Shown: one piece after another, positions 1 through 64,000 of the stretch
How positions within the stretch are numbered: position 1 is the first letter of the stretch
Layout of the letters: the number at the start of each line of letters is the position of its first letter
From: Candidatus Nomurabacteria bacterium
GTDB taxonomy: Bacteria > Patescibacteriota > Patescibacteriia > HK-STAS-PATE-3
Direction: 5' to 3'
DNA: 64,000 nucleotides
NCBI GenBank assembly: GCA_023898465.1
Contig: CP060223.1
Span: forward strand, 256,001-320,000
Position numbers and translations under genes: made by a program
The notes under the pieces: model-generated
What the model was told of the DNA's origin: nothing
What the model saw: only the letters and a program-made list of their open reading frames with translations
The model's database searches: none

Positions 1-5
1 TAGTT

Positions 6-365
6 ATGAGCACACATTTAATGCACAAACAAGCAAAATTACAGCGACGAAAGCGCCGAGTTCGCGCGCGAGTTTCTGGCACTGCTGAACGACCTCGTTT
101 AAGCGTCAGCCGCAGCGTGAAACACGTGCTTGTTCAGTTAATTGATGACACTACGCATCGCACACTTTTAACTATGACTGATCGTGGAGCAAAAGATATC
201 ACCGGTACGAAGACCGAACGAGCTCGCGAATTAGGAAAGCGTTTTGCCAAGGCCGCCCAAGAAAAGGGTCTTACCCAAGCAGTTTTTGATCGAGGCGGAC
301 GACTTTATCACGGCCGTGTCCAAGCAATCGCTGAAGGCGCCCGAGAAGCCGGACTTAAATTATAA
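6..365 (+). CDS. rplR: 50S ribosomal protein L18 (uL18)
   Basis: 119 aa ORF, basic N-terminus (KQAKLQRRKRRVRAR) and the conserved uL18 core; lies in the L18-S5-L15-SecY order. Confidence 0.9.
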   Translation: MSTHLMHKQAKLQRRKRRVRARVSGTAERPRLSVSRSVKHVLVQLIDDTTHRTLLTMTDRGAKDITGTKTERARELGKRFAKAAQEKGLTQAVFDRGGRLYHGRVQAIAEGAREAGLKL

Positions 366-369
366 GACT

Positions 370-885
370 ATGAGCAATCAGCAACGACGATCTCGACGAG
401 ATGTAGAACAAAAAGACCGCGAATTTGAGCAGCGGGTTGTAGAAATTAGTCGTGTTACCCGTGTGGTAGCCGGCGGTAAGCGCATGCGATTTCGTGCTAC
501 GGTTGTGTTGGGTGATGCCAAGGGTCGGGTTGGTTACGGTACTCGGAAAGGTCTCGATGTCAGTGGTGCAGTCAGTAAGGCTTCTGCGGCAGCGCGTAAA
601 ACCATGATGCGAGTTCCGATGCAAGAGACTACCATTCCTCATGAAGTAAATACGCATTACGGTGCCGCTCATGTGCTTTTGAAGCCAGCTCCAGCCGGTC
701 GTGGTGTTATTGCTGGTGGTGCGGTCCGCATTGTCATGGAATTAGCAGGCGTTAAGGATGTGGTGGCAAAAATGTTTGGCTCACGTAATAAATTGAACAA
801 CATTAAGGCTACGTTCCGTGCCTTAGAGCAACTCCGTCCACCAAAGCCAAAGAAGACGGAAGAGAAGGAGAAGTCACATGACTAA
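370..885 (+). CDS. rpsE: 30S ribosomal protein S5 (uS5)
   Basis: ATG at 370 (the ORF-track 5' extension from 244 overlaps rplR and is not credible). Motifs RVTRVVAGGKRMRFRATVVLGD and GRGVIAGGAVR are typical of uS5. Confidence 0.9.
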   Translation: MSNQQRRSRRDVEQKDREFEQRVVEISRVTRVVAGGKRMRFRATVVLGDAKGRVGYGTRKGLDVSGAVSKASAAARKTMMRVPMQETTIPHEVNTHYGAAHVLLKPAPAGRGVIAGGAVRIVMELAGVKDVVAKMFGSRNKLNNIKATFRALEQLRPPKPKKTEEKEKSHD

Positions 886-1357
886 AGGTTTGCACACACT
901 TCGCCAACCAAAAGGTGCTAAGTCTGGCAAGCGACGAGGTCGCGGTCATGGCAGCGGTTTAGGTACCTATTCCGGACGCGGTATGAAGGGTCAGCGAGCT
1001 CGTACTGGTGGACGCCAAGGAACCCTGCGACGTACCATGAAGCAGTTGATTGCTCGCATACCAAAGACGCGAGGTTTTTCCAGCGGCAAAAAAGCAGCAA
1101 CTGAAGTATACCTCAGTCAGCTCAATGTTTTTCCTGAGGGCAGTGAAGTATATCCTGGCTTATTGAAGAAACAGGGGATTATTCAGAGTGATCGACTCGT
1201 GAAGGTGATCGGCAACGCTGGATTGGAAAAAAGGCTTGATGTGAAGGCACATCGCTTTTCTGAAGGTGCTCGACGTGCTATAACTGAAAAAGGTGGCAAA
1301 GTTGTTCTCCTTCCTTTACCAATCGGTCCGCAACCAAAGCGACATCAAAGCTCATAG
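878..1357 (+). CDS. rplO: 50S ribosomal protein L15 (uL15); no uL30 gene between S5 and L15
   Basis: Gly/Arg-rich N-terminus GKRRGRGHGSGLGTYSGRGMKGQ. Directly abuts and overlaps the rpsE stop with no room for rpmD. Confidence 0.9.
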   Translation: MTKGLHTLRQPKGAKSGKRRGRGHGSGLGTYSGRGMKGQRARTGGRQGTLRRTMKQLIARIPKTRGFSSGKKAATEVYLSQLNVFPEGSEVYPGLLKKQGIIQSDRLVKVIGNAGLEKRLDVKAHRFSEGARRAITEKGGKVVLLPLPIGPQPKRHQSS

Positions 1358-1360
1358 CCC

Positions 1361-2638
1361 ATGTGGGAAAAAATCTCACTCATCTGGCGAATTCCTGAAA
1401 TACGAAAAAAGATTCTGATTGTACTCGGACTCTTAGTTGTTTTTCGTGTCGCCGCACACATTCCAATTCCTGGCGTGAACACCTCTGAGTTGCAGAGTTT
1501 TTTTAATTCAAACCAATTCCTCGGACTCCTCAATATTTTTTCTGGAGGAGCCTTAGAGAATTTCTCCATTGTCATGTTGGGCGTAGGTCCATACATTACA
1601 GCTTCAATTATTTTCCAATTGTTGGTGATGATTATCCCTCGCTTAGAAGAGTTGCAAAAAGAAGGCGAGCGTGGACAGCAAAAAATCAACCAATGGACGC
1701 GTCTGCTTACTGTGCCGCTGGCCGTGTTGCAGGGCTATGCCACTATTACTTTTTTGAAACAGCAGCAGGGTGCCCAACTCATTGGCACACTCAGTAGCTT
1801 TGATCTCGTTGTTGCGCTTGTTACCGTTACTGCTGGTACTATTTTCTTAATGTGGATTGGTGAATTGATTTCTGAGCAGAAAGTAGGCAACGGTATTTCC
1901 TTACTTATTTTTGCCGGTATTGTTGCGCAAATTCCATTACAAATTCAACAACTCGCTGCCACCTTTGATGCAACCCAGATACTCAATGTTGGTGTCTTTG
2001 TCCTCATTGGACTTATCACCATCGCTGGGGTGGTCTATGTGACTGAAGCGCAACGAAACATTCCGGTGTCCTACGCTCGCCGCATTCGTGGTAATCGTAT
2101 GTTTGGTGGCGTCAATACCCATTTGCCTTTGCGCGTGAACCAGGCTGGTGTGATTCCAATCATCTTCGCAGTTTCGCTTGTGCTTTTTCCATCCTTGATT
2201 GCGCAGTTTTTTGTGAATTCAACTAATGCTACGGTGGCGGGTATTGCGCAATGGGTGACAACCGCTTTTCAAGGTGGATGGCTCTATGGCACTCTTTATT
2301 TCATCCTCGTGTTTGCCTTTACCTACTTCTACACCTCAGTAGTTTTCCATCCCAATCAGGTTGCAGAGAATTTGCAGAAGCAAGGCGGCTTTATTCCCGG
2401 CATCCGGCCTGGTCGACATACCGAAGAGTACCTAGGCTATGTTTCTAATCGCATCATTTTAGCCGGTGCGCTTTTCCTAGGTATCGTGGCAGTATTACCA
2501 ATTGCCCTCCAATCAGCCGCTCCATCTCAATCCCTCGTGATTGGTGGCACTAGCTTGCTGATTGTGGTAAGCGTGGTCATCGAAACCGTGCGACAAATTG
2601 AGTCCCAGTTGATTGTCCGGGACTACGAAGGATTTTAA
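1361..2638 (+). CDS. secY: Preprotein translocase subunit SecY
   Basis: 425 aa, about 10 TM segments, conserved SecY motifs (GVGPYITASIIFQLL; LIFAGIVAQIP); canonical position after rplO. Confidence 0.92.
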   Translation: MWEKISLIWRIPEIRKKILIVLGLLVVFRVAAHIPIPGVNTSELQSFFNSNQFLGLLNIFSGGALENFSIVMLGVGPYITASIIFQLLVMIIPRLEELQKEGERGQQKINQWTRLLTVPLAVLQGYATITFLKQQQGAQLIGTLSSFDLVVALVTVTAGTIFLMWIGELISEQKVGNGISLLIFAGIVAQIPLQIQQLAATFDATQILNVGVFVLIGLITIAGVVYVTEAQRNIPVSYARRIRGNRMFGGVNTHLPLRVNQAGVIPIIFAVSLVLFPSLIAQFFVNSTNATVAGIAQWVTTAFQGGWLYGTLYFILVFAFTYFYTSVVFHPNQVAENLQKQGGFIPGIRPGRHTEEYLGYVSNRIILAGALFLGIVAVLPIALQSAAPSQSLVIGGTSLLIVVSVVIETVRQIESQLIVRDYEGF

Positions 2639-2646
2639 CTACGCCT

Positions 2647-3246
2647 ATGGACACTACTTCAACGAGTGCGTCGTCTGAGCAGTCGAGTGCTTTGCATATT
2701 ATCATTTTAGGGCCGCAAGGTTCTGGCAAGGGCACCCAGGCTGAGGTGTTGGCGCAAAAGTATAACCTTTTTCACTTAGAAACAGGTAAATTAATGCGAG
2801 CAGCTGCTCAGGAAGAGAGCGACTTAGGTCGTCAGGTGAATGAATACATCAACGTGAAGGGAGAACTTGTGCCCTTCGATATTGTGATGGAAATTTTCCG
2901 GCGAGAAGTTGAACGTGTACCGCTCACTCAAGGAATTGTTTTTGATGGTACACCACGGCGAATGCCAGAAGTGGCATATTGGGATAAAGAGCTGCCCAAG
3001 TTGGGCCGGCGATTTACGCACATCTTTTCGCTGAGTTTATCCGAAGAGAAAACCATGGAGCGACTCATGCTGCGGAAACGAGAAGACGATACTGAGGAAA
3101 CTATTCGCAAGCGCTTGGATGAATACTATCGACAAACTGCTCCAGTATTAGCGCACTATAAAGAGGCAGGGGAGTTGATTGAAATTAACGGCGATCAAAG
3201 TATTGAAGAGGTATTTCGCGACCTTGAAAAGCATTTTCAAGTATGA
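2647..3246 (+). CDS. adk: Adenylate kinase (short form, no zinc lid)
   Basis: P-loop GPQGSGKGTQAE; canonical position after secY; 199 aa. Confidence 0.88.
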   Translation: MDTTSTSASSEQSSALHIIILGPQGSGKGTQAEVLAQKYNLFHLETGKLMRAAAQEESDLGRQVNEYINVKGELVPFDIVMEIFRREVERVPLTQGIVFDGTPRRMPEVAYWDKELPKLGRRFTHIFSLSLSEEKTMERLMLRKREDDTEETIRKRLDEYYRQTAPVLAHYKEAGELIEINGDQSIEEVFRDLEKHFQV

Positions 3247-4016
3247 GTCAATTGAAGCAGCCAAATGAAATAAAGAAAATGGCTGCGTCTGGTCGTCAGC
3301 TGGCTGAGATATTAGACGAAGTCAAAAAGCATGTGCGGGTTGGGATAAGCACAGGCGAGCTTGATCGGATTGCCGCAAAACTGATGCAAGATGCCGGCGT
3401 GAAGCCAGCCTTCTTGGGATATCGCGGTTACCCCGGCGTATTGTGTACCTCACGCAATGAACAGGTGGTGCATGGAATTCCTTCAAACGATGAAATATTA
3501 CAGAACGGTGACTTACTGAGTATCGATATCGGCATAGTGAAAGAAGGTTGGTATGCTGACATGGCTGAAACGGTCGCAGTTGGGAACATAAGCTATGCGG
3601 CAGAGCGTTTAATGAGTACCACTCGCGAAGCGCTGCAACGTGGTATTGCCGCTTTAAAAATCGGTGAGCCATTAGGCAGGGTTGGTGCTGCGGTACAGAG
3701 CTTTAGCGAATCGCGTGGTTACGGAGTTGTGCGAGATCTTTGCGGACACGGCATTGGCCGAGCTATGCACGAGGATCCCATGGTGCCGAACTACGGTAGT
3801 GCGGAGAGTGGTCCTATTGTGCAGCCGGGTCTAGTTATTGCGATTGAGCCAATGATCACGGCAGGAAAATGGCAGGTAAAAACTTTAGCCGATGGATGGA
3901 CAGTGGTCACTGCCGATGGAGGCTTAAGCGCCCATTTTGAAAAAACAGTAGCGGTGACCGAACACGGTGTGGAGATATTAACCGGACTCAGCCATGGCAA
4001 GAATTCTCGCGCTTGA
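3243..4016 (+). CDS. map: Methionine aminopeptidase type I
   Basis: 257 aa with metal-binding motifs (DIGIVKEGWYADM; HGIGRAMHEDP; IAIEPM); follows adk as in the spc operon. Confidence 0.9.
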   Translation: MSQLKQPNEIKKMAASGRQLAEILDEVKKHVRVGISTGELDRIAAKLMQDAGVKPAFLGYRGYPGVLCTSRNEQVVHGIPSNDEILQNGDLLSIDIGIVKEGWYADMAETVAVGNISYAAERLMSTTREALQRGIAALKIGEPLGRVGAAVQSFSESRGYGVVRDLCGHGIGRAMHEDPMVPNYGSAESGPIVQPGLVIAIEPMITAGKWQVKTLADGWTVVTADGGLSAHFEKTVAVTEHGVEILTGLSHGKNSRA

Positions 4017-4398
4017 TCTAGGTAAACAAAAGACCGGTCTTGCTTTATCAGACCCTGATCAGCGCTGGGCCTTTGGACGTGGTATCGTCAAGGGCAGTAT
4101 TGAAGATGTAGTAAAGGCGATTACTGACATTCGGACTACTGATGAGATTGAGCGCGTGGTAATTGGCTTACCGCTTTCTCTGCAAGGTACGGGTATAGGG
4201 GAGCAAGAGCAGTGGGTCCGCGAACAGGCTGAAAAGATTCGCCAAGGTGTGCAATTGCCCGTAGAGTTTATGGAAGAACGTTTTAGCAGCGAGATGGGGA
4301 GGCGTTTGCAGCAAGAGGCGGGCAAAAAAGGGGACGATGATGAGGCGGCAGCGAAAATTATTTTGCAGTCTTATTTAGATCAGCGTTTTCGCACATGA
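3994..4398 (+). CDS. ruvX: YqgF/RuvX-like Holliday-junction resolvase family protein (putative pre-16S rRNA nuclease)
   Basis: N-terminal ILALDLGKQKTGLALSD resembles the RNase H-fold YqgF signature; 134 aa. Confidence 0.75.
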   Translation: MARILALDLGKQKTGLALSDPDQRWAFGRGIVKGSIEDVVKAITDIRTTDEIERVVIGLPLSLQGTGIGEQEQWVREQAEKIRQGVQLPVEFMEERFSSEMGRRLQQEAGKKGDDDEAAAKIILQSYLDQRFRT

Positions 4399-5495
4399 GT
4401 TTTTGGCTTGTCAACGGTATTTTTTTCCTAAGCAGTTTTGTGCTGGCTGCCTTGAGCACGCCGCTTTTTCGCCGGATCGCATATCGATTTCATTTACTTG
4501 ACACCCCGGCCAGCGCACCAGAACGAAAACTGCAGACTCAGCCAATTCCTTTACTTGGAGGTTGGGCGATTTTCTTTTCCTTTACCATGGTTATTCTTTT
4601 GGGTGCGTGGCTCGGCTGGTTTCAGGATGGAGTCATAAGCGCAAAAGCCTTGTATGGTGTGCTCCTCGGTGGTGGACTCATTATGGTTGGCGGTACAATA
4701 GATGATAAGTGGGGAGTAGGCCCGGCTAAGCAACTTATTTGGTCCTTCCTCGCTTGTGCTATTGTTGTGGTTTCAGGAATTGGCATCAGCTTCATTACCA
4801 ATCCATTTGGGGGTGAGTTACGCTTAGACACGCTTTCCTGGTCCGTGTTCACCATGAATGATATTTCTTATCAATTTGTGGTGTGGGCTGATCTGCTCAC
4901 TTTAGCTTGGCTCATGGGCATGATGTATACGACCAAGCTGCTTGATGGTTTAGATGGACTAGTGTCCGGAGTTGGTGCAATTGCCAGCCTTATTCTTTTT
5001 GGCGTCACCCAACTGCAAGATGTGCAGCAAGCGACCACGGGATATATTGCGCTCGCGCTGGCCGGGGCTTGTCTGGGTTTCCTTATATATAATTTTTCGC
5101 CAGCGAAGATATATTTGGGACAAGGTGGAAGTTTGCTTATCGGATTTTTCTTAGGTGTGCTTTCCATCGTGAGTGGAGGAAAAATTGCTACCGCACTTCT
5201 GGTGATGGGGATTCCGATACTGGATGTGGCGTGGGTGATTCTTCGTCGAGTGATTATCGAAAAGCGTTCGCCGCTCTCGGCAGATCGTAAGCATTTGCAT
5301 TTTCGTTTACTCGATGTTGGCTTTAGTCATCGCGGCGCCGTTCTTTTTCTCTATCTGCTCACAGCATTATTCGGTAGTGCGACATTATTCTTCCGAGGAG
5401 TGGCCAAGCTATACGCGCTCGGAGCGCTTCTCTTGGTTATGTGTGCCTTGGGTATCTGGCTCGTACGTCGATATCAAGGTTTCAATAAATCGTAG
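4395..5495 (+). CDS. Glycosyltransferase family 4, MraY/WecA-like polyprenyl-phosphate sugar-1-phosphate transferase
   Basis: Polytopic membrane protein with DDKWGVGP and DGLDGLVSGV motifs, diagnostic of the MraY/WecA superfamily. Confidence 0.75.
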   Translation: MSFWLVNGIFFLSSFVLAALSTPLFRRIAYRFHLLDTPASAPERKLQTQPIPLLGGWAIFFSFTMVILLGAWLGWFQDGVISAKALYGVLLGGGLIMVGGTIDDKWGVGPAKQLIWSFLACAIVVVSGIGISFITNPFGGELRLDTLSWSVFTMNDISYQFVVWADLLTLAWLMGMMYTTKLLDGLDGLVSGVGAIASLILFGVTQLQDVQQATTGYIALALAGACLGFLIYNFSPAKIYLGQGGSLLIGFFLGVLSIVSGGKIATALLVMGIPILDVAWVILRRVIIEKRSPLSADRKHLHFRLLDVGFSHRGAVLFLYLLTALFGSATLFFRGVAKLYALGALLLVMCALGIWLVRRYQGFNKS

Positions 5496-5498
5496 TCT

Positions 5499-5993
5499 AT
5501 GCAGCGACGTTTTTTCATTGGCCTCATTGTCGTGCTGCTAGGGCTGGCGGCCGGCATAGTTTGGTGGCTTTGGTTCGCGCCAGTGAGCACAAGCGGTACG
5601 CCGACGAGTGGCGATGGTCAGGCAAAGCTGACTATTCATGAACATGAGTTCCTTGTTGATCTAGCTATTCGATCAGAAACGCAAGCTACTGGCTTAGCCT
5701 ATCGTGATGATTTGGCGAGTGACAGGGGAATGTTGTTCCTTTTTACCGAGCCGCAGAGATTGAGTTTTTGGATGAAAGGTATGCGTTTTCCTCTTGATAT
5801 TATTTGGATACGAGATCAGCGGGTCATCGCTATTAGCCCTGAGGTCCCGCTAGCGCCTCGACGGGGCATTTTGCCAACCTATGCACCAAAAAGCCCAGCC
5901 GATGCCGTGCTTGAGGTCAGAGCGGGATTAGCAAAAAACCTAGGAATTTCGGTCGGTGACACAGTTTCTTGGGAGATATTGACGTCAGAGTGA
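5499..5993 (+). CDS. DUF192-family secreted/membrane-anchored protein
   Basis: N-terminal TM segment. Core GMLFLF...FWMKGMRFPLDIIWI...VLEVRAG matches the DUF192 (COG1430) pattern. Confidence 0.6.
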   Translation: MQRRFFIGLIVVLLGLAAGIVWWLWFAPVSTSGTPTSGDGQAKLTIHEHEFLVDLAIRSETQATGLAYRDDLASDRGMLFLFTEPQRLSFWMKGMRFPLDIIWIRDQRVIAISPEVPLAPRRGILPTYAPKSPADAVLEVRAGLAKNLGISVGDTVSWEILTSE

Positions 5994-6016
5994 GTGCGTG
6001 CTAGCATACTGCCGTT

Positions 6017-6346
6017 ATGCCTAAAGAAGAAAACAAGCAACTCGCGGTTATTGCCCAGGGCGGACGTCAATATGTAGTTCGGCCAAACGCAAAAATTACG
6101 GTCAATTCTTTCACCCATGAAGGCGACACTGTCACGCTCGATAATGTGCTTTTAGTGCATGATGGAAAAACCACCAAGGTTGGTAAGCCTCAAGTGGAGG
6201 GTGCCACGGTTACCGCAAAAGTGCTGAAAGTAGGCAAAGGTAAAAAAGTAGTTATTCAAAAGTACAAGCCAAAGGTACGATACCGTCGCAAGACCGGTCA
6301 TCGCCAAGGTATTGTTGAATTGCAGATACAGGATATTCATTCCTAA
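6017..6346 (+). CDS. rplU: 50S ribosomal protein L21 (bL21)
   Basis: AVIAQGGRQYVV...KVGKGKKVVIQKYKPKVRYRRKTGHRQ is a typical bL21. Confidence 0.88.
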   Translation: MPKEENKQLAVIAQGGRQYVVRPNAKITVNSFTHEGDTVTLDNVLLVHDGKTTKVGKPQVEGATVTAKVLKVGKGKKVVIQKYKPKVRYRRKTGHRQGIVELQIQDIHS

Positions 6347-6382
6347 GCACGAAGTTCGAATTTCGAAACAATATTAAAACAC

Positions 6383-6407
6383 GAATGTTTCAAACATTCT
6401 GTTTTTT
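6383..6407 (+). terminator. Rho-independent terminator after rplU (convergent with recR)
   Basis: Stem gaatgtt/aacattc with a 3-nt loop, followed by a TGTTTTTT run. Confidence 0.6.
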
Positions 6408-6434
6408 GTAATAAAGCTTGTTAGTATTTCGAGA

Positions 6435-7058
6435 TTAGGAATTTTGAGTTTGGTCAGCCTGCATGGCACTTCTCCCTTTTATCGCATTGGAGAGCGTTAC
6501 CTCGTCAGTGTATTCCAAATCGCTTCCCATTGGTAAGCCACGGGCCAGGCGGGTGACTTTTACATGCAGGGGTTTTAACTGCTGATGAAGATATAAGCCG
6601 GTTGCCTCACCCTCCATATCGGGGTTTGTAGCGATAATAAGTTCCTCGATAGATTCTTTCTGCACTCGATCAAGGAGTTGAGTCACGCGCAGTTGCTCAG
6701 GACCGATGCCGTCAATTGGATTGAGTACGCCGCCTAAAACATGATAGCGTCCCTGATACTCACCAGTACTCTCAATAGCCAGCATGTCAGCGCTGGTTGC
6801 TACTACACAGAGGGTATGCAAATCGCGTTGCGTGTCACGGCAAATGCGACAGGGAGAGGATTCAGTATAGGTTCCACAGATCTCGCAGCTGCGCACCTGC
6901 TCTTTAAGCACGCGCAAACTATCCACCAGATGTTCAATCTGTTCCGGGGGCCGAGTGAGGAGATAGAGCACATAGCGCTCGGCGGTTTTACGACCAACAC
7001 CGGGCAGACGAGCAAAATCCTCGATCAAATCATGAATCGGGGCGGGGAATTGCGTCAT
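6435..7058 (-). CDS. recR: Recombination protein RecR
   Basis: HhH motif LPGVGRKTAERY, C4 zinc finger CEICGTYTESSPCRICRD, Toprim region. Confidence 0.9.
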   Translation of the reverse strand: MTQFPAPIHDLIEDFARLPGVGRKTAERYVLYLLTRPPEQIEHLVDSLRVLKEQVRSCEICGTYTESSPCRICRDTQRDLHTLCVVATSADMLAIESTGEYQGRYHVLGGVLNPIDGIGPEQLRVTQLLDRVQKESIEELIIATNPDMEGEATGLYLHQQLKPLHVKVTRLARGLPMGSDLEYTDEVTLSNAIKGRSAMQADQTQNS

Positions 7059-7067
7059 ACACGTACG

Positions 7068-7364
7068 CTAGCCTAAGCCAGGGATCTGCATGCCTGAGGA
7101 ACGCATTTTCATTGCTACAGCTTTTTGTACTTTTTTTGTAGCCTCAGAAAAAAGTTCCTTGAGAGCCTTTTCCAGTTCATCCTTTTTCTCAGGATTGAGA
7201 AATTCCGGATCAATGGATAGGGAGAGCACTTCTTGATTTCCATCCATGACCAGGGAGATTTTTCCACCCTTTACGTCGTGGTGGATAGTTTCTTGTGCCA
7301 GCATATTTTGCAGCACTTTTGCTTGGTCTCGGAGGTCTTTGATTTGCTTGAGTTTGTTGAACAT
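7068..7364 (-). CDS. ybaB: Nucleoid-associated protein YbaB/EbfC
   Basis: 98 aa; conserved recR-ybaB pairing; MQIPGLG C-terminal motif. Confidence 0.85.
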   Translation of the reverse strand: MFNKLKQIKDLRDQAKVLQNMLAQETIHHDVKGGKISLVMDGNQEVLSLSIDPEFLNPEKKDELEKALKELFSEATKKVQKAVAMKMRSSGMQIPGLG

Positions 7365-7436
7365 AGTATGGGAAGTTTAGCAAAAATACCCAATTCTGTC
7401 ACTCTGAAACAAGTTCAGGGTGACAACTGCTTGTGT

Positions 7437-8786
7437 TTAAAATGGTTCCTGAACTCGGGTTTCGAGGTTTTTGAAACTCACCGTGTTCTCATCGAAGAAC
7501 ATTTGCACGATGCCGGTAGGGCCATTACGGTGCTTGGCAATGTGAATTTCAGCCACATTGCGTCGGTCGGTCTCGGGCTTATAGAGTGCTTCACGATAGA
7601 TAAACATCACCACGTCGGCATCTTGCTCAATAGAACCGGATTCGCGCAGGTCGGCCAGCTTTGGTATCGGAGGAGTGCGGGATTCCACTGCACGAGAAAG
7701 CTGAGAAAGTGCTAAGACCGGCACATCGAGCTCTTTTGCAATACCCTTGAGTCCACGCGTGATTTCCGCAACCTGCTGCACACGGCTCTCTGAATCAACA
7801 CGTCCTTCCATTAACTGGAGGTAGTCGACAACAAGTAAGCCGAGGCCGTGTTCAGTTTTGAGGCGACGGGCCTTGGTGCGCATTTCCATGACCGAGGTCA
7901 CTGCTGAGTCATCGATGAAAATTTGTGCTTCGGATAGCGTACCAATCGCGTGGCCAATGCGAGGGAAGTCATCATCCTGTTCATCAGATGAGAGTTTACC
8001 AGTACGCATTTTCCAAAGGCTAACACCAGCTTCAGCACAGATCATACGATCGACCAATTGCTCCTTGGACATTTCTAAGCTGAAAATGCCAACCGGTTGC
8101 TTGCTCTTAATCGCCACATTACGGGCCAGGTCCATTGCCAGCGAAGTTTTACCAACTGATGGACGGGCAGCTAAAATAATGAGGTCAGAACGTTGTAAGC
8201 CCGCCAGGATATTATCAAGATCAGTGTAGCCAGTTGGTAAACCGCGCAGAGTACCACTTTGCTTATGCAGCTCGTCGATGCGTTCAAAAGCATCTGATAG
8301 GGCGCTTTGCAGACTGATAAACTGCTGGCGCATGTATTTTTGCGAGACCTCGAAGAGTCGCTGTTCAGCTTGGTCCAGCAGAATATCAACCTCGTCGGTT
8401 TCTTTATAGCCCAGCGCATTAATTTCCTGAGAAGCACCAATCAAGCGACGCAGCGTAGCCTTGCGTTGCACAATATTGGAATGATGCACGATATTTGAGG
8501 CAGTTGCTACGGCGTTAGAAAGTTCCGCCAAATAACTACGTCCGCCAATCATCTCGAGCTGTTTTCGCTCATTCAGGCGATTGGTGAGCGAGAGGATGTC
8601 GATAGGCTCCTGCTTGGCATAGAGCTCCAACATAGCCTCAAAAATCATTCGATGCGTGTCCTTATAAAAGTCCTCTGGCCGCAGCTGGTCCGCAATCTTA
8701 ATAATGGCGTCTTTATCTATAAGTAGACTGCCAAGAGTGGCCTGCTCTGCTTCGATATTCTGGGGTGGGATGATTTCCTGTGGCAT
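7437..8786 (-). CDS. dnaB: Replicative DNA helicase DnaB
   Basis: 449 aa; Walker A ARPSVGKTSLAMD, Walker B LLVVDYLQLM, N-terminal DnaB domain. Confidence 0.92.
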   Translation of the reverse strand: MPQEIIPPQNIEAEQATLGSLLIDKDAIIKIADQLRPEDFYKDTHRMIFEAMLELYAKQEPIDILSLTNRLNERKQLEMIGGRSYLAELSNAVATASNIVHHSNIVQRKATLRRLIGASQEINALGYKETDEVDILLDQAEQRLFEVSQKYMRQQFISLQSALSDAFERIDELHKQSGTLRGLPTGYTDLDNILAGLQRSDLIILAARPSVGKTSLAMDLARNVAIKSKQPVGIFSLEMSKEQLVDRMICAEAGVSLWKMRTGKLSSDEQDDDFPRIGHAIGTLSEAQIFIDDSAVTSVMEMRTKARRLKTEHGLGLLVVDYLQLMEGRVDSESRVQQVAEITRGLKGIAKELDVPVLALSQLSRAVESRTPPIPKLADLRESGSIEQDADVVMFIYREALYKPETDRRNVAEIHIAKHRNGPTGIVQMFFDENTVSFKNLETRVQEPF

Positions 8787-8884
8787 AGGCGTGGGTTGAT
8801 TGTAGGCTGAGCCGGCGGCAAAGGCAAGTCAGCGCTCCACAGCTTTTTCCCCATAATTTTCCCCTGTTTCTCCTGCTTGAAAAG

Positions 8885-9442
8885 GTGGGAGCTCTTCAGT
8901 ATAATGATCCGGTTATGGGGCAAAATAATCTTGAACTCGTCGTCCTGGATGTAGAAACATCAGGCATGCGGCCAGAAGATGGTCATTGCGTGATTGAATT
9001 GGGCGCCCAACGCTTACGGGGCACCGAAATATTGGCGTCTTTTGATTATCTTATCAAGCCCTCACGTCCATTAGACCCTGAGTCGCAGGCCGTGCACGGT
9101 ATTACCGAAGCGGAATTGCTAGAAAAGGGGAGAGAGCCGGCCGAGGTCTTTGCAGAGTTTCGGGAATTTAGCAAGGATGCAGTTTTAGTGGGACACAATG
9201 TAGGTTTTGATCTTGCCTTCATAAATGCTGAATATCGCCGTTTAGGGCAGGAAGCCTTAACAAACGAAATTCTCGATACTATTGCCTTAGCACGACGTTA
9301 TCTTATTTTACCAAGCTACAGCTTAAAAAACGTCGCAGCATATTTGAAAGTGCCTCAACCAAGCGCCCACCGAGCCTTAGCCGACGTGCAAACAACAACC
9401 GAAGTGCTACTCAAATTGATTGAGCGGGCGAAGCAGCGTTGA
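8885..9442 (+). CDS. DnaQ-like 3'-5' exonuclease (DNA polymerase III epsilon-like, DEDDh)
   Basis: Exo I VLDVETSG, Exo II GHNVGFDLAFI, Exo III HRALADV; start may instead be Met at 8915. Confidence 0.8.
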   Translation: MGALQYNDPVMGQNNLELVVLDVETSGMRPEDGHCVIELGAQRLRGTEILASFDYLIKPSRPLDPESQAVHGITEAELLEKGREPAEVFAEFREFSKDAVLVGHNVGFDLAFINAEYRRLGQEALTNEILDTIALARRYLILPSYSLKNVAAYLKVPQPSAHRALADVQTTTEVLLKLIERAKQR

Positions 9443-9523
9443 GAGAGGTTTCCCTTGCTAGGACTTGAAAAAATATCAGCATTTTGCTATGTTCCCTACG
9501 ATTTAAGGGAAACATAAGAATCT

Positions 9524-9598
9524 GGGTCCATAGCTCAATGGTAGAGCAACTGCCTTTTAAGCAGTGGGTTGGTGGTTCGAGCCCACCTGGACCCACCA
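9524..9598 (+). tRNA. tRNA-Lys (anticodon UUU), CCA encoded
   Basis: Cloverleaf read by eye: acceptor GGGTCCA/TGGACCC, anticodon stem ACTGC/GCAGT with loop CTTTTAA, T-loop GGTTCGAGCC, terminal ACCA. Confidence 0.85.
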
Positions 9599-9662
9599 GT
9601 CATATCGCGCTTTTTGCATACCCAAGAAGCGAGACCCAGCATAGCGTGGGTCTCGTGTGAGT

Positions 9663-10079
9663 TCAGACGCCTTTGCGGGCGTGGGGATTGTGGCGATAGA
9701 TCGCCATTCCCGGCTTTGCGGTACTGGGAACCTCGATCAGGATATCTCCGCTAGCACCGAAGACGTTTCGCGTCGTTGCCCCGAGGTCAACACGCAGGGT
9801 TGTCAGAGGCGCTGCTCCGAGCGGATCCCCGAGACAAATAATGTCTCGATCATGCAGCGTCACTCCTTGTTTGAGGCTGGCCGTATGCGTTCGTTGGAAC
9901 TGCACACTGCCGAGTACGCCAATCTTGATCCAGTCGGTCTGCGTAGCCGCTTGCGTCGACATAGTACCCCCATTCTTCCAGTGAAAGGCACGCACGGATC
10001 TCATCCTGAGAATGTGCAAATCTTGCCACGGAGTGTAGCGCTGTGGATTTTCTTTGTCAAGCAAAACGGACACACTCAA
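9663..10079 (-). CDS. Hypothetical protein (high-GC island, first gene after tRNA-Lys)
   Basis: 138 aa ORF on the opposite strand immediately downstream of the tRNA; about 58% GC; no family recognised. Confidence 0.4.
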   Translation of the reverse strand: MSVSVLLDKENPQRYTPWQDLHILRMRSVRAFHWKNGGTMSTQAATQTDWIKIGVLGSVQFQRTHTASLKQGVTLHDRDIICLGDPLGAAPLTTLRVDLGATTRNVFGASGDILIEVPSTAKPGMAIYRHNPHARKGV

Positions 10080-10100
10080 GTGAGGTGTCCGTAGTTGGGG

Positions 10101-10898
10101 TTAGTTGACGGAGGCGATCTCTTCATCAGGGATTGCGGCTATCAAGCGTCCGAGCGCCTTTTGCAGCGAAAGATTAGAGCGGGCTAAGCGTTCATCATAT
10201 CGGAAGAAGTGAAAGGGGATAGCAGAGGGGTCGGTCAACGCCATTTGTCCAAGCGCTCCAAGCTGCTGGAATACTGCCCCAAGATCGAGTTCGAGGTCGA
10301 ACAGGAGCTCCCAATCAATGCAAGATCGAAGCGCTTCCCAGGGTAGTGGCTCTTCCATGCAGCATGAGCGCCCGGCCAGCATTCTGACAAAGTGGCAGAG
10401 CCCAGGGTTGAAGAAGCTTTTTCTCCTTTGATCAGTCAGCAAGGTGCTTCTTGGGTCAAAGGGGTACACGGTGTCGTCCTCTCCCTGCATGAGCCATCCC
10501 TTGAGCAGCTCAAGATCAACCACGCTGGTGACCAAATCTTGGGTGGCGAGGGCCTTGCGATCAAAGCTCACGATGTCGCCCCAGGGGATCGGCAGACAGA
10601 TTGAGGCAACAAGTTCCACCCAAGCACCTAGTGTGTCTTGGCGATCCTCTGGGACAACCAAGAGAAAAGAATCAAGAGTTCTGGGAAGTGCCATAGCACC
10701 AAGGGCGGAGAGAAAGTTCCCGGCTTTTTTTCCTACAGCGTCGATGATGAGGCTTCGTATAGGCTCACCATCAGTATCTTCCAAGATGCTTTGAGAATCC
10801 TCAAGACTTGAGCAGACGGTGATGGTGTGGCAGTTGATCCGAGCTGCCAAATGGCGGGCTCGTTTCTGACTACCAGAAAAAACCAAGAGGTGTGCCAT
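10101..10898 (-). CDS. Hypothetical protein (high-GC island)
   Basis: 265 aa ORF contiguous with the previous gene; no recognisable motifs. Confidence 0.45.
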   Translation of the reverse strand: MAHLLVFSGSQKRARHLAARINCHTITVCSSLEDSQSILEDTDGEPIRSLIIDAVGKKAGNFLSALGAMALPRTLDSFLLVVPEDRQDTLGAWVELVASICLPIPWGDIVSFDRKALATQDLVTSVVDLELLKGWLMQGEDDTVYPFDPRSTLLTDQRRKSFFNPGLCHFVRMLAGRSCCMEEPLPWEALRSCIDWELLFDLELDLGAVFQQLGALGQMALTDPSAIPFHFFRYDERLARSNLSLQKALGRLIAAIPDEEIASVN

Positions 10899-10975
10899 AC
10901 TCAGACCTCCGTTGAGTTATGAAGGTGCTTCCTCCTATAGAGAAGTGTAGACGCATTGCGCATCTTCGACAATAC

Positions 10976-11003
10976 TTGACAACCCACTTCACAGGAGTAC
11001 ACT
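10976..11003 (+). promoter_or_regulatory. Sigma70-like promoter inside duplicated leader module (copy 1)
   Basis: TTGACA, 16-nt spacer, TACACT; the identical element recurs at 14573-14600. Confidence 0.5.
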
Positions 11004-11225
11004 AAATGCACAATTGGTGGCGATCTCTGCCTGGCACTGACCAGGTTGTCCGGAGACGCCATGTTTTTGTATGCGCGTGTTCTTCCTCCTTGCCGCAGGG
11101 TGTAGCTCGGCTCCGCTCGCTACCCATTTCTCGGCATCGGTCTCTTTGCGATGATCGAAACGAAGAGCGTCTTTTTCTACTCTCCTGCAGGGGCGGTGCG
11201 GGAGCGCGGAATAGTTCCGGGCTTC

Positions 11226-11243
11226 ATTTCCTCACATGAGGAA
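11226..11243 (+). promoter_or_regulatory. Conserved 8-bp inverted repeat TTTCCTCA-CA-TGAGGAAA in leader (copy 1): candidate operator or RNA hairpin
   Basis: Perfect 8+8 inverted repeat with 2-nt spacer; identical copy at 14730-14747 upstream of the paralogous lipoprotein gene. Confidence 0.45.
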
Positions 11244-11290
11244 AGCGGCTTTGTTGCCGTTTTGCACCTTGAAATGCATGGAGGTTCGCC

Positions 11291-12028
11291 ATGACTTGGC
11301 GTTTCCGACTCTTCCTGCTCATGGCCATCGCGTTGACCATGACACCCCTCGCTTTCATGACCGGCTGCCAGGAGCTGCCGACGGAGGGGGATTCACAGGA
11401 TCAAGTGGTTGAGAGTCCGGAAGCTCAACCCGGTCCAGCGATTCAGTCTACTGGGCCCGAATGGTATAATCAGGTCGTAAGTGAAGCAAAGTACACATTG
11501 TGCCAGCTTCGAAACGGCACATCGCATGAGGTCTATCAGGGTAAGGCTATGGGTGATTGGCCCTACCCACATCAAGGGGATTGTTGTAACGCCCTTGGTG
11601 TAGTCCGTCAATATATGTACGGTGGTGGCTCTCCAGGACCGCTTGGCGAATGGAATGGCTTCCAGCAAGGCGGTTGGTGCAAGTTCTTTGTCAACTTGGT
11701 GCTCTACCGCTCTAGCTATGGCTACCCGGGCGGACATTTGCTCTTGCCCACTTCTACGTATCGTTACAATAATCCACGCCCGGTTTCCGAAGCACAACCT
11801 GGATGGATCTTGCAGTCAGAAACACTACCTCATACTGCGATCGTAGTAGAACGACTAGGCGGTGGCTTGGATGTAATCGATTCAAACTGGATCGGAACTT
11901 ACAAGCGTCCGGACGGAAGTTATTACTACTCATATGCCATCGCAAGGCATGAAATCACAAATACGGAGTTGGATCGCTACGATTTCATGGCATATCGTCC
12001 GCATGAGGCGTGCGTGCTGCATAACTAG
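11291..12028 (+). CDS. Secreted lipoprotein with CHAP-domain peptidoglycan amidase/endopeptidase
   Basis: Signal peptide plus lipobox (LAFMTGC). CHAP catalytic Cys motif GGWCKFFV and His motif LPHTAIVVERLGGGLDVIDSNW. Confidence 0.7.
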   Translation: MTWRFRLFLLMAIALTMTPLAFMTGCQELPTEGDSQDQVVESPEAQPGPAIQSTGPEWYNQVVSEAKYTLCQLRNGTSHEVYQGKAMGDWPYPHQGDCCNALGVVRQYMYGGGSPGPLGEWNGFQQGGWCKFFVNLVLYRSSYGYPGGHLLLPTSTYRYNNPRPVSEAQPGWILQSETLPHTAIVVERLGGGLDVIDSNWIGTYKRPDGSYYYSYAIARHEITNTELDRYDFMAYRPHEACVLHN

Positions 12029-12101
12029 ATAGTGGGGGGTGCTGGAAAGTTTTTCAGTTCCCCCCACCTCCCACAAAGTCAATTATTTACTTCATAAGTA
12101 T

Positions 12102-12617
12102 ATGAAAAAAATCCAAATAGTCTTTCTCTTATTTTCAAGCATTGTTCTTGCGTCGGTGATTTTTTATTCCGGACATGCTATTTCATATAAAAATACAACC
12201 TACGGATATTCTTTTAGTACAATAAAAAAGTCTAATATTAAAGTTCTTGATCCAGCGCTTGTTCAAGTTTCAATTATAGGAGAAGAGGTTATTGAGGAGA
12301 GTCCAATAATAAACATATATGCTATTAAGTTGGAGCAAGATTCTTTGTCTGCAACCCAAGAACTTGAAACGTGGGTAGGGGAAGATCTTAATGGTTTCTC
12401 TGATATTAATATTCAGAGTACAACGACCGAAACAGAAAAAATAATTAACGTTACTTATACGGGAGGGGGGATGTCTGGAAGTATTAAATACGTCGGATTT
12501 TATGTTTTCAATCAGGAAGAAAAAACAATAATTAAGGTAGTAGCTTCTCAGTATAATGATAATATGGAATTGTTTGAGGCCTACAAAAAAATTCTTTCTT
12601 CCTTTCAGTTAATATAA
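12102..12617 (+). CDS. Hypothetical membrane-anchored protein (low-GC insert)
   Basis: Start taken at MKKIQIVFLLF (single N-terminal TM); about 33% GC against about 57% for the neighbours; no known domain. Confidence 0.45.
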   Translation: MKKIQIVFLLFSSIVLASVIFYSGHAISYKNTTYGYSFSTIKKSNIKVLDPALVQVSIIGEEVIEESPIINIYAIKLEQDSLSATQELETWVGEDLNGFSDINIQSTTTETEKIINVTYTGGGMSGSIKYVGFYVFNQEEKTIIKVVASQYNDNMELFEAYKKILSSFQLI

Positions 12618-13255
12618 TGACCACCACTCATCGTCTCCTCATATTACTCATTGTCGTAGTTGCCGCAGGCTTTCTCTATCTTGGATTAAGATCAGATTCC
12701 TCCGATGTAACAACGACGAACAAAACAGTCAACAAAGATTTCCGTGAACTTGAAATGCTCAGTTCAGCTGGTCACAAGGTGTTTCAATCAGAGAATTATG
12801 ATTTCACCTATACGATTGATCATGGTGTTGACTGGAGCGTTAGCGAGGCTGCAGAGCCGACTTTGCTCACCACTTGGTTTTCTTTACCAAATCCAAATAG
12901 TGAAGAGGAAGAAAGAGATGATATTCCGAATGGGTTTAATACCTTTGAAAAAAATAGTTTTCGACTTGATGTATATCCTAACTCAGGTTCAGTAAGTCCA
13001 AATGGAGAAGCGGAGCTAAAAGATTGGTTAAAAAATGATCTTAATAGTGAGTATATTCCTGGAAGCTTTTTAACCTTATCCATTGCAAGAAACCGTTTAT
13101 TCAAAGTAGTTGATTTTCAGGGGATTGATGTGCGAGAGGCGCATTATTATCTATTTGGCTCTGCATTTGTATATGTCTTTTCAAGCGGTGATTTCACTGA
13201 GCAAGAAATGCGCGAGTTTATTAGCGGTTTTACCTACGAAAGAGCGCCTTTATAA
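12617..13255 (+). CDS. Hypothetical membrane-anchored protein (low-GC insert)
   Basis: N-terminal TM LLILLIVVVAAGFLYLGL; overlaps the previous stop by 1 nt (co-transcribed); no known domain. Confidence 0.45.
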   Translation: MTTTHRLLILLIVVVAAGFLYLGLRSDSSDVTTTNKTVNKDFRELEMLSSAGHKVFQSENYDFTYTIDHGVDWSVSEAAEPTLLTTWFSLPNPNSEEEERDDIPNGFNTFEKNSFRLDVYPNSGSVSPNGEAELKDWLKNDLNSEYIPGSFLTLSIARNRLFKVVDFQGIDVREAHYYLFGSAFVYVFSSGDFTEQEMREFISGFTYERAPL

Positions 13256-13462
13256 GCGCTTCATCTCATCTTTATTTCTTTACTTGACGCATCTCAGTAG
13301 TCCGAGCATAATCATTTTTGGGTAGTAACCCACGTTTTGATAAGCAGGAGAAGTACGGTAGATTCGATGGATGCGCCATGCGCACCCCATCTGCGTTGGA
13401 TTGTCACACTGAACCTCGGGTCAGGATAGCACCCTGACAAATCTGGAAAGAAAGGAGGCGTC

Positions 13463-14470
13463 ATGAACCGCCTGTTTGTCGTACTCGCGCTGATCACCAT
13501 CGGGGCTCTGGGTTTTGTTGGCTGCGGCGGTAAGGACGCCGCTACGAAGCCGGAAGAAATCCGCAGTCCAGATCAGATCGTGCAGTCTGAGATTGTCTAT
13601 ACCGTGAACCCAGACTACTCAGGGGTGAATGTTTCGTGGAAAACAAACATCCCGACAGTTGGAAGGGTGTACTATGGTAGGACTCCTCAACCAACTGACT
13701 ACGTCATCGAGGAGGTGAGCACTACTCAACATTTGTTGTGTGCACCTCGACTCAGGGGAGATGCGCTCTTCTACTTCCAAGTGCAATCATCCTTTTCCGA
13801 GGAAGTGATTAGCGCTCGGGAACCGAGCGAAGGCGATACACTTCGCACCCCACGATGGGTTGATTGGTCTCCACCTACCGTAAGATGGGTCGATCCTCGA
13901 GAAGGCGCAATAAAGGGCGGGACGATTGATCTCACTGTTTCGGCAAACGAATACGTTGTCAACGGGGTGGTAGAGGTGAAATTCTTTATCGATGGCAGGG
14001 TCATCGCTGTAGTGACTGAACCCGATGACGGTGATAAGATCTTCGTCGTGCATGACTTCAATACTACCCAGCTCACCGATGGCTTGCATAGCTTTCACGC
14101 GTTGGCAACAGATGTAAACGGTAACAGAGAGTCAAGGGGAATTACGGTCGACATCGACAACTCGAAGCCGGTCATCTATCGATGGGATGCTCCGAGAAAT
14201 CAGCGGGAGATCGGGAATTCTATCAATTTGCGAGTGGTGGCTCAGGACTTTCGTGGTGAACACGTCGATGATGTGTACATCACCCTCGATGGTCAACCAT
14301 TTGCGAGGCTTGAGGTGTGTGAACTGCGAGCTAGCGGCGTAGGAGATGTGTGGTGTAGAGACGTTGATACGTCGACGCTGTCACCCGGTCAGCACTACTT
14401 CGGTGCCGTTTCAGTAGATCATGCTGGCAACGAGTCAGATCCGGTCTACATCGGCGTCATCAAGCAGTAG
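13463..14470 (+). CDS. Secreted lipoprotein with tandem Ig-like (Big/FN3-like) domains
   Basis: Lipobox LGFVGCGG; repeated beta-rich segments ending in DNSKPVI and VDHAGNESDPVYIGV, typical of bacterial Ig-like domains. Own promoter TTGACG-17-CATAAT at about 13287-13315 and RBS AAGGAGG. Confidence 0.6.
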   Translation: MNRLFVVLALITIGALGFVGCGGKDAATKPEEIRSPDQIVQSEIVYTVNPDYSGVNVSWKTNIPTVGRVYYGRTPQPTDYVIEEVSTTQHLLCAPRLRGDALFYFQVQSSFSEEVISAREPSEGDTLRTPRWVDWSPPTVRWVDPREGAIKGGTIDLTVSANEYVVNGVVEVKFFIDGRVIAVVTEPDDGDKIFVVHDFNTTQLTDGLHSFHALATDVNGNRESRGITVDIDNSKPVIYRWDAPRNQREIGNSINLRVVAQDFRGEHVDDVYITLDGQPFARLEVCELRASGVGDVWCRDVDTSTLSPGQHYFGAVSVDHAGNESDPVYIGVIKQ

Positions 14471-14572
14471 CCTTTCCAGTCCGTCAGGAATCCAACAGAG
14501 CCTGGGATCATCGATCTCGGGCTCTTCTCTTTTTGATACGCTCCAGAATGAAAAAGTGAAGTTTACTATTAC

Positions 14573-14600
14573 TTGACAACCCACTTCACAGGAGTACACT
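14573..14600 (+). promoter_or_regulatory. Sigma70-like promoter inside duplicated leader module (copy 2)
   Basis: Identical TTGACA-16-TACACT as at 10976-11003. Confidence 0.5.
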
Positions 14601-14793
14601 AAATGCACAATTGGTGGCGATCTCTGCCTGGCACTGACCAGGATGTCTGGAGACGCCATGTTTTTGTATAGGCGTATTCCACCCTCCCTTGCCGTGGCGT
14701 TGGGGAGCGCGGAATAGTTCCGGGCTTCATTTCCTCACATGAGGAAAGCGGCTTTGTTGCCGTTTTGCACTTTGAAATGCATGGAGGTTCGCC

Positions 14794-15492
14794 ATGACTT
14801 GGCGTTTCCGACTCTTCCTGCTCATGGCCATCGCGTTGACCATGACACCCCTCGCTTTCATGACCGGCTGTCAGGAGCTGCCGACGGAGGGGGAGACTTC
14901 GGTGATCTCTGATGAGTTGCCGGATGCTTCACCCTCAGCTCAGTCAAGCCCGATGACTTGGCCCTCTTCGATCCAGGATTTCAAACTCCCTTATGATGGG
15001 ATCCGGGATGCATGCGGGGGTCAGATTTGGAAGGTTGTTTGCGGGTACGGATGTGGTTATCATCACAACACAAACTACATGGCCGCCGCGTACCATTCGA
15101 TTGATCTTGTACGGCAGGATGCGCCGACCACTCATAGCGCAGTACTCGCTCCGGCGCGTGGCATCGTTTCGTTTGTCGGATGGAGGAATGGGTACGGTTG
15201 GTGCGTGGAGATGGATCATCGAAACGGCTGGAAGTCGCTTGTGGCCCATCTCGAAACGGATCCTTGGGAATTCGTCCATACCTATGACGACCTGCGGCAG
15301 GGGACTTTCCTGGGCTATGCAGGGAACAGCGGAGCGAGTACGACACCCCACATTCACTTCTCGGTGTGGCGGAACAACGTCACTCATACGCTCGATGGCG
15401 TATCGTTGATCAACCCGCGTCTAAATGGGCGATACAATTCCGGCAATGATTATGTTGCGCCACCGACGGGAAATCCGAACCCGATTCCTTAA
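14794..15492 (+). CDS. Secreted lipoprotein with M23 (LytM) family metallopeptidase domain
   Basis: N-terminal 33 aa are identical to the CHAP lipoprotein (MTWRFRLFLLMAIALTMTPLAFMTGCQELPTEG). M23 motifs HSIDL (HxxxD) and GNSGASTTPHIHFSV (HxH). Confidence 0.75.
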   Translation: MTWRFRLFLLMAIALTMTPLAFMTGCQELPTEGETSVISDELPDASPSAQSSPMTWPSSIQDFKLPYDGIRDACGGQIWKVVCGYGCGYHHNTNYMAAAYHSIDLVRQDAPTTHSAVLAPARGIVSFVGWRNGYGWCVEMDHRNGWKSLVAHLETDPWEFVHTYDDLRQGTFLGYAGNSGASTTPHIHFSVWRNNVTHTLDGVSLINPRLNGRYNSGNDYVAPPTGNPNPIP

Positions 15493-15668
15493 CACGATAG
15501 CGGAGAAGGTTTTTCATTAGAAAGCCTTCTCCGCTGTCTCTCCTCTCTATGAATAGTCATGTTGCTATTCTTTCTGTTAGCGATCACCATCCTTTTAGTT
15601 GATTTAGGATTAAAACTATAATTACGTTATTCTGGAGCATTTTCTCATAATATCGTAATCTTACTACT

Positions 15669-16682
15669 ATGAATCGTTTTTCTATCTTCATCGCAGTGTT
15701 CGTTCTTATCAGCGCAGTGGTTTATGCTTTCTTTTTTGCTACATTATTTGGGGAAAAGAAAGCTATTGAAGGAGTGCAGGGACCTGCTTTTATGTTTGCA
15801 ACCCTGCCTGACTCAGATGCATCTGCCGCGATAAGCATTTTTGAGATTCCTACAATGTCGAAGCGAAAGGCTGAAGACACATCTTTGCCAATGCATTTTC
15901 TTAAAAAACTAGGAGATCCGAGAGAGTATTTTGATCCCATACTTTCTTCAAGTGGTGCATATTTGGCTTTTAATCGTAATATTGGGGAGCCGAAACAGGA
16001 TAAGACAAATTTAGTAATACTTGCAGCTGACGGAAAAGAAAGGAGCGTGGAGAGCGGCTCTGCTGGAGATATAGGAATAGGAATGCTCACGCCCTTGCAG
16101 TGGAGTGCTGATGAAAAAACGCTCTACGCTTTTTATACACACGCAACTGAAGGTAATATCGTAGGCCTGGTGGCAATTGATGTGGCAACTTTAAGCCAAC
16201 AACGAATTGAAAAAATTGATGATCTACGTGTAAGTAACTACGTCTTTGATGAAGTCGGAAATACCTACGGTTTTGAACCGCACTATCGATTCCGCCCTGA
16301 AGACGAGGCTCAAACAACCTTTTATCGAATTTCTTTGACTAGTGGCGAAACAAAAAGCTTTACACTCCAGCAATCGAGTTTGGACGATCTCTTGACCGTA
16401 GATCCAAGCGGGAGATACCTCGTGTACGCAAACGGAGATGATTTTAATTCTCGTAACATTTGGATGTATGACATGGAAACCGGTGAGGAGCGCGCGTTGA
16501 CTGAAAATGCTGTTGTTAATGAAATTTTGCCCTGGAAAGATGGATATTTGGTATTTCTGGAGGAAAGTGTAAACACCCCCGCAGAAAAAACACTTGTATC
16601 ATACGATGTAAATTCTGGCATTCGCAAAGTTCTTTTAGAAAATGTTACAGGGACGTTCCGGCTTCTTGGTTGGTATCCCTAA
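15669..16682 (+). CDS. Membrane-anchored TolB-like beta-propeller (PD40/WD40-like repeat) protein
   Basis: N-terminal TM; repeated D-x-S/D-G-x-x-LxF motifs (DPSGRYLVYANGDD, SADEKTLYAF) typical of PD40 propeller blades. Confidence 0.5.
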   Translation: MNRFSIFIAVFVLISAVVYAFFFATLFGEKKAIEGVQGPAFMFATLPDSDASAAISIFEIPTMSKRKAEDTSLPMHFLKKLGDPREYFDPILSSSGAYLAFNRNIGEPKQDKTNLVILAADGKERSVESGSAGDIGIGMLTPLQWSADEKTLYAFYTHATEGNIVGLVAIDVATLSQQRIEKIDDLRVSNYVFDEVGNTYGFEPHYRFRPEDEAQTTFYRISLTSGETKSFTLQQSSLDDLLTVDPSGRYLVYANGDDFNSRNIWMYDMETGEERALTENAVVNEILPWKDGYLVFLEESVNTPAEKTLVSYDVNSGIRKVLLENVTGTFRLLGWYP

Positions 16683-16940
16683 TTTCATATATCAGTTGGG
16701 AGGTTTTTATTAAACCTTGCCCCTCCCCTTAAAAAGTGGTATAGTCATTGAGCTATTCTGAATATCTCAATATTCTAGCAACCGCGTGAAAATGTCAGCA
16801 AAAACAGACATCGCGGAGGGGGAAATCACTCAAGAGCAGCACATACTCTTGTATACTCAAGCGTCCCTAGTAAAAAGGGATGTTTTTTGTGTGCAAAGTA
16901 GCCTCGTAGCTGCCACAAGTTCTGAAAGGAGCGAAGGCGC

Positions 16941-17600
16941 ATGTTAGGTTATCTTTTGCTCATTATATCGGTTGTAGAGTTTTTTATTGGCCTGTACCTT
17001 ATTTTTCGCTATGAAAAAAGCCAGGCAACAACATATTACGGTCTCTTTGCAATAAGTGTTGCGATCTATGTTGCCGCGAACGGTTTCGGATTTACCCGAG
17101 CTTCTGATAACGAGTTTATTTTTGAGCAACTTGCTTGGTTTGGCGGCTTACTTAGCGCCCCATTTATCCTTGGCTTCAGTTATAGCTTTCCTAGCCCTAA
17201 AAAATATCCCACTGAGCTATTTCCGTGGGTAATTTGGCCAGTAGTGTTATTTGGCGCAGGAATTTTTACTTCAAATATTTTCCTGGAGAAAACGTATATT
17301 TATTCCTTTGCCGAAGGCTACACTGCGCCAATCGGTGTCTTTTTCTGGTTCGCCATTGCAGTATTTGCGATGTATTGGATATGGGCAATACGAAACCTGC
17401 TGTATACGAGATTGCACACAAGCGGTTTTTATAGGAATTTTCTTACCATTGTGCTCATAGGGCTTTTTTCATCACTGCTTATTTCAGCAATTTTTGATAT
17501 TTACATTCCCTTAGTTTCAGTCACGCGCTACGGATATATTGGAGCATTATTCTCGTCTATTTGGCTGTTTACTACCGCGTATTTAATGGTGAGGAAGTAA
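16941..17600 (+). CDS. Stand-alone histidine-kinase N-terminal 7TM sensor-domain paralog 1 (HisKA_7TM-like)
   Basis: 219 aa, 6-7 TM. Alignable to the N-terminus of the HK at 22990: RY.KS.AT.YYGLFA...LAWFGG...PFILGFSYSFP.PKK versus R.ENTSSRLFGATV...FLLFSWYFPKK. Ends exactly where the kinase linker would begin. Confidence 0.65.
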   Translation: MLGYLLLIISVVEFFIGLYLIFRYEKSQATTYYGLFAISVAIYVAANGFGFTRASDNEFIFEQLAWFGGLLSAPFILGFSYSFPSPKKYPTELFPWVIWPVVLFGAGIFTSNIFLEKTYIYSFAEGYTAPIGVFFWFAIAVFAMYWIWAIRNLLYTRLHTSGFYRNFLTIVLIGLFSSLLISAIFDIYIPLVSVTRYGYIGALFSSIWLFTTAYLMVRK

Positions 17601-17601
17601 G

Positions 17602-18261
17602 ATGATTGGATATATATTACTCATTATCTCAGTTGTTGAAGTAATACTCGGTTTTTATTTGATTTTTCGATATGTAAAAAGTCCAGCAACTATATATTAC
17701 GGCCTATTCGCGCTAAGTGTAGCACTCTATGTAGGTGCAAACGGGTATGGTTTTAGTCCGTTTTCAGAAAATGATATATGGCTGGAAATAATTGCCTGGA
17801 TTGGCGGGACCTTTACCGCTCCTTTTATTCTTGGCTTCAGTTACTCATTCCCTTATCCACGTAAGTCCAATAAGGAAATACTGTCTTTAGTTCTTAGTCC
17901 ACTCGTTTTTTTCTTCGTCGTAATACTTTTTTCTAATACTTTTGTAGATCATAATAGTGTTATCAGCTTTGATGAAGGATTTCAAAGACCTGTCGGGGAG
18001 TTACACTGGTTTGTATTATCAGTATTCTTTTTCTATTGGGTTTGGTCTTTTATTGAACTAGTAAAGAGTCGAAAAAAATCCGACGGCTTTAATAAGAATT
18101 TTCTTCTTATTTTAATTATAGGCTTAGTTTTTTCTTTGTTGGTTTCGGTATTTACTAACATCATTCATCCACTTGTCGATGTTTCAAAGTTAGGTTATAT
18201 GGGCCCCTTAGCCTCTTCAATCTGGCTATTTATTACTGGGTACTTGATATTGAGGAAGTAA
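17602..18261 (+). CDS. 7TM sensor-domain paralog 2
   Basis: About 50% identical to paralog 1; 1-nt intergenic gap. Confidence 0.65.
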   Translation: MIGYILLIISVVEVILGFYLIFRYVKSPATIYYGLFALSVALYVGANGYGFSPFSENDIWLEIIAWIGGTFTAPFILGFSYSFPYPRKSNKEILSLVLSPLVFFFVVILFSNTFVDHNSVISFDEGFQRPVGELHWFVLSVFFFYWVWSFIELVKSRKKSDGFNKNFLLILIIGLVFSLLVSVFTNIIHPLVDVSKLGYMGPLASSIWLFITGYLILRK

Positions 18262-18932
18262 TGAACACCTTTCATTTAGTTTTACTTTTTACACTTTTCT
18301 TTATTCACGCGACTCTCGCAATATGGATGTTGCGTAGATATGTGCAGACGCTATCCATTCGTTATTACTCAGGCTTTTTATTTGGACTAGCACTTATTGC
18401 ACTATTAAATGGTTTATTGCTGTTATTTGGCGGTCAGGAGAGTCAAACAGTCCTTCATAAGATCGGCTTTATCTCAGGCACCTTCACTTTTGTGATGTTC
18501 TTTATGTTTAGTAAGTACTTTCCAATTTCTACTGCAAGACCAAACTCCCGCGACATTCTTTTTTGGGTAATTCCGATTACATTTTTTATTCCATTCATAC
18601 TTTTTAATCAGCAGTTTATCCAGTCTGTGATTATAGAAAATGGAATAAGTAAGCCTACATTTGGAGTCTGGTATACACCATTTATGTTAGTTTTGGCCAC
18701 CTTTGTTCTGGGGGCTATCTATAATCTCATACAGAAATATAAAATAACCACTGAACTTGAAATTAGGAAGAACATTAGAGACATTACGGCAGTATTTTTC
18801 GTATCAGGACTCCTTGGCTTTTTGTTGGACGTTGTGTTGCCAAGGTTTAATGTTTATACGGCACATTACTTTGCCATTGAATCTTCACTTTTTGTTGCGC
18901 TAACTACTGCAATTATTATTGCAAAGAAGTAA
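18261..18932 (+). CDS. 7TM sensor-domain paralog 3
   Basis: Same length class and topology; overlaps the previous stop. Confidence 0.6.
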   Translation: MNTFHLVLLFTLFFIHATLAIWMLRRYVQTLSIRYYSGFLFGLALIALLNGLLLLFGGQESQTVLHKIGFISGTFTFVMFFMFSKYFPISTARPNSRDILFWVIPITFFIPFILFNQQFIQSVIIENGISKPTFGVWYTPFMLVLATFVLGAIYNLIQKYKITTELEIRKNIRDITAVFFVSGLLGFLLDVVLPRFNVYTAHYFAIESSLFVALTTAIIIAKK

Positions 18933-18933
18933 G

Positions 18934-27045: not shown

Positions 27046-29721
27046 ATGACAGGGGGGCAAACCTGGCACAAATACAGCACAAAAGACACAATACAAAAAC
27101 TGCGGGGGAGCCGACAGGGTCTTCGTTCTAAGCAAGCGCAGCAACGGCTCAAGCAGTACGGACCAAATGTGTTACCCGCGGCAGCTGGACGTACCGCGCT
27201 GCAAATTTGGGGTAGGCAATTTGCCAGTCCATTGATGTTGTTATTGATCGCGGCAGCTGGAGTGAGCTTTGCCCTGCGCGATACCATCGATGCACAAGTA
27301 ATTCTCGCCGCAGTTGTTTTAAATGTGGTGGTAGGATTTATCCAGGAGTATCGAGCCGAACGTACTTTGGAATCTTTGCGCAAGGTGGTTACTTTTGATG
27401 CGCTGGTGTTGCGCGATGGAGTAGAGCGGAGCGTGGCGGCGCAGGATATTGTGCCCGGTGATGTTTTGGTAGTGCGGGCCGGGATGCGAGTGGTGGCTGA
27501 TGCGCGTCTTCTCGAAGTAAATGATTTGCAGGTAAATGAAGCAAGTCTCACCGGTGAAAGCACGCCAGTAGAGAAAATACATAGTGCCCTCGACGGACAT
27601 TTGGGTTTAGGCGACCAGCACAACATGCTTTTTAACGGAACAACGGTTATTGCCGGTTCAGGTCAGGCAATAGTCGTAGCGACCGGCACCTCGACCGAGT
27701 TCGGTCAAATTGCTCAAACCGTGCAGAATGTAAAAGAGGATGCGACACCCTGGCAGCAGCGTTTGCAACGATTTAGCCGTTTTATTACCCTGGTCGTCCT
27801 GGGCGTTGCGGCAGCAATTTTCATATTAGGTGCTTTTACTGGCCGTTCCTTGCCTGAAATGTTTGCTGTGTCGGTAGCCATCGCTGTTGCCGCAATTCCG
27901 GAGGGTTTGGCTATTGGGGTAACTGTGGTGCTGGTGATTGGCATGCGACGTATTTTGCAGCAGCAAGCGCTGACTCGACAGCTGGTCGCCGTGGAAACGC
28001 TCGGTGCAATCAGTGTGCTGTGCTTTGATAAGACAGGCACGGTGACTGAAGGCAACATGGCTGTAGTGCGCGTGGTAACCGAAAACCATGATCTGCACGC
28101 CTCCTCCGACGAGCTGCACGCGCATAGTAAAGATGTGGCTTCAACCAAGAGCACTGTCCGACTTTTCAAAATCGCTCTGCTCTGCAATGACGCGCATATT
28201 GAAAATGAAGATAAAGCGCTGGAGCATCGCCTGGTCACGGGTAATCCCACTGAGCGCGCGCTCGTAAATGCAGCCCACGCTCTAGGATTGACTCGACATG
28301 CCCTCGAATCTGACGCGCCTCGAGTCGCCAGCATACCCTTTAGCTCAAATCGTAAATTCATGCTAACCGTGCATCATGATGCGCAAGGCGATGTGGCCTA
28401 TGCAAAAGGCGCGCCAGAGGTAATTTTACAGGCCACGCATGCTATAGATTTGGATGGGAAGGAAGTAAAGATACACAATGATCGTCGTCGTGAGCTTCTC
28501 CAACGCGCTGAGACTTTGAGTCGCGAAGGCCTCCGCGTCCTCGCTTTTGCCTATGCACGCTTGCCTGATCATAAGAATGACGAGCCAAGTGCGCTGCCGC
28601 AACTCACCTTTGTCGGATTTGCCGGCTTAAAAGATCCACTCCGCGCTGAGGCAAAAACAGCTGTGCAGGCGCTCCAACACGCTGGCATTCACGCTGCCAT
28701 GATTACCGGTGATCACAAATTTACTGCTCAGGCAATTGCGAAAGAGTTAGGCTTACCCATTGCGGCAAAACACATCCTAACTGGCCAGGACCTAGAGCGA
28801 CTCAGCGATGCGGACCTGCAAAAGAAAATTCGCGGCATCCATGTGTACGCTCGCGTGTCGGCAAAAGACAAGATACGCATTGTAAAAGCCTGGAAAGCCT
28901 TAGGCGAGGTGGTGGCTATGACCGGCGATGGTATCAACGACGCCGCAGCCTTGAAAGCAGCTGACGTTGGCATTGGTTTAGGGTCAGGTACTGAGGTAGC
29001 CAAAGAAGCTGCTAAGGTAATTCTGCTCAACGATAATATTCAAACGATTGAGTCAGCAGTGGAGCAGGGGAGGATAATTTTTGAAAATATTAAAAAGGTG
29101 ACGCTGTATTTACTTTCCGATGCCTTTTCCGCAGTTATTTTAGTCGCACTCAGTTTACTTGGCGGTTTACCACTGGCGCTTTCAGCTGCGCAGATACTCT
29201 GGATAAACCTTGTTACCGACGGCCTGCCAAACATGGCCCTGACTATTGAGCCAAAGGAGCGTAATGTGATGGCAGAAAAACCGCGTCCACGCAGCGAGCC
29301 ACTGCTTGATCAGACCGGTAAAATCTTTGTCGCCAGTATCAGTGCAGTTACGGGCGTGTTGTCTTTCATACTCTTCTTCATTGTGTTGCGGGAAAGTGGC
29401 AATGAAATTCTGGCTCGCTCGGTTGCCTATGCCGCCTTAGGCACTACGACTTTGCTATACGCCTTTAGCCTGCGTCATATCCGACAAGGCTTATTTAGTG
29501 GTAATCCATTTCAGAATCGTTGGCTCAATCTCGCGGTCGGTGTTGGACTCATTCTCCAAATCGGCGTGTTGTATTGGGCTCCTTTGCAGCATTTCCTTGG
29601 CACAACTGCGATTGACTGGACGCATTGGAAGTTAATTTTTGTTATGAATATCACGGTCTTGCTCTTTATTGAAGCGTTGAAGCTTTTTGTCCACAGTGGA
29701 AAGAAAAAGGCAGCTGCGTAG
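27046..29721 (+). CDS. P-type ATPase, type II cation (Ca2+/Mg2+-like) transporter
   Basis: DKTGTVT phosphorylation site, TGDHKFTA and GDGINDAAALK motifs, about 10 TM; 891 aa. Confidence 0.88.
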   Translation: MTGGQTWHKYSTKDTIQKLRGSRQGLRSKQAQQRLKQYGPNVLPAAAGRTALQIWGRQFASPLMLLLIAAAGVSFALRDTIDAQVILAAVVLNVVVGFIQEYRAERTLESLRKVVTFDALVLRDGVERSVAAQDIVPGDVLVVRAGMRVVADARLLEVNDLQVNEASLTGESTPVEKIHSALDGHLGLGDQHNMLFNGTTVIAGSGQAIVVATGTSTEFGQIAQTVQNVKEDATPWQQRLQRFSRFITLVVLGVAAAIFILGAFTGRSLPEMFAVSVAIAVAAIPEGLAIGVTVVLVIGMRRILQQQALTRQLVAVETLGAISVLCFDKTGTVTEGNMAVVRVVTENHDLHASSDELHAHSKDVASTKSTVRLFKIALLCNDAHIENEDKALEHRLVTGNPTERALVNAAHALGLTRHALESDAPRVASIPFSSNRKFMLTVHHDAQGDVAYAKGAPEVILQATHAIDLDGKEVKIHNDRRRELLQRAETLSREGLRVLAFAYARLPDHKNDEPSALPQLTFVGFAGLKDPLRAEAKTAVQALQHAGIHAAMITGDHKFTAQAIAKELGLPIAAKHILTGQDLERLSDADLQKKIRGIHVYARVSAKDKIRIVKAWKALGEVVAMTGDGINDAAALKAADVGIGLGSGTEVAKEAAKVILLNDNIQTIESAVEQGRIIFENIKKVTLYLLSDAFSAVILVALSLLGGLPLALSAAQILWINLVTDGLPNMALTIEPKERNVMAEKPRPRSEPLLDQTGKIFVASISAVTGVLSFILFFIVLRESGNEILARSVAYAALGTTTLLYAFSLRHIRQGLFSGNPFQNRWLNLAVGVGLILQIGVLYWAPLQHFLGTTAIDWTHWKLIFVMNITVLLFIEALKLFVHSGKKKAAA

Positions 29722-29784
29722 TCATTAGGGTAAAGTTGACGTTTCGCTTCAGAATAAGTACAATTTTAAGGTATTTACTGAACT

Positions 29785-31077
29785 ATGCCGACACTTCGGA
29801 TATCGGATATTGCTGAGCGTACCGGAGAGGAAATCACGCTCAAGGGTTGGGTAGCGAACCTGCGTTCCTCAGGTTCCATACTTTTTGTGCAGTTTCGTGA
29901 CGGAAGCGGCTTATTGCAGGCAATAGTGAGCAAAGACGCAGTTGGCGAGGAGCTTTTTCAGCAGGCAAAAACACTTACCATAGAGTCGTCCCTTAGCTTA
30001 ACCGGCGTCGTGCAGCAGGATGATCGCGCTCCGGGCGGCTATGAAATGCAGGTAAGTGCCTTGCACATCGTGCAGGTAGGTCAGGAATACCCCATAGGTA
30101 AAAAGGAGCACGGCGTTGATTTCCTCATGGATCATCGCCATTTGTGGCTGCGTTCACCGCGTCAGACTGCGATTTTGCGTATTCGCGACGAGATTATTTG
30201 GCAGTTGCGCAAATGGATGAAGGAAAACGGTTTTGTGTTAACTGATACGCCGATTCTCACTCCAACCTCTTGCGAAGGAACTACTACGCTTTTTGAAACT
30301 GATTACTTTGGCGAACCAGCGTATCTCGCACAGTCAGGTCAACTCTATTTAGAGGCAACCACTGCGGCCTTTGGGCGCGCCTATGACTTTGGACCGACCT
30401 TCCGGGCAGAAAAATCCAAAACCCGTCGCCATTTAACCGAATTCTGGATGCTCGATGCTGAAGCGGCTTTTGTGGACTTTGCCGGCAACATGGAAATTCA
30501 AGAGCAAATGATTTCGGCGGTCGTGCAAAATGTGTTACGGGAGCGTCAAAGTGATTTTGCCTTACTTGAACGCGATACCAGCTTCCTCGAAAAAGTAAAA
30601 GCGCCATTTCCACGACTCCGTTACGACGATGCCGTGAAAAAACTTCAGGAATTAGGAAATCCCATTAAAGTTGGTGACGATATTGGGGCTGACGAGGAAA
30701 TGCTTTTAACTAAGGAGTACGACACACCTTTCTTCCTCACGCATTTCCCCGCAGCGATTAAGGGATTTTATTTCCAGCCTGAGGAGGGGAACCCAGAGCG
30801 CGTCTTGGGCAGTGATTTACTCGCTCCTGAGGGTTATGGAGAGATTATTGGCGGCGCCCAGCGTATTCATGATCTCGCTTTACTCGAACAAAAAATGAAG
30901 GAATATAAGTTGCCGGTCAAAGACTACCAATGGTATCTCGACCTGCGTCGCTATGGTTCTTTCCCACATTCCGGTTTTGGACTCGGCTTGGAGCGAGTTG
31001 TGGCCTGGATGTGTGGATTGGATCACGTGCGAGAGAGTATTCCTTTTCCTCGACTCTTAACCAGACTACGCCCATGA
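29785..31077 (+). CDS. asnS: Asparaginyl-tRNA synthetase (class IIb)
   Basis: 430 aa; OB-fold N-terminus; motif 2 [21 protein letters not shown]; motif 3 [13 protein letters not shown]. Confidence 0.75.
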
Positions 31078-31487
31078 ACAAACAATGGATCATCTCCATC
31101 GTGAGTATTGCAGTTCTTTCTTTTGCTGCTGGCGTTTTCTTACTTGCTCGCGAGCAAAATAACTCTATCGATGCAGAAGTGCGCGGAGCAACCGATACGC
31201 GCGGTGTGTACAGTGTCTTAGTGCAAGCACATAGCCAAACAAGCGCTGATTTAAGCGGAATTCAGATTGAGGCGAGTCAATTAGGGACTGTGCAAGGTGA
31301 AAATCCTTTTTCTCAAATCTTAGCGATTGATACACAAAACGAGATTGTTTTTTCTCTTCCTGAAGGCAAATATTTACTGCATCCGGTGGATCAGGAATCC
31401 TATGCCGGTAGCACAGTTGTCGAGTTAAAGGGAAATACTACGGTTGATTTACGACTTGTTATGAAAACCCAAGAGGAAGCGCAATGA
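31074..31487 (+). CDS. Hypothetical membrane-anchored protein
   Basis: Met at 31074 overlapping the asnS stop; single N-terminal TM ([20 protein letters not shown]); 137 aa. Confidence 0.4.
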
Positions 31488-32893
31488 ATCGACGATTAAC
31501 TCGGGAAACGCCGGAACTTGTTGGCGAGGAAATAGTCTTAAAAGGATGGGTACATGCTCGCCGAAACATGGGTAAGCTTGTGTTTGTAGATTTGCGCGAC
31601 CGCTCTGGACTTGTACAGCTGGTTTTTTCGCAGGAAAACGCTGAGGTATACGCGATTGGTAAAAGTTTCCGCTCTGAGTTTGTGGTGAGCGTGCAAGGCA
31701 AGGTAGTGGAAAGAGAGGCAAATCGCGTTTCTGATGCGCCAAATGGTAAAGTTGAGGTGCTAGTGGAAAAAGCCGAGATTATCAGCCAATCTGAAACGCC
31801 TCCCTTTGAAATCGTGAATGAGGATCGCCAGGCAAATGACGAGCTGCGCTTGCAATATCGCTATCTAGATTTGCGACATGAACGCATGCAGCGAAATATC
31901 AAGAAGCGACATCAGATGGCACAGTTTGTTCGCCGCTATTTAAGCGAGCAGGATTTCACTGAAATTCACACGCCGATTTTATCGAAATCGACTCCAGAAG
32001 GCGCTCGTGACTTCCTGGTGCCGTCGCGATTACAAGCTGGTAAATTTTTTGCCCTACCGCAGTCTCCTCAACAGTATAAGCAGCTTTTGATGGTAGCCGG
32101 CTTTGAGCGCTATTTCCAAATCGCTCCATGCTTCCGCGATGAAGATGCTCGAGTCGATCGAGCGCCGGGCGACTTTTATCAAATTGATATGGAGTTGTCG
32201 TTTGTGACCCAGGATGAAATCCTTCGCTTGACTGAGGAAATGTTCACCAAGCTAATCGCTGAAGTATTTCCAGAAAAGAAAATCCTGCAATCGCCCTGGC
32301 CGCGGCTCACACACGCTGAGGTGATGGAGAAATACGGCACGGACAAACCTGATTTGCGTAAGAATAAAGACGACGATAATGAGCTGGCTTTTGCCTGGGT
32401 GCTTGATTTCCCGCTTTTTGTCACGCAGTCTGAGGAAGATTTCTTTCACGGTTCTGGGAAATCTCGTTACGCGCCTTCGCACCACATGTTCACCGCGCCC
32501 AAGGAAGAGGATATTCCTATGCTCGACAGCGATCCTGGCAAAGTGCGCTCATACCAGCATGATTTAGTGCTGAATGGCTTTGAAGTCGGTGGGGGAAGTA
32601 TGCGTATTCATCAACCAGAGATTCAGGAAAAAGTGTTTGACATCATTGGTTTTACCAAGGAGCAAAAAAAAGAATTCCGTCACTTACTCACTGCGTTTAA
32701 ATACGGCGTGCCTCCGCACGGTGGTATTGCTCCAGGCTTTGATCGCTTACTTTTCCGTTTATTGGGCGAGACAAGCATTCGGGAAATTATTCCTTTCCCG
32801 CTCACGTCAGATGGCCGTGATCCAATGATGGGATCGCCTTCAAAAGTCGCTCCAAATCAACTTCGCGATTTACATATTCGTGTAGAGAAGTAA
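31484..32893 (+). CDS. aspS: Aspartyl-tRNA synthetase, bacterial type but lacking the GAD insertion domain
   Basis: FFALPQSPQQYKQLLMVAGFERYFQIAPCFRDEDARVDR (motif 1/2 region). 469 aa versus about 590 for GAD-containing AspRS. Confidence 0.85.
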   Translation: MNRRLTRETPELVGEEIVLKGWVHARRNMGKLVFVDLRDRSGLVQLVFSQENAEVYAIGKSFRSEFVVSVQGKVVEREANRVSDAPNGKVEVLVEKAEIISQSETPPFEIVNEDRQANDELRLQYRYLDLRHERMQRNIKKRHQMAQFVRRYLSEQDFTEIHTPILSKSTPEGARDFLVPSRLQAGKFFALPQSPQQYKQLLMVAGFERYFQIAPCFRDEDARVDRAPGDFYQIDMELSFVTQDEILRLTEEMFTKLIAEVFPEKKILQSPWPRLTHAEVMEKYGTDKPDLRKNKDDDNELAFAWVLDFPLFVTQSEEDFFHGSGKSRYAPSHHMFTAPKEEDIPMLDSDPGKVRSYQHDLVLNGFEVGGGSMRIHQPEIQEKVFDIIGFTKEQKKEFRHLLTAFKYGVPPHGGIAPGFDRLLFRLLGETSIREIIPFPLTSDGRDPMMGSPSKVAPNQLRDLHIRVEK

Positions 32894-32895
32894 GT

Positions 32896-33228
32896 ATGGG
32901 CCTCTCGCGCCTGCAGAAATATATCCTGAGGGAATTGGCGCAGACTCGACAAAAACAGGTGCCGAGCCAGCAGTTTCGTAAGTATTACACGAAGCAGTCA
33001 GCCAAGCCCAAGCAGAACGACATCGTTTCCATTGTCAGCACTTCCATTGAGCGTTTAATTGAGAGGGGGCTAGTCGTTGGCTACGGACGTCGCACCAAAG
33101 AGAAGTGGTTTATTGAAACGATTAGTCTGACTCCGAACGGTCGACATATCGCCAGAGCCTTACTCGGTCAACAACAGCGCTTGCCGCTCTTCCGCAGAAA
33201 AAAACATTCATCATCTTCCCATGCCTAA
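32896..33228 (+). CDS. Hypothetical basic protein
   Basis: 110 aa, lysine/arginine-rich, no recognised motifs. Confidence 0.35.
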   Translation: MGLSRLQKYILRELAQTRQKQVPSQQFRKYYTKQSAKPKQNDIVSIVSTSIERLIERGLVVGYGRRTKEKWFIETISLTPNGRHIARALLGQQQRLPLFRRKKHSSSSHA

Positions 33229-33814
33229 AAAAACTCCAAAGATTCCTCCCAAAGTAGATCGTTACCTTAGCCAAGCTGAATATCGCTTCGAGGCTTTTGT
33301 ACACCGAACGGTTTTTACGGCCTATGATTTAGCGCAGACCCTGAAATTTCCTTTAGAGAAAATCGCGAAAGTATTGCTGGTGCGGGCTGATAAGGACTTC
33401 GCGCTTATTGTGGTGGCAGCTAAGCGACGCCTGGACATGGCCAAAATCAAGAAGGCGCTCAAAGTAAAAAGCGTGAAAATTGCCAGCGAGAAAGATATGG
33501 TGAAGTACTTTAAGGTAAAAGCCGGTGCGATGACTGCCTTTGCCAAACTGCACGGCATTACCATGGCGCTGGATCGCGGATTAGCCAAAGAGTCGCAGGT
33601 GCTTTTCCCCAGTGGTGATTTTCAAATCGCCTTGCGGCTTTCTCCTAAGCAAGTGGTGAAGAATGAAGAGGCTATCCTGGCTGATTTGAGCGTTGCCACT
33701 AATCTGAAACTGCAGACACCCAAAAAGCCTCAGAAGAAATCCCGCCCAAAGAAAAAGGCGCGTCCCAGCAAAAAGAAAGTTTCATCGCCTAAACGGAAGA
33801 AGGGGAAGCGCTAG
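33221..33814 (+). CDS. YbaK/ProX-like aminoacyl-tRNA deacylase domain protein with lysine-rich C-terminal tail
   Basis: Central region (KVLLVRADKDFALIVVAAKRRLDMAKIKKAL...AGAMTAF) resembles the YbaK/EbsC editing fold. Last about 35 aa are about 50% Lys/Arg. Confidence 0.45.
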   Translation: MPKKTPKIPPKVDRYLSQAEYRFEAFVHRTVFTAYDLAQTLKFPLEKIAKVLLVRADKDFALIVVAAKRRLDMAKIKKALKVKSVKIASEKDMVKYFKVKAGAMTAFAKLHGITMALDRGLAKESQVLFPSGDFQIALRLSPKQVVKNEEAILADLSVATNLKLQTPKKPQKKSRPKKKARPSKKKVSSPKRKKGKR

Positions 33815-34533
33815 TGTATCAAATCAAGCTGCAGCAATTTGAAGGGCCGCTTGATCTGCTTTTGCGTTTGATTGAGCAGAATCAGCTGGATATTTCTCAA
33901 TTAGCCCTGGCGGAAGTCACCGAGCAGTTTATTGCAGAGATTGAAGCGGCTGAGTATATGAGTCCGGAGGAGCTGGCTGACTTCTTAGTCGTGGCTGCTA
34001 AACTGCTCTACATCAAGTCAAAAATACTCTTACCGCGTGATGAAGAGGATGAGGAAGAAGACCCGGGCATTTCCTTAGAGCAGCAGCTACGTCTTTACCG
34101 AGCCTACATTGATGCAGCCAAGCATATTGCCGAGCGCTGGCAAAAAGGCGATCGTATGTTTGTGCGCGAGCAGGCTAGTTTGCCTGAATCAATTTTCTTA
34201 CCACCACCGGGTGTGACACCAACCTTGCTCCAAGAGTTACTCTTGCACGTGATTGCCGGTATTGAGCCGATTGTGAATGTGAACGAAGGTGTGGTGCGCG
34301 CCACCGTAAACATCCGCGAAAAAATTACGCAAATTCGCGACATGCTGACTGCACAGCCCGACATTCGCTTCAATTCCTTGCTCGAAAAAATTACCACCAA
34401 GACTGAACTCGTTGTTACCTTCTTAGCCATGCTGGAGTTGGTCAAGCAGCGTTCAGTATTGCTGCACCAAGAAGATAATTTTTCCGACATTGTTATTTCC
34501 AGTTATAATGAAAGTCCTAACGAAAACGTATGA
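33814..34533 (+). CDS. scpA: Segregation and condensation protein A
   Basis: N-terminal FEGPLDLLLRLIEQNQLDISQLALAEVTEQF; paired with scpB downstream. Confidence 0.85.
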   Translation: MYQIKLQQFEGPLDLLLRLIEQNQLDISQLALAEVTEQFIAEIEAAEYMSPEELADFLVVAAKLLYIKSKILLPRDEEDEEEDPGISLEQQLRLYRAYIDAAKHIAERWQKGDRMFVREQASLPESIFLPPPGVTPTLLQELLLHVIAGIEPIVNVNEGVVRATVNIREKITQIRDMLTAQPDIRFNSLLEKITTKTELVVTFLAMLELVKQRSVLLHQEDNFSDIVISSYNESPNENV

Positions 34534-35237
34534 CACTTGAAGCCCAAATCGAAGCATTACTTTTTGCCAGCGCCCGATCTATCAGCCTGAAAAAAATCAG
34601 CGAGCTTACGCAGCAAGACACTGAGAAGGTGCAAAGCGCGGTAGAGCAGCTTATTGAAAAATATCGCAGCGAAGAGCGAGGGATTCGACTTATTCGTCAG
34701 GCGCAATCCGTCCAAATGGCCACCAGCGCTGAGGCCAGCGACATTGTCACCGCTCTGGTAAAGGATGATCAGCGGGCTGAGCTGACCAAACCGGCCCTGG
34801 AAACACTCACCATCATTGCTTACCGTGGACCGATTACCAAGGCAGAGCTCGACACTATCCGTGGTGTGAACTGCAGTTTGATTCTCCGCAACCTGATGAT
34901 TAAGGGCTTGGTGGAAACAGCGGAACGCGGACAAAAAATAATGACGAGCTATCAAGTGACCAATGATTTTCTGAGCTTCCTTGGATTGGAAAATATTGAT
35001 CAACTGCCTGACTATGCTACCTTGCATAGTGAAGAGCACATGAATAAGCTCCTGGAAAACGACGCAAAAGCCGCTACAGAAGCAGAAAAGACTGCTGAGG
35101 AAGGCGAGGACAAGCCTCAGGAGCAGTCTGAAGAGCCGACTCAAGCTATAGAGGACGAGACAAGCTCCAGTGAACATGCTTCATCAGATGGAAACGATGA
35201 GGCGAGCGAAGGGGAACATGATCAAAACACCAACTGA
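34530..35237 (+). CDS. scpB: Segregation and condensation protein B (with acidic C-terminal tail)
   Basis: EAQIEALLFASARSISLKKI winged-helix start; ATGA overlap with scpA. Confidence 0.85.
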   Translation: MTLEAQIEALLFASARSISLKKISELTQQDTEKVQSAVEQLIEKYRSEERGIRLIRQAQSVQMATSAEASDIVTALVKDDQRAELTKPALETLTIIAYRGPITKAELDTIRGVNCSLILRNLMIKGLVETAERGQKIMTSYQVTNDFLSFLGLENIDQLPDYATLHSEEHMNKLLENDAKAATEAEKTAEEGEDKPQEQSEEPTQAIEDETSSSEHASSDGNDEASEGEHDQNTN

Positions 35238-36051
35238 ATTTACCAAGCGCAATGAGCCCTTCTTTGTGTTGGGCAATTGGAAAATGCATTTACGCGCCAG
35301 TGAGAGTGCGCGCATAGCCAAGGGTTTGGTGAGCACGGCCAAGCGCGTGCAGGGCAAGGTGACGACGGTGGTCTTCCCTAGCTTTCCCGCATTAGAGAAG
35401 GTCCACACCCAGGTAAAAAAGAGCGCGGTGCAGCTGGGAGCGCAAAATATGTCTTGGGAACTAGATGCCAGTGATACTGGTGAGGTTTCGGCTGAGCAGA
35501 TTAAGGAATTTGGTGCGTCCTGGGTTATTATTGGCCATTCTGAACGGCGCTTAAAACTGGCTGAGTCAGATGAAATGATAGAGCGTAAATTGGCTGCAGC
35601 GCTTTTGCGCGGGTTGCAGCCGGTCTTATGCGTGGGCGAGTCTGCACTTGAGCGTAACCAAGGCAGGGGATTATTGCATATCATGCATCAAGTTGAATCA
35701 GCCATGCGTTACGTGCAGCCGCAAAAAGATCAGGTGATTACCATTGCCTATGAGCCAATCTGGGCTATTTCACCTGGTAAACCCTGCGAGCCGGCTGATG
35801 CTGATGAAATGACGCAAAATATCCGACAAGTTCTCATTGACCGCTACGGGGTAAAACCAGCCTACCAACATTTCCGGATTCTCTATGGCGGGAGCGTCGA
35901 TGCCAACAATATTGCCTCGTATTTACGCTTAGATGAAGTTTCCGGCGTACTTGTCGGCAGCGCCTCGCTGAAAATTCCTTCATTTCGTGCTATGCTAGTG
36001 AAAGCTGCTCAGCTTCGGCAGTCGTTAGTAAAGAAGCGCACTCATTCCTAA
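35218..36051 (+). CDS. tpiA: Triose-phosphate isomerase
   Basis: GNWKMH, IIGHSERR and YEPIWAI catalytic motifs; start taken at MIKTPTEF. Confidence 0.9.
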   Translation: MIKTPTEFTKRNEPFFVLGNWKMHLRASESARIAKGLVSTAKRVQGKVTTVVFPSFPALEKVHTQVKKSAVQLGAQNMSWELDASDTGEVSAEQIKEFGASWVIIGHSERRLKLAESDEMIERKLAAALLRGLQPVLCVGESALERNQGRGLLHIMHQVESAMRYVQPQKDQVITIAYEPIWAISPGKPCEPADADEMTQNIRQVLIDRYGVKPAYQHFRILYGGSVDANNIASYLRLDEVSGVLVGSASLKIPSFRAMLVKAAQLRQSLVKKRTHS

Positions 36052-36064
36052 TACTCCCGTATCC

Positions 36065-37090
36065 ATGCCACGTAAGACTTCTGCAAAACGACGACTCGCC
36101 ATTAACGGATTTGGCCGAATTGGACGAGCTGCTTTTAAAATTGCTTTAGAAAGTAAAAAGTTTGATATTGTCGCGATTAACGACCTGACTGATACCGAAA
36201 GTCTGGCCATGCTCCTGAAGCATGATTCGGTGTATCGCAACTTCAATCACAAGGTTGGCTTTACCAAGGATTCCCTTATTGTGGATGGTAAAAAAATTCG
36301 CATTCTGGCTGAAAAAGATCCGGCTATGTTGCCTTGGAAGCGTCTGAAGATTGACGTGGTGCTCGAATGTACTGGCCGCTTTGTGAAGGATGGCGCTGCC
36401 CGGGCCCATATCAAAGCAGGTGCCAAAGCAGCTGTCGTTTCTGCGCCAACCAAGGGCGGAGACATCCCAACAGCCTTACTCGGTGTGCGTCAACCAAAGC
36501 CCGGCGAGCAGGTCGTTTCTAACGCTTCTTGCACTACGAATAACGTCGCACCGGTCACTCGAGTGATTATGGAGAATTTCGGCGTGTTGCGAGCAGCCAT
36601 GACCACGATTCACTCCTACACGGCTGAGCAAAACTTGGTTGACGGCCCACCGCCACCATTGCACCGCGATTTACGACGTATGCGAGCTGCTGCGGTTAAC
36701 CTCGTACCAACCACTTCTGGCGCGGCTATTGCCACGACCGAGGTGATTCCTGAGCTTAAGGGCTCCTTTGATGGTTTTGCTATTCGCGTGCCAACACCAG
36801 TGGTGTCCTTGTCTGACTTCACTTTCCTGGTAAAGAAAAAGACCACTATCGAAGAAGTAAACCGAGCCATGAAAAAGGCGGCTGAGGATCCTTCCTACAA
36901 AAATGTGCTGGCCGTAAATGAAGAACCACGCGTCTCTAGCGACTTTATTGGCGACCCACATTCTGCAATAGTTGACTTACCGCTCACGAATGTGATAGGT
37001 GGCGACCTTGTCAAAATCGTGGCTTGGTATGATAATGAATGGGGATATTCAACGCGGCTGGTAGAGATGGCACAGAAAGTGCATATCTAA
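36065..37090 (+). CDS. gap: Glyceraldehyde-3-phosphate dehydrogenase
   Basis: INGFGRIGR NAD-binding; active-site SCTTN; 341 aa. Confidence 0.92.
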   Translation: MPRKTSAKRRLAINGFGRIGRAAFKIALESKKFDIVAINDLTDTESLAMLLKHDSVYRNFNHKVGFTKDSLIVDGKKIRILAEKDPAMLPWKRLKIDVVLECTGRFVKDGAARAHIKAGAKAAVVSAPTKGGDIPTALLGVRQPKPGEQVVSNASCTTNNVAPVTRVIMENFGVLRAAMTTIHSYTAEQNLVDGPPPPLHRDLRRMRAAAVNLVPTTSGAAIATTEVIPELKGSFDGFAIRVPTPVVSLSDFTFLVKKKTTIEEVNRAMKKAAEDPSYKNVLAVNEEPRVSSDFIGDPHSAIVDLPLTNVIGGDLVKIVAWYDNEWGYSTRLVEMAQKVHI

Positions 37091-37126
37091 AAGCACGCAA
37101 AAAACGAAAGGGGGTGTATTCCGTAC

Positions 37127-37312
37127 ATGTTACAGCTTAATTCATCAATGCTCGCCAGAGCCTTTCTCTGGTTCGGCCTCGTTTGTGGGTTGTTTGCCGT
37201 ATTAACCCAGCTGTCTGGTAAGACTTTCTTTGCCAGCTCGTTTTTCTATCTACAGGCCGGTATTTTAGGCGTCTTAGCCAGCATTGCCGTCCGAATGGAT
37301 AAGAATAAGTAG
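37127..37312 (+). CDS. Small two-TM membrane protein (hypothetical)
   Basis: 61 aa, two hydrophobic segments; weak. Confidence 0.3.
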   Translation: MLQLNSSMLARAFLWFGLVCGLFAVLTQLSGKTFFASSFFYLQAGILGVLASIAVRMDKNK

Positions 37313-37381
37313 TTTGAGCAGGGCCATAATGAAGGGCTTGGCGAATTGCGTAGTTTTTGTTACCCTACGCTGGTATTTCGG

Positions 37382-37456
37382 GGCCCTATCGTCTAGTGGC
37401 TAGGACGCATGGTTCTCATCCATGTAACAGGGGTTCGATTCCCCTTAGGGCTACCA
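37382..37456 (+). tRNA. tRNA-Glu (anticodon CUC), CCA encoded
   Basis: Strong similarity to canonical tRNA-Glu (TCGTCTAGTGGCTAGGAC D-arm; anticodon loop TTCTCAT; T-arm GGGGTTCGATTCCCC; acceptor GGCCCTA/TAGGGCT with G1-U72). Confidence 0.85.
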
Positions 37457-37610
37457 GCCCGCTTAGCGGGCTCTGCTGATAAGGATAGAAGAAAGTAAAA
37501 GTGGAATGTTTAGCATGTTGTTTTATAAGTTAAGGAATCGAACGGGCGAGGACGTCTGCCAGCGGCAGGCGACCGCAAGCCCCGGCCTGAAGTCCCGATA
37601 GGGACGGAAT

Positions 37611-37634
37611 GGTCGATTCCCCTTAGGGCTACCA
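37611..37634 (+). repeat. Direct repeat of the 3' 24-25 nt of tRNA-Glu (candidate att scar, or a tRNA-like RNA 3' end)
   Basis: GGTCGATTCCCCTTAGGGCTACCA matches tRNA positions 37432-37456 apart from a 1-nt deletion, and lies 155 bp downstream. Confidence 0.7.
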
Positions 37635-37927
37635 CGGGCCATTGCGCCGTGCGGACTGCGTCCGACCAGGTCGGACTCCGCCCTTACGGCGCATGTCCCT
37701 TTCCCCATTGCAAACAGTCCCTCTCGGCAGCCTCGAGGTCCTTGGTTTGCAACGGGGGCCCCGATAAGAGTGCGGGCCCAAGTGCTCGGCATTACAAAGC
37801 GTCCCAGAAAAAATGCCAGACACAAGTCTTCGGCATTTAATGAGAAGAAGACGTAGGTCAACTTCAGAGTGAGTCACCACAAACATCGTCGCTGCGCTAG
37901 AGGCAGCATAATTCAGGAGGAAAAAAT

Positions 37928-38467
37928 ATGTCACGTAGCGTACTCATTTTCATCGTACTCCTCGTTATCCTCGCAGTAGGCGGTGGAATTGTTTGGTGGA
38001 TGGTCACCAACCCAAGCGAAAATAGCAACACAAATAATGCCGTTGTCGCGAATACCAACACTGAGGTGAATGCAAATGCTGCACCGAATATTGATGTACA
38101 GGCCGGTGCGGTGGATGTAGGACGAGAAGCCTTGCTGACCAGTGCGAACTTCCGCGCCAGCTCAGCTTCATTGCTCAGCGAATTTGACGGCCTAAGCGCC
38201 GCTGAAGATAAAAGCTACCTGGTTGTCTATTACATGTTGACGCCTTACGAAGGATCAAGCGAAAACGTGCCAAATCTGAACGATCAAAACGTTTCAGTCA
38301 GCAGCGGTGACACTTCCTATACACTGCAAGCAATTGGCACCACCCAGAGCGAAACTGATGGCGAAGAACTTGGCTATCTGCGTTTCGAAGTGCCTGTTGA
38401 CGCAAGCGGATTTGTCCTAACGATTTTAGACGGCGACATAGAGCAGACGATTGATCTGGGCTTTTAA
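37928..38467 (+). CDS. Hypothetical secreted/membrane-anchored protein
   Basis: Strong RBS AGGAGGA; N-terminal TM; Asn/Thr-rich linker; no family recognised. Confidence 0.5.
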   Translation: MSRSVLIFIVLLVILAVGGGIVWWMVTNPSENSNTNNAVVANTNTEVNANAAPNIDVQAGAVDVGREALLTSANFRASSASLLSEFDGLSAAEDKSYLVVYYMLTPYEGSSENVPNLNDQNVSVSSGDTSYTLQAIGTTQSETDGEELGYLRFEVPVDASGFVLTILDGDIEQTIDLGF

Positions 38468-38520
38468 CCTATTGAGTGCCGGGTGAGTAACGGGGGATTG
38501 GCATTAGCGCAGGAGATGGC

Positions 38521-39633
38521 ATGAAGATTGGCATAGTTACGCAGAGCTTTTTCCCCATTCGCGGAGGTGTCGCAGAACACGTCTATCATACAGCGCATGC
38601 TTTAGAGCGGCGCGGACACGAGGTCGTTATTATTACGGCCAATTTTAGTCGTTTTGATGAGGATAGGGGATGTCGGGTCGAGCGCATCGGCCGCGATTTA
38701 ACCATTCCCTTTAATCAGGCTTTTGTAAACCTGACCATTAGCTGGAATATCCCGCAGGAGTTACGCCACCTAGAGCGCAAGTACGGCTTCGACGTGGTGC
38801 ATATTCACGGACCCTACGAACCATTTTTACCTGCCCTGGCGCTGAAGAATATCGAGTGCCCAAAGGTTGGCACTTTTCATGCCTTTAACGCGCATCCCTC
38901 GTTGGGCTATCGCGTGTTTGAAAATTACATCCGAACCTTTAAGGATCGTTTGTCAGCCCGCATCGCGGTTTCGCAAGCCGCTAAGGACTTTATCTCGCAT
39001 CATTTCCCGGATGATTATGAAATCATCCCAAACGGCGTGGATGTGCAGCGCTTTAGTCCGCAGGTCAAACCCTTCCCTTGGTATAACCCAGAGAAATTCA
39101 CCATCCTCTTTGTCGGTCGTATGGATCCGCGCAAAGGTTTGAAATATCTCTTACGCGCCTTCACCATGATCGCGTCCGAGTTCCCGCAGGCCGAGGTGGT
39201 GGTTGTCGGCAATGGTATATTGCGTCGCTATTACGAAACCTTTTTAGAGCCGAGCCTGAAAGATCGCGTGCGTTTCGAGGGCTTTGTCTCGGCTGCAGAT
39301 TTACCGCGCTACTATGCCTCCAGCGATGTGTATGTGTCGCCAGCCACCGGCAATGAGAGTTTCGGCATTGTCTTGCTCGAGGGTATGGCCAGCGGCAAGC
39401 CGGTGATTGCGTCGGATATTGACGGGTATCGGGATGTGATTCGCCATGGCCAGGATGGGATTTTGGTGCCAAAATCTGACCCAGCCGCCCTAGCCCAGGC
39501 TCTCCGCACCCTGGCCCGTGACCCGCAAGAAAGAGCAAAATACCAGCAGGCCGGCCGTCAGCGGGCTGAGGAATTCTCCTGGGAGTCTATTACTGACCGC
39601 TTGGAGGAGGTGTATAGGAGGGTGGTGTATTGA
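38521..39633 (+). CDS. Glycosyltransferase family 4 (GT-B, retaining)
   Basis: C-terminal E-x7-E region FGIVLLEGMASGKPVIASDIDGYRDVI; N-terminal GGV motif. Confidence 0.85.
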   Translation: MKIGIVTQSFFPIRGGVAEHVYHTAHALERRGHEVVIITANFSRFDEDRGCRVERIGRDLTIPFNQAFVNLTISWNIPQELRHLERKYGFDVVHIHGPYEPFLPALALKNIECPKVGTFHAFNAHPSLGYRVFENYIRTFKDRLSARIAVSQAAKDFISHHFPDDYEIIPNGVDVQRFSPQVKPFPWYNPEKFTILFVGRMDPRKGLKYLLRAFTMIASEFPQAEVVVVGNGILRRYYETFLEPSLKDRVRFEGFVSAADLPRYYASSDVYVSPATGNESFGIVLLEGMASGKPVIASDIDGYRDVIRHGQDGILVPKSDPAALAQALRTLARDPQERAKYQQAGRQRAEEFSWESITDRLEEVYRRVVY

Positions 39634-39666
39634 ACGTAGCAATGGAAGAATTATTAAAGTAAAAGA

Positions 39667-42600
39667 ATGGACTCTGCCCCATTAACACTACAAACGAAGA
39701 CACTGCAGAGGTCTTCCGATCTAAATAATTACAGACTCTATCGCGCAGCTCTTGAATGGGAGTTGATTGATCCTATTGTCATAGAAGACCGGGATGACAT
39801 GCATTCCGAAAGTAGTTGGCGTGATCGTCTTGAGCCGTATCATCATCAAGTAACTAACCTAATAACTTTTTGTCGTCGCCTACCTGTTACTTTACTGGCG
39901 GATGATGTCGGGTTAGGAAAAACAATTAGTGCTGGCCTAGTTTTAAGCGAGTTAATTTCGCGCGGGAGAATTTCAAAAATATTAATAGTTTGCCCAAAAA
40001 TACTTCGAGATCAGTGGAAAGAAGAATTGGAAATAAAGTTCCGAATTCCGTCCACAATTGTGACAGGAAGAGAATTAATTACGGCAAAGCCTCCTGAAGA
40101 ACCAGGAGCGGTAATTACCACATACAATACGGCCAGACTGTATTTAGATAGAATTGACCAGAATGGTTTTGAAATATTGATACTTGATGAGGCGCATAAA
40201 TTGCGGAATCTATATGGTGTTGACCCAACACCTCAAGTTGCAATTAAATTCCGTAAAGCTCTGGCTGACCGGATGTTTAAGTACGTATTAATGTTAACTG
40301 CAACGCCGATCCAGAACAGACTATGGGATCTCTACTCGTTGGTTGACTTATTAACCGTTGCACGCGGCCATGAAAATCCCTTTGGAACGCCAGGTATTTT
40401 TGCGAGAAAATTTATTGCAGATAGTCGCACACAAGCGCGTCAGCTTAATCCGGAGATGCGGGATGAGTTTCGCTCAATTATTTACGGTTATATGTCTCGG
40501 GTTCGTCGTGGAGATGCAAAACTCCACTTCCCAGAGCGGGTAGTACAGTTGCATAAAGTTGACCCAACACCAGAAGAATTGCAGTTGATCGGTGTGGTCG
40601 GAAAATCTATACAACAACTGAATGCGCTTACACAAATTGTAATCCTCCAAGCTTTGGTGAGTAGTCCAGAAGCGCTAATAAAGATGTTAGAAGGAATGGC
40701 TAAAAAAGGAACCGTACCGCGTGAGGTGTTGGCGAACGTTAAGGAATCAGCCAAAGAAATTCAAATCACTACAAAACTAAAAGGTTTGGGCGCGTTAGTT
40801 GAAAAACTTAGAAAGGAGCAACCCAATACTTGGCGGGTGGTAGTTTTTACAAGATGGCGAGAAACTCAAACAACTATCGAAACTTTTCTTGAAAAGCAAG
40901 GAGTAAAATGCGGCTTGATAAATGGCGATTCAAGTAAGCGAAATCAGGAAACAATCCAAAGATTTAAAAAAGACTTACCAGACATTAATGTAATTATTTC
41001 TACTGAAGCAGGTTCGGAGGGCGTTAACCTTCAGGCCGCTAATGTTTTGGTTAATTACGATCTCCCCTGGAATCCAATGATAGTGGAACAAAGAATAGGT
41101 CGTATTCAAAGACTTGCTTCTAATTATGCAAATGTTTCTATTTTTAATATTGTTTTGCAAAATACCTTTGAAGAATATATTGTAGGGCGCTTGATGGAAA
41201 AGTTGCAGATGGCTTCTCATGCAATTGGGGATATTGAAGCACTATTGGAAGCATCCGGCATTGATGAAGGTGAAGAAAATGGCTCAAGTGGTTTTGAAGA
41301 AAAAATTCGCCAGTTAGTAGTTGCATCTTTAGCTGGAAAAGATGTTGAGCAGGCAACTCGTAAAGCTGAACAGAGTATTTCAGAAGCTAAAACAGAATTA
41401 GACCATGAAGAAAAGAACATTAATGCTTTACTTGGGGGGATGAGTGATTCTCTAGATTCTGGTCCAAGATGTCCGAAGCTTCCTCAAACTACTAAGTCGA
41501 TGGATGTCCGTGATTTTACTACGGCTGCTCTTATGAGCTTAGGCGCGGAACTACATCCAAAAAAGGATGGTTTATTAGTTTCACAACTTGCTGGGAAAAA
41601 AGAATTAATCCGATTTGATAATAACACTCTGAGCAGTGAAGAGGAGAGTGTCTTATATGCACCGGGAACTTCAACTTTTGAACGCTTAGTCCATAAAGTT
41701 GCAAATGTAGGAAAACACATTGTTGAAGACCTTGATAAAAACCCCCAACAGCAAATTGAGAAAGTAAGTCGTCAATGGGTCGAAAGTTTTGGCGGAGACT
41801 TCGAAAATGTAACGGTAGAGGACGTTTCTCGATGTTTTGCAGGAGTAGCAATAATTCGTGCAAGATCAACAGTAGCTCACGATAGTTATGAGCGTCTCAT
41901 TGAGGTTTCGTGCGCTCCCACTGAGCATTTCAGTTTTGTGACAAGAACGGGATTGGAACCCATCGGAGACTATATTGAAAATCCGACATCTGTTGGTGCG
42001 CTTTCAGAAAAATTAATTGAAAAAGCCAGCCAAGACTCGAGTATTCTTGAGTTCTGTAGATTTTATTTAGAACGAAGATCTCAAGAAATTGCCTCCGCAG
42101 GAAATGACGAAAGAAAAAAGAAAAAGCTTGAGGATGAGTTTACGCCCCGTCTTGAATTTTCCCTAGTCGGTCTTGAGGGCAAGGTTCATCGGATAGTTAA
42201 AAATCAGGTCTCTTATAGAATTGAACGTGAGGGCCAATACAAAAGTACCCTCATGATAACCCCCTCTTCTGGGCAAGTTGATATGCCGGGGATGGGACAA
42301 TGCATGAAAACAGGTAAGACTGTACCGAGCGATTGCTTAGCAAAGTGCGAAATAAGCGGACTTATAGTATTGCGGCATTTTCTTGATCAATCAGAGATCA
42401 GTAATCGACTGGCGCTCCCTGAGCACATCGTTTTATGTACGTTAAGCAACAAGCGAGTGCTAGCGGACGAAGCTATAAAATCAGATGTTACGGGCAAACT
42501 AGTCGCAAAGAAGTTTTTAAAAACATCTTCTCTGAGTGGCAAATTCGCTGAACCACAGTTCATTAACACTTGTGAGTTTACAAAAACAGAAGTTCTGGAA

Positions 42601-43194
42601 AGCGAAATTGCGGTCAGCCAGATTTCAGGAAAAAGATATCGCATTGATGAGCAACTTAAATCCGCAGTTTCAGGAAAACTAGGCCATCGACAAGAATTTG
42701 TAGCAAGTAGTATTTCATCAGCCCCACTTCTTGAAGAAGAAGCCATTCGTTCGGTCACTGGAAAATTTTGTGCACCAATGGAAGCGAGGCCCTGCACTTG
42801 GAGTGGTCGAAAGTGTCACCCCGAAGACCTTAGGACTTGCGAGTTGACCGGAGTCCAAATTCATTCAGAGTACGTAACGCTCGAACCACCAATTCGTTTA
42901 GAAACCCTAAATAATCTTTTGAATGGCACGAGGAGCAAATCTGACAAATTGGAAGTATGGCCTTCACTTTCAAATAGCGTTACAGCTTTATTAAAAGCAA
43001 AACGTTGTAAAATTGAAACAGCAGAAGTTTCACCTAGTGACGATATTTTGGCCGCTTCTATAGAGCTTCGAACTTTTCTAGGCCTGCGCGTGAGTCACAT
43101 TGGCGTACTTTATTCAATAAAGGATGGATCCGTAGTCGGGCGTGTTGCTAGAGGCAAGCGTGGTGATAAGGGCTGGAATCAAACTAAGAACTAA
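39667..43194 (+). CDS. SNF2-family helicase with about 600-aa repeat-containing C-terminal extension
   Basis: Motif I DDVGLGKTISAG, motif II LILDEAHKLRN, motif III LTATPIQNRLWDL, motif VI QRIGRIQR. C-terminal half has no known domain but contains about 8 short S/T-G-K repeats. Confidence 0.85.
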   Translation: MDSAPLTLQTKTLQRSSDLNNYRLYRAALEWELIDPIVIEDRDDMHSESSWRDRLEPYHHQVTNLITFCRRLPVTLLADDVGLGKTISAGLVLSELISRGRISKILIVCPKILRDQWKEELEIKFRIPSTIVTGRELITAKPPEEPGAVITTYNTARLYLDRIDQNGFEILILDEAHKLRNLYGVDPTPQVAIKFRKALADRMFKYVLMLTATPIQNRLWDLYSLVDLLTVARGHENPFGTPGIFARKFIADSRTQARQLNPEMRDEFRSIIYGYMSRVRRGDAKLHFPERVVQLHKVDPTPEELQLIGVVGKSIQQLNALTQIVILQALVSSPEALIKMLEGMAKKGTVPREVLANVKESAKEIQITTKLKGLGALVEKLRKEQPNTWRVVVFTRWRETQTTIETFLEKQGVKCGLINGDSSKRNQETIQRFKKDLPDINVIISTEAGSEGVNLQAANVLVNYDLPWNPMIVEQRIGRIQRLASNYANVSIFNIVLQNTFEEYIVGRLMEKLQMASHAIGDIEALLEASGIDEGEENGSSGFEEKIRQLVVASLAGKDVEQATRKAEQSISEAKTELDHEEKNINALLGGMSDSLDSGPRCPKLPQTTKSMDVRDFTTAALMSLGAELHPKKDGLLVSQLAGKKELIRFDNNTLSSEEESVLYAPGTSTFERLVHKVANVGKHIVEDLDKNPQQQIEKVSRQWVESFGGDFENVTVEDVSRCFAGVAIIRARSTVAHDSYERLIEVSCAPTEHFSFVTRTGLEPIGDYIENPTSVGALSEKLIEKASQDSSILEFCRFYLERRSQEIASAGNDERKKKKLEDEFTPRLEFSLVGLEGKVHRIVKNQVSYRIEREGQYKSTLMITPSSGQVDMPGMGQCMKTGKTVPSDCLAKCEISGLIVLRHFLDQSEISNRLALPEHIVLCTLSNKRVLADEAIKSDVTGKLVAKKFLKTSSLSGKFAEPQFINTCEFTKTEVLESEIAVSQISGKRYRIDEQLKSAVSGKLGHRQEFVASSISSAPLLEEEAIRSVTGKFCAPMEARPCTWSGRKCHPEDLRTCELTGVQIHSEYVTLEPPIRLETLNNLLNGTRSKSDKLEVWPSLSNSVTALLKAKRCKIETAEVSPSDDILAASIELRTFLGLRVSHIGVLYSIKDGSVVGRVARGKRGDKGWNQTKN

Positions 43195-43195
43195 T

Positions 43196-44686
43196 ATGAA
43201 CCCTCTACTTACAAAAACCGATTATCTTCTTTACCGGGAATGCCCAAAGAATGTTTGGTATAAAATCCAAAAACCTGAATTGTATGCTACATCGGAGCTA
43301 ACAGAGTTTGAAAAATCGATAATGGAAACAGGTAATGAGGTTGAAAAGATTGCAAGGCAACTTTTTCCAAACGGGGTGTTAGTAACTTATCGTGATGCGC
43401 GCGGTCAAGCTGAGACACAAAAGCTATTGGCGGAGAACAAGGATGTGATTTTTCAGCCAGTTTTTGTCAAAAATAACTTTTTGGCTGCTATTGATGTTCT
43501 ACAAAAAGAAAAGAATGGCAAGGGCTACAATGTTTACGAAATAAAATCGACTAGTGATGTAGATAAGAAAACACATTTTCACGACCTAGCATTTCAAGTA
43601 AACGTTCTCAGAATGACAGGCCTGGGAATTAATAAATCATTTGTCATTCATCTAAACTCTGAATATATTCGAAAGGGAGAAATTGAGCTGGATCAGTTAT
43701 TTAAAGTATCAGATGTGACGGATGAAGTAGAAAGTCTTTTACCGGATGTTGCGACTGAGGCGGAAGAAGCATTGAAGTATATTAGCCAAACTTCTGAACC
43801 AGAGGGGTACTGCTGCTGTATTTATAAAGGTCGATCAAGGCATTGTTCAACCTTTCAGCTAGCGAACCCCGAAGTACCCGAATATAGTGTCCACGATATT
43901 TCTAGGATAGGGGTAAGCAAGGCTAAATTAAAAGAGCTAATTGACGGAAGTATTTTTCACCTGGACAAGATTCCGCCACACATTAAATTAAGCGAAATTC
44001 AACAAGGTCAAGTTGAAACCTATAAATTGAATAAGGTATTAGTAGATAAGGAAAGAATTGCGGAAGAATTTAGTGGTCTCACATTCCCACTTTATTTTCT
44101 TGATTATGAAACATTTCCATCAGCAATACCAAGATATGATGGCTTTTCACCATATAAACAAATTCCGTTCCAGTATTCTGTTTACAAACTAGATTCAGTC
44201 GAGAGTGAGCCAACTCATTTTGATTTTTTGTACTCTGGTCCCGAAGACCCCAGCAAGCACTTTGCCGAGTCTTTAAGGGAACATATCGGGGATAAAGGCT
44301 CGATCATCGTTTGGCATAAAGACTTCGAGTGTGGCAGAAATAATGAAATAGGTAGTCGAATTCCTACTTCGAAGGCTTTTTTTGACTCTGTTAATCAGCG
44401 AGTATACGATCTCGAAGACATTTTCAAGAAACAATACCACGTTCATCGAGATTATAAGGGAAGCACATCTATTAAAAACGTATTGCCTGTTTTAGTGCCA
44501 GAATTAACGTATAAAGACCTTGAAATTCGTGATGGTGGCAGTGCAGCGGATAGTTGGGACAAAATAATTAGTGGTGTATATAACGAGACAGAGAAAGAAA
44601 AGGTAATAAAAGATTTAAAGATTTATTGTGGTCTTGATACATTTGCAATGTATGCTATTTGGAATTGCTTGAACAAGCTACTCTAA
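43196..44686 (+). CDS. Cas4/RecB-like PD-(D/E)xK nuclease domain protein with probable Fe-S cluster, plus a C-terminal domain of unknown function
   Basis: N-terminal Cys (YRECPKNVWY); motif II IDVL; motif III YEIKS; Cys cluster EGYCCCIYKGRSRHC. Start taken at MNPLLTK (ATG 43196), overlapping the SNF2 stop region. Confidence 0.6.
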   Translation: MNPLLTKTDYLLYRECPKNVWYKIQKPELYATSELTEFEKSIMETGNEVEKIARQLFPNGVLVTYRDARGQAETQKLLAENKDVIFQPVFVKNNFLAAIDVLQKEKNGKGYNVYEIKSTSDVDKKTHFHDLAFQVNVLRMTGLGINKSFVIHLNSEYIRKGEIELDQLFKVSDVTDEVESLLPDVATEAEEALKYISQTSEPEGYCCCIYKGRSRHCSTFQLANPEVPEYSVHDISRIGVSKAKLKELIDGSIFHLDKIPPHIKLSEIQQGQVETYKLNKVLVDKERIAEEFSGLTFPLYFLDYETFPSAIPRYDGFSPYKQIPFQYSVYKLDSVESEPTHFDFLYSGPEDPSKHFAESLREHIGDKGSIIVWHKDFECGRNNEIGSRIPTSKAFFDSVNQRVYDLEDIFKKQYHVHRDYKGSTSIKNVLPVLVPELTYKDLEIRDGGSAADSWDKIISGVYNETEKEKVIKDLKIYCGLDTFAMYAIWNCLNKLL

Positions 44687-44690
44687 ACCT

Positions 44691-45392
44691 ATGAGCTTTC
44701 TTAAGATTTTTAGTGATGATTCTAAAGACAAGCCAAAAGAAAATGATAGTCGGAAACCTGAATGTCCATACTGTCAGGGCGTTTTAGTTAAAATTCCTGC
44801 TAGAAAAACAAAATGTTTTCACTGTGGGAAATATATTTTTGTACGAACACAGACAAAGGACAGAAAGCTCGTTTTGGTTACTGAAGAAAATTCGGCCGCG
44901 ATAGACTCTGAATGGGAGTCAAAACAAGCCGCTACGATCACTTCATTGGTGGAGAAAGTAGATTTTACAAAGAAAAAAGAAGGTCTGCGCGAAGGGTTTG
45001 GGGACAAGGAACCCTCCGTTAGTGACATAAAGTGGGGCTTGTGGAACAAGAGGCTTCAGGAAGCAATGAAACGCAATGATTTTTCAGAACTTTCAGGAAT
45101 ATATTTTCAAATGGCTCTGCGCTTGCACGAAAGTGGAAAAGACAGCTTTAAACTTCAGGGCCAGGCTCAAAAAATGTTTTTGTTTAAAGAAAAGCAAAGC
45201 GGTGTTGTTTCTAGCGTAGAGGTTTTTTCTAGAGATGGCTGTGAAGAATGTAAGAAAATAAACGGAAAGAAATTTGTTATTTTTGAAGCACTAAAACTCA
45301 TGCCACTACCCGTTCAATCCTGCACAAACAAACTGAATAAGAATGCGCCCAATGGTTGGTGTCGATGCACTTTTCTTCCTTTTATAGATTAA
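44691..45392 (+). CDS. Zn-ribbon-containing hypothetical protein
   Basis: CPYCQG...CFHCGK N-terminal C4 ribbon; C-terminal Cys pairs (CEEC; CRC); 4-nt gap after the nuclease gene. Confidence 0.5.
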   Translation: MSFLKIFSDDSKDKPKENDSRKPECPYCQGVLVKIPARKTKCFHCGKYIFVRTQTKDRKLVLVTEENSAAIDSEWESKQAATITSLVEKVDFTKKKEGLREGFGDKEPSVSDIKWGLWNKRLQEAMKRNDFSELSGIYFQMALRLHESGKDSFKLQGQAQKMFLFKEKQSGVVSSVEVFSRDGCEECKKINGKKFVIFEALKLMPLPVQSCTNKLNKNAPNGWCRCTFLPFID

Positions 45393-45547
45393 GACTTTGC
45401 CACCAATACTTTTGTTTCGGTCGCTGAGCATCCACCCTTTTTATCCCCCTCTGCCGATCTTCTAAAAAGAAACGGGAATTTAATCACGTAAAAAATAAAG
45501 AGGACCCATTATAACCCCTTGCCTCCGTCATTCGCGAACGACGGGGT

Positions 45548-45576
45548 TGACAGGGCTTTTTTGTTATACTATTCTT
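45548..45576 (+). promoter_or_regulatory. Sigma70-like promoter of hrcA operon
   Basis: TTGACA, 17-nt spacer, TATTCT, immediately upstream of CIRCE. Confidence 0.6.
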
Positions 45577-45579
45577 GTT

Positions 45580-45606
45580 TTAGCACTCAAATATTGAGAG
45601 TGCTAA
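45580..45606 (+). promoter_or_regulatory. CIRCE operator (HrcA binding site)
   Basis: Perfect TTAGCACTC-N9-GAGTGCTAA inverted repeat 10 nt upstream of the hrcA start. Confidence 0.9.
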
Positions 45607-45615
45607 TTCAAGCCC

Positions 45616-46341
45616 ATGAAGCTCTCAGAACGACAACAACACATATTACAGGCCGTGATTCAAGAACACCTGGTGCAGGGGAAGCCGGTTGGTTCGCAGC
45701 AACTGGTGACGGCCGGTGGATTCGACGTGTCGAGCGCGACTATGCGCAATGAAATGGCTGAATTAGAGGAAAAGGGCTTTTTAACGCATCCCCACACCTC
45801 AGCCGGTCGGATTCCGACGGAGCAGGGTTGGCGCTACTACCTCGACCATATCATTGAAAAAAAAGAGCTAAGTAAAAAGGAAGAAAGCTATCTGCAGCAG
45901 CAAGTGAAAAGCAGCGAGCCAGCTGGTCCGCAAAAAGTGAAAACCTTAGCCAAAGCACTGGCTGAGCTGTCAGAAGAAGCCATCATGATCGGTTTCGCGC
46001 CAAATGATGTGTACTACACCGGCTTGCGTAACCTTTTCTCTAAACCGGAATTCCAGGATTTTGCCGTGGTGACGCAGTTGTCTGAAGTGATTGACCATTT
46101 GGACGAGGCCTTGTCTCGCTTATTTCTACGAAAAGAAAAGTCCCAGCAGGATGTAACAGTATTAGTGGGACAGGAGCATCCTTTTGGCGCTGACTGCAGT
46201 GTCATTATGACGCAGATTCCGGTGGCCAAGGGGAATGCGACCGGTATACTCGGTATCCTGGGCCCGATGCGGCAGCAATATGCAGACAACATTGCTCGAT
46301 TAGATTATTCTCGTCATTTACTTACTGAATTATTTTCCTAA
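45616..46341 (+). CDS. hrcA: Heat-inducible transcription repressor HrcA (short form, 241 aa)
   Basis: N-terminal winged helix ILQAVIQEHLVQGKPVGSQQL...SSATMRNEMAELEEKGFL; preceded by CIRCE and followed by grpE. Confidence 0.85.
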   Translation: MKLSERQQHILQAVIQEHLVQGKPVGSQQLVTAGGFDVSSATMRNEMAELEEKGFLTHPHTSAGRIPTEQGWRYYLDHIIEKKELSKKEESYLQQQVKSSEPAGPQKVKTLAKALAELSEEAIMIGFAPNDVYYTGLRNLFSKPEFQDFAVVTQLSEVIDHLDEALSRLFLRKEKSQQDVTVLVGQEHPFGADCSVIMTQIPVAKGNATGILGILGPMRQQYADNIARLDYSRHLLTELFS

Positions 46342-46344
46342 AGC

Positions 46345-46848
46345 ATGAGCACGAACGAAAACGAAGTCCAAGAAGACACTTCACCTGAAATGAGCACCCT
46401 GCAAAAGAAGGCGGAAGAGTACCTAGCCGGCTGGCAGCGCGCCAAGGCAGACTATCAAAACCTGAAGCGTCAGAATGAAAAAGAGCGCGAAGAGCTCATG
46501 AGTATGACCACTGGTGCGCTCATCCTCGACCTCCTGCCCGTGAAAACCAACTTTGACCTAGCCTGGCAACATCTGCCAGAGGATCTGAAAGACCACGCCT
46601 GGGTAAAGGGCATGGAACACGTGCAAAAGCAGTTTACCGAATTTTTACAAACCCTGGGTATTAGTTCCTATCAACCATCACATGAAGCCTTTGACCCCAG
46701 TAGCATGGAAGCGATCGAGCACACGGCTGACGCAGAAGTGCCCGAGGGTCAGGTGATCCGCACCACTGAGCCAGGCTATCGGATGCGCGACAAAGTCATC
46801 CGTCCGGCCAAAGTGGTGGTCAGCTCAGGTCCTAGTCAAGAATCGTAA
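46345..46848 (+). CDS. grpE: Nucleotide exchange factor GrpE
   Basis: Coiled-coil N-terminus (YQNLKRQNEKEREEL) and C-terminal beta domain; canonical position. Confidence 0.85.
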   Translation: MSTNENEVQEDTSPEMSTLQKKAEEYLAGWQRAKADYQNLKRQNEKEREELMSMTTGALILDLLPVKTNFDLAWQHLPEDLKDHAWVKGMEHVQKQFTEFLQTLGISSYQPSHEAFDPSSMEAIEHTADAEVPEGQVIRTTEPGYRMRDKVIRPAKVVVSSGPSQES

Positions 46849-46883
46849 TCTTCTCTCAACATTAACCCTTAAGGAGAAACACT

Positions 46884-47294
46884 ATGGCAATTATCAAATG
46901 GAGTCCTTTTGCAGACATGCTTGGCGAAGATTTCTTCGAAGACATGCCGCTGGCTCGTAATTATCGCTTTGTCCCGGCCCTCGACATTTATGAGGATAAG
47001 GACAACATCGTAGTAGAAACCCCACTCTCGGGCATTGATCCAAACAAAGTAAATATTGAGATCGAGGACAACATCCTCAAAATCTCTGGATCAACCGAAA
47101 AGAAATCCGAAGTGGATGAAAAAAACTACTACCGCAAAGAAGTCCGCAGTGGACAATTCTTCCGCTCGGTTGCCCTGCCAAAAGCAGTGGATGCAGATAA
47201 GGCTGATGCGCAATATCACGACGGTATCCTGAAAATCACCGTGCCAAAGCGCGAAGAAGCCAAGCCAAAGACTATTTCCGTTCAAGTAAAGTAA
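46884..47294 (+). CDS. Hsp20/alpha-crystallin family small heat-shock protein
   Basis: ACD core (PALDIYEDKDNIVVETPLSGIDPNKVNIEIEDNILKISG...AQYHDGILKITVPK). Confidence 0.88.
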   Translation: MAIIKWSPFADMLGEDFFEDMPLARNYRFVPALDIYEDKDNIVVETPLSGIDPNKVNIEIEDNILKISGSTEKKSEVDEKNYYRKEVRSGQFFRSVALPKAVDADKADAQYHDGILKITVPKREEAKPKTISVQVK

Positions 47295-47358
47295 ATTCGC
47301 CGTTTGAGCAGCCCCGCCTACGCTAAAAGCTTTGGCGGGGAACTGAGACGAGGAACCT

Positions 47359-47715
47359 ATGTCACAACAACGTATACCAGCCCCGCAATTTAATAACCCG
47401 CTCCTGCGGATGAATGGTCGCTGTCCGGTCTGCAATAGTTTGTACGACGTTCAGCAGCTGCGCATCCTGGCTGAAAAAGAGCAGTCTATCCTGGCGCACC
47501 TCGAGTGCAGCAACTGCTCAACCGCGGTGCTGTCTTATCTGCAGTTGAGCGGCATGGGCTTATCCAATCACGCATTGATTACGGATTTAACTCCGGATGA
47601 GGTGCACGATCGGATGGGAAGCTCGCCGCCTATTTCCAGCGATGACATCATTCTCTTCCACAGCTATCTGGAGAATGAGGTCAAGGCGACTGATCTCTAC
47701 AGTGAAGATAGCTAA
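47359..47715 (+). CDS. Hypothetical Zn-ribbon protein inside the heat-shock operon
   Basis: CPVCNS...CSNCST; 118 aa. Confidence 0.45.
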   Translation: MSQQRIPAPQFNNPLLRMNGRCPVCNSLYDVQQLRILAEKEQSILAHLECSNCSTAVLSYLQLSGMGLSNHALITDLTPDEVHDRMGSSPPISSDDIILFHSYLENEVKATDLYSEDS

Positions 47716-47751
47716 CACTTATTTGTAAATCTCTTTAATCTCAACACACCT

Positions 47752-49686
47752 ATGGCAAAAATTCTCGGAATCGATCTCGGTACGACCAACTCAGCAATGG
47801 CTGTAGTGGAGGGTGGTGAACCGAAAATCATTGAAAACAACGAAGGCAATCGCACGACACCTTCTATGGTGGCGATGGCCAAAAACGGCGAGCGCTTAGC
47901 TGGACAGCTGGCCAAGCGACAAGCGGTTACCAATCCAGAAAACACAATTTTCTCGGTCAAGCGTTTAATTGGACGCCACTGGGATGATGCAGAAGTGCAG
48001 CGTGATGTAAAAACCATGCCCTACAAGATTACTCAGGGCGGTGAAGGCGTGAAAGTGAAGCTGGGTGATAAGGAATACACCCCGCAGGAAATTTCCGCCA
48101 TGATCCTGCAGAAGTTAAAGGCAGACGCTGAGGAGCGCTTGGGCGAAAAAATCACTGAAGCGGTCATTACGGTTCCAGCCTACTTTGATGACAGTCAGCG
48201 CCAAGCTACCAAAGACGCGGGTCGCATTGCCGGCTTTGACGTGAAGCGCATTATTAACGAGCCAACTGCTGCAGCCTTGGCCTATGGCTTTAACAAGAAA
48301 AAGGATGAGAAGATCGCCGTGTATGACCTTGGCGGCGGTACTTTTGACATCTCTATTCTCGAAGTGTCAGCTGACACGGTGGAAGTGAAATCCACCAATG
48401 GTGACACGCACTTGGGCGGTGATGACTTTGACCAAGTGATTATTCACTGGATCATTGATGAGTTTAAGAAACTGGAAGGCATTGATCTGTCTAAGGACAC
48501 CCAAGCGCTCCAACGCTTAAAGGATTCAGCAGAAAAAGCCAAGCATGAGCTTTCCACTGCTATGGAAACAGAAATCAGTCAGCCTTTCATCACCACTGAT
48601 GCCAGCGGTCCAAAGCACTTGAGCTTGAAATTGACCCGGGCCAAACTCGAAGGCCTGGTAGGCGAGCTGGTTGAAAAAACCCTGGTGCCGGTCAAGCAGG
48701 CGCTGAAGGATGCCGGCCTAGAAGCCAGCGATATCAATGAAGTCATTATGGTTGGTGGACAGACACGCATGCCTTTGGTGCAAAAAACCGTTGAGCAATT
48801 CTTTGGCAAGAAACCACACCTGGGCGTGAACCCTGACGAAGTGGTCGCCCTCGGTGCTGCAGTGCAGGCCGGCGTGCTCCAAGGTGATGTGAAAGACGTG
48901 CTGCTACTCGACGTCACACCTTTGACCCTTGGCTTAGAAACCCTGGGCGGTGTAGCGACTCCTTTAATCGAGCGTAACACGACTGTGCCGACCTCGAAGT
49001 CGCAAACCTTCTCCACCGCAGCTGATAATCAGACCTCAGTGGAAATCCATGTGCTGCAGGGTGAGCGACCAATGGCCAGCGATAACAAGACCTTAGGCAA
49101 ATTTATCCTCTCTGGTATTCCACCAGCTCCTCGAGGTGTGCCGCAGGTTGAAGTGACCTTTGATATTGACGCCAATGGTATCCTGAACGTGAAGGCAAAA
49201 GATAAGGCCTCGGGCAAAGAGCAGTCGATTACCATTACTGCTTCCACGCAGCTCTCCAAAGATGAAATTGAGCGCATGCGTACCGAAGCTGAGTCACATG
49301 CGGAAGAGGATAAGAAAAAGCGCGAGTCAATTGAGCTGAAGAACCAGGCTGAAACCCTTATCTACACGGCTGAGAAAGCGCTCAAAGACGCTGGCGATAA
49401 AGTTACTGATGATGTGAAAAAAGAAGTGCAAGAGAAGATTGATGCCCTGAAGAAGGCGCAAGAAAGTGATGACGCCGCGCAAATCCAGCCAGCCCTTGAT
49501 GTGCTCAATCAAAGCATGCAAAAAATCGGCCAAGCCATGTACGGCCAGCAGCAGCCAGGTCAGCCCGGCGCTGAACAAGCTGGTCAAGATGCTGGAGCAG
49601 CCGGTCAGGCCTCTGAAGAACCCAAAACTGATAACGCCAAAGATAGCGATACGGTAGAGGGGAACTACGAGGAAGTAAAAAAATAA
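47752..49686 (+). CDS. dnaK: Molecular chaperone DnaK (Hsp70)
   Basis: [26 protein letters not shown] signatures; 644 aa. Confidence 0.95.
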
Positions 49687-49755
49687 GCGCACTAACCCCG
49701 CCGTGTCTGCAAAGGCACGGCGGGATCGCAAATAATCTTCATAACTAGGAATACT

Positions 49756-50085
49756 ATGGCCAACAATTACAATATGCCCCCACAACAACAACGCCCGCAG
49801 ATTCAGATTAAGATTGCTGATGAGCAATTAAAAGGTGCTTACACCAACTCGGTGGCAGTTTTTCACTCCAAAGAGGAGTTTGTGCTTGATTTCATGAACG
49901 TGTATCCACCGCAAGGCATGGGCACGGTTGTCAGTCGCGTGATCACCAGCCCGGGACACATGAAGCGCCTCCTGGCAGCTCTGCAGGACAATATTGCCAA
50001 ATATGAGAAGCAACATGGTAAAATAGAAGAGGCAAAAACGCCTGACGCATCATTTGGCTTTAATACCGAAGAAAAGGATAAATAA
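49756..50085 (+). CDS. DUF3467-like small protein
   Basis: Q-rich N-terminus then NSVAVFHSKEEFVLDF, as in DUF3467 proteins often found near chaperone genes. Confidence 0.5.
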   Translation: MANNYNMPPQQQRPQIQIKIADEQLKGAYTNSVAVFHSKEEFVLDFMNVYPPQGMGTVVSRVITSPGHMKRLLAALQDNIAKYEKQHGKIEEAKTPDASFGFNTEEKDK

Positions 50086-50337
50086 ATGGAAGAAGATAGT
50101 GAAAATAAATTAGTAAGCTGGAAAATAAAATTTATTTTTGGAGCCGTGATCGTGTCACTTTTTGCGGTTGAGGTAGGTGCTTTGTATGAACATGCGCCGA
50201 TGAATGATCATACAGGACCATGTAAGGTTATTGATTGCCATCAGGATCATACTGAAGAGTCTATATTTAACGGGGCAGTAAGTGGTATTTCTCCGTCAGG
50301 AACCATGGATTATACTGACCTTAACATTCCAAGCTAG
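50086..50337 (+). CDS. Small membrane-anchored protein with His/Cys-rich ectodomain (hypothetical)
   Basis: TAAATG junction with the previous gene; one TM; HxxxxxCxxxDCHQDH. Confidence 0.35.
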   Translation: MEEDSENKLVSWKIKFIFGAVIVSLFAVEVGALYEHAPMNDHTGPCKVIDCHQDHTEESIFNGAVSGISPSGTMDYTDLNIPS

Positions 50338-50351
50338 TAGTTATAGTTATT

Positions 50352-51419
50352 ATGGCCTCGAAGCAAAACAAAAAAAAGAAAGAAGAGCCAGTCGCGCCTT
50401 TGCAATACCATCAGCGTAATCGTTTGATAGGGATATACGCCTTTGCGATTCTTGCTTGGGCAGGCTTTTGGTGGCTCATCCGGACGGCCTTTGCTGCAGA
50501 GATGCTACTTAGCGCAGAAACGCTTTGGCTCGTCAGTGGTGCTTTTGTGCTGTTTGGGCTTTCCCTTGGACTCTTTGGCTTGATGGCGGCAGTTGTTCGC
50601 ATACCGCGTTGGGGCGTTCTCTATGCCGCCGGAGCTGGGCTATTGCCGATCGCGTTTTTCCCTTTGAACCTTTTTACTTTGGCCGGAGCTTTACTGCTCA
50701 TGGCAGTGTGGTTTCGCTATTGGGCCATGGTAACGGAGGAGTCTGAGCATCGCATTCGCTTCAATCTAGTAAAAAGTGTTACCCACGGACTTGGTACGAT
50801 AATTTACCTGACCGTATTAAGTGTGGCCGTGTTTTATCTGGCCGTGACCAGTCAGTCGAATCAAACAAGCACGACATTTATTGATAACGTAACAAACTCC
50901 GCCTCTGATGCCGTCTTAGCAGTGCTGGATAATCAGCTGCCGGAATTTGATGCACAAATGACTTTGGATGCATTTATTACGCAGTATAGCGACCAGGATA
51001 TCACCGCCCTTTTACCTGAAAACTTTTTACCGGAAGACGTAAATAAATCCTTATTGGAAGAAAACACGCAGCAGAATATTGAAAACCTGGACGAAACCGC
51101 GCGGCAAGCAGCTATTGAAGAAGCGCGTACGCAGTTATTGCAAGCCTTGAATATTCACGCTGAGGGTAGTGACAGTATGGAAACGGTGGTGCGTCGCTTA
51201 GTGGAAGATAAACTGCAGCCGTTACTTGAGCGTTATGATACTGTTATCCCGCCAGTGCTCGCCTTAGCACTTTTCTCAGTCCTTTCCATCCTGGGCCTGG
51301 TGTATTTCTGGTGGATCGTGTTGTGGGCTTTCATTTGCTATGGTATCCTGCGAATTCTTCGCTGGGTGGAATTTGTTGAACATACGCAGACCGTCACCCG
51401 CGCGGAAATAAAGAACTGA
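50352..51419 (+). CDS. Hypothetical polytopic membrane protein
   Basis: 355 aa, about 5 TM flanking a long acidic loop; no family recognised. Confidence 0.45.
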
Positions 51420-51423
51420 AGCT

Positions 51424-52530
51424 ATGGCTAGAGATTATTACGAAATCCTCGGCGTCAGCCGCAACGCCTCGCAGGATGATATTAAAAAAGCATATCGCAA
51501 ATTAGCGCATCAACACCACCCAGATAAAAAGGGCGGGGATGAGGCAAAGTTTAAAGAGGTAAACGAGGCCTACCAGGTATTAGGCAACGCGGACAAACGG
51601 GCCAAGTACGATCAATTTGGCAGTGCTGTGTTCCAAGGTGGCGGAGCAGGCCCGGGCGGCGCCCAGTGGTCTGATTTCGCGCGCGGTGGTGGTTTCGGCG
51701 GCGGACAAGCCTATGGCAATGTTGATTTTGGTGACCTGGGAGATATTTTTGGCGACATTTTTGGTTTTGGTGGGCAGCGAGGCGGCCGCGGGAGTCGTCA
51801 GCAGCGCGGGAATGACGTGGAAACTGAAGTCCATATCTCCTTGAAAGACGCTGCTTTTGGTGTAAGTAAGTCTTTAGAGCTGACACAAGATTTGCCTTGC
51901 AGCACCTGTAAAGGAAACGGCGCTAAGCCAGGCTCAAAAGTGGATACCTGCTCGACCTGCGGAGGCAGCGGGCAAGTCGCTCAAGTGCGTAACACCTTAT
52001 TCGGTGCTATGCAGACCGTGGGTGCCTGTCCAAATTGCCAGGGCGAGGGGACTATCGTGAAAGAAGCCTGTACCACCTGCCGAGGCAGTGGAGTTGAGCG
52101 ACGGAAGCGCACACTAAAAGTACAGATCCCGGCCGGAATCGCTGATGGGCAGAGTATACGTTTGAACGGCGAAGGACAGGCAGGCAAGCGGGGAGTCGCA
52201 CCTGGAGATTTATATGTCCGAGTACGCGTTGATATGGATGCGAGTTTCGAGCGACAAGGCGATGATCTCTACATGCGCGTTCCCGTGTCGGTTTCCCAAG
52301 CTGCCTTAGGCGATAGCATTCAGATTGCCACCATCGATGGAGAAGTGAAGCTTGATATCCCGTCCGGTACGCAGCCAAATAGCAAGATACGCCTGAAGGG
52401 TAAGGGTATGACTCATCTGCGCTCCCGCGGCCGCGGCGATCTTTACGTTGTGGTGAAAGTGGAGATTCCAAAGAAGCTGAGCAAGGAAGCGAAAAAGGCG
52501 CTGGAGGTGTTGCGCGGCGAGGGGGTTTAG
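51424..52530 (+). CDS. dnaJ: Molecular chaperone DnaJ
   Basis: J-domain HPD, Gly/Phe-rich linker, four CxxCxGxG zinc-finger repeats. Confidence 0.93.
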
Positions 52531-52537
52531 TTTCATA

Positions 52538-52570
52538 GACAAGGCGTCCCGGCCTTGTCGTAGTTTTTTG
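52538..52570 (+). terminator. Rho-independent terminator after dnaJ
   Basis: 8-bp stem GACAAGGC/GCCTTGTC with 6-nt loop, followed by a T-run. Confidence 0.65.
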
Positions 52571-52757
52571 TTATTCCATCCCGCCCTCACCGTGTTGTTA
52601 TAAGTAACTGCTCAAAGTACCACCTTTGAGCAGTAGTAGCGCTCCTCCCTGAACGTGGTAGTTCATGGAGTTGGGTAGTTCTTGCGTGAAGGTATGCGCT
52701 CTGCTACCATACGGGCGTTTTCACGTTCCTTAGGAGTGAATCAAGAGGAGGGAGCAC

Positions 52758-53081
52758 ATGTCCTGCACTTTTACCTTTCCCGTACCCAAGGGCGTCACGG
52801 AGTTTCGGATCACCACACCCAATTCTGAGAAACTGGCCGGCACCGGACCTCGCTGGGTGGAGGTCAAGGAAGGCTGGACCAGATCCTACAAGCCGATCGA
52901 GGGTGGGCCTGGTACCATCAGAGTGACCAAGGTTGGTCAGGTGCGAGGCGGACACCGTATGGTGACCGTCGAGCTGGTCGACATGACCGCCACCTACGAG
53001 GCGGTGCTGCACTGCAAGCCGGCACCGAGCCAGGCAGTGCAGGAGGCCAGACAGGAGGTCCCGGTCGCCCAAGCATCCTAG
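52758..53081 (+). CDS. Hypothetical small protein in a high-GC (about 63%) islet
   Basis: RBS GAGGAGGGAG 6 nt upstream; terminator hairpin at 53104-53137; no family recognised. Confidence 0.5.
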   Translation: MSCTFTFPVPKGVTEFRITTPNSEKLAGTGPRWVEVKEGWTRSYKPIEGGPGTIRVTKVGQVRGGHRMVTVELVDMTATYEAVLHCKPAPSQAVQEARQEVPVAQAS

Positions 53082-53199
53082 CTTCTCGACGCGCATAGTC
53101 CACAACGGCCTAGTATTGCACTGGGCCGTTTTCTTTTACGCGTTCATTGCAGCAGATTCGCGATTGTGGTATAATGCAAATAGATAAACACATACACAC

Positions 53200-53745
53200 A
53201 TGGGGGAAGCACAACAATTTGTCGCAAATATTGACTGGGCCACGCCTACTTGGGATTTATTCATCATCCTCTTCTTTGTGGTGGCTGGTTTGCTCTATGG
53301 TTTGAGTCTTGGTCGCGATCGCATTGTGGTTATCTTGGTGTCGATTTATATGGCTATGGCAGTGGCAACTACCGCGCCCTATATTGGCGAGTTAAATGCG
53401 CAAATCGGCATTCAGAATGTGTTTGTGTTCCAAATCTCCGCCTTCCTCGTTGCCTTTATTGCGCTTTTTCTGCTCTTGTCGCGCTCAGCCTTGCTCAAAA
53501 CAATTGCTGTTGGTGATGCGCAAGGCAGCTGGTGGCAGGTGCTGGTCTTCAGCATTCTCCATGTTGGCTTATTGGTGAGCATTACTTTGTCCTTTTTGCC
53601 GCCTGAAGCAGCTGAGGGTCTGTCACCACTCACACGTCAAATGTTTGCCTCCGAGGGCGCTCGCTTTGGCTGGATTATTGCGCCGATTATCTTAATGGTG
53701 CTCTTGCGCACGGATAACAAAAAGAAGTTTAAGTACGATATGTAG
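53200..53745 (+). CDS. Hypothetical polytopic membrane protein
   Basis: 181 aa, 5 TM, no motifs. Confidence 0.45.
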   Translation: MGEAQQFVANIDWATPTWDLFIILFFVVAGLLYGLSLGRDRIVVILVSIYMAMAVATTAPYIGELNAQIGIQNVFVFQISAFLVAFIALFLLLSRSALLKTIAVGDAQGSWWQVLVFSILHVGLLVSITLSFLPPEAAEGLSPLTRQMFASEGARFGWIIAPIILMVLLRTDNKKKFKYDM

Positions 53746-53829
53746 GAGAAATTCGAAATACTAATTTCGAAAATCAAAACAAATACTAAATCCGAATAAT
53801 ACAGAAGGAGGAATTGAGTCCCTAGAAAT

Positions 53830-54828
53830 TTATTTTTCCACTGCTGTGACCTCCTGCGGGAGGATTTTTTCTATTTGCTCAACTGATTCCACTTGTACGA
53901 GTTTTTGACGCAAGGCAGAGGCGCCTTCGATTCCGCGGATGTACCAGGTGAGATGCTTGCGAATTTCAAACATGCCGCGGCGTCCTTTTCGTTCATAGAG
54001 TAGTTCAGCATGTCGGAGCATGAGCGCGCGGATTTCCGGCCAGCTGATTGGATCGTAGGATCCACTTTCTAAATACTGACGCGTTTGACGGAAAATCCAC
54101 GCCTGTCCCTGGCTGCCACGGGCAATACCCACTCCATCAGCACCAGTTTGCTCGAGCATGCGTTTTGTATCCTCAGGTGTTTTAATACCCCCGTTCGCGA
54201 GTACTAATCCTTTGAAACGCTGCTTCACTGCTTGAATCATTTCAGTGTCTACTTCGCCACTATGACCCATTTCATATGAACGTCCGTGGATCATGATAGT
54301 GCTGACCGGGAGATCTTCAATTGCCTCGACGAGATCTAGGGCAGTATAACGCTCTTGGCATCCCGGGTCTTCTTCCTTACTTCGCTTGCGTATACTCGAA
54401 CGCACTTTAATAGAGAGGGGGATGGATACGCTGCCTAAAACAGATTCAATAAGCGCACGACAATAGGCTGGTTTGCGAAGCAGTGCCGCGCCAGAGCCGT
54501 GGCCCACCACCTTACGAGCCGGGCAGCCAAAGTTAATATCAATGCCGGAAAATCCGCGCGCCTCCACCTCTTTAGCTGCTTTTGCAAAAGCCTCGATGTC
54601 GTGTCCAAAGATTTGACAGACCACCGGTTGCTCAGCCGGATCAAAATCCATTTTCGCCAAAGCGGTGCGACCGCGATGTGCGATTGCGTCAGAAGAAATA
54701 AATTCGGTATATGCAACGGCAGCTCCTTGTTCGCGACAAAGCTGACGAAATGCCGAATCAGTCACGCCCTCCATGGGTGCCAGGGCGATAATCGGCTGCT
54801 TGAGTTGTGTCCAAAAGTTAGTAGCCAT
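53830..54828 (-). CDS. dus: tRNA-dihydrouridine synthase
   Basis: ALAPMEGVTDSAFRQLCR FMN-binding start; catalytic Cys region INFGCPARKV. Confidence 0.88.
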   Translation of the reverse strand: MATNFWTQLKQPIIALAPMEGVTDSAFRQLCREQGAAVAYTEFISSDAIAHRGRTALAKMDFDPAEQPVVCQIFGHDIEAFAKAAKEVEARGFSGIDINFGCPARKVVGHGSGAALLRKPAYCRALIESVLGSVSIPLSIKVRSSIRKRSKEEDPGCQERYTALDLVEAIEDLPVSTIMIHGRSYEMGHSGEVDTEMIQAVKQRFKGLVLANGGIKTPEDTKRMLEQTGADGVGIARGSQGQAWIFRQTRQYLESGSYDPISWPEIRALMLRHAELLYERKGRRGMFEIRKHLTWYIRGIEGASALRQKLVQVESVEQIEKILPQEVTAVEK

Positions 54829-54949
54829 ACGCAGATGCCCACTTTTCCTACCACGTTTTTGCTCTGCCGGTCAATACAAAGCGTGTGTGTCATTGACTTT
54901 TCGCTTGAGGCGAGTTAGCGTTTTGTTAGACCTTTACAGGGAGGGAAGT

Positions 54950-55216
54950 ATGGCTTCACTGCAGGTTTTTGTGCAAGAGGGCTCCAGGAAGCTCGTGCCT
55001 TTGGAAATCGTACTGGACGGAGGGCGTTTGACCTTCCGGGTGATTACCTCGCTCGGAGAAATGGGGGATACTGAGGCGCGCAGTGTGCTTGCCTCCTTGG
55101 TGGAGACCTGCCAAGGCGAGGGCTTGGCGTATACTCCAGAGTGCATTCGGGATGGAGATCGGCATGTGATCGACATGCTCTTTTTTACCCTGAATGCAAA
55201 GCCCACCACCTCGTGA
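54950..55216 (+). CDS. Hypothetical small protein
   Basis: RBS GGGAGGGAAG before ATG at 54950; 88 aa; no family. Confidence 0.4.
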   Translation: MASLQVFVQEGSRKLVPLEIVLDGGRLTFRVITSLGEMGDTEARSVLASLVETCQGEGLAYTPECIRDGDRHVIDMLFFTLNAKPTTS

Positions 55217-55264
55217 GTGGAGGAGATGATCAGAAACGTCTCGGTTATACCGGGGCGTTTTCCT

Positions 55265-56362
55265 TTAGACGTCGCGTACTCGGAATGACTTCCAGGCCAG
55301 TAAGAAGGACAGGAGAATCCAGCCACCCAGGATGCTGAACTCATAACCGAAGTCACTTATTGGGCTGCCATTTACTGCTACGCCACGTAAGACCTTGAGC
55401 AGTGAAGTGAGTGGCAAGAAGTCAACAATCCGTTCCACAGCTGGTGGTAACATGTCAGGCGAGAAAAAGACGCCAGACAAGAACATCATCGGCGTGGTGA
55501 AAGCATTAGACATTGCCTCAGCAGTATTCACTGTTTTTGCTTGTCCAGCCACAAAGAATCCGATGTTGAGGAAGACGATTGTGCCAATAAGTGTAACCAG
55601 AGTAAGCAGTAACAAGCTGCCGTGAATTTCGACACCAAAGACTAAGCGGGCCACGCTGAGAATTACCGTGATCTGCATTAAAGACAGCACGAGATAAGAT
55701 CCAACCTCAGCCACTAAGAAATTTCGTACCTTAATCGGCGTAGCTAATAAACGCTTGAGGATTTTTCGTTCACGATAGCGCGTAATGCCCACAGCAATAC
55801 CAATGATGGCCGAGAACATGATAGCCATGCCCAGGATGCCCGGGGTAAGGAAATCGAGGTATTTCACATCTTGACCCTGCACACCCTCGGTTGCCACGGT
55901 GAAAATAGGTTGGGCGCCCGCGATTTGCAGATTTACCTTATTTAAAAAGTCATTAAGCACGCTGACGATAATACCGCTCTGCTGATTTGTTTCATCCAGT
56001 ATAACGGTGAAGTTGAGCGGCTCAGTTACTTCATTTTGGGGGACTTGGCCATAGGCGTCTGGGATAACAATAATCCCATCGAGCTCACCATCTTTCATGC
56101 TTTGCACCGCCTCATCCTTATTCGTAATATCGGATTCAGTGAAAATTTCTAAGGAGAACATTTGCTCGCGCAGCATTTGAGAGGATTCAGTTTGTGCCTC
56201 ATCAATCACTGCAATATCAAAGGAGGCTGGAGCATCAAAATTAAATAAGCCAAAAATAACTAGGAAGAGCAGGGGAAAGACCAGCGACCAAAAGAGAGAC
56301 TGCCGGTCGCGAAACAGCATTTTGAGGTTGGAAAGGAAAAGCCTCCAGGTAGGGTTATTCAC
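55265..56362 (-). CDS. ABC-2 type transporter permease
   Basis: 365 aa; N-terminal TM plus large extracytoplasmic loop and 5 C-terminal TM typical of ABC-2 exporters; overlaps the ATPase gene. Confidence 0.8.
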   Translation of the reverse strand: MNNPTWRLFLSNLKMLFRDRQSLFWSLVFPLLFLVIFGLFNFDAPASFDIAVIDEAQTESSQMLREQMFSLEIFTESDITNKDEAVQSMKDGELDGIIVIPDAYGQVPQNEVTEPLNFTVILDETNQQSGIIVSVLNDFLNKVNLQIAGAQPIFTVATEGVQGQDVKYLDFLTPGILGMAIMFSAIIGIAVGITRYRERKILKRLLATPIKVRNFLVAEVGSYLVLSLMQITVILSVARLVFGVEIHGSLLLLTLVTLIGTIVFLNIGFFVAGQAKTVNTAEAMSNAFTTPMMFLSGVFFSPDMLPPAVERIVDFLPLTSLLKVLRGVAVNGSPISDFGYEFSILGGWILLSFLLAWKSFRVRDV

Positions 56363-57320
56363 GGAGTTTGCTCCCGGTTAAGTGCAAGAAGACATCCTCC
56401 AAGGTTGCTCGAGTGACTTCAATATCTTCCAAGTGCATTTGATGCTGCTCAGCCCAACGGATGAGTGGAGGGAGTACGGCTGAGGCGTGAGTTATTTGTA
56501 ATCGGTATGAGTTTGGCTCACCGTTCATTTCAGCTTTGATGACACCTTCCATGTTAGTGAATTCACTCACTTCTACAGCCTGCGGTGTTTTAAAAGCAAG
56601 ATGGGCAGACGCGTCCAGCTGATCAATCAGTGCCTTAGGCGTATCCAAAGCTACAATCTTACCGTGATCTATGACGCCAATACGATCACAAAGCTCCTCA
56701 GCTTCTTCCATATAGTGGGTGGTGAGGACGACGGTCTTGCCTTGTTCCTTAATCTTGCGAATGAATTGCCACATATGCCGACGCGCCTGTGGGTCCAGAC
56801 CAGTGGTCGGCTCATCCAAGAATACAATCTCCGGATCATTCACTAGGCTAACGGCAATTGAGAAACGTTGCTGCTGACCGCCGGATAATTCCTTTACCAG
56901 TGCTTTTCGCTTTTCGTAGAGGTCAACAATCTTCAGTAGCTCCTCAGCATTTTTTTGCTTTGGGTAAAAAGTGCCAAACAGTTTCAAAATTTCTTCCAGT
57001 GACAGGTAATCGTAAAAAGATGATGACTGTAGTTGGATACCAATGCGTTGCTTTACTTTTTCTACCTCGTGATGAGAATCAAAGCCAAGCACCTTGGCTG
57101 AGCCTCGGGTGGGTACTTGCAGGCCTTCAATTATTTCCAGTGTGGTGGTTTTCCCGGCGCCATTAGGACCCAGGAAGCCAAAAATTTCACCTTGGGCCAC
57201 TTGGAAACTAATGCCGTCCACTGCAGTAAGTTTGCCTGAGCCTTTACCCGGGAGAGGAAATTCTTTGACTAGTTCTTGTACTTCGATGACAGACATAAAG
57301 CAAAGGGGAGTGTAGTACAT
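56355..57320 (-). CDS. ABC transporter ATP-binding protein
   Basis: Walker A GPNGAGKTT, signature LSGGQQQRFSIA, Walker B VFLDEPTTGLD. Confidence 0.9.
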   Translation of the reverse strand: MYYTPLCFMSVIEVQELVKEFPLPGKGSGKLTAVDGISFQVAQGEIFGFLGPNGAGKTTTLEIIEGLQVPTRGSAKVLGFDSHHEVEKVKQRIGIQLQSSSFYDYLSLEEILKLFGTFYPKQKNAEELLKIVDLYEKRKALVKELSGGQQQRFSIAVSLVNDPEIVFLDEPTTGLDPQARRHMWQFIRKIKEQGKTVVLTTHYMEEAEELCDRIGVIDHGKIVALDTPKALIDQLDASAHLAFKTPQAVEVSEFTNMEGVIKAEMNGEPNSYRLQITHASAVLPPLIRWAEQHQMHLEDIEVTRATLEDVFLHLTGSKLRE

Positions 57321-57871
57321 TCAAATGTGGGTGTAAAGGGAGCATTTGACATATTTTCATATTGTTTTATCCTTAGTCAGGATCTTTCGAAGAAATCAAT
57401 AGAGATGGCCTAACCCGCTCTTGGGGTTGAAGTCAACGTTGTTGCATTTCTCGGGTCCCTTTGGGACTCATGCAACCGATCGACAAACTGTTCTTCGGAA
57501 CAGGGGTCTGAGCCAAAACCAGTGTCGTGTACGTTGTACGACGTTGCGACTCTGGGGTTGTGGGGCATGCAGTAGAGTTCCGTACAGAAACTCATCGAGT
57601 AAGAAAATCGAGGGTTGAGAAGCCCCACGATCTCGACTAGCATGTACCCTGGACTTCGGTCCGCTGGGTGTTCGTCCCTTCGTGGTATATCGGCCTTCAT
57701 GGTCGAGCGCACATCCATGGCTAAACAATAGAAAGATCCTTTTGACCAGGACCTAGTCCTGTGCTCTCGAGGGGTGACACCACGTGTGCTCACCCCTCTC
57801 TTTCTTGCTTGTTTTCTGCTTCTCGCCTAGACTGACCATAGCTCTTTTGTTTCGTCGATCGAGGAGGGACC

Positions 57872-58051
57872 ATGAGGTTGTTTCTTCTTTGTGTCACCAT
57901 CGTCGCCCTGCCAAGCATGTTTGGCTATGCGGTGCTATGGGCGAGTGCTCGAGGAGCAAAGGCCATCGAGGATGAGCTCCCTGACGACAGGGAAGGGCGG
58001 CGGGCAGCTCATTTGGCCAGATCGCTTGATCCACCTTTTCCTGACTACTAA
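57872..58051 (+). CDS. Small (59 aa) membrane-anchored protein, not in the ORF track
   Basis: RBS GAGGAGGGAC then ATG at 57872; hydrophobic N-terminus; followed by two hairpins, the second a T-tailed terminator (58071-58097). Confidence 0.4.
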   Translation: MRLFLLCVTIVALPSMFGYAVLWASARGAKAIEDELPDDREGRRAAHLARSLDPPFPDY

Positions 58052-58070
58052 GTCAGGTGCATTCCATTGA

Positions 58071-58097
58071 GACGACTTTGCCCGGAGTCGTCTTTTC
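58071..58097 (+). terminator. Rho-independent terminator
   Basis: GACGAC-loop-GTCGTC stem followed by TTTT. Confidence 0.55.
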
Positions 58098-58147
58098 ATA
58101 GCGTCTTTTCGAGAAAATTGCTATAGTGGAAGCTGAATTACGGGGGT

Positions 58148-59980
58148 ATGACGCAAAAATTTTCTTCATTAGAAAAAATAGCTGCCCAGCTTCGTTATGA
58201 TGTGCTCACCATGACGTCGCGGGCCGGATCAGGTCATCCATCATCTTGCTTATCCGCAGTCGAGATAATGACTGCTTTGTTTTTTGGAGGAGTATTTCAC
58301 GCTGATCTGACGAAGCCGGAGTATGCGAATAACGACCGACTTATTTTTTCAAAAGGTCATGCTGCTCCATTGCTCTATGCGCTCTACGCAAGTGCAGGTC
58401 AAGTAACGGAAAAAGAGCTGCTGAGTTTGCGTGCGTTCCAAAGTCCGCTGGAGGGGCACCCTAGTCGCGCTTTTCCTTACACTGAGGTGCCGACCGGATC
58501 GCTAGGACAAGGTTTATCCAATGGCATAGGTATGGCTGAGTACGCACACCGTCATCGTTTGTCGTATCACACCTATGTGCTTCTTGGTGACAGTGAAATG
58601 AGTGAAGGTTCAAACTGGGAGGCAATGGAGTATGCGGCCTCGCATAAGTTGAGTGCACTCGTGGCGCTTATTGACCTGAATGATTTAGGTCAAAGCATGC
58701 GCACTCTGCCACTCGCTAAGGCGGAACAATTAGCTGCTCGGATAAAGTCATTTGGATGGCAAGTCTATGTTGTTGATGGGCATACTATCCCACAACTCTT
58801 GTCCGTGTTGAGTAAGGCAAAAAAGAGTCTCCAAAAACCCGTAGCGATTATTGCTCGGACGGTAAAAGGGAAAGGCGTCTCTTTTATCGAGGGGCGTCAA
58901 GGCTGGCATGGAAAAGCGCTGAGCAATGAAGAGCTGGAAAAAGCTTTAAAAGAAATTCCGTATCCAAAAAATAGAGTGCGAGGAAAGCTAGCCCAGCCGC
59001 AGAAAAAATCCCTGCCAGAATCAACAGCACGTCCAGTGCCGAATTGCCAGTACCGTAAGAGCACTTCAGTTTCCACTCGACGGGCGGCTGCCCATGCACT
59101 TGTCCGATTGGCGCCAAAGTATCCGGAGCTGCTTGTCCTAGACACTGAGGTAGGAAACTCAACGCATACGGAAGACTTTGCCGAAGTGTATCCTGAGCGT
59201 TTTTTGCAGTGTGGCATAGCTGAACAAAATGCCGTTGGCATGGTTAATGGCTTAGCGCGTCGCGGCGCTTTACCAGTCTACGCTACCTTTAGCGCCTTTC
59301 TCACACGAGCCTTTGATCAGCTGCGCATGAATCAATACAGCGACACGCGTCAGGTGTATATTGGTACGCATTCGGGTGTTTCTATTGGCGCGGATGGTCC
59401 ATCGCAAATGGGTCTGCAGGACATTGCCATGTTTCGTTCGCTGGAAAAAAGCGTGGTGCTTTATCCATCTGATGCCTTTGCAGCTGAGCGCTTAGTTGAG
59501 GAGGCTATGAAGCAGAGCGGTATGGTCTATATCCGCGCGACCCGGCCTCGAGTACCTATACTGTACAGCGCAGGGACAAAGTTTATTGTCGGCGGCAGTC
59601 AGACTTTGCGTCAAAGTACAAATGATAAACTCACCATTCTCGCCGCTGGCATCACTGTGTTTGAGGCATTAAAAGCTGCTGATGCATTAGCTGGCAGGGG
59701 CGTTAAGGTGCGAGTGATCGACCTCTATAGTGTGAAGCCGCTTGATGTGTCAACCTTACGCAAGGCGGCTAAGCAAACGAAAGCCTTCATCGTTGTAGAG
59801 GATCATAACCCTGAGGGCGGTATTGCCGAAGCAGTGCGTAGTGCTTTTATCCAATGCCCAGTACCCATCTATAGCCTAGCGGTGCAAAAACGACCCAAGA
59901 GCGGAACGCCAGAAGAACTTTTAAAATATTGCAATATTGATGCCAGTGCCATACTTCGTAAAGCGCAGACACTCATATGA
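58148..59980 (+). CDS. tkt: Transketolase (single-chain)
   Basis: TPP-binding GHPSSCLSAVEIM and GDSEMSEGSNWEA; 610 aa. Confidence 0.9.
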   Translation: MTQKFSSLEKIAAQLRYDVLTMTSRAGSGHPSSCLSAVEIMTALFFGGVFHADLTKPEYANNDRLIFSKGHAAPLLYALYASAGQVTEKELLSLRAFQSPLEGHPSRAFPYTEVPTGSLGQGLSNGIGMAEYAHRHRLSYHTYVLLGDSEMSEGSNWEAMEYAASHKLSALVALIDLNDLGQSMRTLPLAKAEQLAARIKSFGWQVYVVDGHTIPQLLSVLSKAKKSLQKPVAIIARTVKGKGVSFIEGRQGWHGKALSNEELEKALKEIPYPKNRVRGKLAQPQKKSLPESTARPVPNCQYRKSTSVSTRRAAAHALVRLAPKYPELLVLDTEVGNSTHTEDFAEVYPERFLQCGIAEQNAVGMVNGLARRGALPVYATFSAFLTRAFDQLRMNQYSDTRQVYIGTHSGVSIGADGPSQMGLQDIAMFRSLEKSVVLYPSDAFAAERLVEEAMKQSGMVYIRATRPRVPILYSAGTKFIVGGSQTLRQSTNDKLTILAAGITVFEALKAADALAGRGVKVRVIDLYSVKPLDVSTLRKAAKQTKAFIVVEDHNPEGGIAEAVRSAFIQCPVPIYSLAVQKRPKSGTPEELLKYCNIDASAILRKAQTLI

Positions 59981-60807
59981 ATATAGTTTTTGACATTGGT
60001 GGTACAAACATTCGCATTGCGCGAGTAAAAGGCACTCGCCTTGATCGAATTGAGAAATTTTCCACTCCCTCAAAGCCACAAGCTGCATTTACCTTGATGG
60101 TAAAGCACATTGATGCGCTTCGAGGTGAGGAAAAAGTCACACGGATTATCGGTGGCGTACCCGGGTCAGTGGATAGTACACGTCAACAGTTAGTCCGGGC
60201 AGCTAATTTAACGCAATGGAAAAAATTCGCCCTGGGAAAAAAACTTGCCCAGCATTATTCCGCTCGTGTACAACTTTATAATGATGCTGATCTCGCAGGA
60301 TTAGGTGAAGCATATTATGGCGCGGGAAAAGGCAAAGAAGTGTTTGCTTACCTTACCCTGAGCACCGGCATCGGCGGCACGAGAATCGTGAAAGGGAAAA
60401 TTGACCAGGCAAGTGGAACATTTGAACCTGGACACCACGTGATAGATGCTGCAACTGTCCTTCGGAAGGGCCCACGGTCAGAAGGCTATTGGGAAAAATT
60501 CGTTTCTGGTTCAGCTCTGCAGCGCCGCTTCCATAACCCAGCTGAAAAAATACATGATGCCAAAGTGTGGCAGGAATTTCATGCATATATTGCCCTGGGT
60601 TTGGTCAACGTCAGTATTTTTTGGTCACCGGAGGCCATAGTCTTAGGTGGCGCGCTTATGCAGAATACGCACGTTTCCATATCCCGTTTGCAAAAACTTT
60701 TACAAAAGTATTATTACATTTCCAGTCCTACACCCAAGCTCATCCGAGGCAAGTTAGGGGATAGAGCGGGCTTGTATGGCGCAATGAGTTTACTTCGTCA
60801 TATTTAA
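59977..60807 (+). CDS. ROK/BadF-type sugar kinase (glucokinase-like)
   Basis: N-terminal VFDIGGTNIRIA ATPase fold motif; LSTGIGG second phosphate loop. Confidence 0.6.
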   Translation: MNIVFDIGGTNIRIARVKGTRLDRIEKFSTPSKPQAAFTLMVKHIDALRGEEKVTRIIGGVPGSVDSTRQQLVRAANLTQWKKFALGKKLAQHYSARVQLYNDADLAGLGEAYYGAGKGKEVFAYLTLSTGIGGTRIVKGKIDQASGTFEPGHHVIDAATVLRKGPRSEGYWEKFVSGSALQRRFHNPAEKIHDAKVWQEFHAYIALGLVNVSIFWSPEAIVLGGALMQNTHVSISRLQKLLQKYYYISSPTPKLIRGKLGDRAGLYGAMSLLRHI

Positions 60808-60816
60808 GGAGCGTAT

Positions 60817-61251
60817 ATGCTTTATCTCGCATCCGACCACGGTGGATATCAACTCAAAGAGAAGTTAAAAAAACAATTAGGCAAGGCAAATATTTCTTTT
60901 GTCGACTTGGGTGCAAAAACAGTGAAGCCGGATGATGATTATCCCATCATTACCAAGCAGCTGGCCGAGGCGGTGGCAAAGTCCTCGAAGCATCAGGGCA
61001 TACTGGTCTGTCGATCTGGTACTGGGGTGTGCATTGCCGCGAATAAGATGAAAAAGATTCGAGCAGTGGCAGCGGGCGATGCGTGGACAGCCAGACGCGG
61101 CAAACGCGATGAAAATGCAAACGTGCTTTGTCTAGGATCTGAGCATCCTAATGCGGCCCAGAGCTGGAGCATTGTCCAGGCTTGGTTAAAGCAAGCATTT
61201 CGTAATAGCACTCGGGATAAGCGTCGCCTCATTCAGATAAGTACTTTGTAA
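60817..61251 (+). CDS. rpiB: Ribose-5-phosphate isomerase B (RpiB/LacAB family)
   Basis: ASDHGGYQLK...GILVCRSGTGVCIAANK active-site region. Confidence 0.88.
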   Translation: MLYLASDHGGYQLKEKLKKQLGKANISFVDLGAKTVKPDDDYPIITKQLAEAVAKSSKHQGILVCRSGTGVCIAANKMKKIRAVAAGDAWTARRGKRDENANVLCLGSEHPNAAQSWSIVQAWLKQAFRNSTRDKRRLIQISTL

Positions 61252-61890
61252 ATGGCGAAGGTCCTGCTTACTCCATCAATTCTCACTGCCTCGATCGCGG
61301 TTGCGCAAAAGCAAGTAAAACTTTTTCATAGCTTTTGCCCTCGACTGCACTTGGATTTAATGGACGGCGTCTTTGTTGCGCAGCGATCATTCAGTCCGAA
61401 GCAGCTCATGAAGCTGCGTTTGCCGCGGCAGACAAGTGCGCATTTAATGGTGCATGATCCCAGCGAATGGATGAGCCAAGGGGTGCAGGCGGGGATTCGT
61501 AGTTTTATCTTACATACCAGCTCTGACTTCACTCCAGTCTTGTTACGCGAGTTGTCTGCGCAATATACATTGCGTCTGGCTGTCCGGCCGGGCGTTTCCT
61601 TGAGCGAGGTGAAGAAGCTGGCCAAGTATGCAAAAGGTCTACATGTGATGACAGTTGAGCCGGGCCGTCAGGGTGGACCCTTTTTGCCTGCTCAGATAAG
61701 CGTGCTGAGGCGTTTGCGTAAGCTTTATCCGCGCATGTCGATCAGCGTAGATGGACACATGAATGCTGATACCATACCACTCGCCGTTGAGGCAGGGGCA
61801 AACGAGATCATTTTAGGTTCAGTATTGACTCGGTCTCGTGAGCCAAAGAAAGTGTTTCACGCTTTGCAAAAAATAGCCCAGGCAGTTTAG
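61252..61890 (+). CDS. rpe: Ribulose-phosphate 3-epimerase
   Basis: PSILTAS...HLDLMDG...HLMVHDP parallels the RPE SILSAD / HVDVMDG / HLMV motifs. Confidence 0.75.
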   Translation: MAKVLLTPSILTASIAVAQKQVKLFHSFCPRLHLDLMDGVFVAQRSFSPKQLMKLRLPRQTSAHLMVHDPSEWMSQGVQAGIRSFILHTSSDFTPVLLRELSAQYTLRLAVRPGVSLSEVKKLAKYAKGLHVMTVEPGRQGGPFLPAQISVLRRLRKLYPRMSISVDGHMNADTIPLAVEAGANEIILGSVLTRSREPKKVFHALQKIAQAV

Positions 61891-61932
61891 GAGATTGCGC
61901 CGCCGGCAGACTTCCAGTATAGTAGCCACTGT

Positions 61933-63807
61933 ATGAACGCCCAGTCTATTCGTAAGGAATTTCTAGAATATTTTGCGTCCAAAGGTCACGCGGTAGTGCC
62001 CTCATCTTCGCTCATACCAGATAATGATGCGTCAGTATTGCTGACCACGGCTGGAATGCAACAGTTTAAGCCATACTTCTTAGGGCAGCGTGATCCTAAA
62101 GAAGACTTTGGTGCGAATCGTCTTTGCTCGGTACAGAAGTGTTATCGCACGAGTGATATTGAGCCGGTCGGCGATGCCTCGCATCACACCTTTTTTGAAA
62201 TGCTGGGTAACTTCGCCATGCATGATTATTTTAAACCCGAAGCAATTGCTTTTGCCTGGGAGTTTCTGACCAAGAAAATGCACCTCCACAAGGATCGACT
62301 TTGGGCAACCTATTATGCCGGAGACGAGTTGGTGGGTGAGGATAGTGAGGCGGCAAAGCTATGGGAAGAGTATTTACCAAAAGAACGCATCCAGGGCTTT
62401 GGTCGCGATGCCAACTGGTGGGGTCCACCAGGTAATACCGGGTCTTGCGGTCCTTGCGCTGAGCTGCACTATGACATGACGGAAAAGGCCTGTGCCCTGG
62501 GAGAACAGTGTAAGCCAAACTGTGCCTGCGGTCGTTTCGTAGAGCTCTGGAATCTTGTGTTCACGGAGTACGAAAAAAATGAGAAAGGCGAATTCACTCC
62601 TTTGCCAACCAAGAATATTGATACCGGCATGGGTTTAGAGCGCCTGGCGACCGTTGTCCAAAAAAAGCAGAGCAACTACGAAACAGATTTATTTGCACCA
62701 ATTTTCGAGTTTCTAGAAAAAGACGAACACTTTGGTCAATTGGAATTTGCTTCAGAGAATTTGAAGCGCATGCGTATTGTGGCTGATCATATTCGAGGCG
62801 CGGTTTTCTTATTAGCTGATGGTGTGCGCTTTAGTAATAAGGATCGGGGATATGTGTTGCGTCGTGTGGTCCGTCGAGCAATTGATCAGTATGCATCGCT
62901 TGAACTTACTTTTGCCGGCATTGTTGAAACGATAGTGAGCATGTACGAAATGCCATATCCGTACTTGCGAGAGCATCAGTCAGAAATAGTGAGCTTGTTG
63001 GAAAAAGAGCTCGAAGGCTACCGTCGAGTATTAAAAGCTGATGTCACGGTGGTGTATAAGAAAGTGCAGAAGCAGCTTGGGTCGCAAGAGCTTGAAGAAA
63101 TGACAGAGCGGACACCGAGCGAACGGGACATAAGTGCTGAAGAAGCTTTTCGACTATTTACTAGCTACGGCTTTTCACCTGATCGATTAAAGAAAGAGGG
63201 CTATCGTTTTGATGAGGCAGCCTTCCAAGAGTTTCTCAAGCAGCATCAGGATGTTTCACGATCGCAGTCAGGGAAGGTGACTGGATTCCATGGAGGTTTA
63301 GCAGACACCAAGCCAAACACTGTGCGCGGGCATACTGCAACACACTTACTCCAAGCGGCTTTGCGTGAAGTGCTGGGGAATCATGTGGCACAAAAGGGAA
63401 GTAATATCACTACTGAACGCGTGCGTTTTGACTTCCTGCATCCTGATAAAATGACACCTGAGCAGATTCAGCAAGTTGAGCAGATTGTGAATGAAAAGAT
63501 CAAGGCGGATTTACCGGTCTATAAGAAGTGGTACACGGTAGCTGAAGCCAAAGAGATTGGCGCCTTAGGTTTATTTGAAGAGCGCTACGGCGATAAGGTG
63601 TCAGTATATTTAATGGGAAGTGAAGATCCGGCAAAAGTTTTTTCAAAAGAGTTTTGTGGAGGCCCTCACGTTGCGCACACCGGCTTAATCGGCAGCTTTA
63701 AAATAAGCAAGGAAGAATCTTCTAGTGCTGGGGTGCGCCGTATTAAAGCCTTGGTGGGGGAGAGTCTTGACCCTTCTTTGGCTGGAAAAGAAATCGAAAC
63801 GCTCTAA
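61933..63807 (+). CDS. alaS: Alanyl-tRNA synthetase, truncated form lacking the C-Ala domain
   Basis: N-terminal catalytic motifs (FKPYFLG; SVQKCYR), editing-site HTATHLL...; 624 aa versus about 870 for the full-length enzyme. Confidence 0.85.
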   Translation: MNAQSIRKEFLEYFASKGHAVVPSSSLIPDNDASVLLTTAGMQQFKPYFLGQRDPKEDFGANRLCSVQKCYRTSDIEPVGDASHHTFFEMLGNFAMHDYFKPEAIAFAWEFLTKKMHLHKDRLWATYYAGDELVGEDSEAAKLWEEYLPKERIQGFGRDANWWGPPGNTGSCGPCAELHYDMTEKACALGEQCKPNCACGRFVELWNLVFTEYEKNEKGEFTPLPTKNIDTGMGLERLATVVQKKQSNYETDLFAPIFEFLEKDEHFGQLEFASENLKRMRIVADHIRGAVFLLADGVRFSNKDRGYVLRRVVRRAIDQYASLELTFAGIVETIVSMYEMPYPYLREHQSEIVSLLEKELEGYRRVLKADVTVVYKKVQKQLGSQELEEMTERTPSERDISAEEAFRLFTSYGFSPDRLKKEGYRFDEAAFQEFLKQHQDVSRSQSGKVTGFHGGLADTKPNTVRGHTATHLLQAALREVLGNHVAQKGSNITTERVRFDFLHPDKMTPEQIQQVEQIVNEKIKADLPVYKKWYTVAEAKEIGALGLFEERYGDKVSVYLMGSEDPAKVFSKEFCGGPHVAHTGLIGSFKISKEESSSAGVRRIKALVGESLDPSLAGKEIETL

Positions 63808-63828
63808 ATTTTTTCTTAAGAAAAAGTA

Positions 63829-63849
63829 AGCCCTCCCAAGGGCTTTTTT
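63829..63849 (+). terminator. Rho-independent terminator after alaS
   Basis: AGCCCT-CCCA-AGGGCT hairpin followed by TTTTT. Confidence 0.7.
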
Positions 63850-64000
63850 GTATTGACGAAACCATTTTAAGTGATAAAATACTTGCGTAATAAGCCGTCG
63901 CATATAAAGCGCGACGGCGCACAAAAAAGAAATATTCGCTCTCTTACAAAGTTCTCAAAACATTTATTACAAAATCCGCGCCGTCGCAATGTGAGCGCCG

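What the first reader, a model, noticed from the sequence alone, without database searches (positions are those of the whole stretch)
9599..15540. High-GC secreted-lipoprotein island directly downstream of tRNA-Lys
Immediately after tRNA-Lys(UUU), GC rises from about 50% to about 57-60%. The island encodes two opposite-strand hypothetical proteins and then three lipoproteins (CHAP, Ig-like repeat, M23), each with a lipobox. tRNA-Lys 3' ends are classic integration sites. No integrase or direct repeat of the tRNA 3' end was seen in the window, so either this is an old, degraded island or the boundary lies elsewhere.
Basis: partly seen in the sequence, partly recalled or inferred. Interest (0 to 1): 0.55.

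Follow-up and report, generated by a model that had tools for sequence, protein, structure and literature searches.

The report
Wall-hydrolase signalling locus, not tRNA island
The stretch after tRNA-Lys is not a high-GC mobile island; it is the front end of a roughly 16-kb, fast-evolving gene cluster of a Patescibacteria (CPR) bacterium that pairs surface-anchored cell-wall-cutting enzymes with a membrane sensor-kinase system, and it is only moderately unusual.

Summary
The lipobox proteins are an NlpC/P60-CHAP-fold hydrolase that Pfam does not detect, a Big_7 Ig-like protein and an M23 peptidase.

The "57-60% GC island" is not real. The region averages 49.5% GC and is a mosaic of 53% / 37% / 53%. 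The GC3 of the "high-GC" genes lies within +0.6 to +1.9 sd of backbone genes. The true compositional outliers are the low-GC blocks at 12.0-13.3 and 15.6-23.8 kb.

There is no integrase and no repeat of the tRNA 3' end.

In five relatives a P-type ATPase gene lies 22-759 nt from tRNA-Lys; here 17.4 kb lies between them. So this gap gains genes. However, 15540 is not a boundary. M23, h337, a 7TM gene array, FeeM, ThiF, the histidine kinase and the response regulator are colinear in another CPR contig. The NlpC/P60-like family lies within 10 kb of such a kinase cluster in 5 of its 8 contexts examined.

Verdict: an ordinary variable locus containing new members of known enzyme superfamilies. The interesting lead is a conserved low-GC cassette of synthase plus sensor domain.

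The parts
9524..9598 (+). tRNA-Lys(UUU). It is the left anchor of the variable gap.
   Evidence: ARAGORN and Rfam, 75 bits. It is 74/75 identical to the tRNA in L003, but its orientation relative to dnaB differs among relatives.
9630..9655 (.). Hairpin of 9 bp (cgagaccca/tgggtctcg) between the tRNA and the convergent minus-strand ORF. Possibly a bidirectional terminator.
   Evidence: Read directly from the sequence. Not tested further.
9663..10079 (-). ORF of 138 aa (99 aa from the ATG at 9962). No homologue was found, and its coding status is uncertain.
   Evidence: ORF list. Logan called a 99-aa gene here. No Pfam or PHROG hit. A TTGACA-17-TACACT promoter-like site lies at 10060-10032. A 145-aa ORF overlaps it on the + strand.
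10101..10898 (-). The 265-aa protein 'h265'. It has a receiver (REC)-like N-terminal domain and an unknown helical C-terminal domain, and it is transcribed divergently from the first hydrolase gene.
10973..11391 (+). Repeat R1. It contains a sigma-70-like promoter (TTGACA-16-TACACT, 10976-11003), a leader of about 285 nt, a ribosome-binding site, and the first 101 nt of coding sequence (the signal peptide through CQELPTEG).
   Evidence: The leader folds at -117 kcal/mol, z -2.7, and its 5' end pairs with the RBS/AUG region.
11291..12028 (+). Lipoprotein with a divergent NlpC/P60-CHAP-superfamily cysteine peptidase domain.
12102..13255 (+). Two low-GC genes (171 aa and 212 aa) encoding proteins with an N-terminal membrane anchor. 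Function unknown.
   Evidence: GC 0.32 and 0.39; GC3 0.27 and 0.32, z about -3. No Pfam or PHROG hit. The independent Logan contig L088 runs continuously through the flanking genes and these two.
13463..14470 (+). Ig-like lipoprotein of 335 aa (Big_7, with a weak Big_13 match). It has its own promoter-like site at 13284-13312.
   Evidence: Pfam Big_7 5e-10. Lipobox GFVGC. Promoter scan.
14497..14525 (+). Intrinsic-terminator-like hairpin (13 bp followed by a T-run) that ends the Ig gene.
14570..14894 (+). Repeat R2. It has the same promoter, leader (about 190 nt; 94 nt of R1 are absent) and signal peptide as R1.
   Evidence: There are 14 mismatches plus one 94-nt indel against R1. The last 195 nt have only 2 mismatches. 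The leader folds at -84 kcal/mol, z -4.4.
14794..15492 (+). M23 metallopeptidase lipoprotein. Its first 33 residues are identical to those of the NlpC/P60-like protein.
   Evidence: Pfam PF01551 2e-18. Closest relatives are 51-53% identical. The gene is colinear with its downstream genes in L089.
15496..15538 (+). Inverted repeat with 18-nt arms just after the M23 stop codon, probably a terminator.
   Evidence: repeat I10.
15669..16682 (+). Membrane-anchored 337-aa protein 'h337', with low GC. It is conserved next to the M23 gene in L089 (45% identical).
16941..20959 (+). Six tandem stand-alone 7TM ORFs, paralogues of the kinase's sensor domain. One of them has a HisKA_7TM Pfam match.
   Evidence: Pfam HisKA_7TM for the first copy; the two other copies scanned did not match it. 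Direct repeats D3-D5 link copies 1-3. All six ORFs except 18919-19605 have tblastn homologues in the 7TM arrays of L089, L100 or L101.
20967..23021 (+). Three enzyme genes with very low GC3 (0.22-0.33): a FeeM/LuxI-like N-acyl amino acid synthase, a methyltransferase and a ThiF-family enzyme.
   Evidence: Pfam. GC3 and GC adjusted for amino-acid composition, z -3 to -5.3.
22990..26216 (+). Histidine kinase with 7TM, GAF, HisKA and HATPase domains (931 aa), followed by a single-domain response regulator (25782-26216). GC switches inside the kinase gene at the end of the 7TM domain.
   Evidence: Pfam. Domain-wise identity and GC.
27046..29721 (+). P-type cation ATPase gene. It is the right anchor of conserved synteny and lies beside tRNA-Lys in five relatives.
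   Evidence: Pfam and synteny.

Best explanation
The interval 9599-15540 is not a self-contained element integrated at a tRNA. It is the upstream arm of a mosaic locus of about 16 kb (roughly 10.1-26.2 kb) that fills a gene-gaining gap between tRNA-Lys and a P-type ATPase gene in a Patescibacteria genome (MAG labelled 'Candidatus Nomurabacteria', locus tags H6760_01255/01260).

SHOWN
- The locus encodes two membrane-anchored peptidoglycan hydrolases of different mechanism. One is a cysteine peptidase with an NlpC/P60-CHAP fold and the other is an M23 metallopeptidase. An Ig-like lipoprotein and several membrane-anchored proteins of unknown function accompany them.
- Downstream lie an array of stand-alone 7TM sensor paralogues, small-molecule enzymes (FeeM/LuxI-like, methyltransferase, ThiF), a 7TM-GAF histidine kinase and a single-domain response regulator.
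- A protein with a receiver-like domain (h265) is transcribed divergently from the first hydrolase gene.
- The two hydrolase genes share a nearly identical 5' module: promoter, structured leader and lipoprotein signal peptide.

INFERRED
- The shared module arose by duplication or gene conversion. It makes the two enzymes co-regulated and anchored in the same way, so that they cut two different bonds of the same cell wall. That wall could be the bacterium's own during growth, or a host's during episymbiosis.
- Their expression may be an output of the adjacent kinase system.
- The alternation of GC is not a mark of one foreign insert. Conserved modules (the hydrolases, the kinase core, the response regulator) sit at or slightly above host GC3. 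Hypervariable modules (partner proteins, sensor copies, signal enzymes, the kinase's sensor domain) are AT-rich in every genome that carries the locus.
- The locus probably reached or expanded in this gap by ordinary recombination or rearrangement, not through a tRNA-targeting integrase.
For: COMPOSITION
- The GC of the 'high-GC' genes is within the backbone range.
- The hydrolase genes have GC3 at or above that of housekeeping genes in all five genomes examined, and the core cassette has GC3 0.22-0.38 in all five.
- Re-coding the genes with backbone codon usage shows that amino-acid content explains most of their odd tetranucleotide signature.

SYNTENY
- The gap between tRNA-Lys and the ATPase gene ranges from 22 nt to 17.4 kb across relatives.
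- h265 homologues lie at the same place in L003.
- L089 is colinear from M23 to the response regulator, at 33-53% amino-acid identity.
- Counting the window, L085, L100, L101 and L102, the NlpC/P60-like gene lies within 10 kb of a cluster of 7TM array, enzymes and kinase in 5 of its 8 contexts. L089 adds a sixth example through its M23 homologue.

NO MOBILITY SIGNATURE
-.

ENZYME IDENTITIES
-.

REPEAT
-.
- The independent Logan contigs L001 and L088 each end 30 nt (k-1) inside R1 and R2, and L088 spans the GC switches.
- L086, another genome, shows the same kind of homogenised 5' end: a 300-nt, 100% identical repeat in front of tandem NlpC/P60-like paralogues.

REGULATOR
- h265 has a receiver-like fold.
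Against: - The block starts right at the tRNA's 3' end.
- It is absent from this position in all 80 loci anchored on DnaB.
- Several of its genes are nearly ORFans.
- Tetranucleotide usage is atypical (z down to -8). After amino-acid content is removed, these genes still lack the extra genome signature that backbone genes carry (z +0.8 to -1.5, against +2.8 +/- 0.7 in controls). Foreign or recently moved DNA is therefore not excluded.
- The taxonomic positions of L085, L089 and L100-L102 are unknown, so the 'conserved cluster' could itself move between genomes as a unit.
- The flanks of the closest relatives are short: 4.7 kb in L003 and 8.8 kb in L004.
- Any regulatory link between the kinase system and the hydrolases rests on gene neighbourhood alone.
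- The h265 structure model has low confidence.
Confidence: 0.62

Rival explanations
1. An old, degraded genomic island spanning 9599-15540 integrated at the 3' end of tRNA-Lys and later lost its integrase and its attR site.
For: - The region sits immediately 3' of the tRNA.
- It is absent at this locus in relatives.
- Its tetranucleotide signature is atypical.
- Its genes are nearly ORFans.
Against: - There is no integrase and no tRNA-derived repeat.
- GC and GC3 are within the backbone range.
- 15540 is only a terminator; composition and synteny both continue to about 26 kb.
- The h265 family lies at the same site in L003, where the variable DNA is on the tRNA's 5' side.
Confidence: 0.08
2. 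The whole block of 16-17 kb (hydrolases through response regulator) is a mobile or translocated unit that landed in the gap between tRNA-Lys and the ATPase gene. That would be an island with different boundaries and an unknown, integrase-independent mechanism.
For: - The cluster sits in different neighbourhoods elsewhere: SSB upstream in L085, L100 and L101; PGK-Eno downstream in L085 and L102; Pyr_redox downstream in L089 and L100.
- A Y1 transposase lies next to it in L102, and an IS30-type transposase lies in the L004 gap.
- The gap is empty in five relatives.
Against: - In L009 and L010 a 7TM kinase already lies next to the ATPase gene at this locus, so at least the kinase end looks resident.
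- h265 homologues lie at this site in L003.
- The window has no mobility gene and no terminal repeats.
Confidence: 0.2
3. Antagonistic effector-immunity modules. The hydrolases are toxins aimed at neighbouring or host cells, and the AT-rich membrane-anchored genes just downstream (12102-13255 and 15669-16682) encode the matching immunity proteins.
For: - In 7 of the 8 contexts examined, an anchored or secreted protein gene follows the NlpC/P60-like gene. These partner genes are non-homologous and lower in GC. In L102 the gene that follows was not characterised.
Against: - The hydrolases carry lipoprotein signal peptides, so they stay tethered to the producer.
- No secretion-system or toxin-delivery domains are present.
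- The partner proteins are unrelated to each other even though the enzymes are about 50% identical.
- No match to a known immunity family was obtained.
Confidence: 0.1
4. A prophage remnant or lysis cassette.
For: The M23 domain matches phage endolysin and tail PHROG families. NlpC/P60 and CHAP folds are common in endolysins.
Against: - There are no phage structural, holin or integrase genes in the 9.6-16.7 kb proteins scanned against PHROGs.
- The NlpC/P60-like protein has no tblastn hit in 50,697 phage records.
- Only one distant hit (29% identical) was found in IMG/VR.
- Both enzymes have lipoprotein signal peptides.
Confidence: 0.02
5. An assembly artefact: a chimeric MAG, or collapsed strain variants stitched together at the repeat.
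For: The sequence comes from a MAG. A repeat of more than 300 nt and sharp GC switches are typical sites of misassembly. The Logan contigs break at both repeats.
Against: - The independent contig L088 crosses both GC switches (53% to 37% to 52%) without a break.
- R1 and R2 differ by 14 substitutions and a 94-nt indel, so they are distinguishable copies.
- The same GC mosaic recurs in five other genomes.
Confidence: 0.04

Closest known systems
tRNA-linked genomic islands (integrase-mediated pathogenicity or fitness islands and ICEs)
   Same: The block sits beside a tRNA gene, is missing from related genomes at that site, and carries surface and secreted functions.
   Different: It has no tyrosine or serine recombinase and no duplicated tRNA 3' end. 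Its GC is not anomalous. It is continuous with a conserved downstream cluster, and in the closest relatives the variable DNA lies on the tRNA's 5' side.
NlpC/P60 and CHAP peptidoglycan hydrolases (for example C. difficile Acd24020 7cfl, E. faecium SagA 6b8c, E. coli MepS 7v6s, LysGH15 CHAP 4olk)
   Different: Sequence identity is only 8-18%, and there is no Pfam or PDB match at the sequence level. The family is small (about 37 members). It has an extra N-terminal subdomain of about 70 residues (57-127) and a lipoprotein anchor.
LytM/lysostaphin-type M23 metallopeptidases
   Same: It matches Pfam PF01551, and the HxH motif (H186, H188) and D141-H142 are conserved.
   Different: It belongs to a small subfamily with a Cys-rich 'CGYGCGYH' insert. 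It is lipoprotein-anchored, and its 5' end is shared with a non-homologous enzyme.
Variable lipoprotein gene families of Mollicutes, such as Vlp and Vsa. From my own knowledge; not tested here.
   Same: A highly conserved promoter, 5' UTR and prolipoprotein signal peptide are joined to divergent mature regions.
   Different: There are only two copies here. The mature parts are enzymes of unrelated folds, not repetitive antigens. No phase-variation tract or invertible element was seen.
The Staphylococcus agr locus, a quorum-sensing operon with a hypervariable segment agrB-agrD-agrC(sensor). From my own knowledge.
   Same: Signal-making enzymes and the receptor's membrane sensor domain form one hypervariable block next to a conserved kinase core and response regulator. 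Identity is 18-29% in the sensor against 45-88% in the core.
   Different: The proteins are entirely different: FeeM/LuxI-like, ThiF, HDC or aminotransferase enzymes, and a 7TM HisKA_7TM sensor. Extra stand-alone sensor paralogues are present. No signal molecule is known.

Membership tests
Integrase-mediated tRNA-inserted genomic island | The element adjoins the 3' end of a tRNA gene. | tested here: met
   The tRNA ends at 9598 and the first ORF ends at 9663. In L003 and L004, however, the variable DNA lies on the tRNA's 5' side.
Integrase-mediated tRNA-inserted genomic island | A site-specific recombinase (integrase) gene lies at one end. | tested here: not met
   No recombinase domain was found in the ORFs scanned from 9.6 to 27 kb: Pfam, and PHROGs for 9.6-16.7 kb.
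Integrase-mediated tRNA-inserted genomic island | A direct repeat of the tRNA 3' end (attR) marks the far boundary. | tested here: not met
   No match with up to 3 mismatches to 23-nt or 33-nt probes. blastn-short found only a 14-mer, on the opposite strand, at 42879.
Integrase-mediated tRNA-inserted genomic island | Base composition differs from that of the host backbone. | tested here: inconclusive
   GC, GC3 and GC adjusted for amino-acid composition are within range for the 'high-GC' genes. The tetranucleotide signature is atypical, and amino-acid content explains most but not all of this.
Integrase-mediated tRNA-inserted genomic island | The element is absent from the same site in related genomes. 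| tested here: inconclusive
   The lipoprotein genes are absent from all 80 DnaB-anchored loci. But h265 homologues are present at the site in L003, and a 7TM kinase is present at the site in L009 and L010.
NlpC/P60-CHAP (papain-like, clan CA) peptidoglycan hydrolases | A papain-like alpha+beta fold. | tested here: met
NlpC/P60-CHAP (papain-like, clan CA) peptidoglycan hydrolases | A conserved catalytic Cys, then His, then a third polar residue. | tested here: met
   C130, H181, D197, N199 and H220 are invariant in 31 sequences. Which residue completes the triad was not resolved.
NlpC/P60-CHAP (papain-like, clan CA) peptidoglycan hydrolases | A match to the Pfam CHAP (PF05257) or NLPC_P60 (PF00877) model. 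| tested here: not met
   No Pfam family at E <= 0.1. A profile of the family finds no PDB sequence. Membership therefore holds at the level of superfamily and fold only; 'CHAP' as such is not established.
NlpC/P60-CHAP (papain-like, clan CA) peptidoglycan hydrolases | Hydrolysis of peptidoglycan stem-peptide or amide bonds. | not testable with these tools
   Needs an enzyme assay.
Peptidase M23 (LytM/lysostaphin type) | A Pfam PF01551 match above the gathering score. | tested here: met
   66.8 bits against a cut-off of 28.7.
Peptidase M23 (LytM/lysostaphin type) | The zinc-binding motifs HxxxD and HxH. | tested here: inconclusive
   HxH is present (H186-I-H188) and D141-H142 are invariant. 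The first motif reads H-S-I-D (HxxD) in this subfamily, not HxxxD. This is from reading the alignment.
Bacterial lipoproteins (Lgt/LspA pathway) | An N-terminal signal peptide ending in a lipobox Cys. | tested here: met
   A PS51257-type pattern is present in the NlpC/P60-like, M23 and Ig-like proteins, and in 21 of 31 members of the NlpC/P60-like family.
Bacterial lipoproteins (Lgt/LspA pathway) | The genome encodes Lgt and LspA. | not tested
   Only 64 kb of the genome was available, and it was not scanned for these genes.
Two-component response regulators (for h265) | A receiver fold with a phospho-acceptor Asp at the end of beta-3. | tested here: inconclusive
Cis-regulatory leader RNA or riboswitch (for the R1/R2 leaders) | A match to a described RNA family, or conserved structure with covariation. 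| tested here: not met
   No Rfam hit even at E <= 10. No shared sequence or structure upstream of six homologous genes. No other copy in JGI metagenomes. The only support is thermodynamic stability, z -2.7 and -4.4.
Quorum-sensing-type synthase and receptor cassette (for 16.9-23.7 kb) | A signal-synthase homologue is encoded next to its receptor kinase, and the variable block covers the synthase plus the sensor domain. | tested here: met
   FeeM/Autoind_synth Pfam hits. The enzyme set varies between loci while the kinase stays 44-47% identical. Sensor identity is 18-29% against 45-88% for the core.
Quorum-sensing-type synthase and receptor cassette (for 16.9-23.7 kb) | A diffusible signal is produced and is sensed by the kinase. 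| not testable with these tools
   Needs chemistry and genetics.

The most novel reading that the evidence does not exclude
The hydrolase genes are the output arm of a previously undescribed family of CPR cell-cell or host-sensing systems. In these systems a swappable AT-rich 'specificity cassette' sits between conserved surface peptidoglycan hydrolases and a conserved kinase core and response regulator. The cassette holds stand-alone 7TM sensor paralogues, a variable small-molecule synthase set (FeeM/LuxI-like plus ThiF, pyruvoyl histidine decarboxylase, or aminotransferase plus epimerase) and the 7TM sensor domain of the kinase. It would be exchanged between genomes by recombination inside the kinase gene, as happens with agr specificity groups. 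The duplicated promoter-leader-signal-peptide module would be the shared regulatory handle through which the system switches on two complementary wall-cutting enzymes.
Probability: 0.2. Interest if true: 0.7.

Novelty: new member of a known kind. Interest (0 to 1): 0.35.

Why it matters
As posed, the finding is mostly a correction. A small GC rise next to a tRNA was over-read as an island, and the real compositional outliers are AT-rich.

Three things are worth keeping:
1. A small family of NlpC/P60-fold wall hydrolases that Pfam does not detect. All family members with a source label come from Patescibacteria MAGs. These organisms are thought to live attached to hosts, so surface wall-cutting enzymes are candidates for attachment, feeding or division.
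2. Two enzymes of unrelated folds that share one nearly identical promoter, leader and lipoprotein signal peptide. This is a clear example of recombination reusing a 5' module.
3. The repeated linkage of these hydrolases to a 7TM kinase locus. The synthase and sensor part of that locus is AT-rich and hypervariable in genomes whose backbone GC ranges from 44% to 63%. If this is a signalling specificity cassette, communication and host sensing in CPR bacteria could be tested directly.

Tried and rejected
- tRNA-derived att repeat. Probes of 33 nt and 23 nt with up to 3 mismatches, blastn-short and shared k-mers found nothing.
- Known RNA family in the repeated leaders. Rfam at gathering threshold and at E <= 10 found nothing.
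- A leader conserved across homologous loci. blastn against all fetched loci and RNAalifold on 8 upstream regions gave no similarity and 0 predicted pairs.
- More copies of the leader in JGI metagenomes. A 24-nt exact probe gave 0 hits.
- Metagenome scan with the kinase as query. It returned only distant kinases at 24-31% identity, which were not informative.
- Phage or plasmid origin. tblastn of the NlpC/P60-like protein against phages gave no match. blastn of the whole interval against plasmids gave no match. PHROGs matched only the generic M23 domain. One distant IMG/VR hit (L099, 29% identical) was not followed up.
- Sequence-level assignment of the 'CHAP' gene. Pfam and a family profile against PDB sequences found nothing. 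Only the fold search worked.
- Codon-usage likelihood against the backbone. The backbone's codon bias is too weak for this to discriminate; all locus genes scored z -0.1 to -2.5.
- Exact-sequence look-ups of the NlpC/P60-like and M23 proteins were not on record.
- h265 homologues in the other hydrolase and kinase loci. An HMM built from the four known members found none.
- Orthology between the Ig-like lipoprotein and the Ig-like surface protein in the L006 gap. BLASTP gave E 0.086. The two share a similar architecture only.
- Homology among the downstream 'partner' proteins. Only three pairs are related; there is no universal partner family.

Full report
1. ORGANISM AND ANCHORS

The window comes from a Patescibacteria (CPR) MAG. 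Exact protein matches carry the NCBI names 'hypothetical protein H6760_01255/01260 [Candidatus Nomurabacteria bacterium]' and lie on a contig of 1,082,586 bp. DnaB (7437-8786, minus strand) is 82% and 80% identical to the DnaB of two MAGs (L003, L004) and 61-72% identical to that of other Patescibacteria. tRNA-Lys(UUU) lies at 9524-9598 on the + strand. Just upstream is a DEDDh exonuclease gene of the dnaQ type.

2. CHECKING THE OBSERVATION

Composition.
- The interval 9599-15540 averages 49.5% GC. The upstream backbone is 48.2% and the rest of the backbone about 49%.
- The interval is a mosaic. 9599-12030 is 53.3%, 12031-13300 is 36.6% and 13301-15540 is 52.7%. A long low-GC stretch follows: 15541-23800 at 35.5%.
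- Only one 300-nt window (9650-9949) reaches 58%.
- Backbone stretches of the same length also reach 53%.

Codon-level measures.
- GC3 of the four 'high-GC' genes is 0.54-0.62. The 45 backbone genes average 0.506 +/- 0.061, with a maximum of 0.63.
- Given each protein's amino-acid content and backbone codon usage, the observed GC exceeds expectation by +0.008 to +0.042, z 0.4-1.9.
- The low-GC genes fall 0.05-0.11 below expectation, z -2.2 to -5.3.
- The claimed rise to 57-60% is therefore not there, and the real outliers are AT-rich.

Tetranucleotide usage.
- It is atypical without a break from about 9.6 to 23.8 kb. Correlation with the backbone is 0.20-0.65, against 0.76 +/- 0.06 for backbone windows.
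- For the hydrolase and Ig genes, most of the drop is reproduced by synthetic genes that encode the same proteins with backbone codons (r 0.21-0.42).
- These genes still lack the extra signature that native backbone genes show over such synthetic versions: z +0.8 to -1.5, against +2.8 +/- 0.7. Mild atypicality therefore remains.

Gene content.
- The two minus-strand ORFs exist.
- The three proteins have PS51257-type lipoboxes.
- The Ig-like protein matches Big_7 and the last protein matches Peptidase_M23.
- The 'CHAP' protein has no Pfam hit at E <= 0.1 and no sequence-level match in the PDB, even with a family profile.
- C130, H181, D197, N199 and H220 are invariant.
- The call is therefore right at the superfamily level. 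The family itself is small, about 37 proteins among 5.8 billion.

- Two AT-rich genes for membrane-anchored proteins lie between the hydrolase and the Ig gene (12102-12617 and 12617-13255).
- A direct repeat is present: R1 at 10973-11391 (419 nt) and R2 at 14570-14894 (325 nt). They differ by 14 mismatches and one 94-nt indel, and only 2 of the mismatches fall in the last 195 nt.
- Each copy holds a TTGACA-16-TACACT promoter-like site, a leader of 285 or 190 nt, the ribosome-binding site, and the first 33 codons.
- As a result the NlpC/P60-like and M23 proteins have an identical signal peptide and lipobox (MTWRFRLFLLMAIALTMTPLAFMTGCQELPTEG).
- The leaders fold more stably than shuffled controls (z -2.7 and -4.4). 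The 5' end pairs with the RBS/AUG region.

3. IS IT A tRNA-INTEGRATED ISLAND?

- No recombinase, transposase or phage gene was found in the proteins scanned between 9.6 and 27 kb. Three of the six 7TM ORFs and some small ORFs were not scanned.
- No repeat of the tRNA 3' end occurs anywhere in the 64 kb.
- There is no similarity to phage or plasmid records.
- The interval's right edge at 15540 is only the hairpin after the M23 stop codon (repeat I10).

4. SYNTENY

Eighty loci anchored on DnaB were fetched.
- On the dnaB side, gene order is conserved throughout (recR, ybaB, rplU, mraY-like, secY and others).
- On the other side, five genomes (L005, L007, L008, L012, L013) have the P-type ATPase gene (window 27046-29721) 22-759 nt from tRNA-Lys.
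- L006 has 2.4 kb there, including an Ig-like surface protein.
- L009 and L010 have 5-5.6 kb there, including a 7TM histidine kinase next to the ATPase gene together with small-molecule enzymes.
- The window has 17.4 kb.
- The closest relatives differ again. L003 carries a cupin gene, two tandem h265-like genes and an anchored protein gene. L004 carries an M23-FlgD_ig protein, an anchored protein, an IS30-type transposase and metabolic genes.

The gap is therefore a hotspot of gene turnover, and in each genome it is filled mainly with surface or secreted proteins or a sensor kinase. The tRNA's orientation flips among these genomes. In L003 and L004 the variable DNA lies on its 5' side.

The 265-aa protein is almost an ORFan, with one relative in 1.84 billion representatives. 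The two L003 proteins align with it end to end, at pairwise E 3.5e-5 and 0.004, and they share N- and C-terminal motifs. This gene therefore looks resident at the site.

5. THE INTERVAL IS ONE ARM OF A LARGER CONSERVED LOCUS

The closest M23 homologue (P0040, 53% identical) lies on contig L089. The gene order there is: M23-Por_Secre_tail, M23, an h337 homologue (45%), a 472-aa protein, two 7TM genes, FeeM/LuxI-like (33%), ThiF (34%), the 7TM-GAF kinase (45%) and the response regulator (38%). This order is colinear with window 14.8-26.2 kb.

The NlpC/P60-like family was examined in eight contexts, counting the window. In five of them (window, L085, L100, L101, L102) it lies within 10 kb of a cluster made up of:
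- 1-6 stand-alone 7TM paralogues;
- one to three enzymes that differ between loci (a pyruvoyl HDC in L100; an aminotransferase plus an epimerase in L101; ThiF plus a 505-aa protein in L102; a 267-aa protein plus a methyltransferase in L085);
- a kinase of 912-958 aa that is 44-47% identical where it was compared (L085, L100, L101; L102 was not aligned).

A single-domain response regulator follows in L085 and L100 as well as in the window and L089; none was seen in the stretches fetched for L101 and L102. L089 adds a sixth example of the linkage through its M23 homologue. L083, L086 and L090 lack the kinase cluster within 10 kb.

The GC mosaic is also conserved.
- The hydrolase genes have GC3 at or above that of housekeeping genes: 0.54-0.62 against 0.50 here, 0.81 against 0.68 in L089, 0.71 against 0.67-0.75 in L100, 0.78 against 0.69-0.76 in L101, and 0.63 against 0.37-0.52 in L085.
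- The last 7TM copies, the enzymes and the first 240 codons or so of the kinase have GC3 0.22-0.38 in all five genomes.
- GC jumps inside the kinase gene at the end of the 7TM domain.
- Kinase identity is 18-29% over residues 1-170 and 45-88% in the core.

The slight GC excess of the hydrolase genes and the AT-richness of their neighbours are thus properties of the modules wherever they occur. They are not the mark of one foreign insert in this genome.

6. MECHANISM

Shown:
- two lipoprotein-anchored wall hydrolases of different catalytic type;
- a shared, nearly identical 5' module;
- a downstream sensor-kinase system.

Inferred:
- The 5' module spread by duplication or gene conversion. The identity gradient and the 94-nt indel fit a conversion tract. 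L086 shows the same thing in another genome, a 300-nt, 100% identical 5' repeat between tandem paralogues.
- The module gives both enzymes the same transcriptional and translational control and the same membrane tether. They would then act together on two bonds of one cell wall.
- The direct repeats should also allow deletion or amplification of the 3.2 kb between them.
- Control by the kinase, the response regulator or h265 is suggested by gene neighbourhood alone.

7. ASSEMBLY CHECK

Logan contigs from SRR12358676 reproduce the sequence. L001 ends 30 nt (k-1) into R1. L088 runs from inside the NlpC/P60-like gene, through both AT-rich genes and the Ig gene, and by its length appears to end about 30 nt into R2. 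The GC switches and the repeat are therefore seen in an independent assembly, although the order of segments across the repeats could not be verified here.

8. VERDICT

The GC claim is wrong.

What is present is a lineage-specific, mosaic locus of wall hydrolases and a 7TM kinase, containing new members of known enzyme superfamilies. The most novel lead is the conserved AT-rich synthase-plus-sensor cassette and its linkage to the hydrolases. It lies largely outside the given coordinates and remains a hypothesis.

Noticed in passing
window 16941-23740; also L085 3156-6011, L089 5682-9243, L100 12231-16455, L101 12669-18292, L102 2102-about 6900: An array of 1-6 stand-alone 7TM paralogues of the kinase's sensor domain is followed by enzymes that differ between loci (FeeM plus ThiF, with or without a methyltransferase; HDC; aminotransferase plus epimerase), and then by the kinase. 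Where GC3 was computed (the window, L085, L089, L100, L101), the last sensor copies, the enzymes and the first 240 or so kinase codons have GC3 0.22-0.38 whatever the backbone value (0.38-0.75), and GC switches inside the kinase gene. This resembles an agr-type specificity cassette.
   Followed up: partly
window 39667-45392: A second AT-rich, compositionally atypical block (GC3 0.33-0.35) starts 2.2 kb downstream of tRNA-Glu(CUC) at 37382-37456. It encodes an SNF2-family helicase (1175 aa), a DUF2779 protein (514 aa) and an unknown 233-aa protein. It could be a defence-type island.
   Followed up: partly
window 10060-10032 (-), 10976-11003 (+), 14573-14600 (+): The same hexamer pair, TTGACA and TACACT, appears in three promoter-like sites: in front of the 138-aa ORF and in both repeat copies.
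   Followed up: no
L086 7599-7898 and 9846-10145: In another CPR genome, tandem NlpC/P60-like paralogues (P0034 and P0022) share a 300-nt, 100% identical upstream-plus-5'-coding repeat, and their first 85 or so residues are identical. Each is followed by a paralogous protein of about 400 aa (59% identical). Homogenisation of the 5' end recurs in this family.
   Followed up: partly
L003 4737-4811, L004 8834-8908, L009, L010, L012, L013, compared with the window, L005-L008 and L011: The orthologous tRNA-Lys gene (74/75 identical between the window and L003) has opposite orientations relative to dnaB in different relatives. Its flanks are not conserved.
   Followed up: partly
L083, L085, L090, L100, L101: An SSB gene lies within a few kb of the NlpC/P60-like gene in five other genomes. 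The window has no SSB. This suggests the locus sits in a different chromosomal neighbourhood in this genome.
   Followed up: no
window 12029-12075: An 8-bp G/C stem (GTGGGGGG...CCCCCCAC) with a loop of about 20 nt lies exactly where GC drops from about 51% to about 32% after the NlpC/P60-like stop codon. No T-run follows it.
   Followed up: no
L099 (IMG/VR UViG_3300025764_000010) 8001-8570: A contig classed as viral encodes a distant relative (29% identical) of the NlpC/P60-like family. Its gene content was not examined.
   Followed up: no

What the first reader, a model, noticed from the sequence alone, without database searches (positions are those of the whole stretch)
10973..14896. Duplicated promoter, leader and signal-peptide module feeding two different peptidoglycan-hydrolase lipoproteins (CHAP and M23)
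Two stretches (about 10973-11392 and about 14570-14896) are near-identical over 330-420 bp. Each carries a TTGACA-16-TACACT promoter, a leader containing the 8-bp inverted repeat TTTCCTCA-CA-TGAGGAAA, an RBS, and the first 33 codons (signal peptide plus lipobox MTWRFRLFLLMAIALTMTPLAFMTGCQELPTEG). Copy 1 has an extra insert of about 100 bp. Downstream of the shared segment the genes diverge completely: one has a CHAP domain (GGWCKFFV; LPHTAIVVERLGGGLDVIDSNW) and the other an M23 domain (HSIDL; PHIHFSV). The first-order reading is modular cassette exchange that puts different cell-wall-lytic warheads under one regulatory and secretion address. In an episymbiotic CPR cell these could be host-cell-wall attack enzymes. 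The shared inverted repeat suggests a common regulator.
Basis: seen in the sequence. Interest (0 to 1): 0.8.

Follow-up and report, generated by a model that had tools for sequence, protein, structure and literature searches.

The report
Shared start module on two wall-cutting enzymes
Two neighbouring genes for unrelated cell-wall-cutting enzymes in a tiny Patescibacteria (CPR) genome begin with the same promoter, RNA leader and export signal, and the same trick recurs with other sequences in related genomes, which points to recombination that keeps both enzymes under one control and one cellular address.

Summary
Window 10973-11391 and 14570-14894 are direct repeats, 95% identical over the first 110 nt and 99% over the last 192 nt. 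Copy 1 has 94 extra nt. There are only two copies in the 64 kb.

Each copy holds a TTGACA-16-TACACT promoter, a structured leader, GGAGG, and 33 identical codons for a lipoprotein-type signal peptide. Downstream, one gene is a clear M23 peptidase. The other gets no Pfam CHAP hit. A confident structure model and an invariant Cys-His-Asp/Asn set place it in the NlpC/P60-CHAP superfamily.

Two things are new here.
- The promoter and a 5' terminator-like hairpin (AAnCGGUGGC...U-tract) are conserved upstream of this hydrolase family in nine other contigs. No Rfam family matches.
- Four other genomes also share promoter, leader and N-terminus within a genome. The partner is M23 twice, an unassigned Cys/His protein once, and a paralogue once. 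The N-terminal modules group by genome, the catalytic domains by family.

Best reading: a leader native to the CHAP-like gene was copied onto the M23 gene. Gene conversion keeps the copies alike, so both enzymes are co-regulated and co-targeted.

Active cassette exchange, host attack and an operator role for the 8-bp inverted repeat are untested. It is a new variant of the shared upstream-and-leader-peptide pattern known from Borrelia and Mycoplasma lipoproteins.

The parts
10973..11391 (+). Module copy 1: promoter, 287-nt leader, RBS and the first 33 codons, plus 2 nt, of the CHAP-like gene
   Evidence: Direct repeat with 14570-14894
14570..14894 (+). Module copy 2: the same module with a 193-nt leader, in front of the M23 gene
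10976..11003 (+). Sigma-70-type promoter-like site TTGACA-16-TACACT (copy 1)
   Evidence: The same CTTGAC-17-TAnnnT layout lies upstream of the hairpin in L008, L009, L013, L017 and L020
14573..14600 (+). Promoter-like site, copy 2
11012..11071 (+). HP1: a 5'-terminal terminator-like hairpin (GGUGGCGAUCUC...GGAGACGCCA) followed by UGUUUUUGUAU. This is the conserved element of the leader family
   Evidence: Covariance-model hit of 41 bits, E 2e-8. Only two hits in the 64 kb
14609..14668 (+). HP1, copy 2
   Evidence: 41.8 bits, E 1e-8
11087..11190 (+). Stretch that holds the 94 nt present only in copy 1. The exact gap placement is ambiguous. It is flanked by GCAGGG / GCAGGGG
11207..11219 (+). 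Small hairpin CGGAA-TAG-TTCCG (copy 2: 14710-14722)
11227..11244 (+). Palindrome TTTCCTCA-CA-TGAGGAAA. As RNA it is a 7-bp stem with a 4-nt loop that buries an SD-like GAGGAAA
   Evidence: Not found in any other locus
14730..14747 (+). The same palindrome, copy 2
11245..11259 (+). Hairpin GCGGC-TTTGTT-GCCG followed by TTTTG (copy 2: 14748-14762)
11280..11284 (+). Shine-Dalgarno GGAGG, 6 nt before the ATG (copy 2: 14783-14787)
   Evidence: Read from the sequence
11291..11389 (+). 33 shared codons MTWRFRLFLLMAIALTMTPLAFMTGCQELPTEG. They give a charged n-region, a hydrophobic core and a lipobox-like MTG|C, with Cys26 at 11366-11368
14794..14892 (+). The same 33 codons in the M23 gene, with Cys26 at 14869-14871
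11291..12028 (+). Gene for a 245-aa divergent CHAP/NlpC-P60-type cysteine hydrolase (Cys130, His181, Asp197/Asn199)
14794..15492 (+). Gene for a 232-aa M23 metallopeptidase (H101xxxD104, H186xH188)
12102..13255 (+). Two AT-rich orphan genes (171 and 212 aa, each with an N-terminal membrane helix) between the two modules
13463..14470 (+). Big_7 Ig-like lipoprotein gene with its own promoter (13284-13312)
14497..14535 (+). Strong intrinsic-terminator-like site (13-bp stem plus T-run) just upstream of module copy 2. It would insulate the M23 gene from upstream transcription

Best explanation
Two secreted peptidoglycan hydrolases of unrelated fold are each expressed from their own copy of one 5' module. 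One is a divergent CHAP/NlpC-P60-type cysteine enzyme and the other an M23 zinc endopeptidase.

The module has four parts:
(i) a sigma-70-type promoter;
(ii) a long leader that starts with a GC-rich hairpin plus U-tract, followed by further hairpins;
(iii) the ribosome-binding site;
(iv) 33 codons for a lipoprotein-type signal peptide plus the first seven residues after the lipobox cysteine.

The promoter and first hairpin belong to a leader family that precedes the CHAP-like gene in many Patescibacteria, so the module is native to that gene. It was copied onto the M23 gene 3.6 kb downstream, where 94 nt of leader were lost. Homologous recombination (gene conversion) between the copies has since kept them nearly identical.

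The consequence is inferred, not shown. Both enzymes would be switched on by the same signals and pass through the same leader-level control, which could be attenuation or RNA stabilisation at the 5' hairpin, or occlusion of the ribosome-binding site. Both would be exported and tethered to the membrane in the same way, so the cell deploys a matched two-enzyme wall-cutting set.

Shown: the repeat, its anatomy, the enzyme classes, conservation of the promoter and hairpin, and recurrence of 5' sharing in other genomes. Inferred: the direction of copying, gene conversion as the maintaining process, co-regulation and co-targeting, and the role of the hairpin. Whether the enzymes cut the cell's own wall or a host's wall is open.
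For: Repeat and anatomy.

Enzyme classes:
- M23 scores 66.8 bits and has intact HxxxD and HxH motifs (sequence).
- The CHAP-like protein has an AlphaFold model with pLDDT 86.
- C130, H181, D197, N199 and H220 are invariant across 33 homologues.
- The family has 318 representatives. Distant members give sub-threshold Pfam CHAP hits over the matching region.

Leader family:
- CTTGAC-17-TAnnnT, then about 11 nt, then the AAnC(G/A)GUGGC hairpin and a U-tract precede CHAP-like genes in L008, L009, L013, L017 and L020. The hairpin alone is at the cut contig start of L001 and upstream in L006.
- A covariance model finds only the two module copies in the 64-kb window. It also finds two untrained sites, L007 at E 9e-7 and L020 at E 6e-5.
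- In the helix, 87% of cells are paired against 33-49% in slid controls. Four of nine pairs show double changes, and 0 of 500 shuffles reach the observed covariation score.

Recurrence of within-genome 5' sharing:
- L010: CHAP-like and M23, same leader and signal peptide.
- L006: CHAP-like and M23, about 68 shared codons.
- L009: an unassigned Cys/His protein and CHAP-like, 41 identical codons.
- L018: two CHAP-like paralogues are 100% identical from about 120 nt upstream to about 250 nt into the gene, then 45-70% identical.
- The first 33 residues are 70-100% identical within a genome and 9-39% between genomes. Catalytic domains instead match across genomes: M23 50-53%, CHAP-like 37-53%.

Direction of copying:
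- The leader family precedes CHAP-like genes elsewhere.
- CHAP-like homologues are mostly lipoproteins of similar N-terminal length and lipobox.
- The closest M23 homologue, P0038, has a non-lipoprotein signal peptide.
- The 94-nt gap in copy 2 is flanked by microhomology in copy 1.

Independent transcription: a strong terminator-like site lies directly upstream of module 2.
Against: - Only two copies exist here, so this genome alone cannot separate one recent duplication from long-term conversion.
- Identity differs along the module (95% at the 5' end, 99% at the 3' end), but leader and coding mismatch rates do not differ significantly (Fisher p 0.12).
- No closely related genome was found. 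Exact 22-nt leader scans of the genome and metagenome collections gave nothing. Conversion tracts therefore cannot be dated.
- Promoter activity, the transcription start, the fate of the hairpin and lipidation are all unmeasured.
- The lipobox has Met at position -3, which is not the textbook residue, and no signal-peptide predictor was available.
- About two thirds of the related loci examined show no 5' sharing, so sharing is frequent but not obligatory.
- The 5' arm of the hairpin is invariant and the 3' arm varies mostly through G-U wobble. That also fits a DNA-level or protein-binding constraint on the 5' arm.
Confidence: 0.68

Rival explanations
1. A single recent duplication placed a copy of the CHAP-like gene's 5' end in front of the M23 gene. 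It has had no selected consequence, and the similarity only reflects the young age of the event.
For: Only two copies exist. No other protein in the database has this N-terminus. Mismatch rates in leader and coding parts are not significantly different.
Against: The same architecture occurs in L010, whose M23 is 50% identical to this one and whose module sequence is different. It also occurs in L006, L009 and L018. Repeated chance events with sharp in-frame junctions, each keeping a complete promoter, are unlikely without selection or a recurrent process.
Confidence: 0.15
2. The leader is a ligand- or protein-responsive attenuator of the riboswitch or antiterminator type. The first hairpin with its U-tract would terminate transcription unless a signal, possibly from the adjacent sensor-kinase locus, allows read-through. 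On this view the point of the duplication is to put both genes under that switch.
For: A terminator-like hairpin with a U-tract lies a few nucleotides after the predicted start and is conserved across genomes. A second hairpin followed by GCUUUGNGUUGUC is seen in other leaders. Both leaders fold more stably than shuffles, z -3.0 and -4.2. The locus is linked to 7TM receptor paralogues, a histidine kinase and a response regulator in at least 11 loci.
Against: No Rfam family matches. Nothing lies upstream of the hairpin to form an alternative antiterminator. No conserved multi-helix aptamer was found, and leader lengths range from about 60 to about 480 nt. The response regulator has only a receiver domain and no RNA-binding domain.
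Confidence: 0.2
3. The 18-bp palindrome TTTCCTCA-CA-TGAGGAAA is a DNA operator for a dimeric regulator that controls both genes.
For: It is a perfect 8+8 palindrome present in both copies and nowhere else in the window, with 0.04 expected by chance.
Against: It lies 130-225 nt downstream of the promoter-like site. It is absent from every related locus. As RNA it forms a stable hairpin that buries an SD-like GAGGAAA. No regulator gene was identified next to it; the divergent 265-aa gene has no recognisable domain.
Confidence: 0.12
4. The direct repeats act as a recombination switch. Recombination between them would delete or swap the 3.6-kb segment, so that subpopulations express different enzymes from one site, as in phase variation or cassette exchange.
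For: Direct repeats of 110-192 nt at 95-99% identity are good RecA substrates. Surface lipoprotein families with conserved 5' regions do switch in Mycoplasma (PMC2268961).
Against: Both genes have complete promoters and are intact, so no silent cassette exists. No Pfam-recognisable recombinase was seen among the ORFs I annotated, though that was not a full scan of the flanks. No third copy and no promoterless copy was found.
Confidence: 0.06
5. The repeat is an assembly artefact of a metagenome-assembled genome.
For: The genome is a MAG, and repeats of about 200 nt at 99% identity are hard for short-read assemblers.
Against: Both fusions are in frame with complete genes. The copies differ by SNPs and a 94-nt indel. 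Equivalent arrangements occur in at least four independent assemblies from other studies.
Confidence: 0.02

Closest known systems
[quoted passage not shown]
   Same: Several lipoprotein genes in one genome share a nearly identical upstream region and leader (signal) peptide, while the mature proteins can be unrelated. The pattern is attributed to recombination (titles and text cited in PMC10016077 refs 29, 52, 59, 147; PMC12242104).
   Different: The Borrelia genes form large families on cp32 prophage plasmids and encode host-interaction surface proteins. Here there are two chromosomal copies that feed two enzymes of known catalytic classes. The leader is long and structured and is conserved across a phylum-level group, and the sharing recurs independently in different genomes.
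Mycoplasma vsp / vpma / vlp variable lipoprotein loci
   Same: The 5' untranslated regions and signal-peptide-coding regions are conserved within the gene family, ahead of divergent mature parts (PMC2268961).
   Different: Those loci have one active promoter and a site-specific recombinase that moves it between genes. Here each gene has its own full promoter. No recombinase was seen among the ORFs I annotated, but the flanks were not fully scanned.
Staphylococcus aureus lpl tandem lipoprotein cluster
   Same: The unit that is conserved and exchanged by homologous recombination spans an intergenic region plus the 5' part of the next gene, rather than a whole gene (PMC2568036).
   Different: The lpl genes are paralogues of one family. 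Here the two mature proteins have different folds.
5' mRNA stabilisers of Gram-positive bacteria: 5'-terminal stem-loops and STAB-SD
   Same: A hairpin sits at the very 5' end of the transcript. In most related leaders a perfect Shine-Dalgarno-like AAGGAGGUGAU lies far from any start codon. STAB-SD is such an untranslated SD that stabilises mRNA (Agaisse and Lereclus 1996, cited in PMC7509114). 5' stem-loops are reviewed in the same paper.
   Different: The window's own leader lacks the perfect SD-like box and has UGAGGAAA inside a hairpin instead. Stabilisation has not been measured, and the hairpin is followed by a U-tract like a terminator.
Polymorphic toxin systems with a constant N-terminal part and a variable C-terminal toxin
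   Different: In those systems the constant part is a large delivery domain, and spare toxin cassettes with immunity genes follow. Here the constant part is only a promoter, leader and signal peptide, and no orphan cassettes were found. This comparison rests on my own knowledge of that literature.

Membership tests
CHAP domain (Pfam PF05257) / NlpC-P60 papain-like peptidoglycan hydrolases | Match to the Pfam CHAP or NLPC_P60 model above the gathering score | tested here: not met
   No Pfam family at E up to 10. No hit for a profile of 33 homologues against PDB sequences. Distant family members give only sub-threshold CHAP hits of 17-21 bits against a cut-off of 26.
CHAP domain (Pfam PF05257) / NlpC-P60 papain-like peptidoglycan hydrolases | Papain-like fold with the catalytic Cys at the start of a helix and the His on a following beta-strand | tested here: met
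CHAP domain (Pfam PF05257) / NlpC-P60 papain-like peptidoglycan hydrolases | Conserved Cys, His and third polar catalytic residue | tested here: met
   C130, H181, D197 and N199 are invariant in 33 sequences.
CHAP domain (Pfam PF05257) / NlpC-P60 papain-like peptidoglycan hydrolases | Cleaves peptidoglycan (amidase or endopeptidase activity) | not testable with these tools
   Needs an enzyme assay.
Peptidase family M23 (PF01551) | Match above the gathering score | tested here: met
   E 2e-18, 66.8 bits against a cut-off of 28.7, residues 112-195. PHROGs endolysin and metallo-endopeptidase families also match.
Peptidase family M23 (PF01551) | Zinc-binding HxxxD and HxH motifs | tested here: met
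   H101-S-I-D104 and H186-I-H188, read from the sequence.
Bacterial lipoproteins (Lgt / LspA substrates) | Charged n-region, hydrophobic core and a lipobox [LVI][ASTVI][GAS]C | tested here: inconclusive
   MTWRFR, then a hydrophobic stretch, then F-M-T-G-C26. Positions -2 and -1 and the Cys fit, but -3 is Met. Most homologues of the CHAP-like family have G-C at the same place. No SignalP or LipoP was available.
Bacterial lipoproteins (Lgt / LspA substrates) | lgt and lspA present in the genome | not tested
   Only 64 kb of the 1.08-Mb genome was available.
Shared upstream-box and leader-peptide lipoprotein gene families (Borrelia UHB/Elp type) | Near-identical 5' flank and signal peptide in front of unrelated mature proteins within one genome | tested here: met
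   Also found in L006, L009 and L010.
Shared upstream-box and leader-peptide lipoprotein gene families (Borrelia UHB/Elp type) | Multi-copy family with many members, typically on plasmids or prophages | tested here: not met
   Two copies in the window. No third protein with this N-terminus in 5.8 billion clusters. The setting is chromosomal.
Known cis-regulatory RNA families (Rfam 15) | Match to any Rfam covariance model in the leader | tested here: not met
   Nothing at gathering score in the window or in 11 related loci. Only chance-level hits at E up to 5.
Intrinsic terminator / attenuator | GC-rich stem-loop directly followed by a U-tract on the transcribed strand | tested here: met
   HP1 has dG of -22 to -24 kcal/mol in the window and -13 to -37 elsewhere, each followed by U3-U6. 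The helix is conserved, with covariation.
Intrinsic terminator / attenuator | Causes regulated termination | not testable with these tools
   Needs Term-seq or in-vitro transcription.
STAB-SD-type leader | Strong SD-like sequence in the 5' UTR with no start codon at working distance | tested here: not met
   AAGGAGGUGA(U) without a conserved ORF is present in the leaders of L006, L007, L009, L010, L013, L017 and L020. No AGGAGGTGA occurs in either window leader.

The most novel reading that the evidence does not exclude
Patescibacteria carry a previously undescribed, lineage-wide cis-regulatory leader (conserved promoter, 5' hairpin and further boxes) dedicated to a family of secreted wall hydrolases. 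Recurrent gene conversion actively spreads and homogenises this leader, together with the export signal, onto partner hydrolases of other folds. The result would be a co-regulated lytic tool-kit under the control of the adjacent 7TM-receptor, histidine-kinase and acyl-amino-acid-synthase-like signalling locus, possibly deployed against the host cell wall.
Probability: 0.25. Interest if true: 0.8.

Novelty: new variant of a known kind. Interest (0 to 1): 0.6.

Why it matters
Patescibacteria (CPR) are a large, mostly uncultured part of bacterial diversity. They have about 1-Mb genomes and in many cases an epibiotic life style, and almost nothing is known about how they regulate genes or handle cell walls.

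This locus gives three concrete handles:
(1) an unannotated, divergent CHAP-type hydrolase family of about 300 sequence clusters that annotation pipelines call hypothetical;
(2) a conserved promoter and leader hairpin that is a testable candidate regulatory element for that family;
(3) repeated within-genome homogenisation of promoter, leader and signal peptide between enzymes of different folds.

The third point is a clear natural example of the unit of evolution being a 5' 'address' rather than a gene. If the pairing reflects functional synergy between a cysteine hydrolase and an M23 endopeptidase, it also names the enzymes to test for self-remodelling versus host-wall attack.

Tried and rejected
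- Exact 22-nt scans for the palindrome region (CATTTCCTCACATGAGGAAAGC) in genome contigs and metagenome contigs found nothing, not even the source genome. No close relative is held there.
- Rfam at gathering score and at E up to 5 found no family in the leader or in 11 related loci.
- Pfam at E 10, PDB sequence searches with one sequence and with a profile, PHROGs and NCBIfam gave nothing for the CHAP-like protein. The assignment rests on fold and motifs.
- I proposed that the window's palindrome is the local form of a conserved hairpin between a CU-rich box (GUUCYUUACAA) and the SD-like box of other leaders. Duplex energies in 15 other leaders were no better than shuffled controls, and only the window's hairpin stood out. 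I dropped the idea.
- A long-range pairing of the 5' GGUGGCGAUCUC with the RBS and start codon appears in the minimum-energy folds. The complementary CGCCAUG at the start codon is not present in other genomes, so I do not treat it as conserved.
- Small ORFs in the leader are not conserved. This applies to 11006-11239, 11236-11412, a possible MFLY... peptide, and antisense 10901-11062. The 94-nt indel breaks the frame, and other genomes have no equivalent.
- The two AT-rich genes between the modules are orphans by word-index search and by phmmer against all fetched loci.
- BLAST of the module against related loci found no DNA-level similarity beyond the hairpin and a 13-nt TTGCACCTTGAAA shared with L001.

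Full report
**1. The observation**

The window carries a two-part direct repeat. 10973-11082 matches 14570-14679 at 95% over 110 nt, and 11200-11391 matches 14703-14894 at 99% over 192 nt. blastn E-values are 1e-44 and 1e-94. The alignment has sharp outer ends: similarity begins 3 nt before a TTGACA box and stops two bases into codon 34.

From module start to ATG, copy 1 has 318 nt and copy 2 has 224 nt, a difference of 94 nt. In copy 1 the extra stretch is bounded by GCAGGG and GCAGGGG. This fits a deletion in copy 2 by slippage, or an insertion in copy 1. No third copy of the DNA or of the 33-residue peptide exists in the 64 kb.

Each copy holds the following:
- TTGACA-16-TACACT at 10976-11003 and 14573-14600.
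- The palindrome TTTCCTCA-CA-TGAGGAAA at 11227-11244 and 14730-14747, unique to these two places, with 0.04 expected by chance.
- GGAGG 6 nt before the ATG.
- 33 codons for MTWRFRLFLLMAIALTMTPLAFMTGCQELPTEG, differing by one synonymous base.

A strong terminator-like site (13-bp stem plus T-run, 14497-14535) lies just upstream of copy 2. The gene upstream of copy 1 is on the other strand. Each hydrolase gene therefore needs its own promoter.

**2. The two enzymes**

The 232-aa protein (14794-15492) is an M23 metallopeptidase: PF01551, E 2e-18, 66.8 bits against a cut-off of 28.7. H101xxxD104 and H186xH188 are readable in the sequence. It also matches phage endolysin and metallo-endopeptidase families.

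The 245-aa protein (11291-12028) has no Pfam match even at E 10. It has no PDB sequence match alone or as a profile, and no PHROGs or NCBIfam match. It belongs to a small family with no Pfam domain on record; the few members a source names are called hypothetical. I found 37 relatives in the word-index search. An exhaustive profile search found 318 cluster representatives at E up to 1e-3 and 153 at E up to 1e-10.

By the Pfam definition the protein is not a member.

**3. Organism and setting**

NCBI holds both proteins, identical, as Candidatus Nomurabacteria MAG proteins on a 1,082,586-bp contig.

Between the two modules lie two AT-rich orphan genes with N-terminal membrane helices (12102-12617 and 12617-13255) and a Big_7 lipoprotein gene. 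Downstream follow these genes:
- a beta-propeller-like gene;
- a run of about 220-aa membrane-protein genes (16941-20959), of which the first matches HisKA_7TM above Pfam's cut-off;
- a FeeM / autoinducer-synthase-like GNAT;
- a methyltransferase;
- a ThiF protein;
- a 7TM-GAF histidine kinase;
- a receiver-only response regulator.

The CHAP-like family is linked to such 7TM / kinase clusters in at least eleven loci: the window, L001, L006, L007, L008, L009, L010, L017, L020, L021 and L024.

**4. The leader belongs to a conserved family**

Reading the upstream regions of relatives showed a common layout. It runs CTTGAC-17-TAnnnT, then about 11 nt, then a hairpin that begins AAnC(G/A)GUGGC(U/G), then a U-tract.

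A covariance model of the hairpin, built from 12 sequences, finds only the two module copies in the 64-kb window (41 and 41.8 bits). It also finds two sites it was not trained on. One is L007 1434-1497, upstream of its CHAP-like gene (35 bits, E 9e-7). The other is L020 4527-4585, upstream of an SSB gene (29 bits, E 6e-5).

On the 14-sequence alignment, 87% of cells form standard pairs against 33-49% when the partner is slid. Four of nine pairs show changes on both sides, and no shuffle reaches the observed covariation score. The 5' arm GGUGGC is invariant, and the 3' arm varies mostly through G-U wobble. The 5' arm may therefore carry a second constraint, such as the start region, a protein site or alternative pairing.

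Other boxes recur in most related leaders:
- a second hairpin followed by GCUUUGNGUUGUC;
- GUUCYUUACAA;
- a perfect Shine-Dalgarno-like AAGGAGGUGAU with no conserved start codon behind it.

The window's leader keeps the promoter, the first hairpin and a GUGUUCUUCC stretch. It lacks the perfect SD-like box. No Rfam family matches any of these leaders.

**5. The sharing recurs in other genomes**

Self-comparison of each related locus found the same phenomenon with different sequences.
- **L010** (Patescibacteria STA_36). The CHAP-like gene and an M23 gene 1.5 kb downstream share about 170-230 nt at 82-88%, including MKYFWSIAPPILA(V/I)LTLGLIVLAGCS. This M23 is 50% identical to the window's.
- **L006**. 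The CHAP-like gene and a more distant M23 share about 500 nt of leader (88-93%) and about 68 codons. This pair has a non-lipoprotein signal peptide.
- **L009** (Kerfeldbacteria). A 217-aa protein with no Pfam match and the CHAP-like gene share a roughly 440-nt leader (89%) and 41 identical codons. Read by eye, that protein has a Cys...His...Asp spacing like the CHAP-like family. A 136-nt block is 99% identical.
- **L018**. Two tandem CHAP-like paralogues are 100% identical from about 120 nt upstream to about 250 nt into the gene, then drop to 60-70%. The downstream genes are 45-57% identical except for a 404-nt block at 99.5%. This is a textbook mosaic of conversion tracts.
- **L013 and L011**. 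Leader segments alone are shared with other lipoprotein or NlpC/P60 genes.

The first 33 residues are 70-100% identical within genomes and 9-39% between genomes. Catalytic domains match across genomes instead. The 5' module therefore evolves in concert within a genome and independently of the rest of the gene. About two thirds of the loci examined show no sharing.

**6. How it most likely works**

The module is native to the CHAP-like gene, for four reasons. The leader family precedes that gene elsewhere. That family is mostly lipoproteins with a similar N-terminus. The nearest M23 relative has a different, non-lipoprotein signal peptide. Copy 2 looks like a deleted version of copy 1.

A copy was placed in front of the M23 gene, and homologous recombination keeps the copies alike. 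The likely benefit is that both enzymes respond to the same promoter signals and the same leader-level control, and that both reach the same place outside the membrane.

What the hairpin does is not shown. Its form (GC stem, U-tract, position at the 5' end) fits a promoter-proximal attenuator or a 5' stabiliser of the kind known from Gram-positive bacteria (reviewed in PMC7509114). The SD-like box of related leaders recalls STAB-SD (Agaisse and Lereclus 1996, cited there).

Both leaders fold more stably than shuffles, z -3.0 and -4.2. In the minimum-energy folds the ribosome-binding site is paired, but that pairing is not conserved elsewhere.

**7. Comparison with what is known**

Shared upstream regions plus leader peptides in front of unrelated mature lipoproteins are known from three systems:
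- the Borrelia 'upstream homology box' / Erp / Elp genes (PMC10016077 references, PMC12242104);
- Mycoplasma vsp / vpma loci (PMC2268961);
- in a related form, the S. aureus lpl cluster (PMC2568036).

This case differs in several ways. The copy number is two. The products are two peptidoglycan hydrolases of different folds. There is no recombinase-driven switch that I could see. The leader is long, structured and conserved across a phylum-level group. The sharing recurs in separate lineages. I therefore rate it a new variant of a known kind.

**8. Limits**

No expression, processing or activity data exist. No close relative of this genome was retrievable, so conversion cannot be dated here. 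The lipobox has Met at -3, and no predictor was available. Whether the enzymes act on the cell's own wall or a host's wall is open.

Noticed in passing
window 16941-26216: A conserved signalling-type cluster lies right after the hydrolase pair. It has a run of about 220-aa membrane-protein genes (the first a HisKA_7TM match above cut-off), a FeeM / LuxI-like N-acyl synthase, a methyltransferase, ThiF, a 7TM-GAF histidine kinase and a receiver-only response regulator. The same kind of cluster, with different small-molecule enzymes (histidine decarboxylase, aminotransferase plus epimerase), accompanies the CHAP-like gene in at least ten other loci. It looks like an undescribed quorum- or ligand-sensing locus of Patescibacteria.
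   Followed up: partly
window 11291-15492; L010, L006, L009: Base composition alternates gene by gene. The hydrolase genes and their leaders are 52-62% GC, while the genes interleaved with them are 32-47% GC. This holds in all four genomes checked. In the window the whole 15.5-23.7 kb stretch is 30-42% GC against about 48-50% elsewhere. I have no explanation. Amino-acid content, different origin and GC-biased conversion are all possible.
   Followed up: partly
L011 4484-4501, 7728-7745, 9815-9832; L005 3833-3850; L023 5003-5020 (variants in L013, L018, L024): An identical 18-nt palindrome GCGCCGTCGCGACGGCGC, followed by TGTTTT and GGATAAC, sits just upstream of the promoters of these leaders in unrelated contigs. 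It is absent from the window. It could be a shared terminator or a protein-binding site.
   Followed up: partly
L006 1002-1300 and 3582-3860; L007; proteins P0016, P0018, P0026, P0029, P0038: Two short peptide motifs recur after the signal peptide in both CHAP-like and M23 proteins of other genomes: (S/T)WGxIKxLY and VQKPGA. They suggest a shared N-terminal pro-region or processing site. The window's proteins lack the first motif.
   Followed up: no
L018 4599-5000 vs 6846-7250, and 6285-6688 vs 8482-8885: The tandem units, each a CHAP-like paralogue plus a 400-aa gene, show blocks of 99.5-100% identity inside otherwise 45-70% identical DNA. These are clear gene-conversion tracts in the same kind of locus.
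   Followed up: yes
L001 1-65 and 2050-2062: The contig that is syntenic with the window downstream of M23 starts with a homologous -10 box and 5' hairpin (TACACT...TGGTGGCGA...CGCCACC-TGTTTTGTAT) in front of a 174-aa membrane protein. It also shares a 13-nt TTGCACCTTGAAA with the window's leader just upstream of its M23 gene.
   Followed up: partly
L020 4527-4585: A hairpin of the same leader family, with the same promoter layout, lies upstream of a single-strand-binding protein gene. SSB genes lie near the CHAP-like gene in L002, L013, L020, L021 and L022.
   Followed up: no
window 13284-13345: The Big_7 lipoprotein gene has its own TTGACG-17-CATAAT site followed by a short hairpin and CGTTTTG. 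A 5' hairpin with a U-tract may be a wider habit of transcripts in this genome.
   Followed up: no
window 9524-9598: A tRNA-Lys(UUU) gene lies 1.4 kb upstream of module 1, followed by a 265-aa gene with no recognisable domain (10101-10898, minus strand), divergent from the CHAP-like gene. I did not test whether the locus is an island at a tRNA site.
   Followed up: no
window 12102-13255; L010 6797-7354, 8328-9534; L011 6882-7394; L002 8859-9512: The gene directly after the CHAP-like gene is usually a small, fast-evolving protein with one N-terminal membrane helix. Those of L010, L012, L005 and L011 are related to each other, and those of L002 and L021 to each other. The window's two are orphans. 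They could be a partner or an inhibitor of the hydrolase.
   Followed up: partly
window 16941-17600 vs 17602-18261: Adjacent 219-aa HisKA_7TM-like genes are tandem paralogues, 69% identical in DNA over the first 240 nt.
   Followed up: no

Follow-up and report, generated by a model that had tools for sequence, protein, structure and literature searches.

Two short, adjoining genes of a Candidatus Nomurabacteria bacterium, here termed ORF A (12102..12617, forward strand) and ORF B (12617..13255, forward strand), encode proteins that are anchored in the membrane and are predicted to carry a PsbP/Mog1-like domain outside the cytoplasm, and the two genes follow one for a putative lipoprotein peptidase. 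Positions are those of the window, the whole 64,000-nucleotide stretch of DNA that was analysed. Among 16 distinct loci with a gene of the ORF B family and readable upstream sequence, a papain-like peptidase gene lies directly upstream in 11 and a peptidase gene within about 2 kb in 13; the family is thus linked to hydrolase genes, and the immediate adjacency that is generic to hydrolase–immunity gene pairs is conserved across divergent genomes. The reading we favour, with confidence a little short of even, is that A and B are cognate binders, most likely of the inhibitor or immunity type, of the surface peptidases encoded beside them. We found no account in the literature of a pairing of peptidases with PsbP-like partners in Patescibacteria.

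The sequence-only reading of this stretch had proposed two open reading frames at these positions, each with a single transmembrane (TM) segment and no recognisable domain, and all of this was borne out. Both are real genes: the longest open frame in 2000 shuffles of the region was 158 codons and none of the 2000 (0/2000) reached at least 171, so the open frames are not due to chance. ORF A (171 aa) is identical to H6760_01265 at NCBI, annotated as hypothetical in a MAG of Candidatus Nomurabacteria, and ORF B encodes 212 aa. The two overlap by 1 nt (TAATG), which couples A to B and makes their co-transcription plausible; for the 5' leader of the A transcript, a leaderless start has been raised as a possibility. 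Kyte–Doolittle averages over 19 residues exceed 1.6 only at residues 1–28 in both proteins, with the anchors at about residues 4–24 in A and 6–24 in B, and lysine and arginine residues precede the TM segment in each. A single N-terminal helix, N-in, is therefore predicted to hold each protein in the cytoplasmic membrane with its binding domain displayed outside. Neither protein matched Pfam, NCBIfam, PHROGs, PADLOC or PDB sequences; word-indexed homolog searches seeded with A or B returned only self-matches, and phmmer searches of both against all window ORFs found no paralogs. A role in phage lysis or in a defence system was rejected, there being no PHROG, PADLOC or viral match.

Structure prediction and comparison gave no enzymatic fold for either protein. 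The models of both ectodomains show an antiparallel β-sheet flanked by helices with PsbP/Mog1 topology, A's model having been built with the B-family alignment and so not being independent of B's. At the level of sequence, neither A nor B belongs to PsbP, PsbP_2, DcrB, DUF1795 or LpqN by Pfam or NCBIfam match, and among 30 members of the B family one matches PsbP_2 (E 0.03) and two match DUF4367 (best 2.7e-4). The assignment would be the first structural annotation for a protein family that no database describes. This binding fold houses the muramidase-neutralising Tsi3 and the lipase immunity protein TplEi, and it is also found in chaperones (EagT6, SciW), in lipid and envelope factors (LpqN, DcrB) and in PsbP itself, a generality which counts against the inhibitor reading.

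By full-length HMMER similarity, ORF B is a member of an undescribed family of TM-anchored proteins of about 205–250 aa, with an N-terminal TM segment and an ectodomain of about 170 aa. An exhaustive HMMER search recovered about 35 cluster representatives, which are close to B in length and share a loop of the NRDTPNGFNT type; before trimming, the family profile also matched other TM proteins weakly, but these matches disappeared after TM masking and were not counted. A word-indexed search with the family alignment returned only four proteins, and a sub-alignment search for related loci yielded five in genomes, five in metagenomes and none in viral sequences. The signature loop is encoded at 12890..12949 (forward strand; residues 92–111) and is placed between strands 5 and 6 of the model. 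Its family consensus is N.NTSE..NRDTPNGFNT; that of B itself, NPNSEEEERDDIPNGFNTFE, keeps D-x-PNGFNT but has two substitutions (R to D, T to I) where the family is near-invariant. The loop is well ordered in the model (pLDDT 88–97), the linker between TM segment and domain poorly ordered and variable (pLDDT 52–66, residues 21–40), and the family alignment shows neither a conserved double glycine nor any other conserved cleavage motif beyond the TM segment. B is 36% identical to its counterpart in the syntenic locus L001 whereas the nearby P-type ATPase is 62% identical, which indicates fast evolution of B. ORF A lacks the loop, and its resemblance to the family falls short of significance (hhalign probability 1.2%; E 0.049), whereas in L001 the gene at its position belongs to the B family (hhalign probability 98.6%, E 7.6e-16). 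We propose from collinearity, position and the biased model that A and B are two divergent paralogous proteins, the sequence link of A not being significant.

The gene upstream (11291..12028, forward strand) encodes a lipoprotein with a lipobox ending in MTGC and a cysteine peptidase-like region resembling NlpC/P60 and CHAP enzymes below the thresholds of those families. The earlier label of CHAP hydrolase remains plausible in that sense, but Pfam gives no match to the protein at E<=5, and it falls below every family threshold; for CHAP (PF05257) it lies below the gathering threshold, and its homologs reach only E 0.0075–0.036. BLASTP links it to L009:973-1779 (4e-8) and L004:6355-7233 (1e-5), both of which weakly match CHAP/Amidase_6, and phmmer links it to L020:4758-5504 (3e-16; CHAP E 0.036 for the latter). 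The candidate catalytic residues are C130, H181 and D197/N199, all four invariant in alignment A6, and the papain-like order of Cys then His is kept among homologs. The best PDB matches of the A6 profile are the NlpC/P60 enzymes RipA and RipB (E 0.1–0.2), over query positions 136–221, which span both catalytic motifs; the first-listed RipA/RipB chain is a catalytic-Cys mutant. No match was found between this protein and phage records. A GC-rich, terminator-like hairpin without a T-tract (12032..12067, forward strand; −28.7 kcal/mol, z −3.87, with equal stability in 0/200 shuffles) begins 4 nt after its stop codon, and in L001, L004, L007, L013 and L015–L021 the upstream peptidase gene likewise has such a hairpin after it, in three cases with a T-tract. 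With such a hairpin in between, A/B may be transcribed separately from the peptidase gene; co-transcription of the two is uncertain.

Across the 16 loci, the gene directly upstream encodes a Peptidase_C39_2-like secreted protein or lipoprotein in nine (L001, L007, L013, L015–L020) and a CHAP-like lipoprotein in two (the window and L004). An M23 peptidase gene lies two genes upstream in one further locus, a C39_2 gene lies 1.2 kb away on the opposite strand in another, two have a secreted protein without a family name upstream, and one (L005/L012) has no peptidase nearby. The other neighbours vary by locus (ABC transporter, 7TM genes, tRNA synthetase). The pairing is not one-to-one: in most loci the B-type gene comes after C39_2, but in the window after the CHAP-like gene, and in L020 it is a propeller protein that comes after the CHAP-like gene.

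What this arrangement might do bears on the question of how ultrasmall, epibiotic Patescibacteria, whose surface proteome is mostly unannotated, breach or remodel walls and yet spare their own. We envisage a recurrent two-part module in these bacteria, in which a GC-richer gene, closed by a terminator-like hairpin, would supply a surface-tethered lipoprotein peptidase (C39_2 or CHAP/NlpC-P60-like, sometimes M23), and one or two AT-rich genes after it would supply membrane-anchored binding proteins that restrain the peptidase at the producer's own surface. The lipobox of the peptidases and the basic residues before the TM segments of A and B predict that both partners lie on the outer face of the membrane, and the peptidase target is proposed to be either the cell's own wall or that of a host. 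Tsi3 blocks Tse3 with a loop insertion, and by analogy the loop of B is a candidate for the contact with the peptidase. The earlier suggestion of immunity proteins is thereby partly supported, linkage and fold both fitting it. Of the two outcomes that it had named as refuting, homologs consistently apart from hydrolase genes and an enzymatic fold, neither was observed. Several observations weigh against the favoured reading: immunity proteins caught in an arms race would not usually keep a loop near-invariant while the rest of the family diverges, two positions of that loop are altered in B, a terminator-like hairpin separates the peptidase gene from A and B, L005/L012 lacks a peptidase, the pairing is loose, and A has a fold model that depends on the B-family alignment and no significant sequence link to that family. 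The locus in any case defines a module that is concrete, recurs and can be tested, in which a lipoprotein peptidase stands with a membrane-anchored PsbP-like partner bearing a near-invariant loop. If the partners are inhibitors, the hydrolase–immunity principle would come to cover enzymes exported by the Sec/lipoprotein route in a lineage that is host-dependent and monoderm-type, and there would be specific protein pairs with which to assay binding and inhibition; otherwise the family would still mark a module of variable surface genes whose GC mosaic is unusual and conserved.

The sequence-only reading had given the pair about 33% GC within an island of about 57%, and had offered a separate, later insertion of A and B as its alternative. 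The measured values are 36.2% over 12040-13256 (A 32.0%, B 39.3%) and, for the flanks, 53.3% (9600-12030) and 52.8% (13300-15500), against a window mean of 46.5% and about 48–51% in core genes. The dip is locally sharp, yet 7.9% of windows of the same size are equally low because 15.5–24 kb and 40–45.5 kb are also AT-rich; the window has further AT-rich blocks that encode membrane proteins. The composition of A and B is very unlike that of the peptidase genes at all codon positions, GC3 included, and the drop begins directly 3' of the hairpin. A recent, unrelated horizontal acquisition into the hydrolase island would account for this step from 53% to 32–39% and back, for the lack of any detectable homolog of A, for the tRNA-Lys gene 2.5 kb upstream and for the integrase/RadC/ParE context of the homologous locus L014, but we think it highly improbable. 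It is largely refuted by L001, which has the same order of peptidase, low-GC TM gene(s) and a peptidase with the same signal peptide, and the GC drop recurs across B-family loci and is a property of the family. Moreover, no direct repeats flank 12040-13256, no mobility gene or integrase occurs among the adjacent ORFs scanned, and no relatives were found in viral contigs, so that a recently acquired genomic islet is not supported.

Three further explanations were weighed. They could be cognate partners without being inhibitors, acting as membrane-anchored escort, scaffold or activator of the lipoprotein peptidase in the manner of the Eag chaperones for T6SS effectors, of NlpI for MepS, or of DcrB and LpqN in lipoprotein and envelope biogenesis; we rate this as possible but distinctly less probable than inhibition, since A and B are predicted to face outwards, unlike the cytoplasmic Eag proteins, and since fast divergence and an AT-rich, cassette-like character are closer to immunity genes than to housekeeping assembly factors. 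Somewhat less probable again is that they are surface proteins unconnected with the peptidases, evolving fast and serving, for instance, in adhesion, in host contact or as phage-receptor decoys, and that they adjoin peptidase genes only through a shared island of variable surface proteins. The hairpins that suggest separate transcription units, the contrast in composition at all codon positions, the window's other AT-rich blocks with membrane proteins, the lack of any peptidase at L005/L012 and the loose match between partner type and peptidase type are all in keeping with it, but same-strand, immediate adjacency to a papain-like peptidase in 11/16 loci, despite otherwise unrelated neighbours, is hard to explain in streamlined genomes without functional coupling. 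It is very unlikely, finally, that A and/or B are substrates whose ectodomain is released by an adjoining C39-type peptidase, as C39 processes exported peptides: enzymes of the C39 family are processing proteases and the linker of B is poorly ordered and variable, but the family has no conserved cleavage motif there and the neighbour in the window is CHAP-like rather than C39_2.

The inhibitor reading has precedents in layout and in fold. In the staphopain–staphostatin and SpeB–Spi systems a dedicated inhibitor gene lies immediately 3' of the gene for a papain-like cysteine protease, as A and B do. Staphostatins are, however, cytoplasmic β-barrels and Spi is propeptide-like, unlike A and B in fold and location. 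Tse3 and Tsi3, a peptidoglycan muramidase of the Pseudomonas aeruginosa T6SS and its immunity protein (PDB 4luq), share no sequence similarity with A or B. The partner in the window is a Sec/lipoprotein-exported papain-like peptidase and not a muramidase, A and B are TM-anchored, a terminator-like hairpin separates the genes, and inhibition is a candidate function only; nor do A and B sit beside a T6SS effector as Tsi3 does, their neighbours being Sec-exported lipoprotein peptidases, with no T6SS gene among the window ORFs inspected. The T6SS lipase immunity proteins Tli4/TplEi and PA3488 (PDB 5h7y, 7wdk) have a PsbP/Mog1-like domain but are T6SS-dependent, two-domain proteins with phospholipase partners and are unrelated in sequence to A and B. 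The DUF1795 chaperones of the Eag group (EagT6/PA0094, SciW) bind effector TM helices in the cytoplasm before secretion, whereas A and B carry their own TM anchor and an outward-facing domain. The actinobacterial and enterobacterial envelope proteins LpqN, MTC28, Apa and DcrB show no sequence similarity to A or B and, in contrast to these, no pairing with peptidase genes is known for them.

A wider extension, which we regard as doubtful, is that Patescibacteria possess a polymorphic effector–immunity system without a dedicated secretion apparatus, composed of arrays of lipoprotein wall peptidases (C39_2-like, CHAP/NlpC-P60-like and M23) with paired immunity proteins. The arrays would share a recombination-prone promoter, 5' UTR and signal-peptide cassette, each peptidase would be paired with a fast-evolving, AT-rich, membrane-anchored immunity protein, PsbP-like or β-propeller, and the peptidases of the epibiont would open the host wall at the contact zone while the partners shield its own peptidoglycan. 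Polymorphic toxin–immunity loci (Zhang et al. 2012, PMC3482391) likewise join a conserved N-terminal export part to differing catalytic domains. Their likeness in the window is an identical cassette before the CHAP-like and M23 genes, and in L020 a C39_2-like as against a CHAP-like enzyme; small, fast-evolving, compositionally distinct genes after each enzyme are a further likeness. The differences are that the shared part here is only a lipoprotein signal peptide and 5' UTR with no trafficking domain, that the enzymes stay lipid-anchored on the producer, that no dedicated secretion system is evident, and that toxicity and immunity are putative.

The cassette itself occurs twice. The first copy (10973..11391, forward strand) comprises a promoter-like TTGACA-16-TACACT, a long 5' UTR, a Shine–Dalgarno sequence and the lipoprotein signal peptide MTWRFRLFLLMAIALTMTPLAFMTGCQELPTEG, and the second (14570..14894, forward strand) stands in front of an M23 lipoprotein gene; the copies are 95–99% identical, a 94-nt indel aside. 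An Rfam search over 9–16 kb found tRNA only, and the shared 5' UTR thus corresponds to no known riboswitch. The M23 metallopeptidase (14794..15492, forward strand; Pfam PF01551, E 2e-18) has the signal peptide of the 11291 gene, and a hairpin with a 19-bp stem lies directly 3' of its stop codon (15496..15538, forward strand). Placed after M23 as A and B are after the CHAP-like gene is a gene (15669..16682, forward strand; 42% GC) for a TM-anchored protein of 337 aa with weak likeness to a TolB-type β-propeller (E 0.02). Its product is homologous to L020:1995-3119 (phmmer 2.6e-9), which also follows an M23 lipoprotein and matches Peptidase_S9_N at 1.7e-8, so that M23 followed by a TM β-propeller forms a parallel module in the window and in L020, a point in favour of the cognate-binder reading. 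Between the two modules of the window lies the gene for a Big_7 Ig-domain lipoprotein (13463..14470, forward strand), with its own promoter-like site and Shine–Dalgarno sequence and followed by a terminator at 14497-14525.

ORF A (12102-12617, + strand, 171 aa) and ORF B (12617-13255, + strand, 212 aa) lie where the sequence-only reading had placed them and overlap by a single base (TAATG); the product of A is identical to NCBI H6760_01265, encoded on a 1,082,586-bp contig of a Candidatus Nomurabacteria MAG. The GC contrast which that reading described is real, but its figures (33% against 57%) need correcting, as A has 32.0% GC, B 39.3% and the whole finding 36.2%, with flanks of 53.3% and 52.8%, in a window of 46.5% overall whose core genes are at about 48-51%. 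The drop affects all codon positions, and GC3 is 0.27 in A and 0.32 in B, whereas the adjoining lipoprotein genes reach 0.54-0.62 and core genes about 0.50. These ORFs are not a chance outcome of AT-rich DNA, since an open frame of at least 171 codons arose in 0 of 2000 shuffles. As previously noted, the sole hydrophobic segment of each protein is N-terminal, and because it is preceded by K/R residues the predicted topology is an N-in anchor with the remainder of the protein outside. Neither matches anything in Pfam, NCBIfam, PHROGs, PADLOC or the PDB sequences, which bears out the earlier view that they lack a recognisable domain.

A word-indexed search with B returned only B itself, and an exhaustive HMMER search of 1.84 billion representatives gave 35 proteins at E<=1e-3, 11 of them at E<=1e-10. 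With few exceptions they span 200-250 aa, align from end to end and share the N-terminal transmembrane helix; their alignment yields the signature F..pN.NTSE..NRDTPNGFNTS...l.vY.N....F..W....DGidS.G.YYY...yi.v..s.D....M...l.sF., most of which is retained in the window B, although it reads ERDDIPNGFNT and so departs at two near-invariant positions. No Pfam family covers these proteins, the weak matches within the group being to DUF4367 (two members) and PsbP_2 (one member), and no relatives were found on viral contigs. Judged from these alignments, B is a member of a real, undescribed family.

The AlphaFold2 model of B, built with the family alignment, is confident (pLDDT 89.3, pTM 0.78) and places a transmembrane helix and a poorly ordered linker before a domain whose strands and pair of helices succeed one another as b-b-b-b-b-[signature loop]-b-a-b-b-b-b-a-b. 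Structures listed with the model are, with their scores, BT_1490 (3hlz_B, 11.3), Tsi3 (4luq_C, 8.9), PsbP (2xb3_A, 8.6), Mog1 (5yfg_A, 8.2), TplEi/Tli4 (5h7y_A, 8.0), EagT6 (PA0094; 1tu1_A, 7.8), LpqN (6e5d_A, 7.4), SciW (6xrb_A, 6.5) and DcrB (6e8a_A, 6.2). For A, neither the word-indexed search nor phmmer against the window ORFs found homologs, and hhalign gives its similarity to the B family a probability of 1.2%, which is not significant; with transmembrane segments masked it is the top non-member match to that family, yet reaches no better than E 0.049 in a set of 839 ORFs. A may be a loop-less paralog of B, putatively acting jointly with it.

The only three lipobox lipoprotein genes in the 64 kb are all at this locus and on the + strand: the gene previously labelled CHAP (11291-12028), one with a Pfam Big_7 Ig domain (13463-14470) and one with Peptidase_M23 (14794-15492; Pfam E 2e-18). 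The CHAP label stands in part only. The 11291-12028 protein matches nothing in Pfam, even at E<=5, but it has homologs at L009:973-1779 (BLASTP 4e-8), L004:6355-7233 (BLASTP 1e-5) and L020:4758-5504 (phmmer 3e-16), three of the related loci that carry B-family genes. Because its lipoprotein homologs in other loci have weak CHAP or Amidase_6 matches, because it retains the invariant Cys130, His181 and Asp197/Asn199, and because its small profile finds its best PDB matches in two NlpC/P60 endopeptidases, RipA and RipB (E 0.1-0.2 only, with alignments spanning both Cys/His motif regions), it is classed as a putative, sub-threshold NlpC/P60-CHAP-like peptidase.

This gene and the M23 gene are preceded by cassettes (10973-11391 and 14570-14894) that are 95-99% identical, set apart by a 94-nt indel, and contain a promoter-like TTGACA-16-TACACT, a long 5' UTR of 220-315 nt and the signal peptide MTWRFRLFLLMAIALTMTPLAFMTGCQELPTEG. 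The UTR segment GTGGCGTT.GGAGCGCGGAA.TA is conserved in L001 too (2070-2105), ahead of a C39_2 lipoprotein gene. As the cassette has no match in Rfam, it may be a cis-regulatory leader of an undescribed type, a substrate on which recombination exchanges catalytic domains, or both. A hairpin at 12032-12067 (-28.7 kcal/mol, z -3.9), without a T-tract, begins 4 nt after the stop codon of the 11291-12028 gene, and the GC drop starts directly past it; another, with a 19-bp stem, follows the M23 gene (15496-15538). The tRNA-Lys(UUU) gene (9524-9598) sits exactly at the rise to 53-58% GC, and 9600-10900 holds only unannotatable ORFs, including one of 265 aa on the minus strand without a family match, and no integrase.

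Loci with B-family genes (L001-L021) were gathered by exact-protein look-ups and pattern scans, and once duplicates were merged (L001=L002, L004=L010, L005≈L012) there were 16 distinct loci with readable upstream sequence, the window included. A C39_2-like peptidase gene lies directly upstream on the same strand in nine (L001, L007, L013, L015-L020; Pfam E 9e-15 to 3e-4, with partial or Pfam-silent cases at local profile E 1e-40 to 1e-61) and a CHAP-like lipoprotein gene in two (the window and L004), so that 11/16 have such a gene as the immediate upstream neighbour. L003 has an M23 lipoprotein two genes upstream, L014 a C39_2 gene 1.2 kb away on the opposite strand in an integrase/RadC/ParE context, L008 and L021 a secreted protein without family assignment, and L005/L012 no peptidase. 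Other neighbours are unrelated and differ by locus (ABC transporter, 7TM genes, tRNA synthetase). In L004, L006 and L007 the module, which is typical of Patescibacteria, lies in MAGs whose records bear the title 'uncultured Gammaproteobacteria bacterium' (TPA_asm binchicken, and in one case an ERP119705 co-assembly); either mislabelling or a reach of the family beyond Patescibacteria would account for this.

L001 is, by its P-type ATPase (62% identical to that of the window), a syntenic relative, with the order C39_2 lipoprotein, transmembrane B-family paralog (hhalign probability 98.6%), B homolog (36% identical to the window B; 4-nt overlap), another C39_2 lipoprotein whose signal peptide is that of the first, and a further AT-rich transmembrane protein. 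L020 consists of three successive modules, M23 with a transmembrane propeller, C39_2-like with B, and CHAP-like with a 382-aa transmembrane protein, the latter two peptidases having one common signal peptide. B-family genes lie 10-19 GC points under the adjoining peptidase gene in the window and in L001 (51.8% vs 34.9%), L004 (52.9% vs 41.7%), L007 (59.4% vs 43.9%), L013 (53.5% vs 35.1%), L016 (52.8% vs 38.9%), L017 (58.4% vs 45.8%) and L020 (55.4% vs 36.1%), with GC3 lower by up to 0.3, and this contrast holds across genomes whose B proteins share just 20-36% identity with that of the window. In all loci examined (L001, L004, L007, L013, L015-L021) a GC-rich hairpin starts within a few bases of the peptidase stop codon, with a clear T-tract in L018, L019 and L021. 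Judged by eye, the lipoprotein genes have GGAGG-type sites and the AT-rich downstream genes no obvious Shine-Dalgarno.

The sequence-only reading had named two findings that would refute its immunity idea, homologs unlinked to hydrolase genes and an enzymatic fold, and the analysis turned up neither. The linkage to hydrolase genes, together with a predicted fold that is of a non-enzymatic binding type and includes Tsi3, favours A and B as putative cognate binders of the surface peptidase encoded alongside, most likely inhibitor or immunity-type regulators, a reading we hold tentatively. Tsi3 blocks the peptidoglycan hydrolase Tse3 via three loops and has Mog1 and PsbP as structural neighbours (PMC3792639), so the fold class predicted for B is that of a proven loop-insertion inhibitor; the ordered, conserved loop of B would be the candidate contact element with the peptidase. 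PsbP/Mog1-like genes also occur beside toxin genes at the loci of polymorphic toxins, and an adaptor role was proposed for them there (PMC3482391). Against the favoured reading count the generic nature of the fold, the loose pairing of partner type with peptidase type, the one locus without a peptidase, the hairpin between the genes, which suggests separate transcription, and the invariance of the loop, which is uncommon among arms-race immunity proteins. A non-inhibitory escort or scaffold is the foremost of the less probable roles.

That A and B are independent, variable surface proteins seems rather unlikely, and that they are substrates of the peptidase very improbable. The separate, later insertion once offered as an alternative fares equally poorly: the same arrangement and GC mosaic recur in L001 and other loci, and are thus ancestral or moving as a unit. 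The fold is already known, as is the principle of a hydrolase encoded with a partner. The libraries and literature searched contain no description of the B family, of the conserved way in which Patescibacteria pair it with C39_2/CHAP-like lipoproteins, of arrays built with common promoter/UTR/signal-peptide cassettes or of the conserved GC3 drop.

After the M23 gene and its hairpin comes a transmembrane-anchored, weakly propeller-like protein (15669-16682, + strand, 337 aa, 42% GC), whose L020 counterpart (374 aa, phmmer 2.6e-9) matches Peptidase_S9_N. An M23 lipoprotein followed by a low-GC transmembrane beta-propeller-like protein is thus seen in the window (14794-16682) and in L020 (1247-3119): a conserved peptidase-partner pair, the second built on this plan. 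Further on (16941-20959 and 22990-25785) are six 7TM paralogs in tandem, about 219-236 aa long and at 30-43% GC, the first with a HisKA_7TM-type Pfam match, then a trio of small enzyme-like ORFs and a histidine kinase of 931 aa with several hydrophobic segments in its N-terminal part; similar 7TM genes directly follow the B homolog in L015 (1608-2911). A second AT-rich block (40000-45500, about 40% GC), with a 1175-aa helicase-like ORF (motifs by eye only) and ORFs of 514 and 233 aa, is a possible defence or mobile island.

What the first reader, a model, noticed from the sequence alone, without database searches (positions are those of the whole stretch)
37382..37880. tRNA-Glu followed by a duplicated 3' tRNA fragment and a 330-nt GC-rich structured non-coding segment
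The last 25 nt of tRNA-Glu (GGTTCGATTCCCCTTAGGGCTACCA) recur as a direct repeat at 37611-37634 with one T missing. Duplication of a tRNA 3' end is the signature of site-specific integration (attL/attR), but only about 155 bp lie between the copies, so any element has been lost or the repeat has another origin. From 37536 to about 37870 the sequence is more than 60% GC with many short hairpins and only spurious reverse-strand ORFs. It sits upstream of a gene with a strong RBS. This could be an att scar plus regulatory leader, or an unannotated structured RNA whose 3' end is tRNA-like.
Basis: seen in the sequence. Interest (0 to 1): 0.6.

Follow-up and report, generated by a model that had tools for sequence, protein, structure and literature searches.

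The report
Structured mini-insert at a tRNA-Glu gene
About 350-400 bases next to a glutamate tRNA gene, GC-rich for most of their length, are an insertion that left a 22-base copy of the tRNA gene's end, and their core is a gene-less, hairpin-rich unit of about 180 bases that recurs at the same tRNA in two distant relatives, so it may be a miniature mobile element and not only a scar.

Summary
tRNA-Glu(CUC) lies at 37382-37456. Its last 22 nt (T55 to CCA) recur exactly at 37613-37634. The stretch 37534-37800 is about 65% GC in a 46.5% GC window and folds into stable hairpins.

It is not a tmRNA and matches no Rfam family. It is not a conserved leader either. The two closest relatives with the same gene order (GAPDH 73% identical) have the tRNA followed after 63-95 nt by the orthologous downstream gene. 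They have no repeat and no GC-rich block. The window segment is therefore an insertion.

Two distant Patescibacteria (GAPDH 59-63% identical to the window and to each other) carry the same arrangement at their own tRNA-Glu(CUC). In each, an exact copy of that genome's own 22-nt tRNA end lies 140-146 nt downstream. It is preceded by a 9-10-nt segment complementary to the tRNA T loop and by two GC-rich hairpins.

Best reading: a site-specific integration footprint of the T-loop class. Its core is a recurrent non-coding unit of about 165-180 bp, followed by older inserted DNA. No integrase is present. Whether the unit acts as DNA or RNA is unresolved.

The parts
37382..37456 (+). tRNA-Glu, anticodon CUC, with CCA encoded. 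This is the intact (regenerated) target gene.
   Evidence: ARAGORN. Rfam RF00005, 62.5 bits.
37435..37456 (+). Repeat copy 1 (called O here): T55 through the CCA end of the tRNA, TCGATTCCCCTTAGGGCTACCA.
37457..37471 (+). Hairpin GCCCGC-TTA-GCGGGC directly after CCA. No T run follows it.
   Evidence: Sequence. Centroid fold. Not called as a terminator.
37472..37529 (+). AT-rich spacer of the unit. The whole of 37457-37533 is 39% GC.
37530..37543 (+). Anti-O segment. GGAATCGAAC (37534-37543) is 10/10 complementary to the tRNA T loop GTTCGATTCC and 8/8 complementary to the start of copy 2. TTAAGG (37530-37535) extends the complementarity to CCTTAG across a 2-nt bulge.
   Evidence: the repeat finder pair I3. 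Folds. P1 is paired in all three carriers, with one A-U to U-A swap.
37544..37582 (+). GC-rich hairpin domain A (GGGC...GCCC enclosing GUCUGCC/GGCAGGC).
   Evidence: MFE folds.
37584..37614 (+). GC-rich hairpin domain B (GGCC...GGUC enclosing UCCC/GGGA).
   Evidence: MFE folds. It contains G-U pairs; the + strand folds at -47.1 kcal/mol (z = -2.95) and the - strand at -37.4 (z = -0.47).
37613..37634 (+). Repeat copy 2 (displaced copy of O), identical to copy 1. T54 is missing and there is no 5' acceptor strand, so it is not a tRNA.
   Evidence: No second tRNA or tmRNA call.
37635..37800 (.). GC-rich block (64.5%) of three long hairpins: arms 37643-37667/37669-37693, arms 37703-37715/37745-37757, and 37756-37779. 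It is inserted DNA lying beyond copy 2. Its origin is not shown; it is inferred to be the remnant of an earlier insertion.
   Evidence: Absent from the empty-site relatives. No homolog in the window, the held loci, phages, plasmids or viral contigs.
37802..37829 (.). Hairpin AAATGCC...GGCATTT flanked by an A run. It reads as hairpin plus T6 on the minus strand and could be a bidirectional terminator. It marks the approximate end of the extra DNA.
   Evidence: Sequence and folds. Not reported by the terminator scan.

Best explanation
Window 37457 to about 37800-37835 is DNA inserted at the tRNA-Glu(CUC) gene by site-specific recombination at a T-loop-to-3'-end attachment site.

The tRNA was regenerated as copy 1. 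The displaced 22-bp copy now lies 156 bp downstream as copy 2.

What the two copies bound is not a gutted island of random size. It is a defined non-coding unit (178 bp start to start). It consists of a hairpin after CCA, an AT-rich half, a segment complementary to the tRNA T loop, two GC-rich hairpins, and then the 22-bp copy.

Equivalent units sit at the same tRNA in two distant Patescibacteria, each carrying that genome's own tRNA end.

I infer that the unit is a miniature, cis-mobilisable att-bearing element (or the conserved attP region of one) that is moved in trans by a recombinase encoded elsewhere. I also infer that the GC-rich hairpin block beyond copy 2 is what is left of an earlier insertion at the same site.

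Shown: the repeat, its boundaries, the empty sites, the recurrence and the shared architecture. Inferred: the recombinase type, mobility in trans, the order of events, and whether the hairpins act in DNA or in RNA.
For: (1) The identity block runs from T55 to CCA in all three carriers: window, L005 and L151. This is the layout of T-loop-class integrase sites. The Ms6 attP core, for example, is 26 bp from the T stem to near the 3' end, with the 7-bp T loop suggested as the site of strand exchange (PMC1762012). The Islander principle is a regenerated tDNA plus a co-oriented displaced 3' fragment; that database lists 3760 islands with a 3' fragment and 1836 with a T-stem site (PMC4383910).

(2) Empty sites. 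L088 and L089 (GAPDH 73% identical to the window's, same order GAPDH - small TM protein - tRNA-Glu - about 175-aa protein - GT4) have 63 and 95 nt between the tRNA and the orthologous downstream gene. Neither has a copy 2.

(3) Patchy distribution. Of 9 distinct tRNA-Glu(CUC) loci whose downstream flank could be examined, 3 carry the unit. The carriers are 59-63% identical to one another in GAPDH, while non-carriers exist at 73% (to the window) and 83% (to L005).

(4) Recurrent unit. The gap between copies is 156, 140 and 146 nt. In each carrier a 9-10-nt complement of the resident T loop lies 70-92 nt before copy 2 and encloses two GC-rich hairpins. P1 forms 8 of 8 pairs in all three, with an A-U to U-A swap that follows the T-loop variant.

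(5) L005 and L151 share TCGAAGGGCAG-RAGTGA ... GAAC ... CTGCCCAG around hairpins of unrelated sequence.

(6) Signs of repeated use of the site. L151 has a decayed third copy (16 of 22) 72 nt beyond copy 2 (240 nt after the tRNA). L005 has about 1.7 kb of extra DNA, with a serine-recombinase N-terminal fragment 126 nt after copy 2. Two contigs from relatives end in or just after this tRNA.

(7) The insert's composition (65% against 46.5% GC) departs from the surrounding window.
Against: - No integrase or other recombinase lies in the interval, and none was found among 20 window ORFs scanned. tblastn with the L005 recombinase fragment also finds nothing in the window.
- 156 bp is far below any known autonomous element.
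- The GC-rich block lies outside the two repeats, which a single integration does not explain, and no decayed third repeat closes it.
- A stem complementary to the T loop and GC-rich hairpins that keep pairing while their sequence changes are not known features of tyrosine-integrase attP arms. They look more like an RNA or a folded single strand.
- The window's module shares only the anti-T-loop segment, GGGC and the overall layout with the L005/L151 module, so its membership in the same family is weaker.
- With three sequences the covariation is not statistically significant (66 of 500 shuffles reach it).
- No circular form, second genomic copy or phage/plasmid counterpart was found.
- A narrow pattern scan of JGI metagenomes found only one instance.
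Confidence: 0.55

Rival explanations
1. Ordinary deletion remnant. A full-size prophage or island once sat between the two repeats, and internal deletion left only its attP arms. The similar size and layout in three genomes would then reflect common descent from one element family, and the short unit would have no existence or function of its own.
For: Same att-type evidence as the best explanation. L005 still has recombinase debris and 1.7 kb of extra DNA next to the unit. L151 has a decayed third copy.
Against: Independent deletions should give random lengths, not 140, 146 and 156 nt. The hairpins between L005 and L151 differ in sequence yet keep pairing, and the anti-T-loop segment matches each host's own T loop. 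Neutral debris would not do that across genomes only 59% identical in GAPDH.
Confidence: 0.2
2. A small structured RNA gene. A Y-shaped RNA of about 100-180 nt is made either from the tRNA-Glu transcript or on its own. Its 3' tail is the tRNA's acceptor 3' strand plus ACCA, and its closing stem masks the T-loop sequence. It would act on tRNA-Glu, on the tRNA gene, or on an enzyme that reads tRNA 3' ends.
For: GC-rich hairpins in an AT-richer genome. Significant folding of the + strand module (z = -2.95) but not of the - strand in the window, with G-U pairs. A conserved junction sequence and tandem G-A motif flanking variable hairpins in L005 and L151. A copy 2 that is identical to the resident tRNA in every carrier.
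Against: Absent from the closest relatives of both the window and L005. Only one instance in a JGI-wide pattern scan. No Rfam family. No promoter or terminator call around it. L005 and L151 modules fold equally well on both strands. No 5' acceptor strand to make a tRNA-like helix.
Confidence: 0.15
3. Remnant of an RNA-guided homing system. Copy 2 would be a guide matching the tRNA gene, preceded by a structured scaffold, as in the tRNA-targeting delocalised crRNA of type V-K CRISPR-associated transposons or in guide RNAs of IS elements.
For: Scaffold-then-guide order. The target copy is preceded by GGGT and the guide copy is not, which is PAM-like logic. The insertion lies just downstream of the target. 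The comparison with those systems rests on my own knowledge.
Against: No cas12k, tns, tnpB, iscB or IS110-type gene in or near the locus. No Rfam guide-RNA family hit. The first 8 nt of the would-be guide are sequestered in stem P1. The flanking genes are conserved host genes.
Confidence: 0.03
4. Local duplication by replication slippage or repair, copying the tRNA end, with no mobile element involved.
For: A short direct repeat with short spacing.
Against: The same boundary (T55), similar spacing, an inverted T-loop segment and hairpins occur in three unrelated lineages. The sequence after copy 2 is not a second copy of the spacer.
Confidence: 0.03
5. A one-piece or circularly permuted (two-piece) tmRNA, or another known housekeeping RNA such as RNase P, 6S or SRP.
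For: A tRNA-like 3' end with CCA followed by structured GC-rich sequence.
Against: ARAGORN, which detects permuted tmRNA, finds none. No Rfam hit at E<=10. No 5' acceptor strand. Position 70 is G, so no G3-U70 pair can form. No tag reading frame. The segment is absent from close relatives.
Confidence: 0.01

Closest known systems
Prophage and genomic-island integration into tRNA genes at the T-loop sublocation (for example mycobacteriophage Ms6 at tRNA-Ala; the Islander principle of a regenerated tDNA plus a displaced 3' fragment)
   Same: An intact tRNA plus a co-oriented copy of its 3' end. The identity block starts in the T loop and runs to the 3' end. Relatives have empty sites. There are signs of repeated use of the same tRNA.
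   Different: The interval is 156 bp and has no integrase or any other gene. Inserted DNA also lies beyond the displaced copy. The interval carries a T-loop-complementary stem and conserved hairpins that are not known attP features.
CIMEs (cis-mobilisable elements): att-flanked derivatives of integrative elements that lack recombination genes and are moved in trans (my own knowledge, Streptococcus thermophilus ICE literature)
   Same: Flanked by att repeats, no recombinase, and found in tandem with other inserted DNA at the same site.
   Different: As far as I recall, CIMEs are kilobase-scale and carry genes, whereas this unit is about 165-180 bp, non-coding and structurally conserved. Mobilisation has not been shown.
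Structure-based recombination sites: the folded single-stranded attP of CTX phage and integron attC sites (my own knowledge)
   Same: An inverted partial copy of the target about 70-90 nt from a direct copy, so that one strand can fold into a stem that rebuilds the target duplex, with bulged bases. Structure is conserved more than sequence.
   Different: The stem is only 8-10 bp (about 14 with a bulge). No Xer- or IntI-type link is shown. The target here is a tRNA gene, not dif or attI. This is a resemblance only.
Two-piece (permuted) tmRNA genes
   Same: A T-arm and acceptor 3' strand with CCA lying upstream of structured sequence.
   Different: No matching 5' acceptor strand, no G3-U70, no tag ORF, no ARAGORN or Rfam hit, and not conserved in relatives.

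Membership tests
tRNA-gene integration footprint (attL/attR) | Intact tRNA gene plus a co-oriented fragment of the same tRNA's 3' end downstream | tested here: met
   The 22-nt exact copy at 37613-37634 is on the same strand as the tRNA.
tRNA-gene integration footprint (attL/attR) | The identity block starts at a canonical sublocation (anticodon loop or T loop/T stem) and runs to the 3' end | tested here: met
   It starts at T55 and ends at CCA in all three carriers. Compare the Ms6 core.
tRNA-gene integration footprint (attL/attR) | An integrase gene inside the interval | tested here: not met
   The interval is 156 bp with no ORF. There is no recombinase among 20 window ORFs and no remnant by tblastn.
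tRNA-gene integration footprint (attL/attR) | An empty site in related genomes | tested here: met
   L088 and L089 have the same synteny and an orthologous downstream gene, with only 63-95 nt after the tRNA.
Cis-mobilisable or miniature integrative element | Flanked by att repeats, lacks recombination genes, and recurs as a defined unit | tested here: met
   Three units with gaps of 140-156 nt between copies and the same layout.
Cis-mobilisable or miniature integrative element | Excision and integration in trans; a circular junction or multiple genomic copies | not testable with these tools
   There is only one copy in the 64 kb window. Reads and the rest of the genome are not available.
tmRNA (one-piece or permuted) | A tRNA-like domain with paired 5' and 3' acceptor strands, G3-U70, and a tag reading frame; detected by ARAGORN or Rfam | tested here: not met
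   Position 70 is G and there is no complementary 5' strand nearby.
Any Rfam 15 RNA family | A covariance-model match | tested here: not met
   Only tRNA matched; nothing else credible at E<=10 in the window region or E<=5 in L005 and L151.
Conserved structured RNA (new family) | Helices supported by compensatory changes across homologs | tested here: inconclusive
   P1 is fully paired in 3 of 3 sequences, with one double change. P2 is shared by L005 and L151. The hairpins differ in sequence but keep pairing. With n=3, 66 of 500 shuffles reach the score.
Regulatory leader of the downstream gene | Conserved upstream of orthologous genes | tested here: not met
   The orthologs in L088 and L089 lack it.
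CRISPR-associated or IS-encoded guide RNA | A neighbouring RNA-guided nuclease, transposase or recombinase gene | tested here: not met

The most novel reading that the evidence does not exclude
The 165-180-bp unit is a new kind of miniature, non-coding, tRNA-Glu(CUC)-specific integrative element. It carries both a direct copy and an inverted partial copy of its target around a conserved Y-shaped fold. That fold, as a folded single DNA strand or as an RNA, would itself be the recombination substrate or guide that directs insertion at the tRNA gene's T-loop-to-3'-end site.
Probability: 0.25. Interest if true: 0.7.

Novelty: new variant of a known kind. Interest (0 to 1): 0.45.

Why it matters
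tRNA-fragment repeats are the standard marker of integrated islands, and short ones are usually dismissed as scars. Here the short form has a defined size and fold that track the resident tRNA in three distant candidate-phyla-radiation lineages. If it is a real mini-element, it would show that att-site recombination systems have non-autonomous, MITE-like parasites or satellites. It could also point to a structure-dependent (folded-strand or RNA-assisted) way of recognising tRNA genes in a group of bacteria whose mobile elements are poorly known. If it is only debris, the locus still marks tRNA-Glu(CUC) as a recombination hot spot in these genomes.

Tried and rejected
- tmRNA, RNase P, 6S, SRP and all other Rfam families: no hit.
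- Third or decayed repeat in the window: none significant.
- Other copies of the segment in the window or in any held locus: none.
- Phage, plasmid and IMG/VR counterparts of the window unit, the hairpin block and the L005/L151 units: none. The one viral hit to the 22-mer is a phage-encoded tRNA-Glu.
- Generic module pattern in viral contigs: 60 hits, almost all tandem tRNA genes whose T arm reads GGATTCGAA, so false positives.
- Motif TCGAAGGGCAGRAGTGA in viral contigs: chance hits in coding sequence. The fuller module pattern gave no hits.
- Metagenome scan for two tRNA-Glu-type ends 130-160 nt apart: a single locus, L151.
- Hammerhead ribozyme and group I intron readings of the module: core motifs are absent. 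There is no CUGANGA, and the base before copy 2 is G, A or C, not a conserved G (sequence inspection).
- Recombinase remnant in the window: none.
- Covariance-model search: not built, because the automatic alignment misplaces the variable hairpins and only in-session sequence could have been searched.

Full report
**What is there**

The window comes from a Patescibacteria (CPR) genome. An identical GAPDH is recorded in an NCBI MAG labelled Candidatus Nomurabacteria. The best species-level relatives are Kerfeld- and Komeilibacteria at 62-64%.

ARAGORN and Rfam place tRNA-Glu(CUC), with encoded CCA, at 37382-37456. Its last 22 nt, TCGATTCCCCTTAGGGCTACCA (T55 to A76), recur exactly at 37613-37634. 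No shuffle of the window gives a second match, and the 64 kb hold no further copy.

The stretch between the copies has four parts:
- a hairpin directly after CCA (37457-37471);
- an AT-rich spacer (37457-37533 as a whole is 39% GC);
- GGAATCGAAC (37534-43), which is perfectly complementary to the tRNA T loop GTTCGATTCC;
- two GC-rich hairpin domains (37544-37582 and 37584-37614), running into copy 2.

After copy 2 come three long hairpins (37635-37800, 64.5% GC) and an A-run/hairpin at 37802-37829. The next gene starts at 37928 behind AGGAGG. The window average is 46.5% GC.

**What it is not**

Nothing but the tRNA matches Rfam, even at E<=10 with permissive filters. ARAGORN reports no tmRNA of either kind. 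No 5' acceptor strand is available for copy 2, and position 70 is G, so the alanine identity pair of tmRNA cannot form. The ORFs across the segment overlap one another on both strands, and a public gene call on an identical contig leaves the region empty.

**Orthologous loci**

I fetched relatives through GAPDH homologs. L088 and L089 (GAPDH 73% identical) have exactly the window's gene order: ScpA, ScpB, TpiA, GAPDH, a small membrane protein, tRNA-Glu(CUC), a protein of about 175 aa, and a GT4 glycosyltransferase.

Their tRNA is nearly identical to the window's. It is followed after 63 and 95 nt by the ortholog of the window's 179-aa protein, which aligns end to end at 29-33% identity. The window has 471 nt in this gap. 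These relatives have no second copy of the tRNA end and no GC-rich block.

So about 350-400 nt of the window (37457 to roughly 37800-37835) is an insertion. It cannot be a conserved leader of the downstream gene.

**The same arrangement elsewhere**

L005 is a Kerfeldbacteria MAG (GAPDH 63% identical) with the same GAPDH - small protein - tRNA-Glu synteny. The last 22 nt of its own tRNA (TCGAATCCCCATGGCGGTACCA) recur 140 nt downstream.

A metagenome scan for two tRNA-Glu-type ends 130-160 nt apart found one further locus, L151. There the copy (TCGATTCCCCGTAGCGGTACCA) lies 146 nt downstream.

In all three genomes:
- identity begins at T55 and T54 is lost;
- a 9-10-nt complement of the resident T loop lies 70-92 nt before copy 2;
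- two GC-rich hairpins lie between that complement and copy 2.

The stem formed by the complement and copy 2 is fully paired in all three. Its one variable pair is A-U in the window and L151 and U-A in L005, following the T-loop variant of each tRNA.

L005 and L151 also share TCGAAGGGCAG-RAGTGA, GAAC and CTGCCCAG around hairpins of unrelated sequence. This indicates common ancestry of the module with maintenance of pairing. The window's module has the same layout but little of this sequence.

The three carriers are mutually distant (GAPDH 59-63%). Non-carriers are closer to them: L088 and L089 at 73% to the window, and L158 at 83% to L005, with L159-L161 at about 80%. Three of the nine distinct loci whose downstream flank could be examined carry the unit. 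Among 615 tRNAs in everything fetched, no other has a truncated copy of its own 3' end nearby.

**Interpretation**

An identity block from the T loop to the 3' end, a regenerated tRNA, a co-oriented displaced fragment and empty sites in relatives are the accepted signature of site-specific integration into tRNA genes (PMC4383910; Ms6 attP core, PMC1762012).

Other observations fit a hot spot that has been used repeatedly:
- L151 has a decayed third copy (16 of 22) 72 nt beyond copy 2 (240 nt after the tRNA).
- L005 has about 1.7 kb of extra DNA between copy 2 and the orthologous downstream gene, beginning with a serine-recombinase N-terminal fragment.
- L085 and L162 carry duplicated 5' pieces of the tRNA upstream of the gene.
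- Contigs of two relatives break in or just after the tRNA.

I therefore read the window as tRNA[1-54] - O - unit body - O - older inserted DNA - host. Under this reading the 178-bp unit is the most recent arrival, and the hairpin block 37635-37800 is the residue of an earlier one whose far repeat is gone.

**What does not fit a plain scar**

Random deletion should not give gaps of 140, 146 and 156 nt in three lineages. It should not keep a stem that tracks each host's T loop, and it should not preserve hairpins through sequence turnover. No known attP arm has these features.

They suggest either a non-autonomous mini-element whose fold matters for recombination, or a small RNA. Evidence for an RNA is limited:
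- The window module folds significantly only on the + strand (-47.1 kcal/mol, z = -2.95, against -37.4, z = -0.47) and uses G-U pairs, but L005 and L151 show no strand asymmetry.
- No promoter or terminator is called around the module.
- With three sequences the covariation is not significant.

No recombinase is present in the interval, among 20 ORFs scanned in the window, or as a remnant. No counterpart exists in phage, plasmid or viral collections.

**Verdict**

The tmRNA/known-RNA and leader alternatives are rejected.

The new element is that the "scar" is a recurrent, structured unit of about 165-180 bp specific to tRNA-Glu(CUC). I file it as a new variant of a known kind: a tRNA-gene integration footprint, resembling a cis-mobilisable element. 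Confidence is 0.55 and interest is moderate.

The most novel reading not excluded is a miniature element whose folded strand or transcript is itself the recombination substrate or guide. I give that a probability of about 0.25.

Noticed in passing
L005 7345-7542; L165-L174 (for example L165 2914-3102, 3148-4485, 4467-4736, repeat at about 4766-4795): The 65-aa ORF after copy 2 in L005 is the first 37 or so residues of a serine recombinase. A database search found 167 relatives, and all 120 listed are short (38-114 aa), up to 92% identical over those 37 residues, from many CPR lineages. For the one homolog whose contigs were fetched (P0126), the short ORF is always followed 46 nt later by a 445-aa ORF with no Pfam hit and an 84-89-aa ORF, in at least four genomic contexts. 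It often starts about 140 nt after a tRNA-Leu(UAA). About 30 nt of its own coding sequence (KEFAAKEKL) recur after the last ORF. This looks like a widespread CPR mobile element inserted in or built on a recombinase 5' end.
   Followed up: partly
window 39667-45392: An SNF2-family helicase (1175 aa), a DUF2779 protein (514 aa) and a 233-aa ORF sit between the GT4 glycosyltransferase and hrcA. Those two are adjacent, or nearly so (one or two small intervening ORFs at most), in relatives L089, L158 and L161. This is a second insertion relative to those genomes, possibly a defence island.
   Followed up: partly
window 9599-10100: A GC-rich patch (about 58%) lies directly after tRNA-Lys(UUU), with overlapping ORFs of 138 and 145 aa on opposite strands. 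The one scanned (the 138-aa minus-strand ORF) has no Pfam hit. The tRNA end is not duplicated here. It may be foreign DNA at a second tRNA.
   Followed up: partly
window 52758-53081: A 107-aa ORF in the most GC-rich stretch of the window (about 62%), with its own RBS-like AGGAGG and no Pfam hit. It is a likely horizontally acquired gene.
   Followed up: no
L085 6301-6340; L162 5339-5350: Duplicated 5' pieces of tRNA-Glu(CUC) (10-12 nt, in L085 with more of the D arm after a 10-nt insert) lie about 50-100 nt upstream of the gene. L085 also has GGTGGGGCTACCA, resembling another lineage's tRNA-Glu end, about 47 nt downstream of the tRNA. Both flanks of this tRNA collect tRNA fragments.
   Followed up: no
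L164 3607-3668 (contig end); L162 5400-5530 (contig end): Assemblies of two relatives stop inside the tRNA-Glu T arm or 56 nt after the tRNA. This is consistent with strain-level variation downstream of the gene.
   Followed up: no
L084 4611-4684 (IMG/VR contig of 332 kb): A very large viral contig encodes a tRNA-Glu(CUC) whose last 22 nt are identical to the window's tRNA end. It lies next to another tRNA and a small ORF.
   Followed up: no
window 16941-23021: Nine consecutive, partly overlapping ORFs of about 220-275 aa lie on the + strand, many with TTG or GTG starts, followed by a 931-aa ORF. This may be a paralogous gene array. It was seen only in the ORF list.
   Followed up: no
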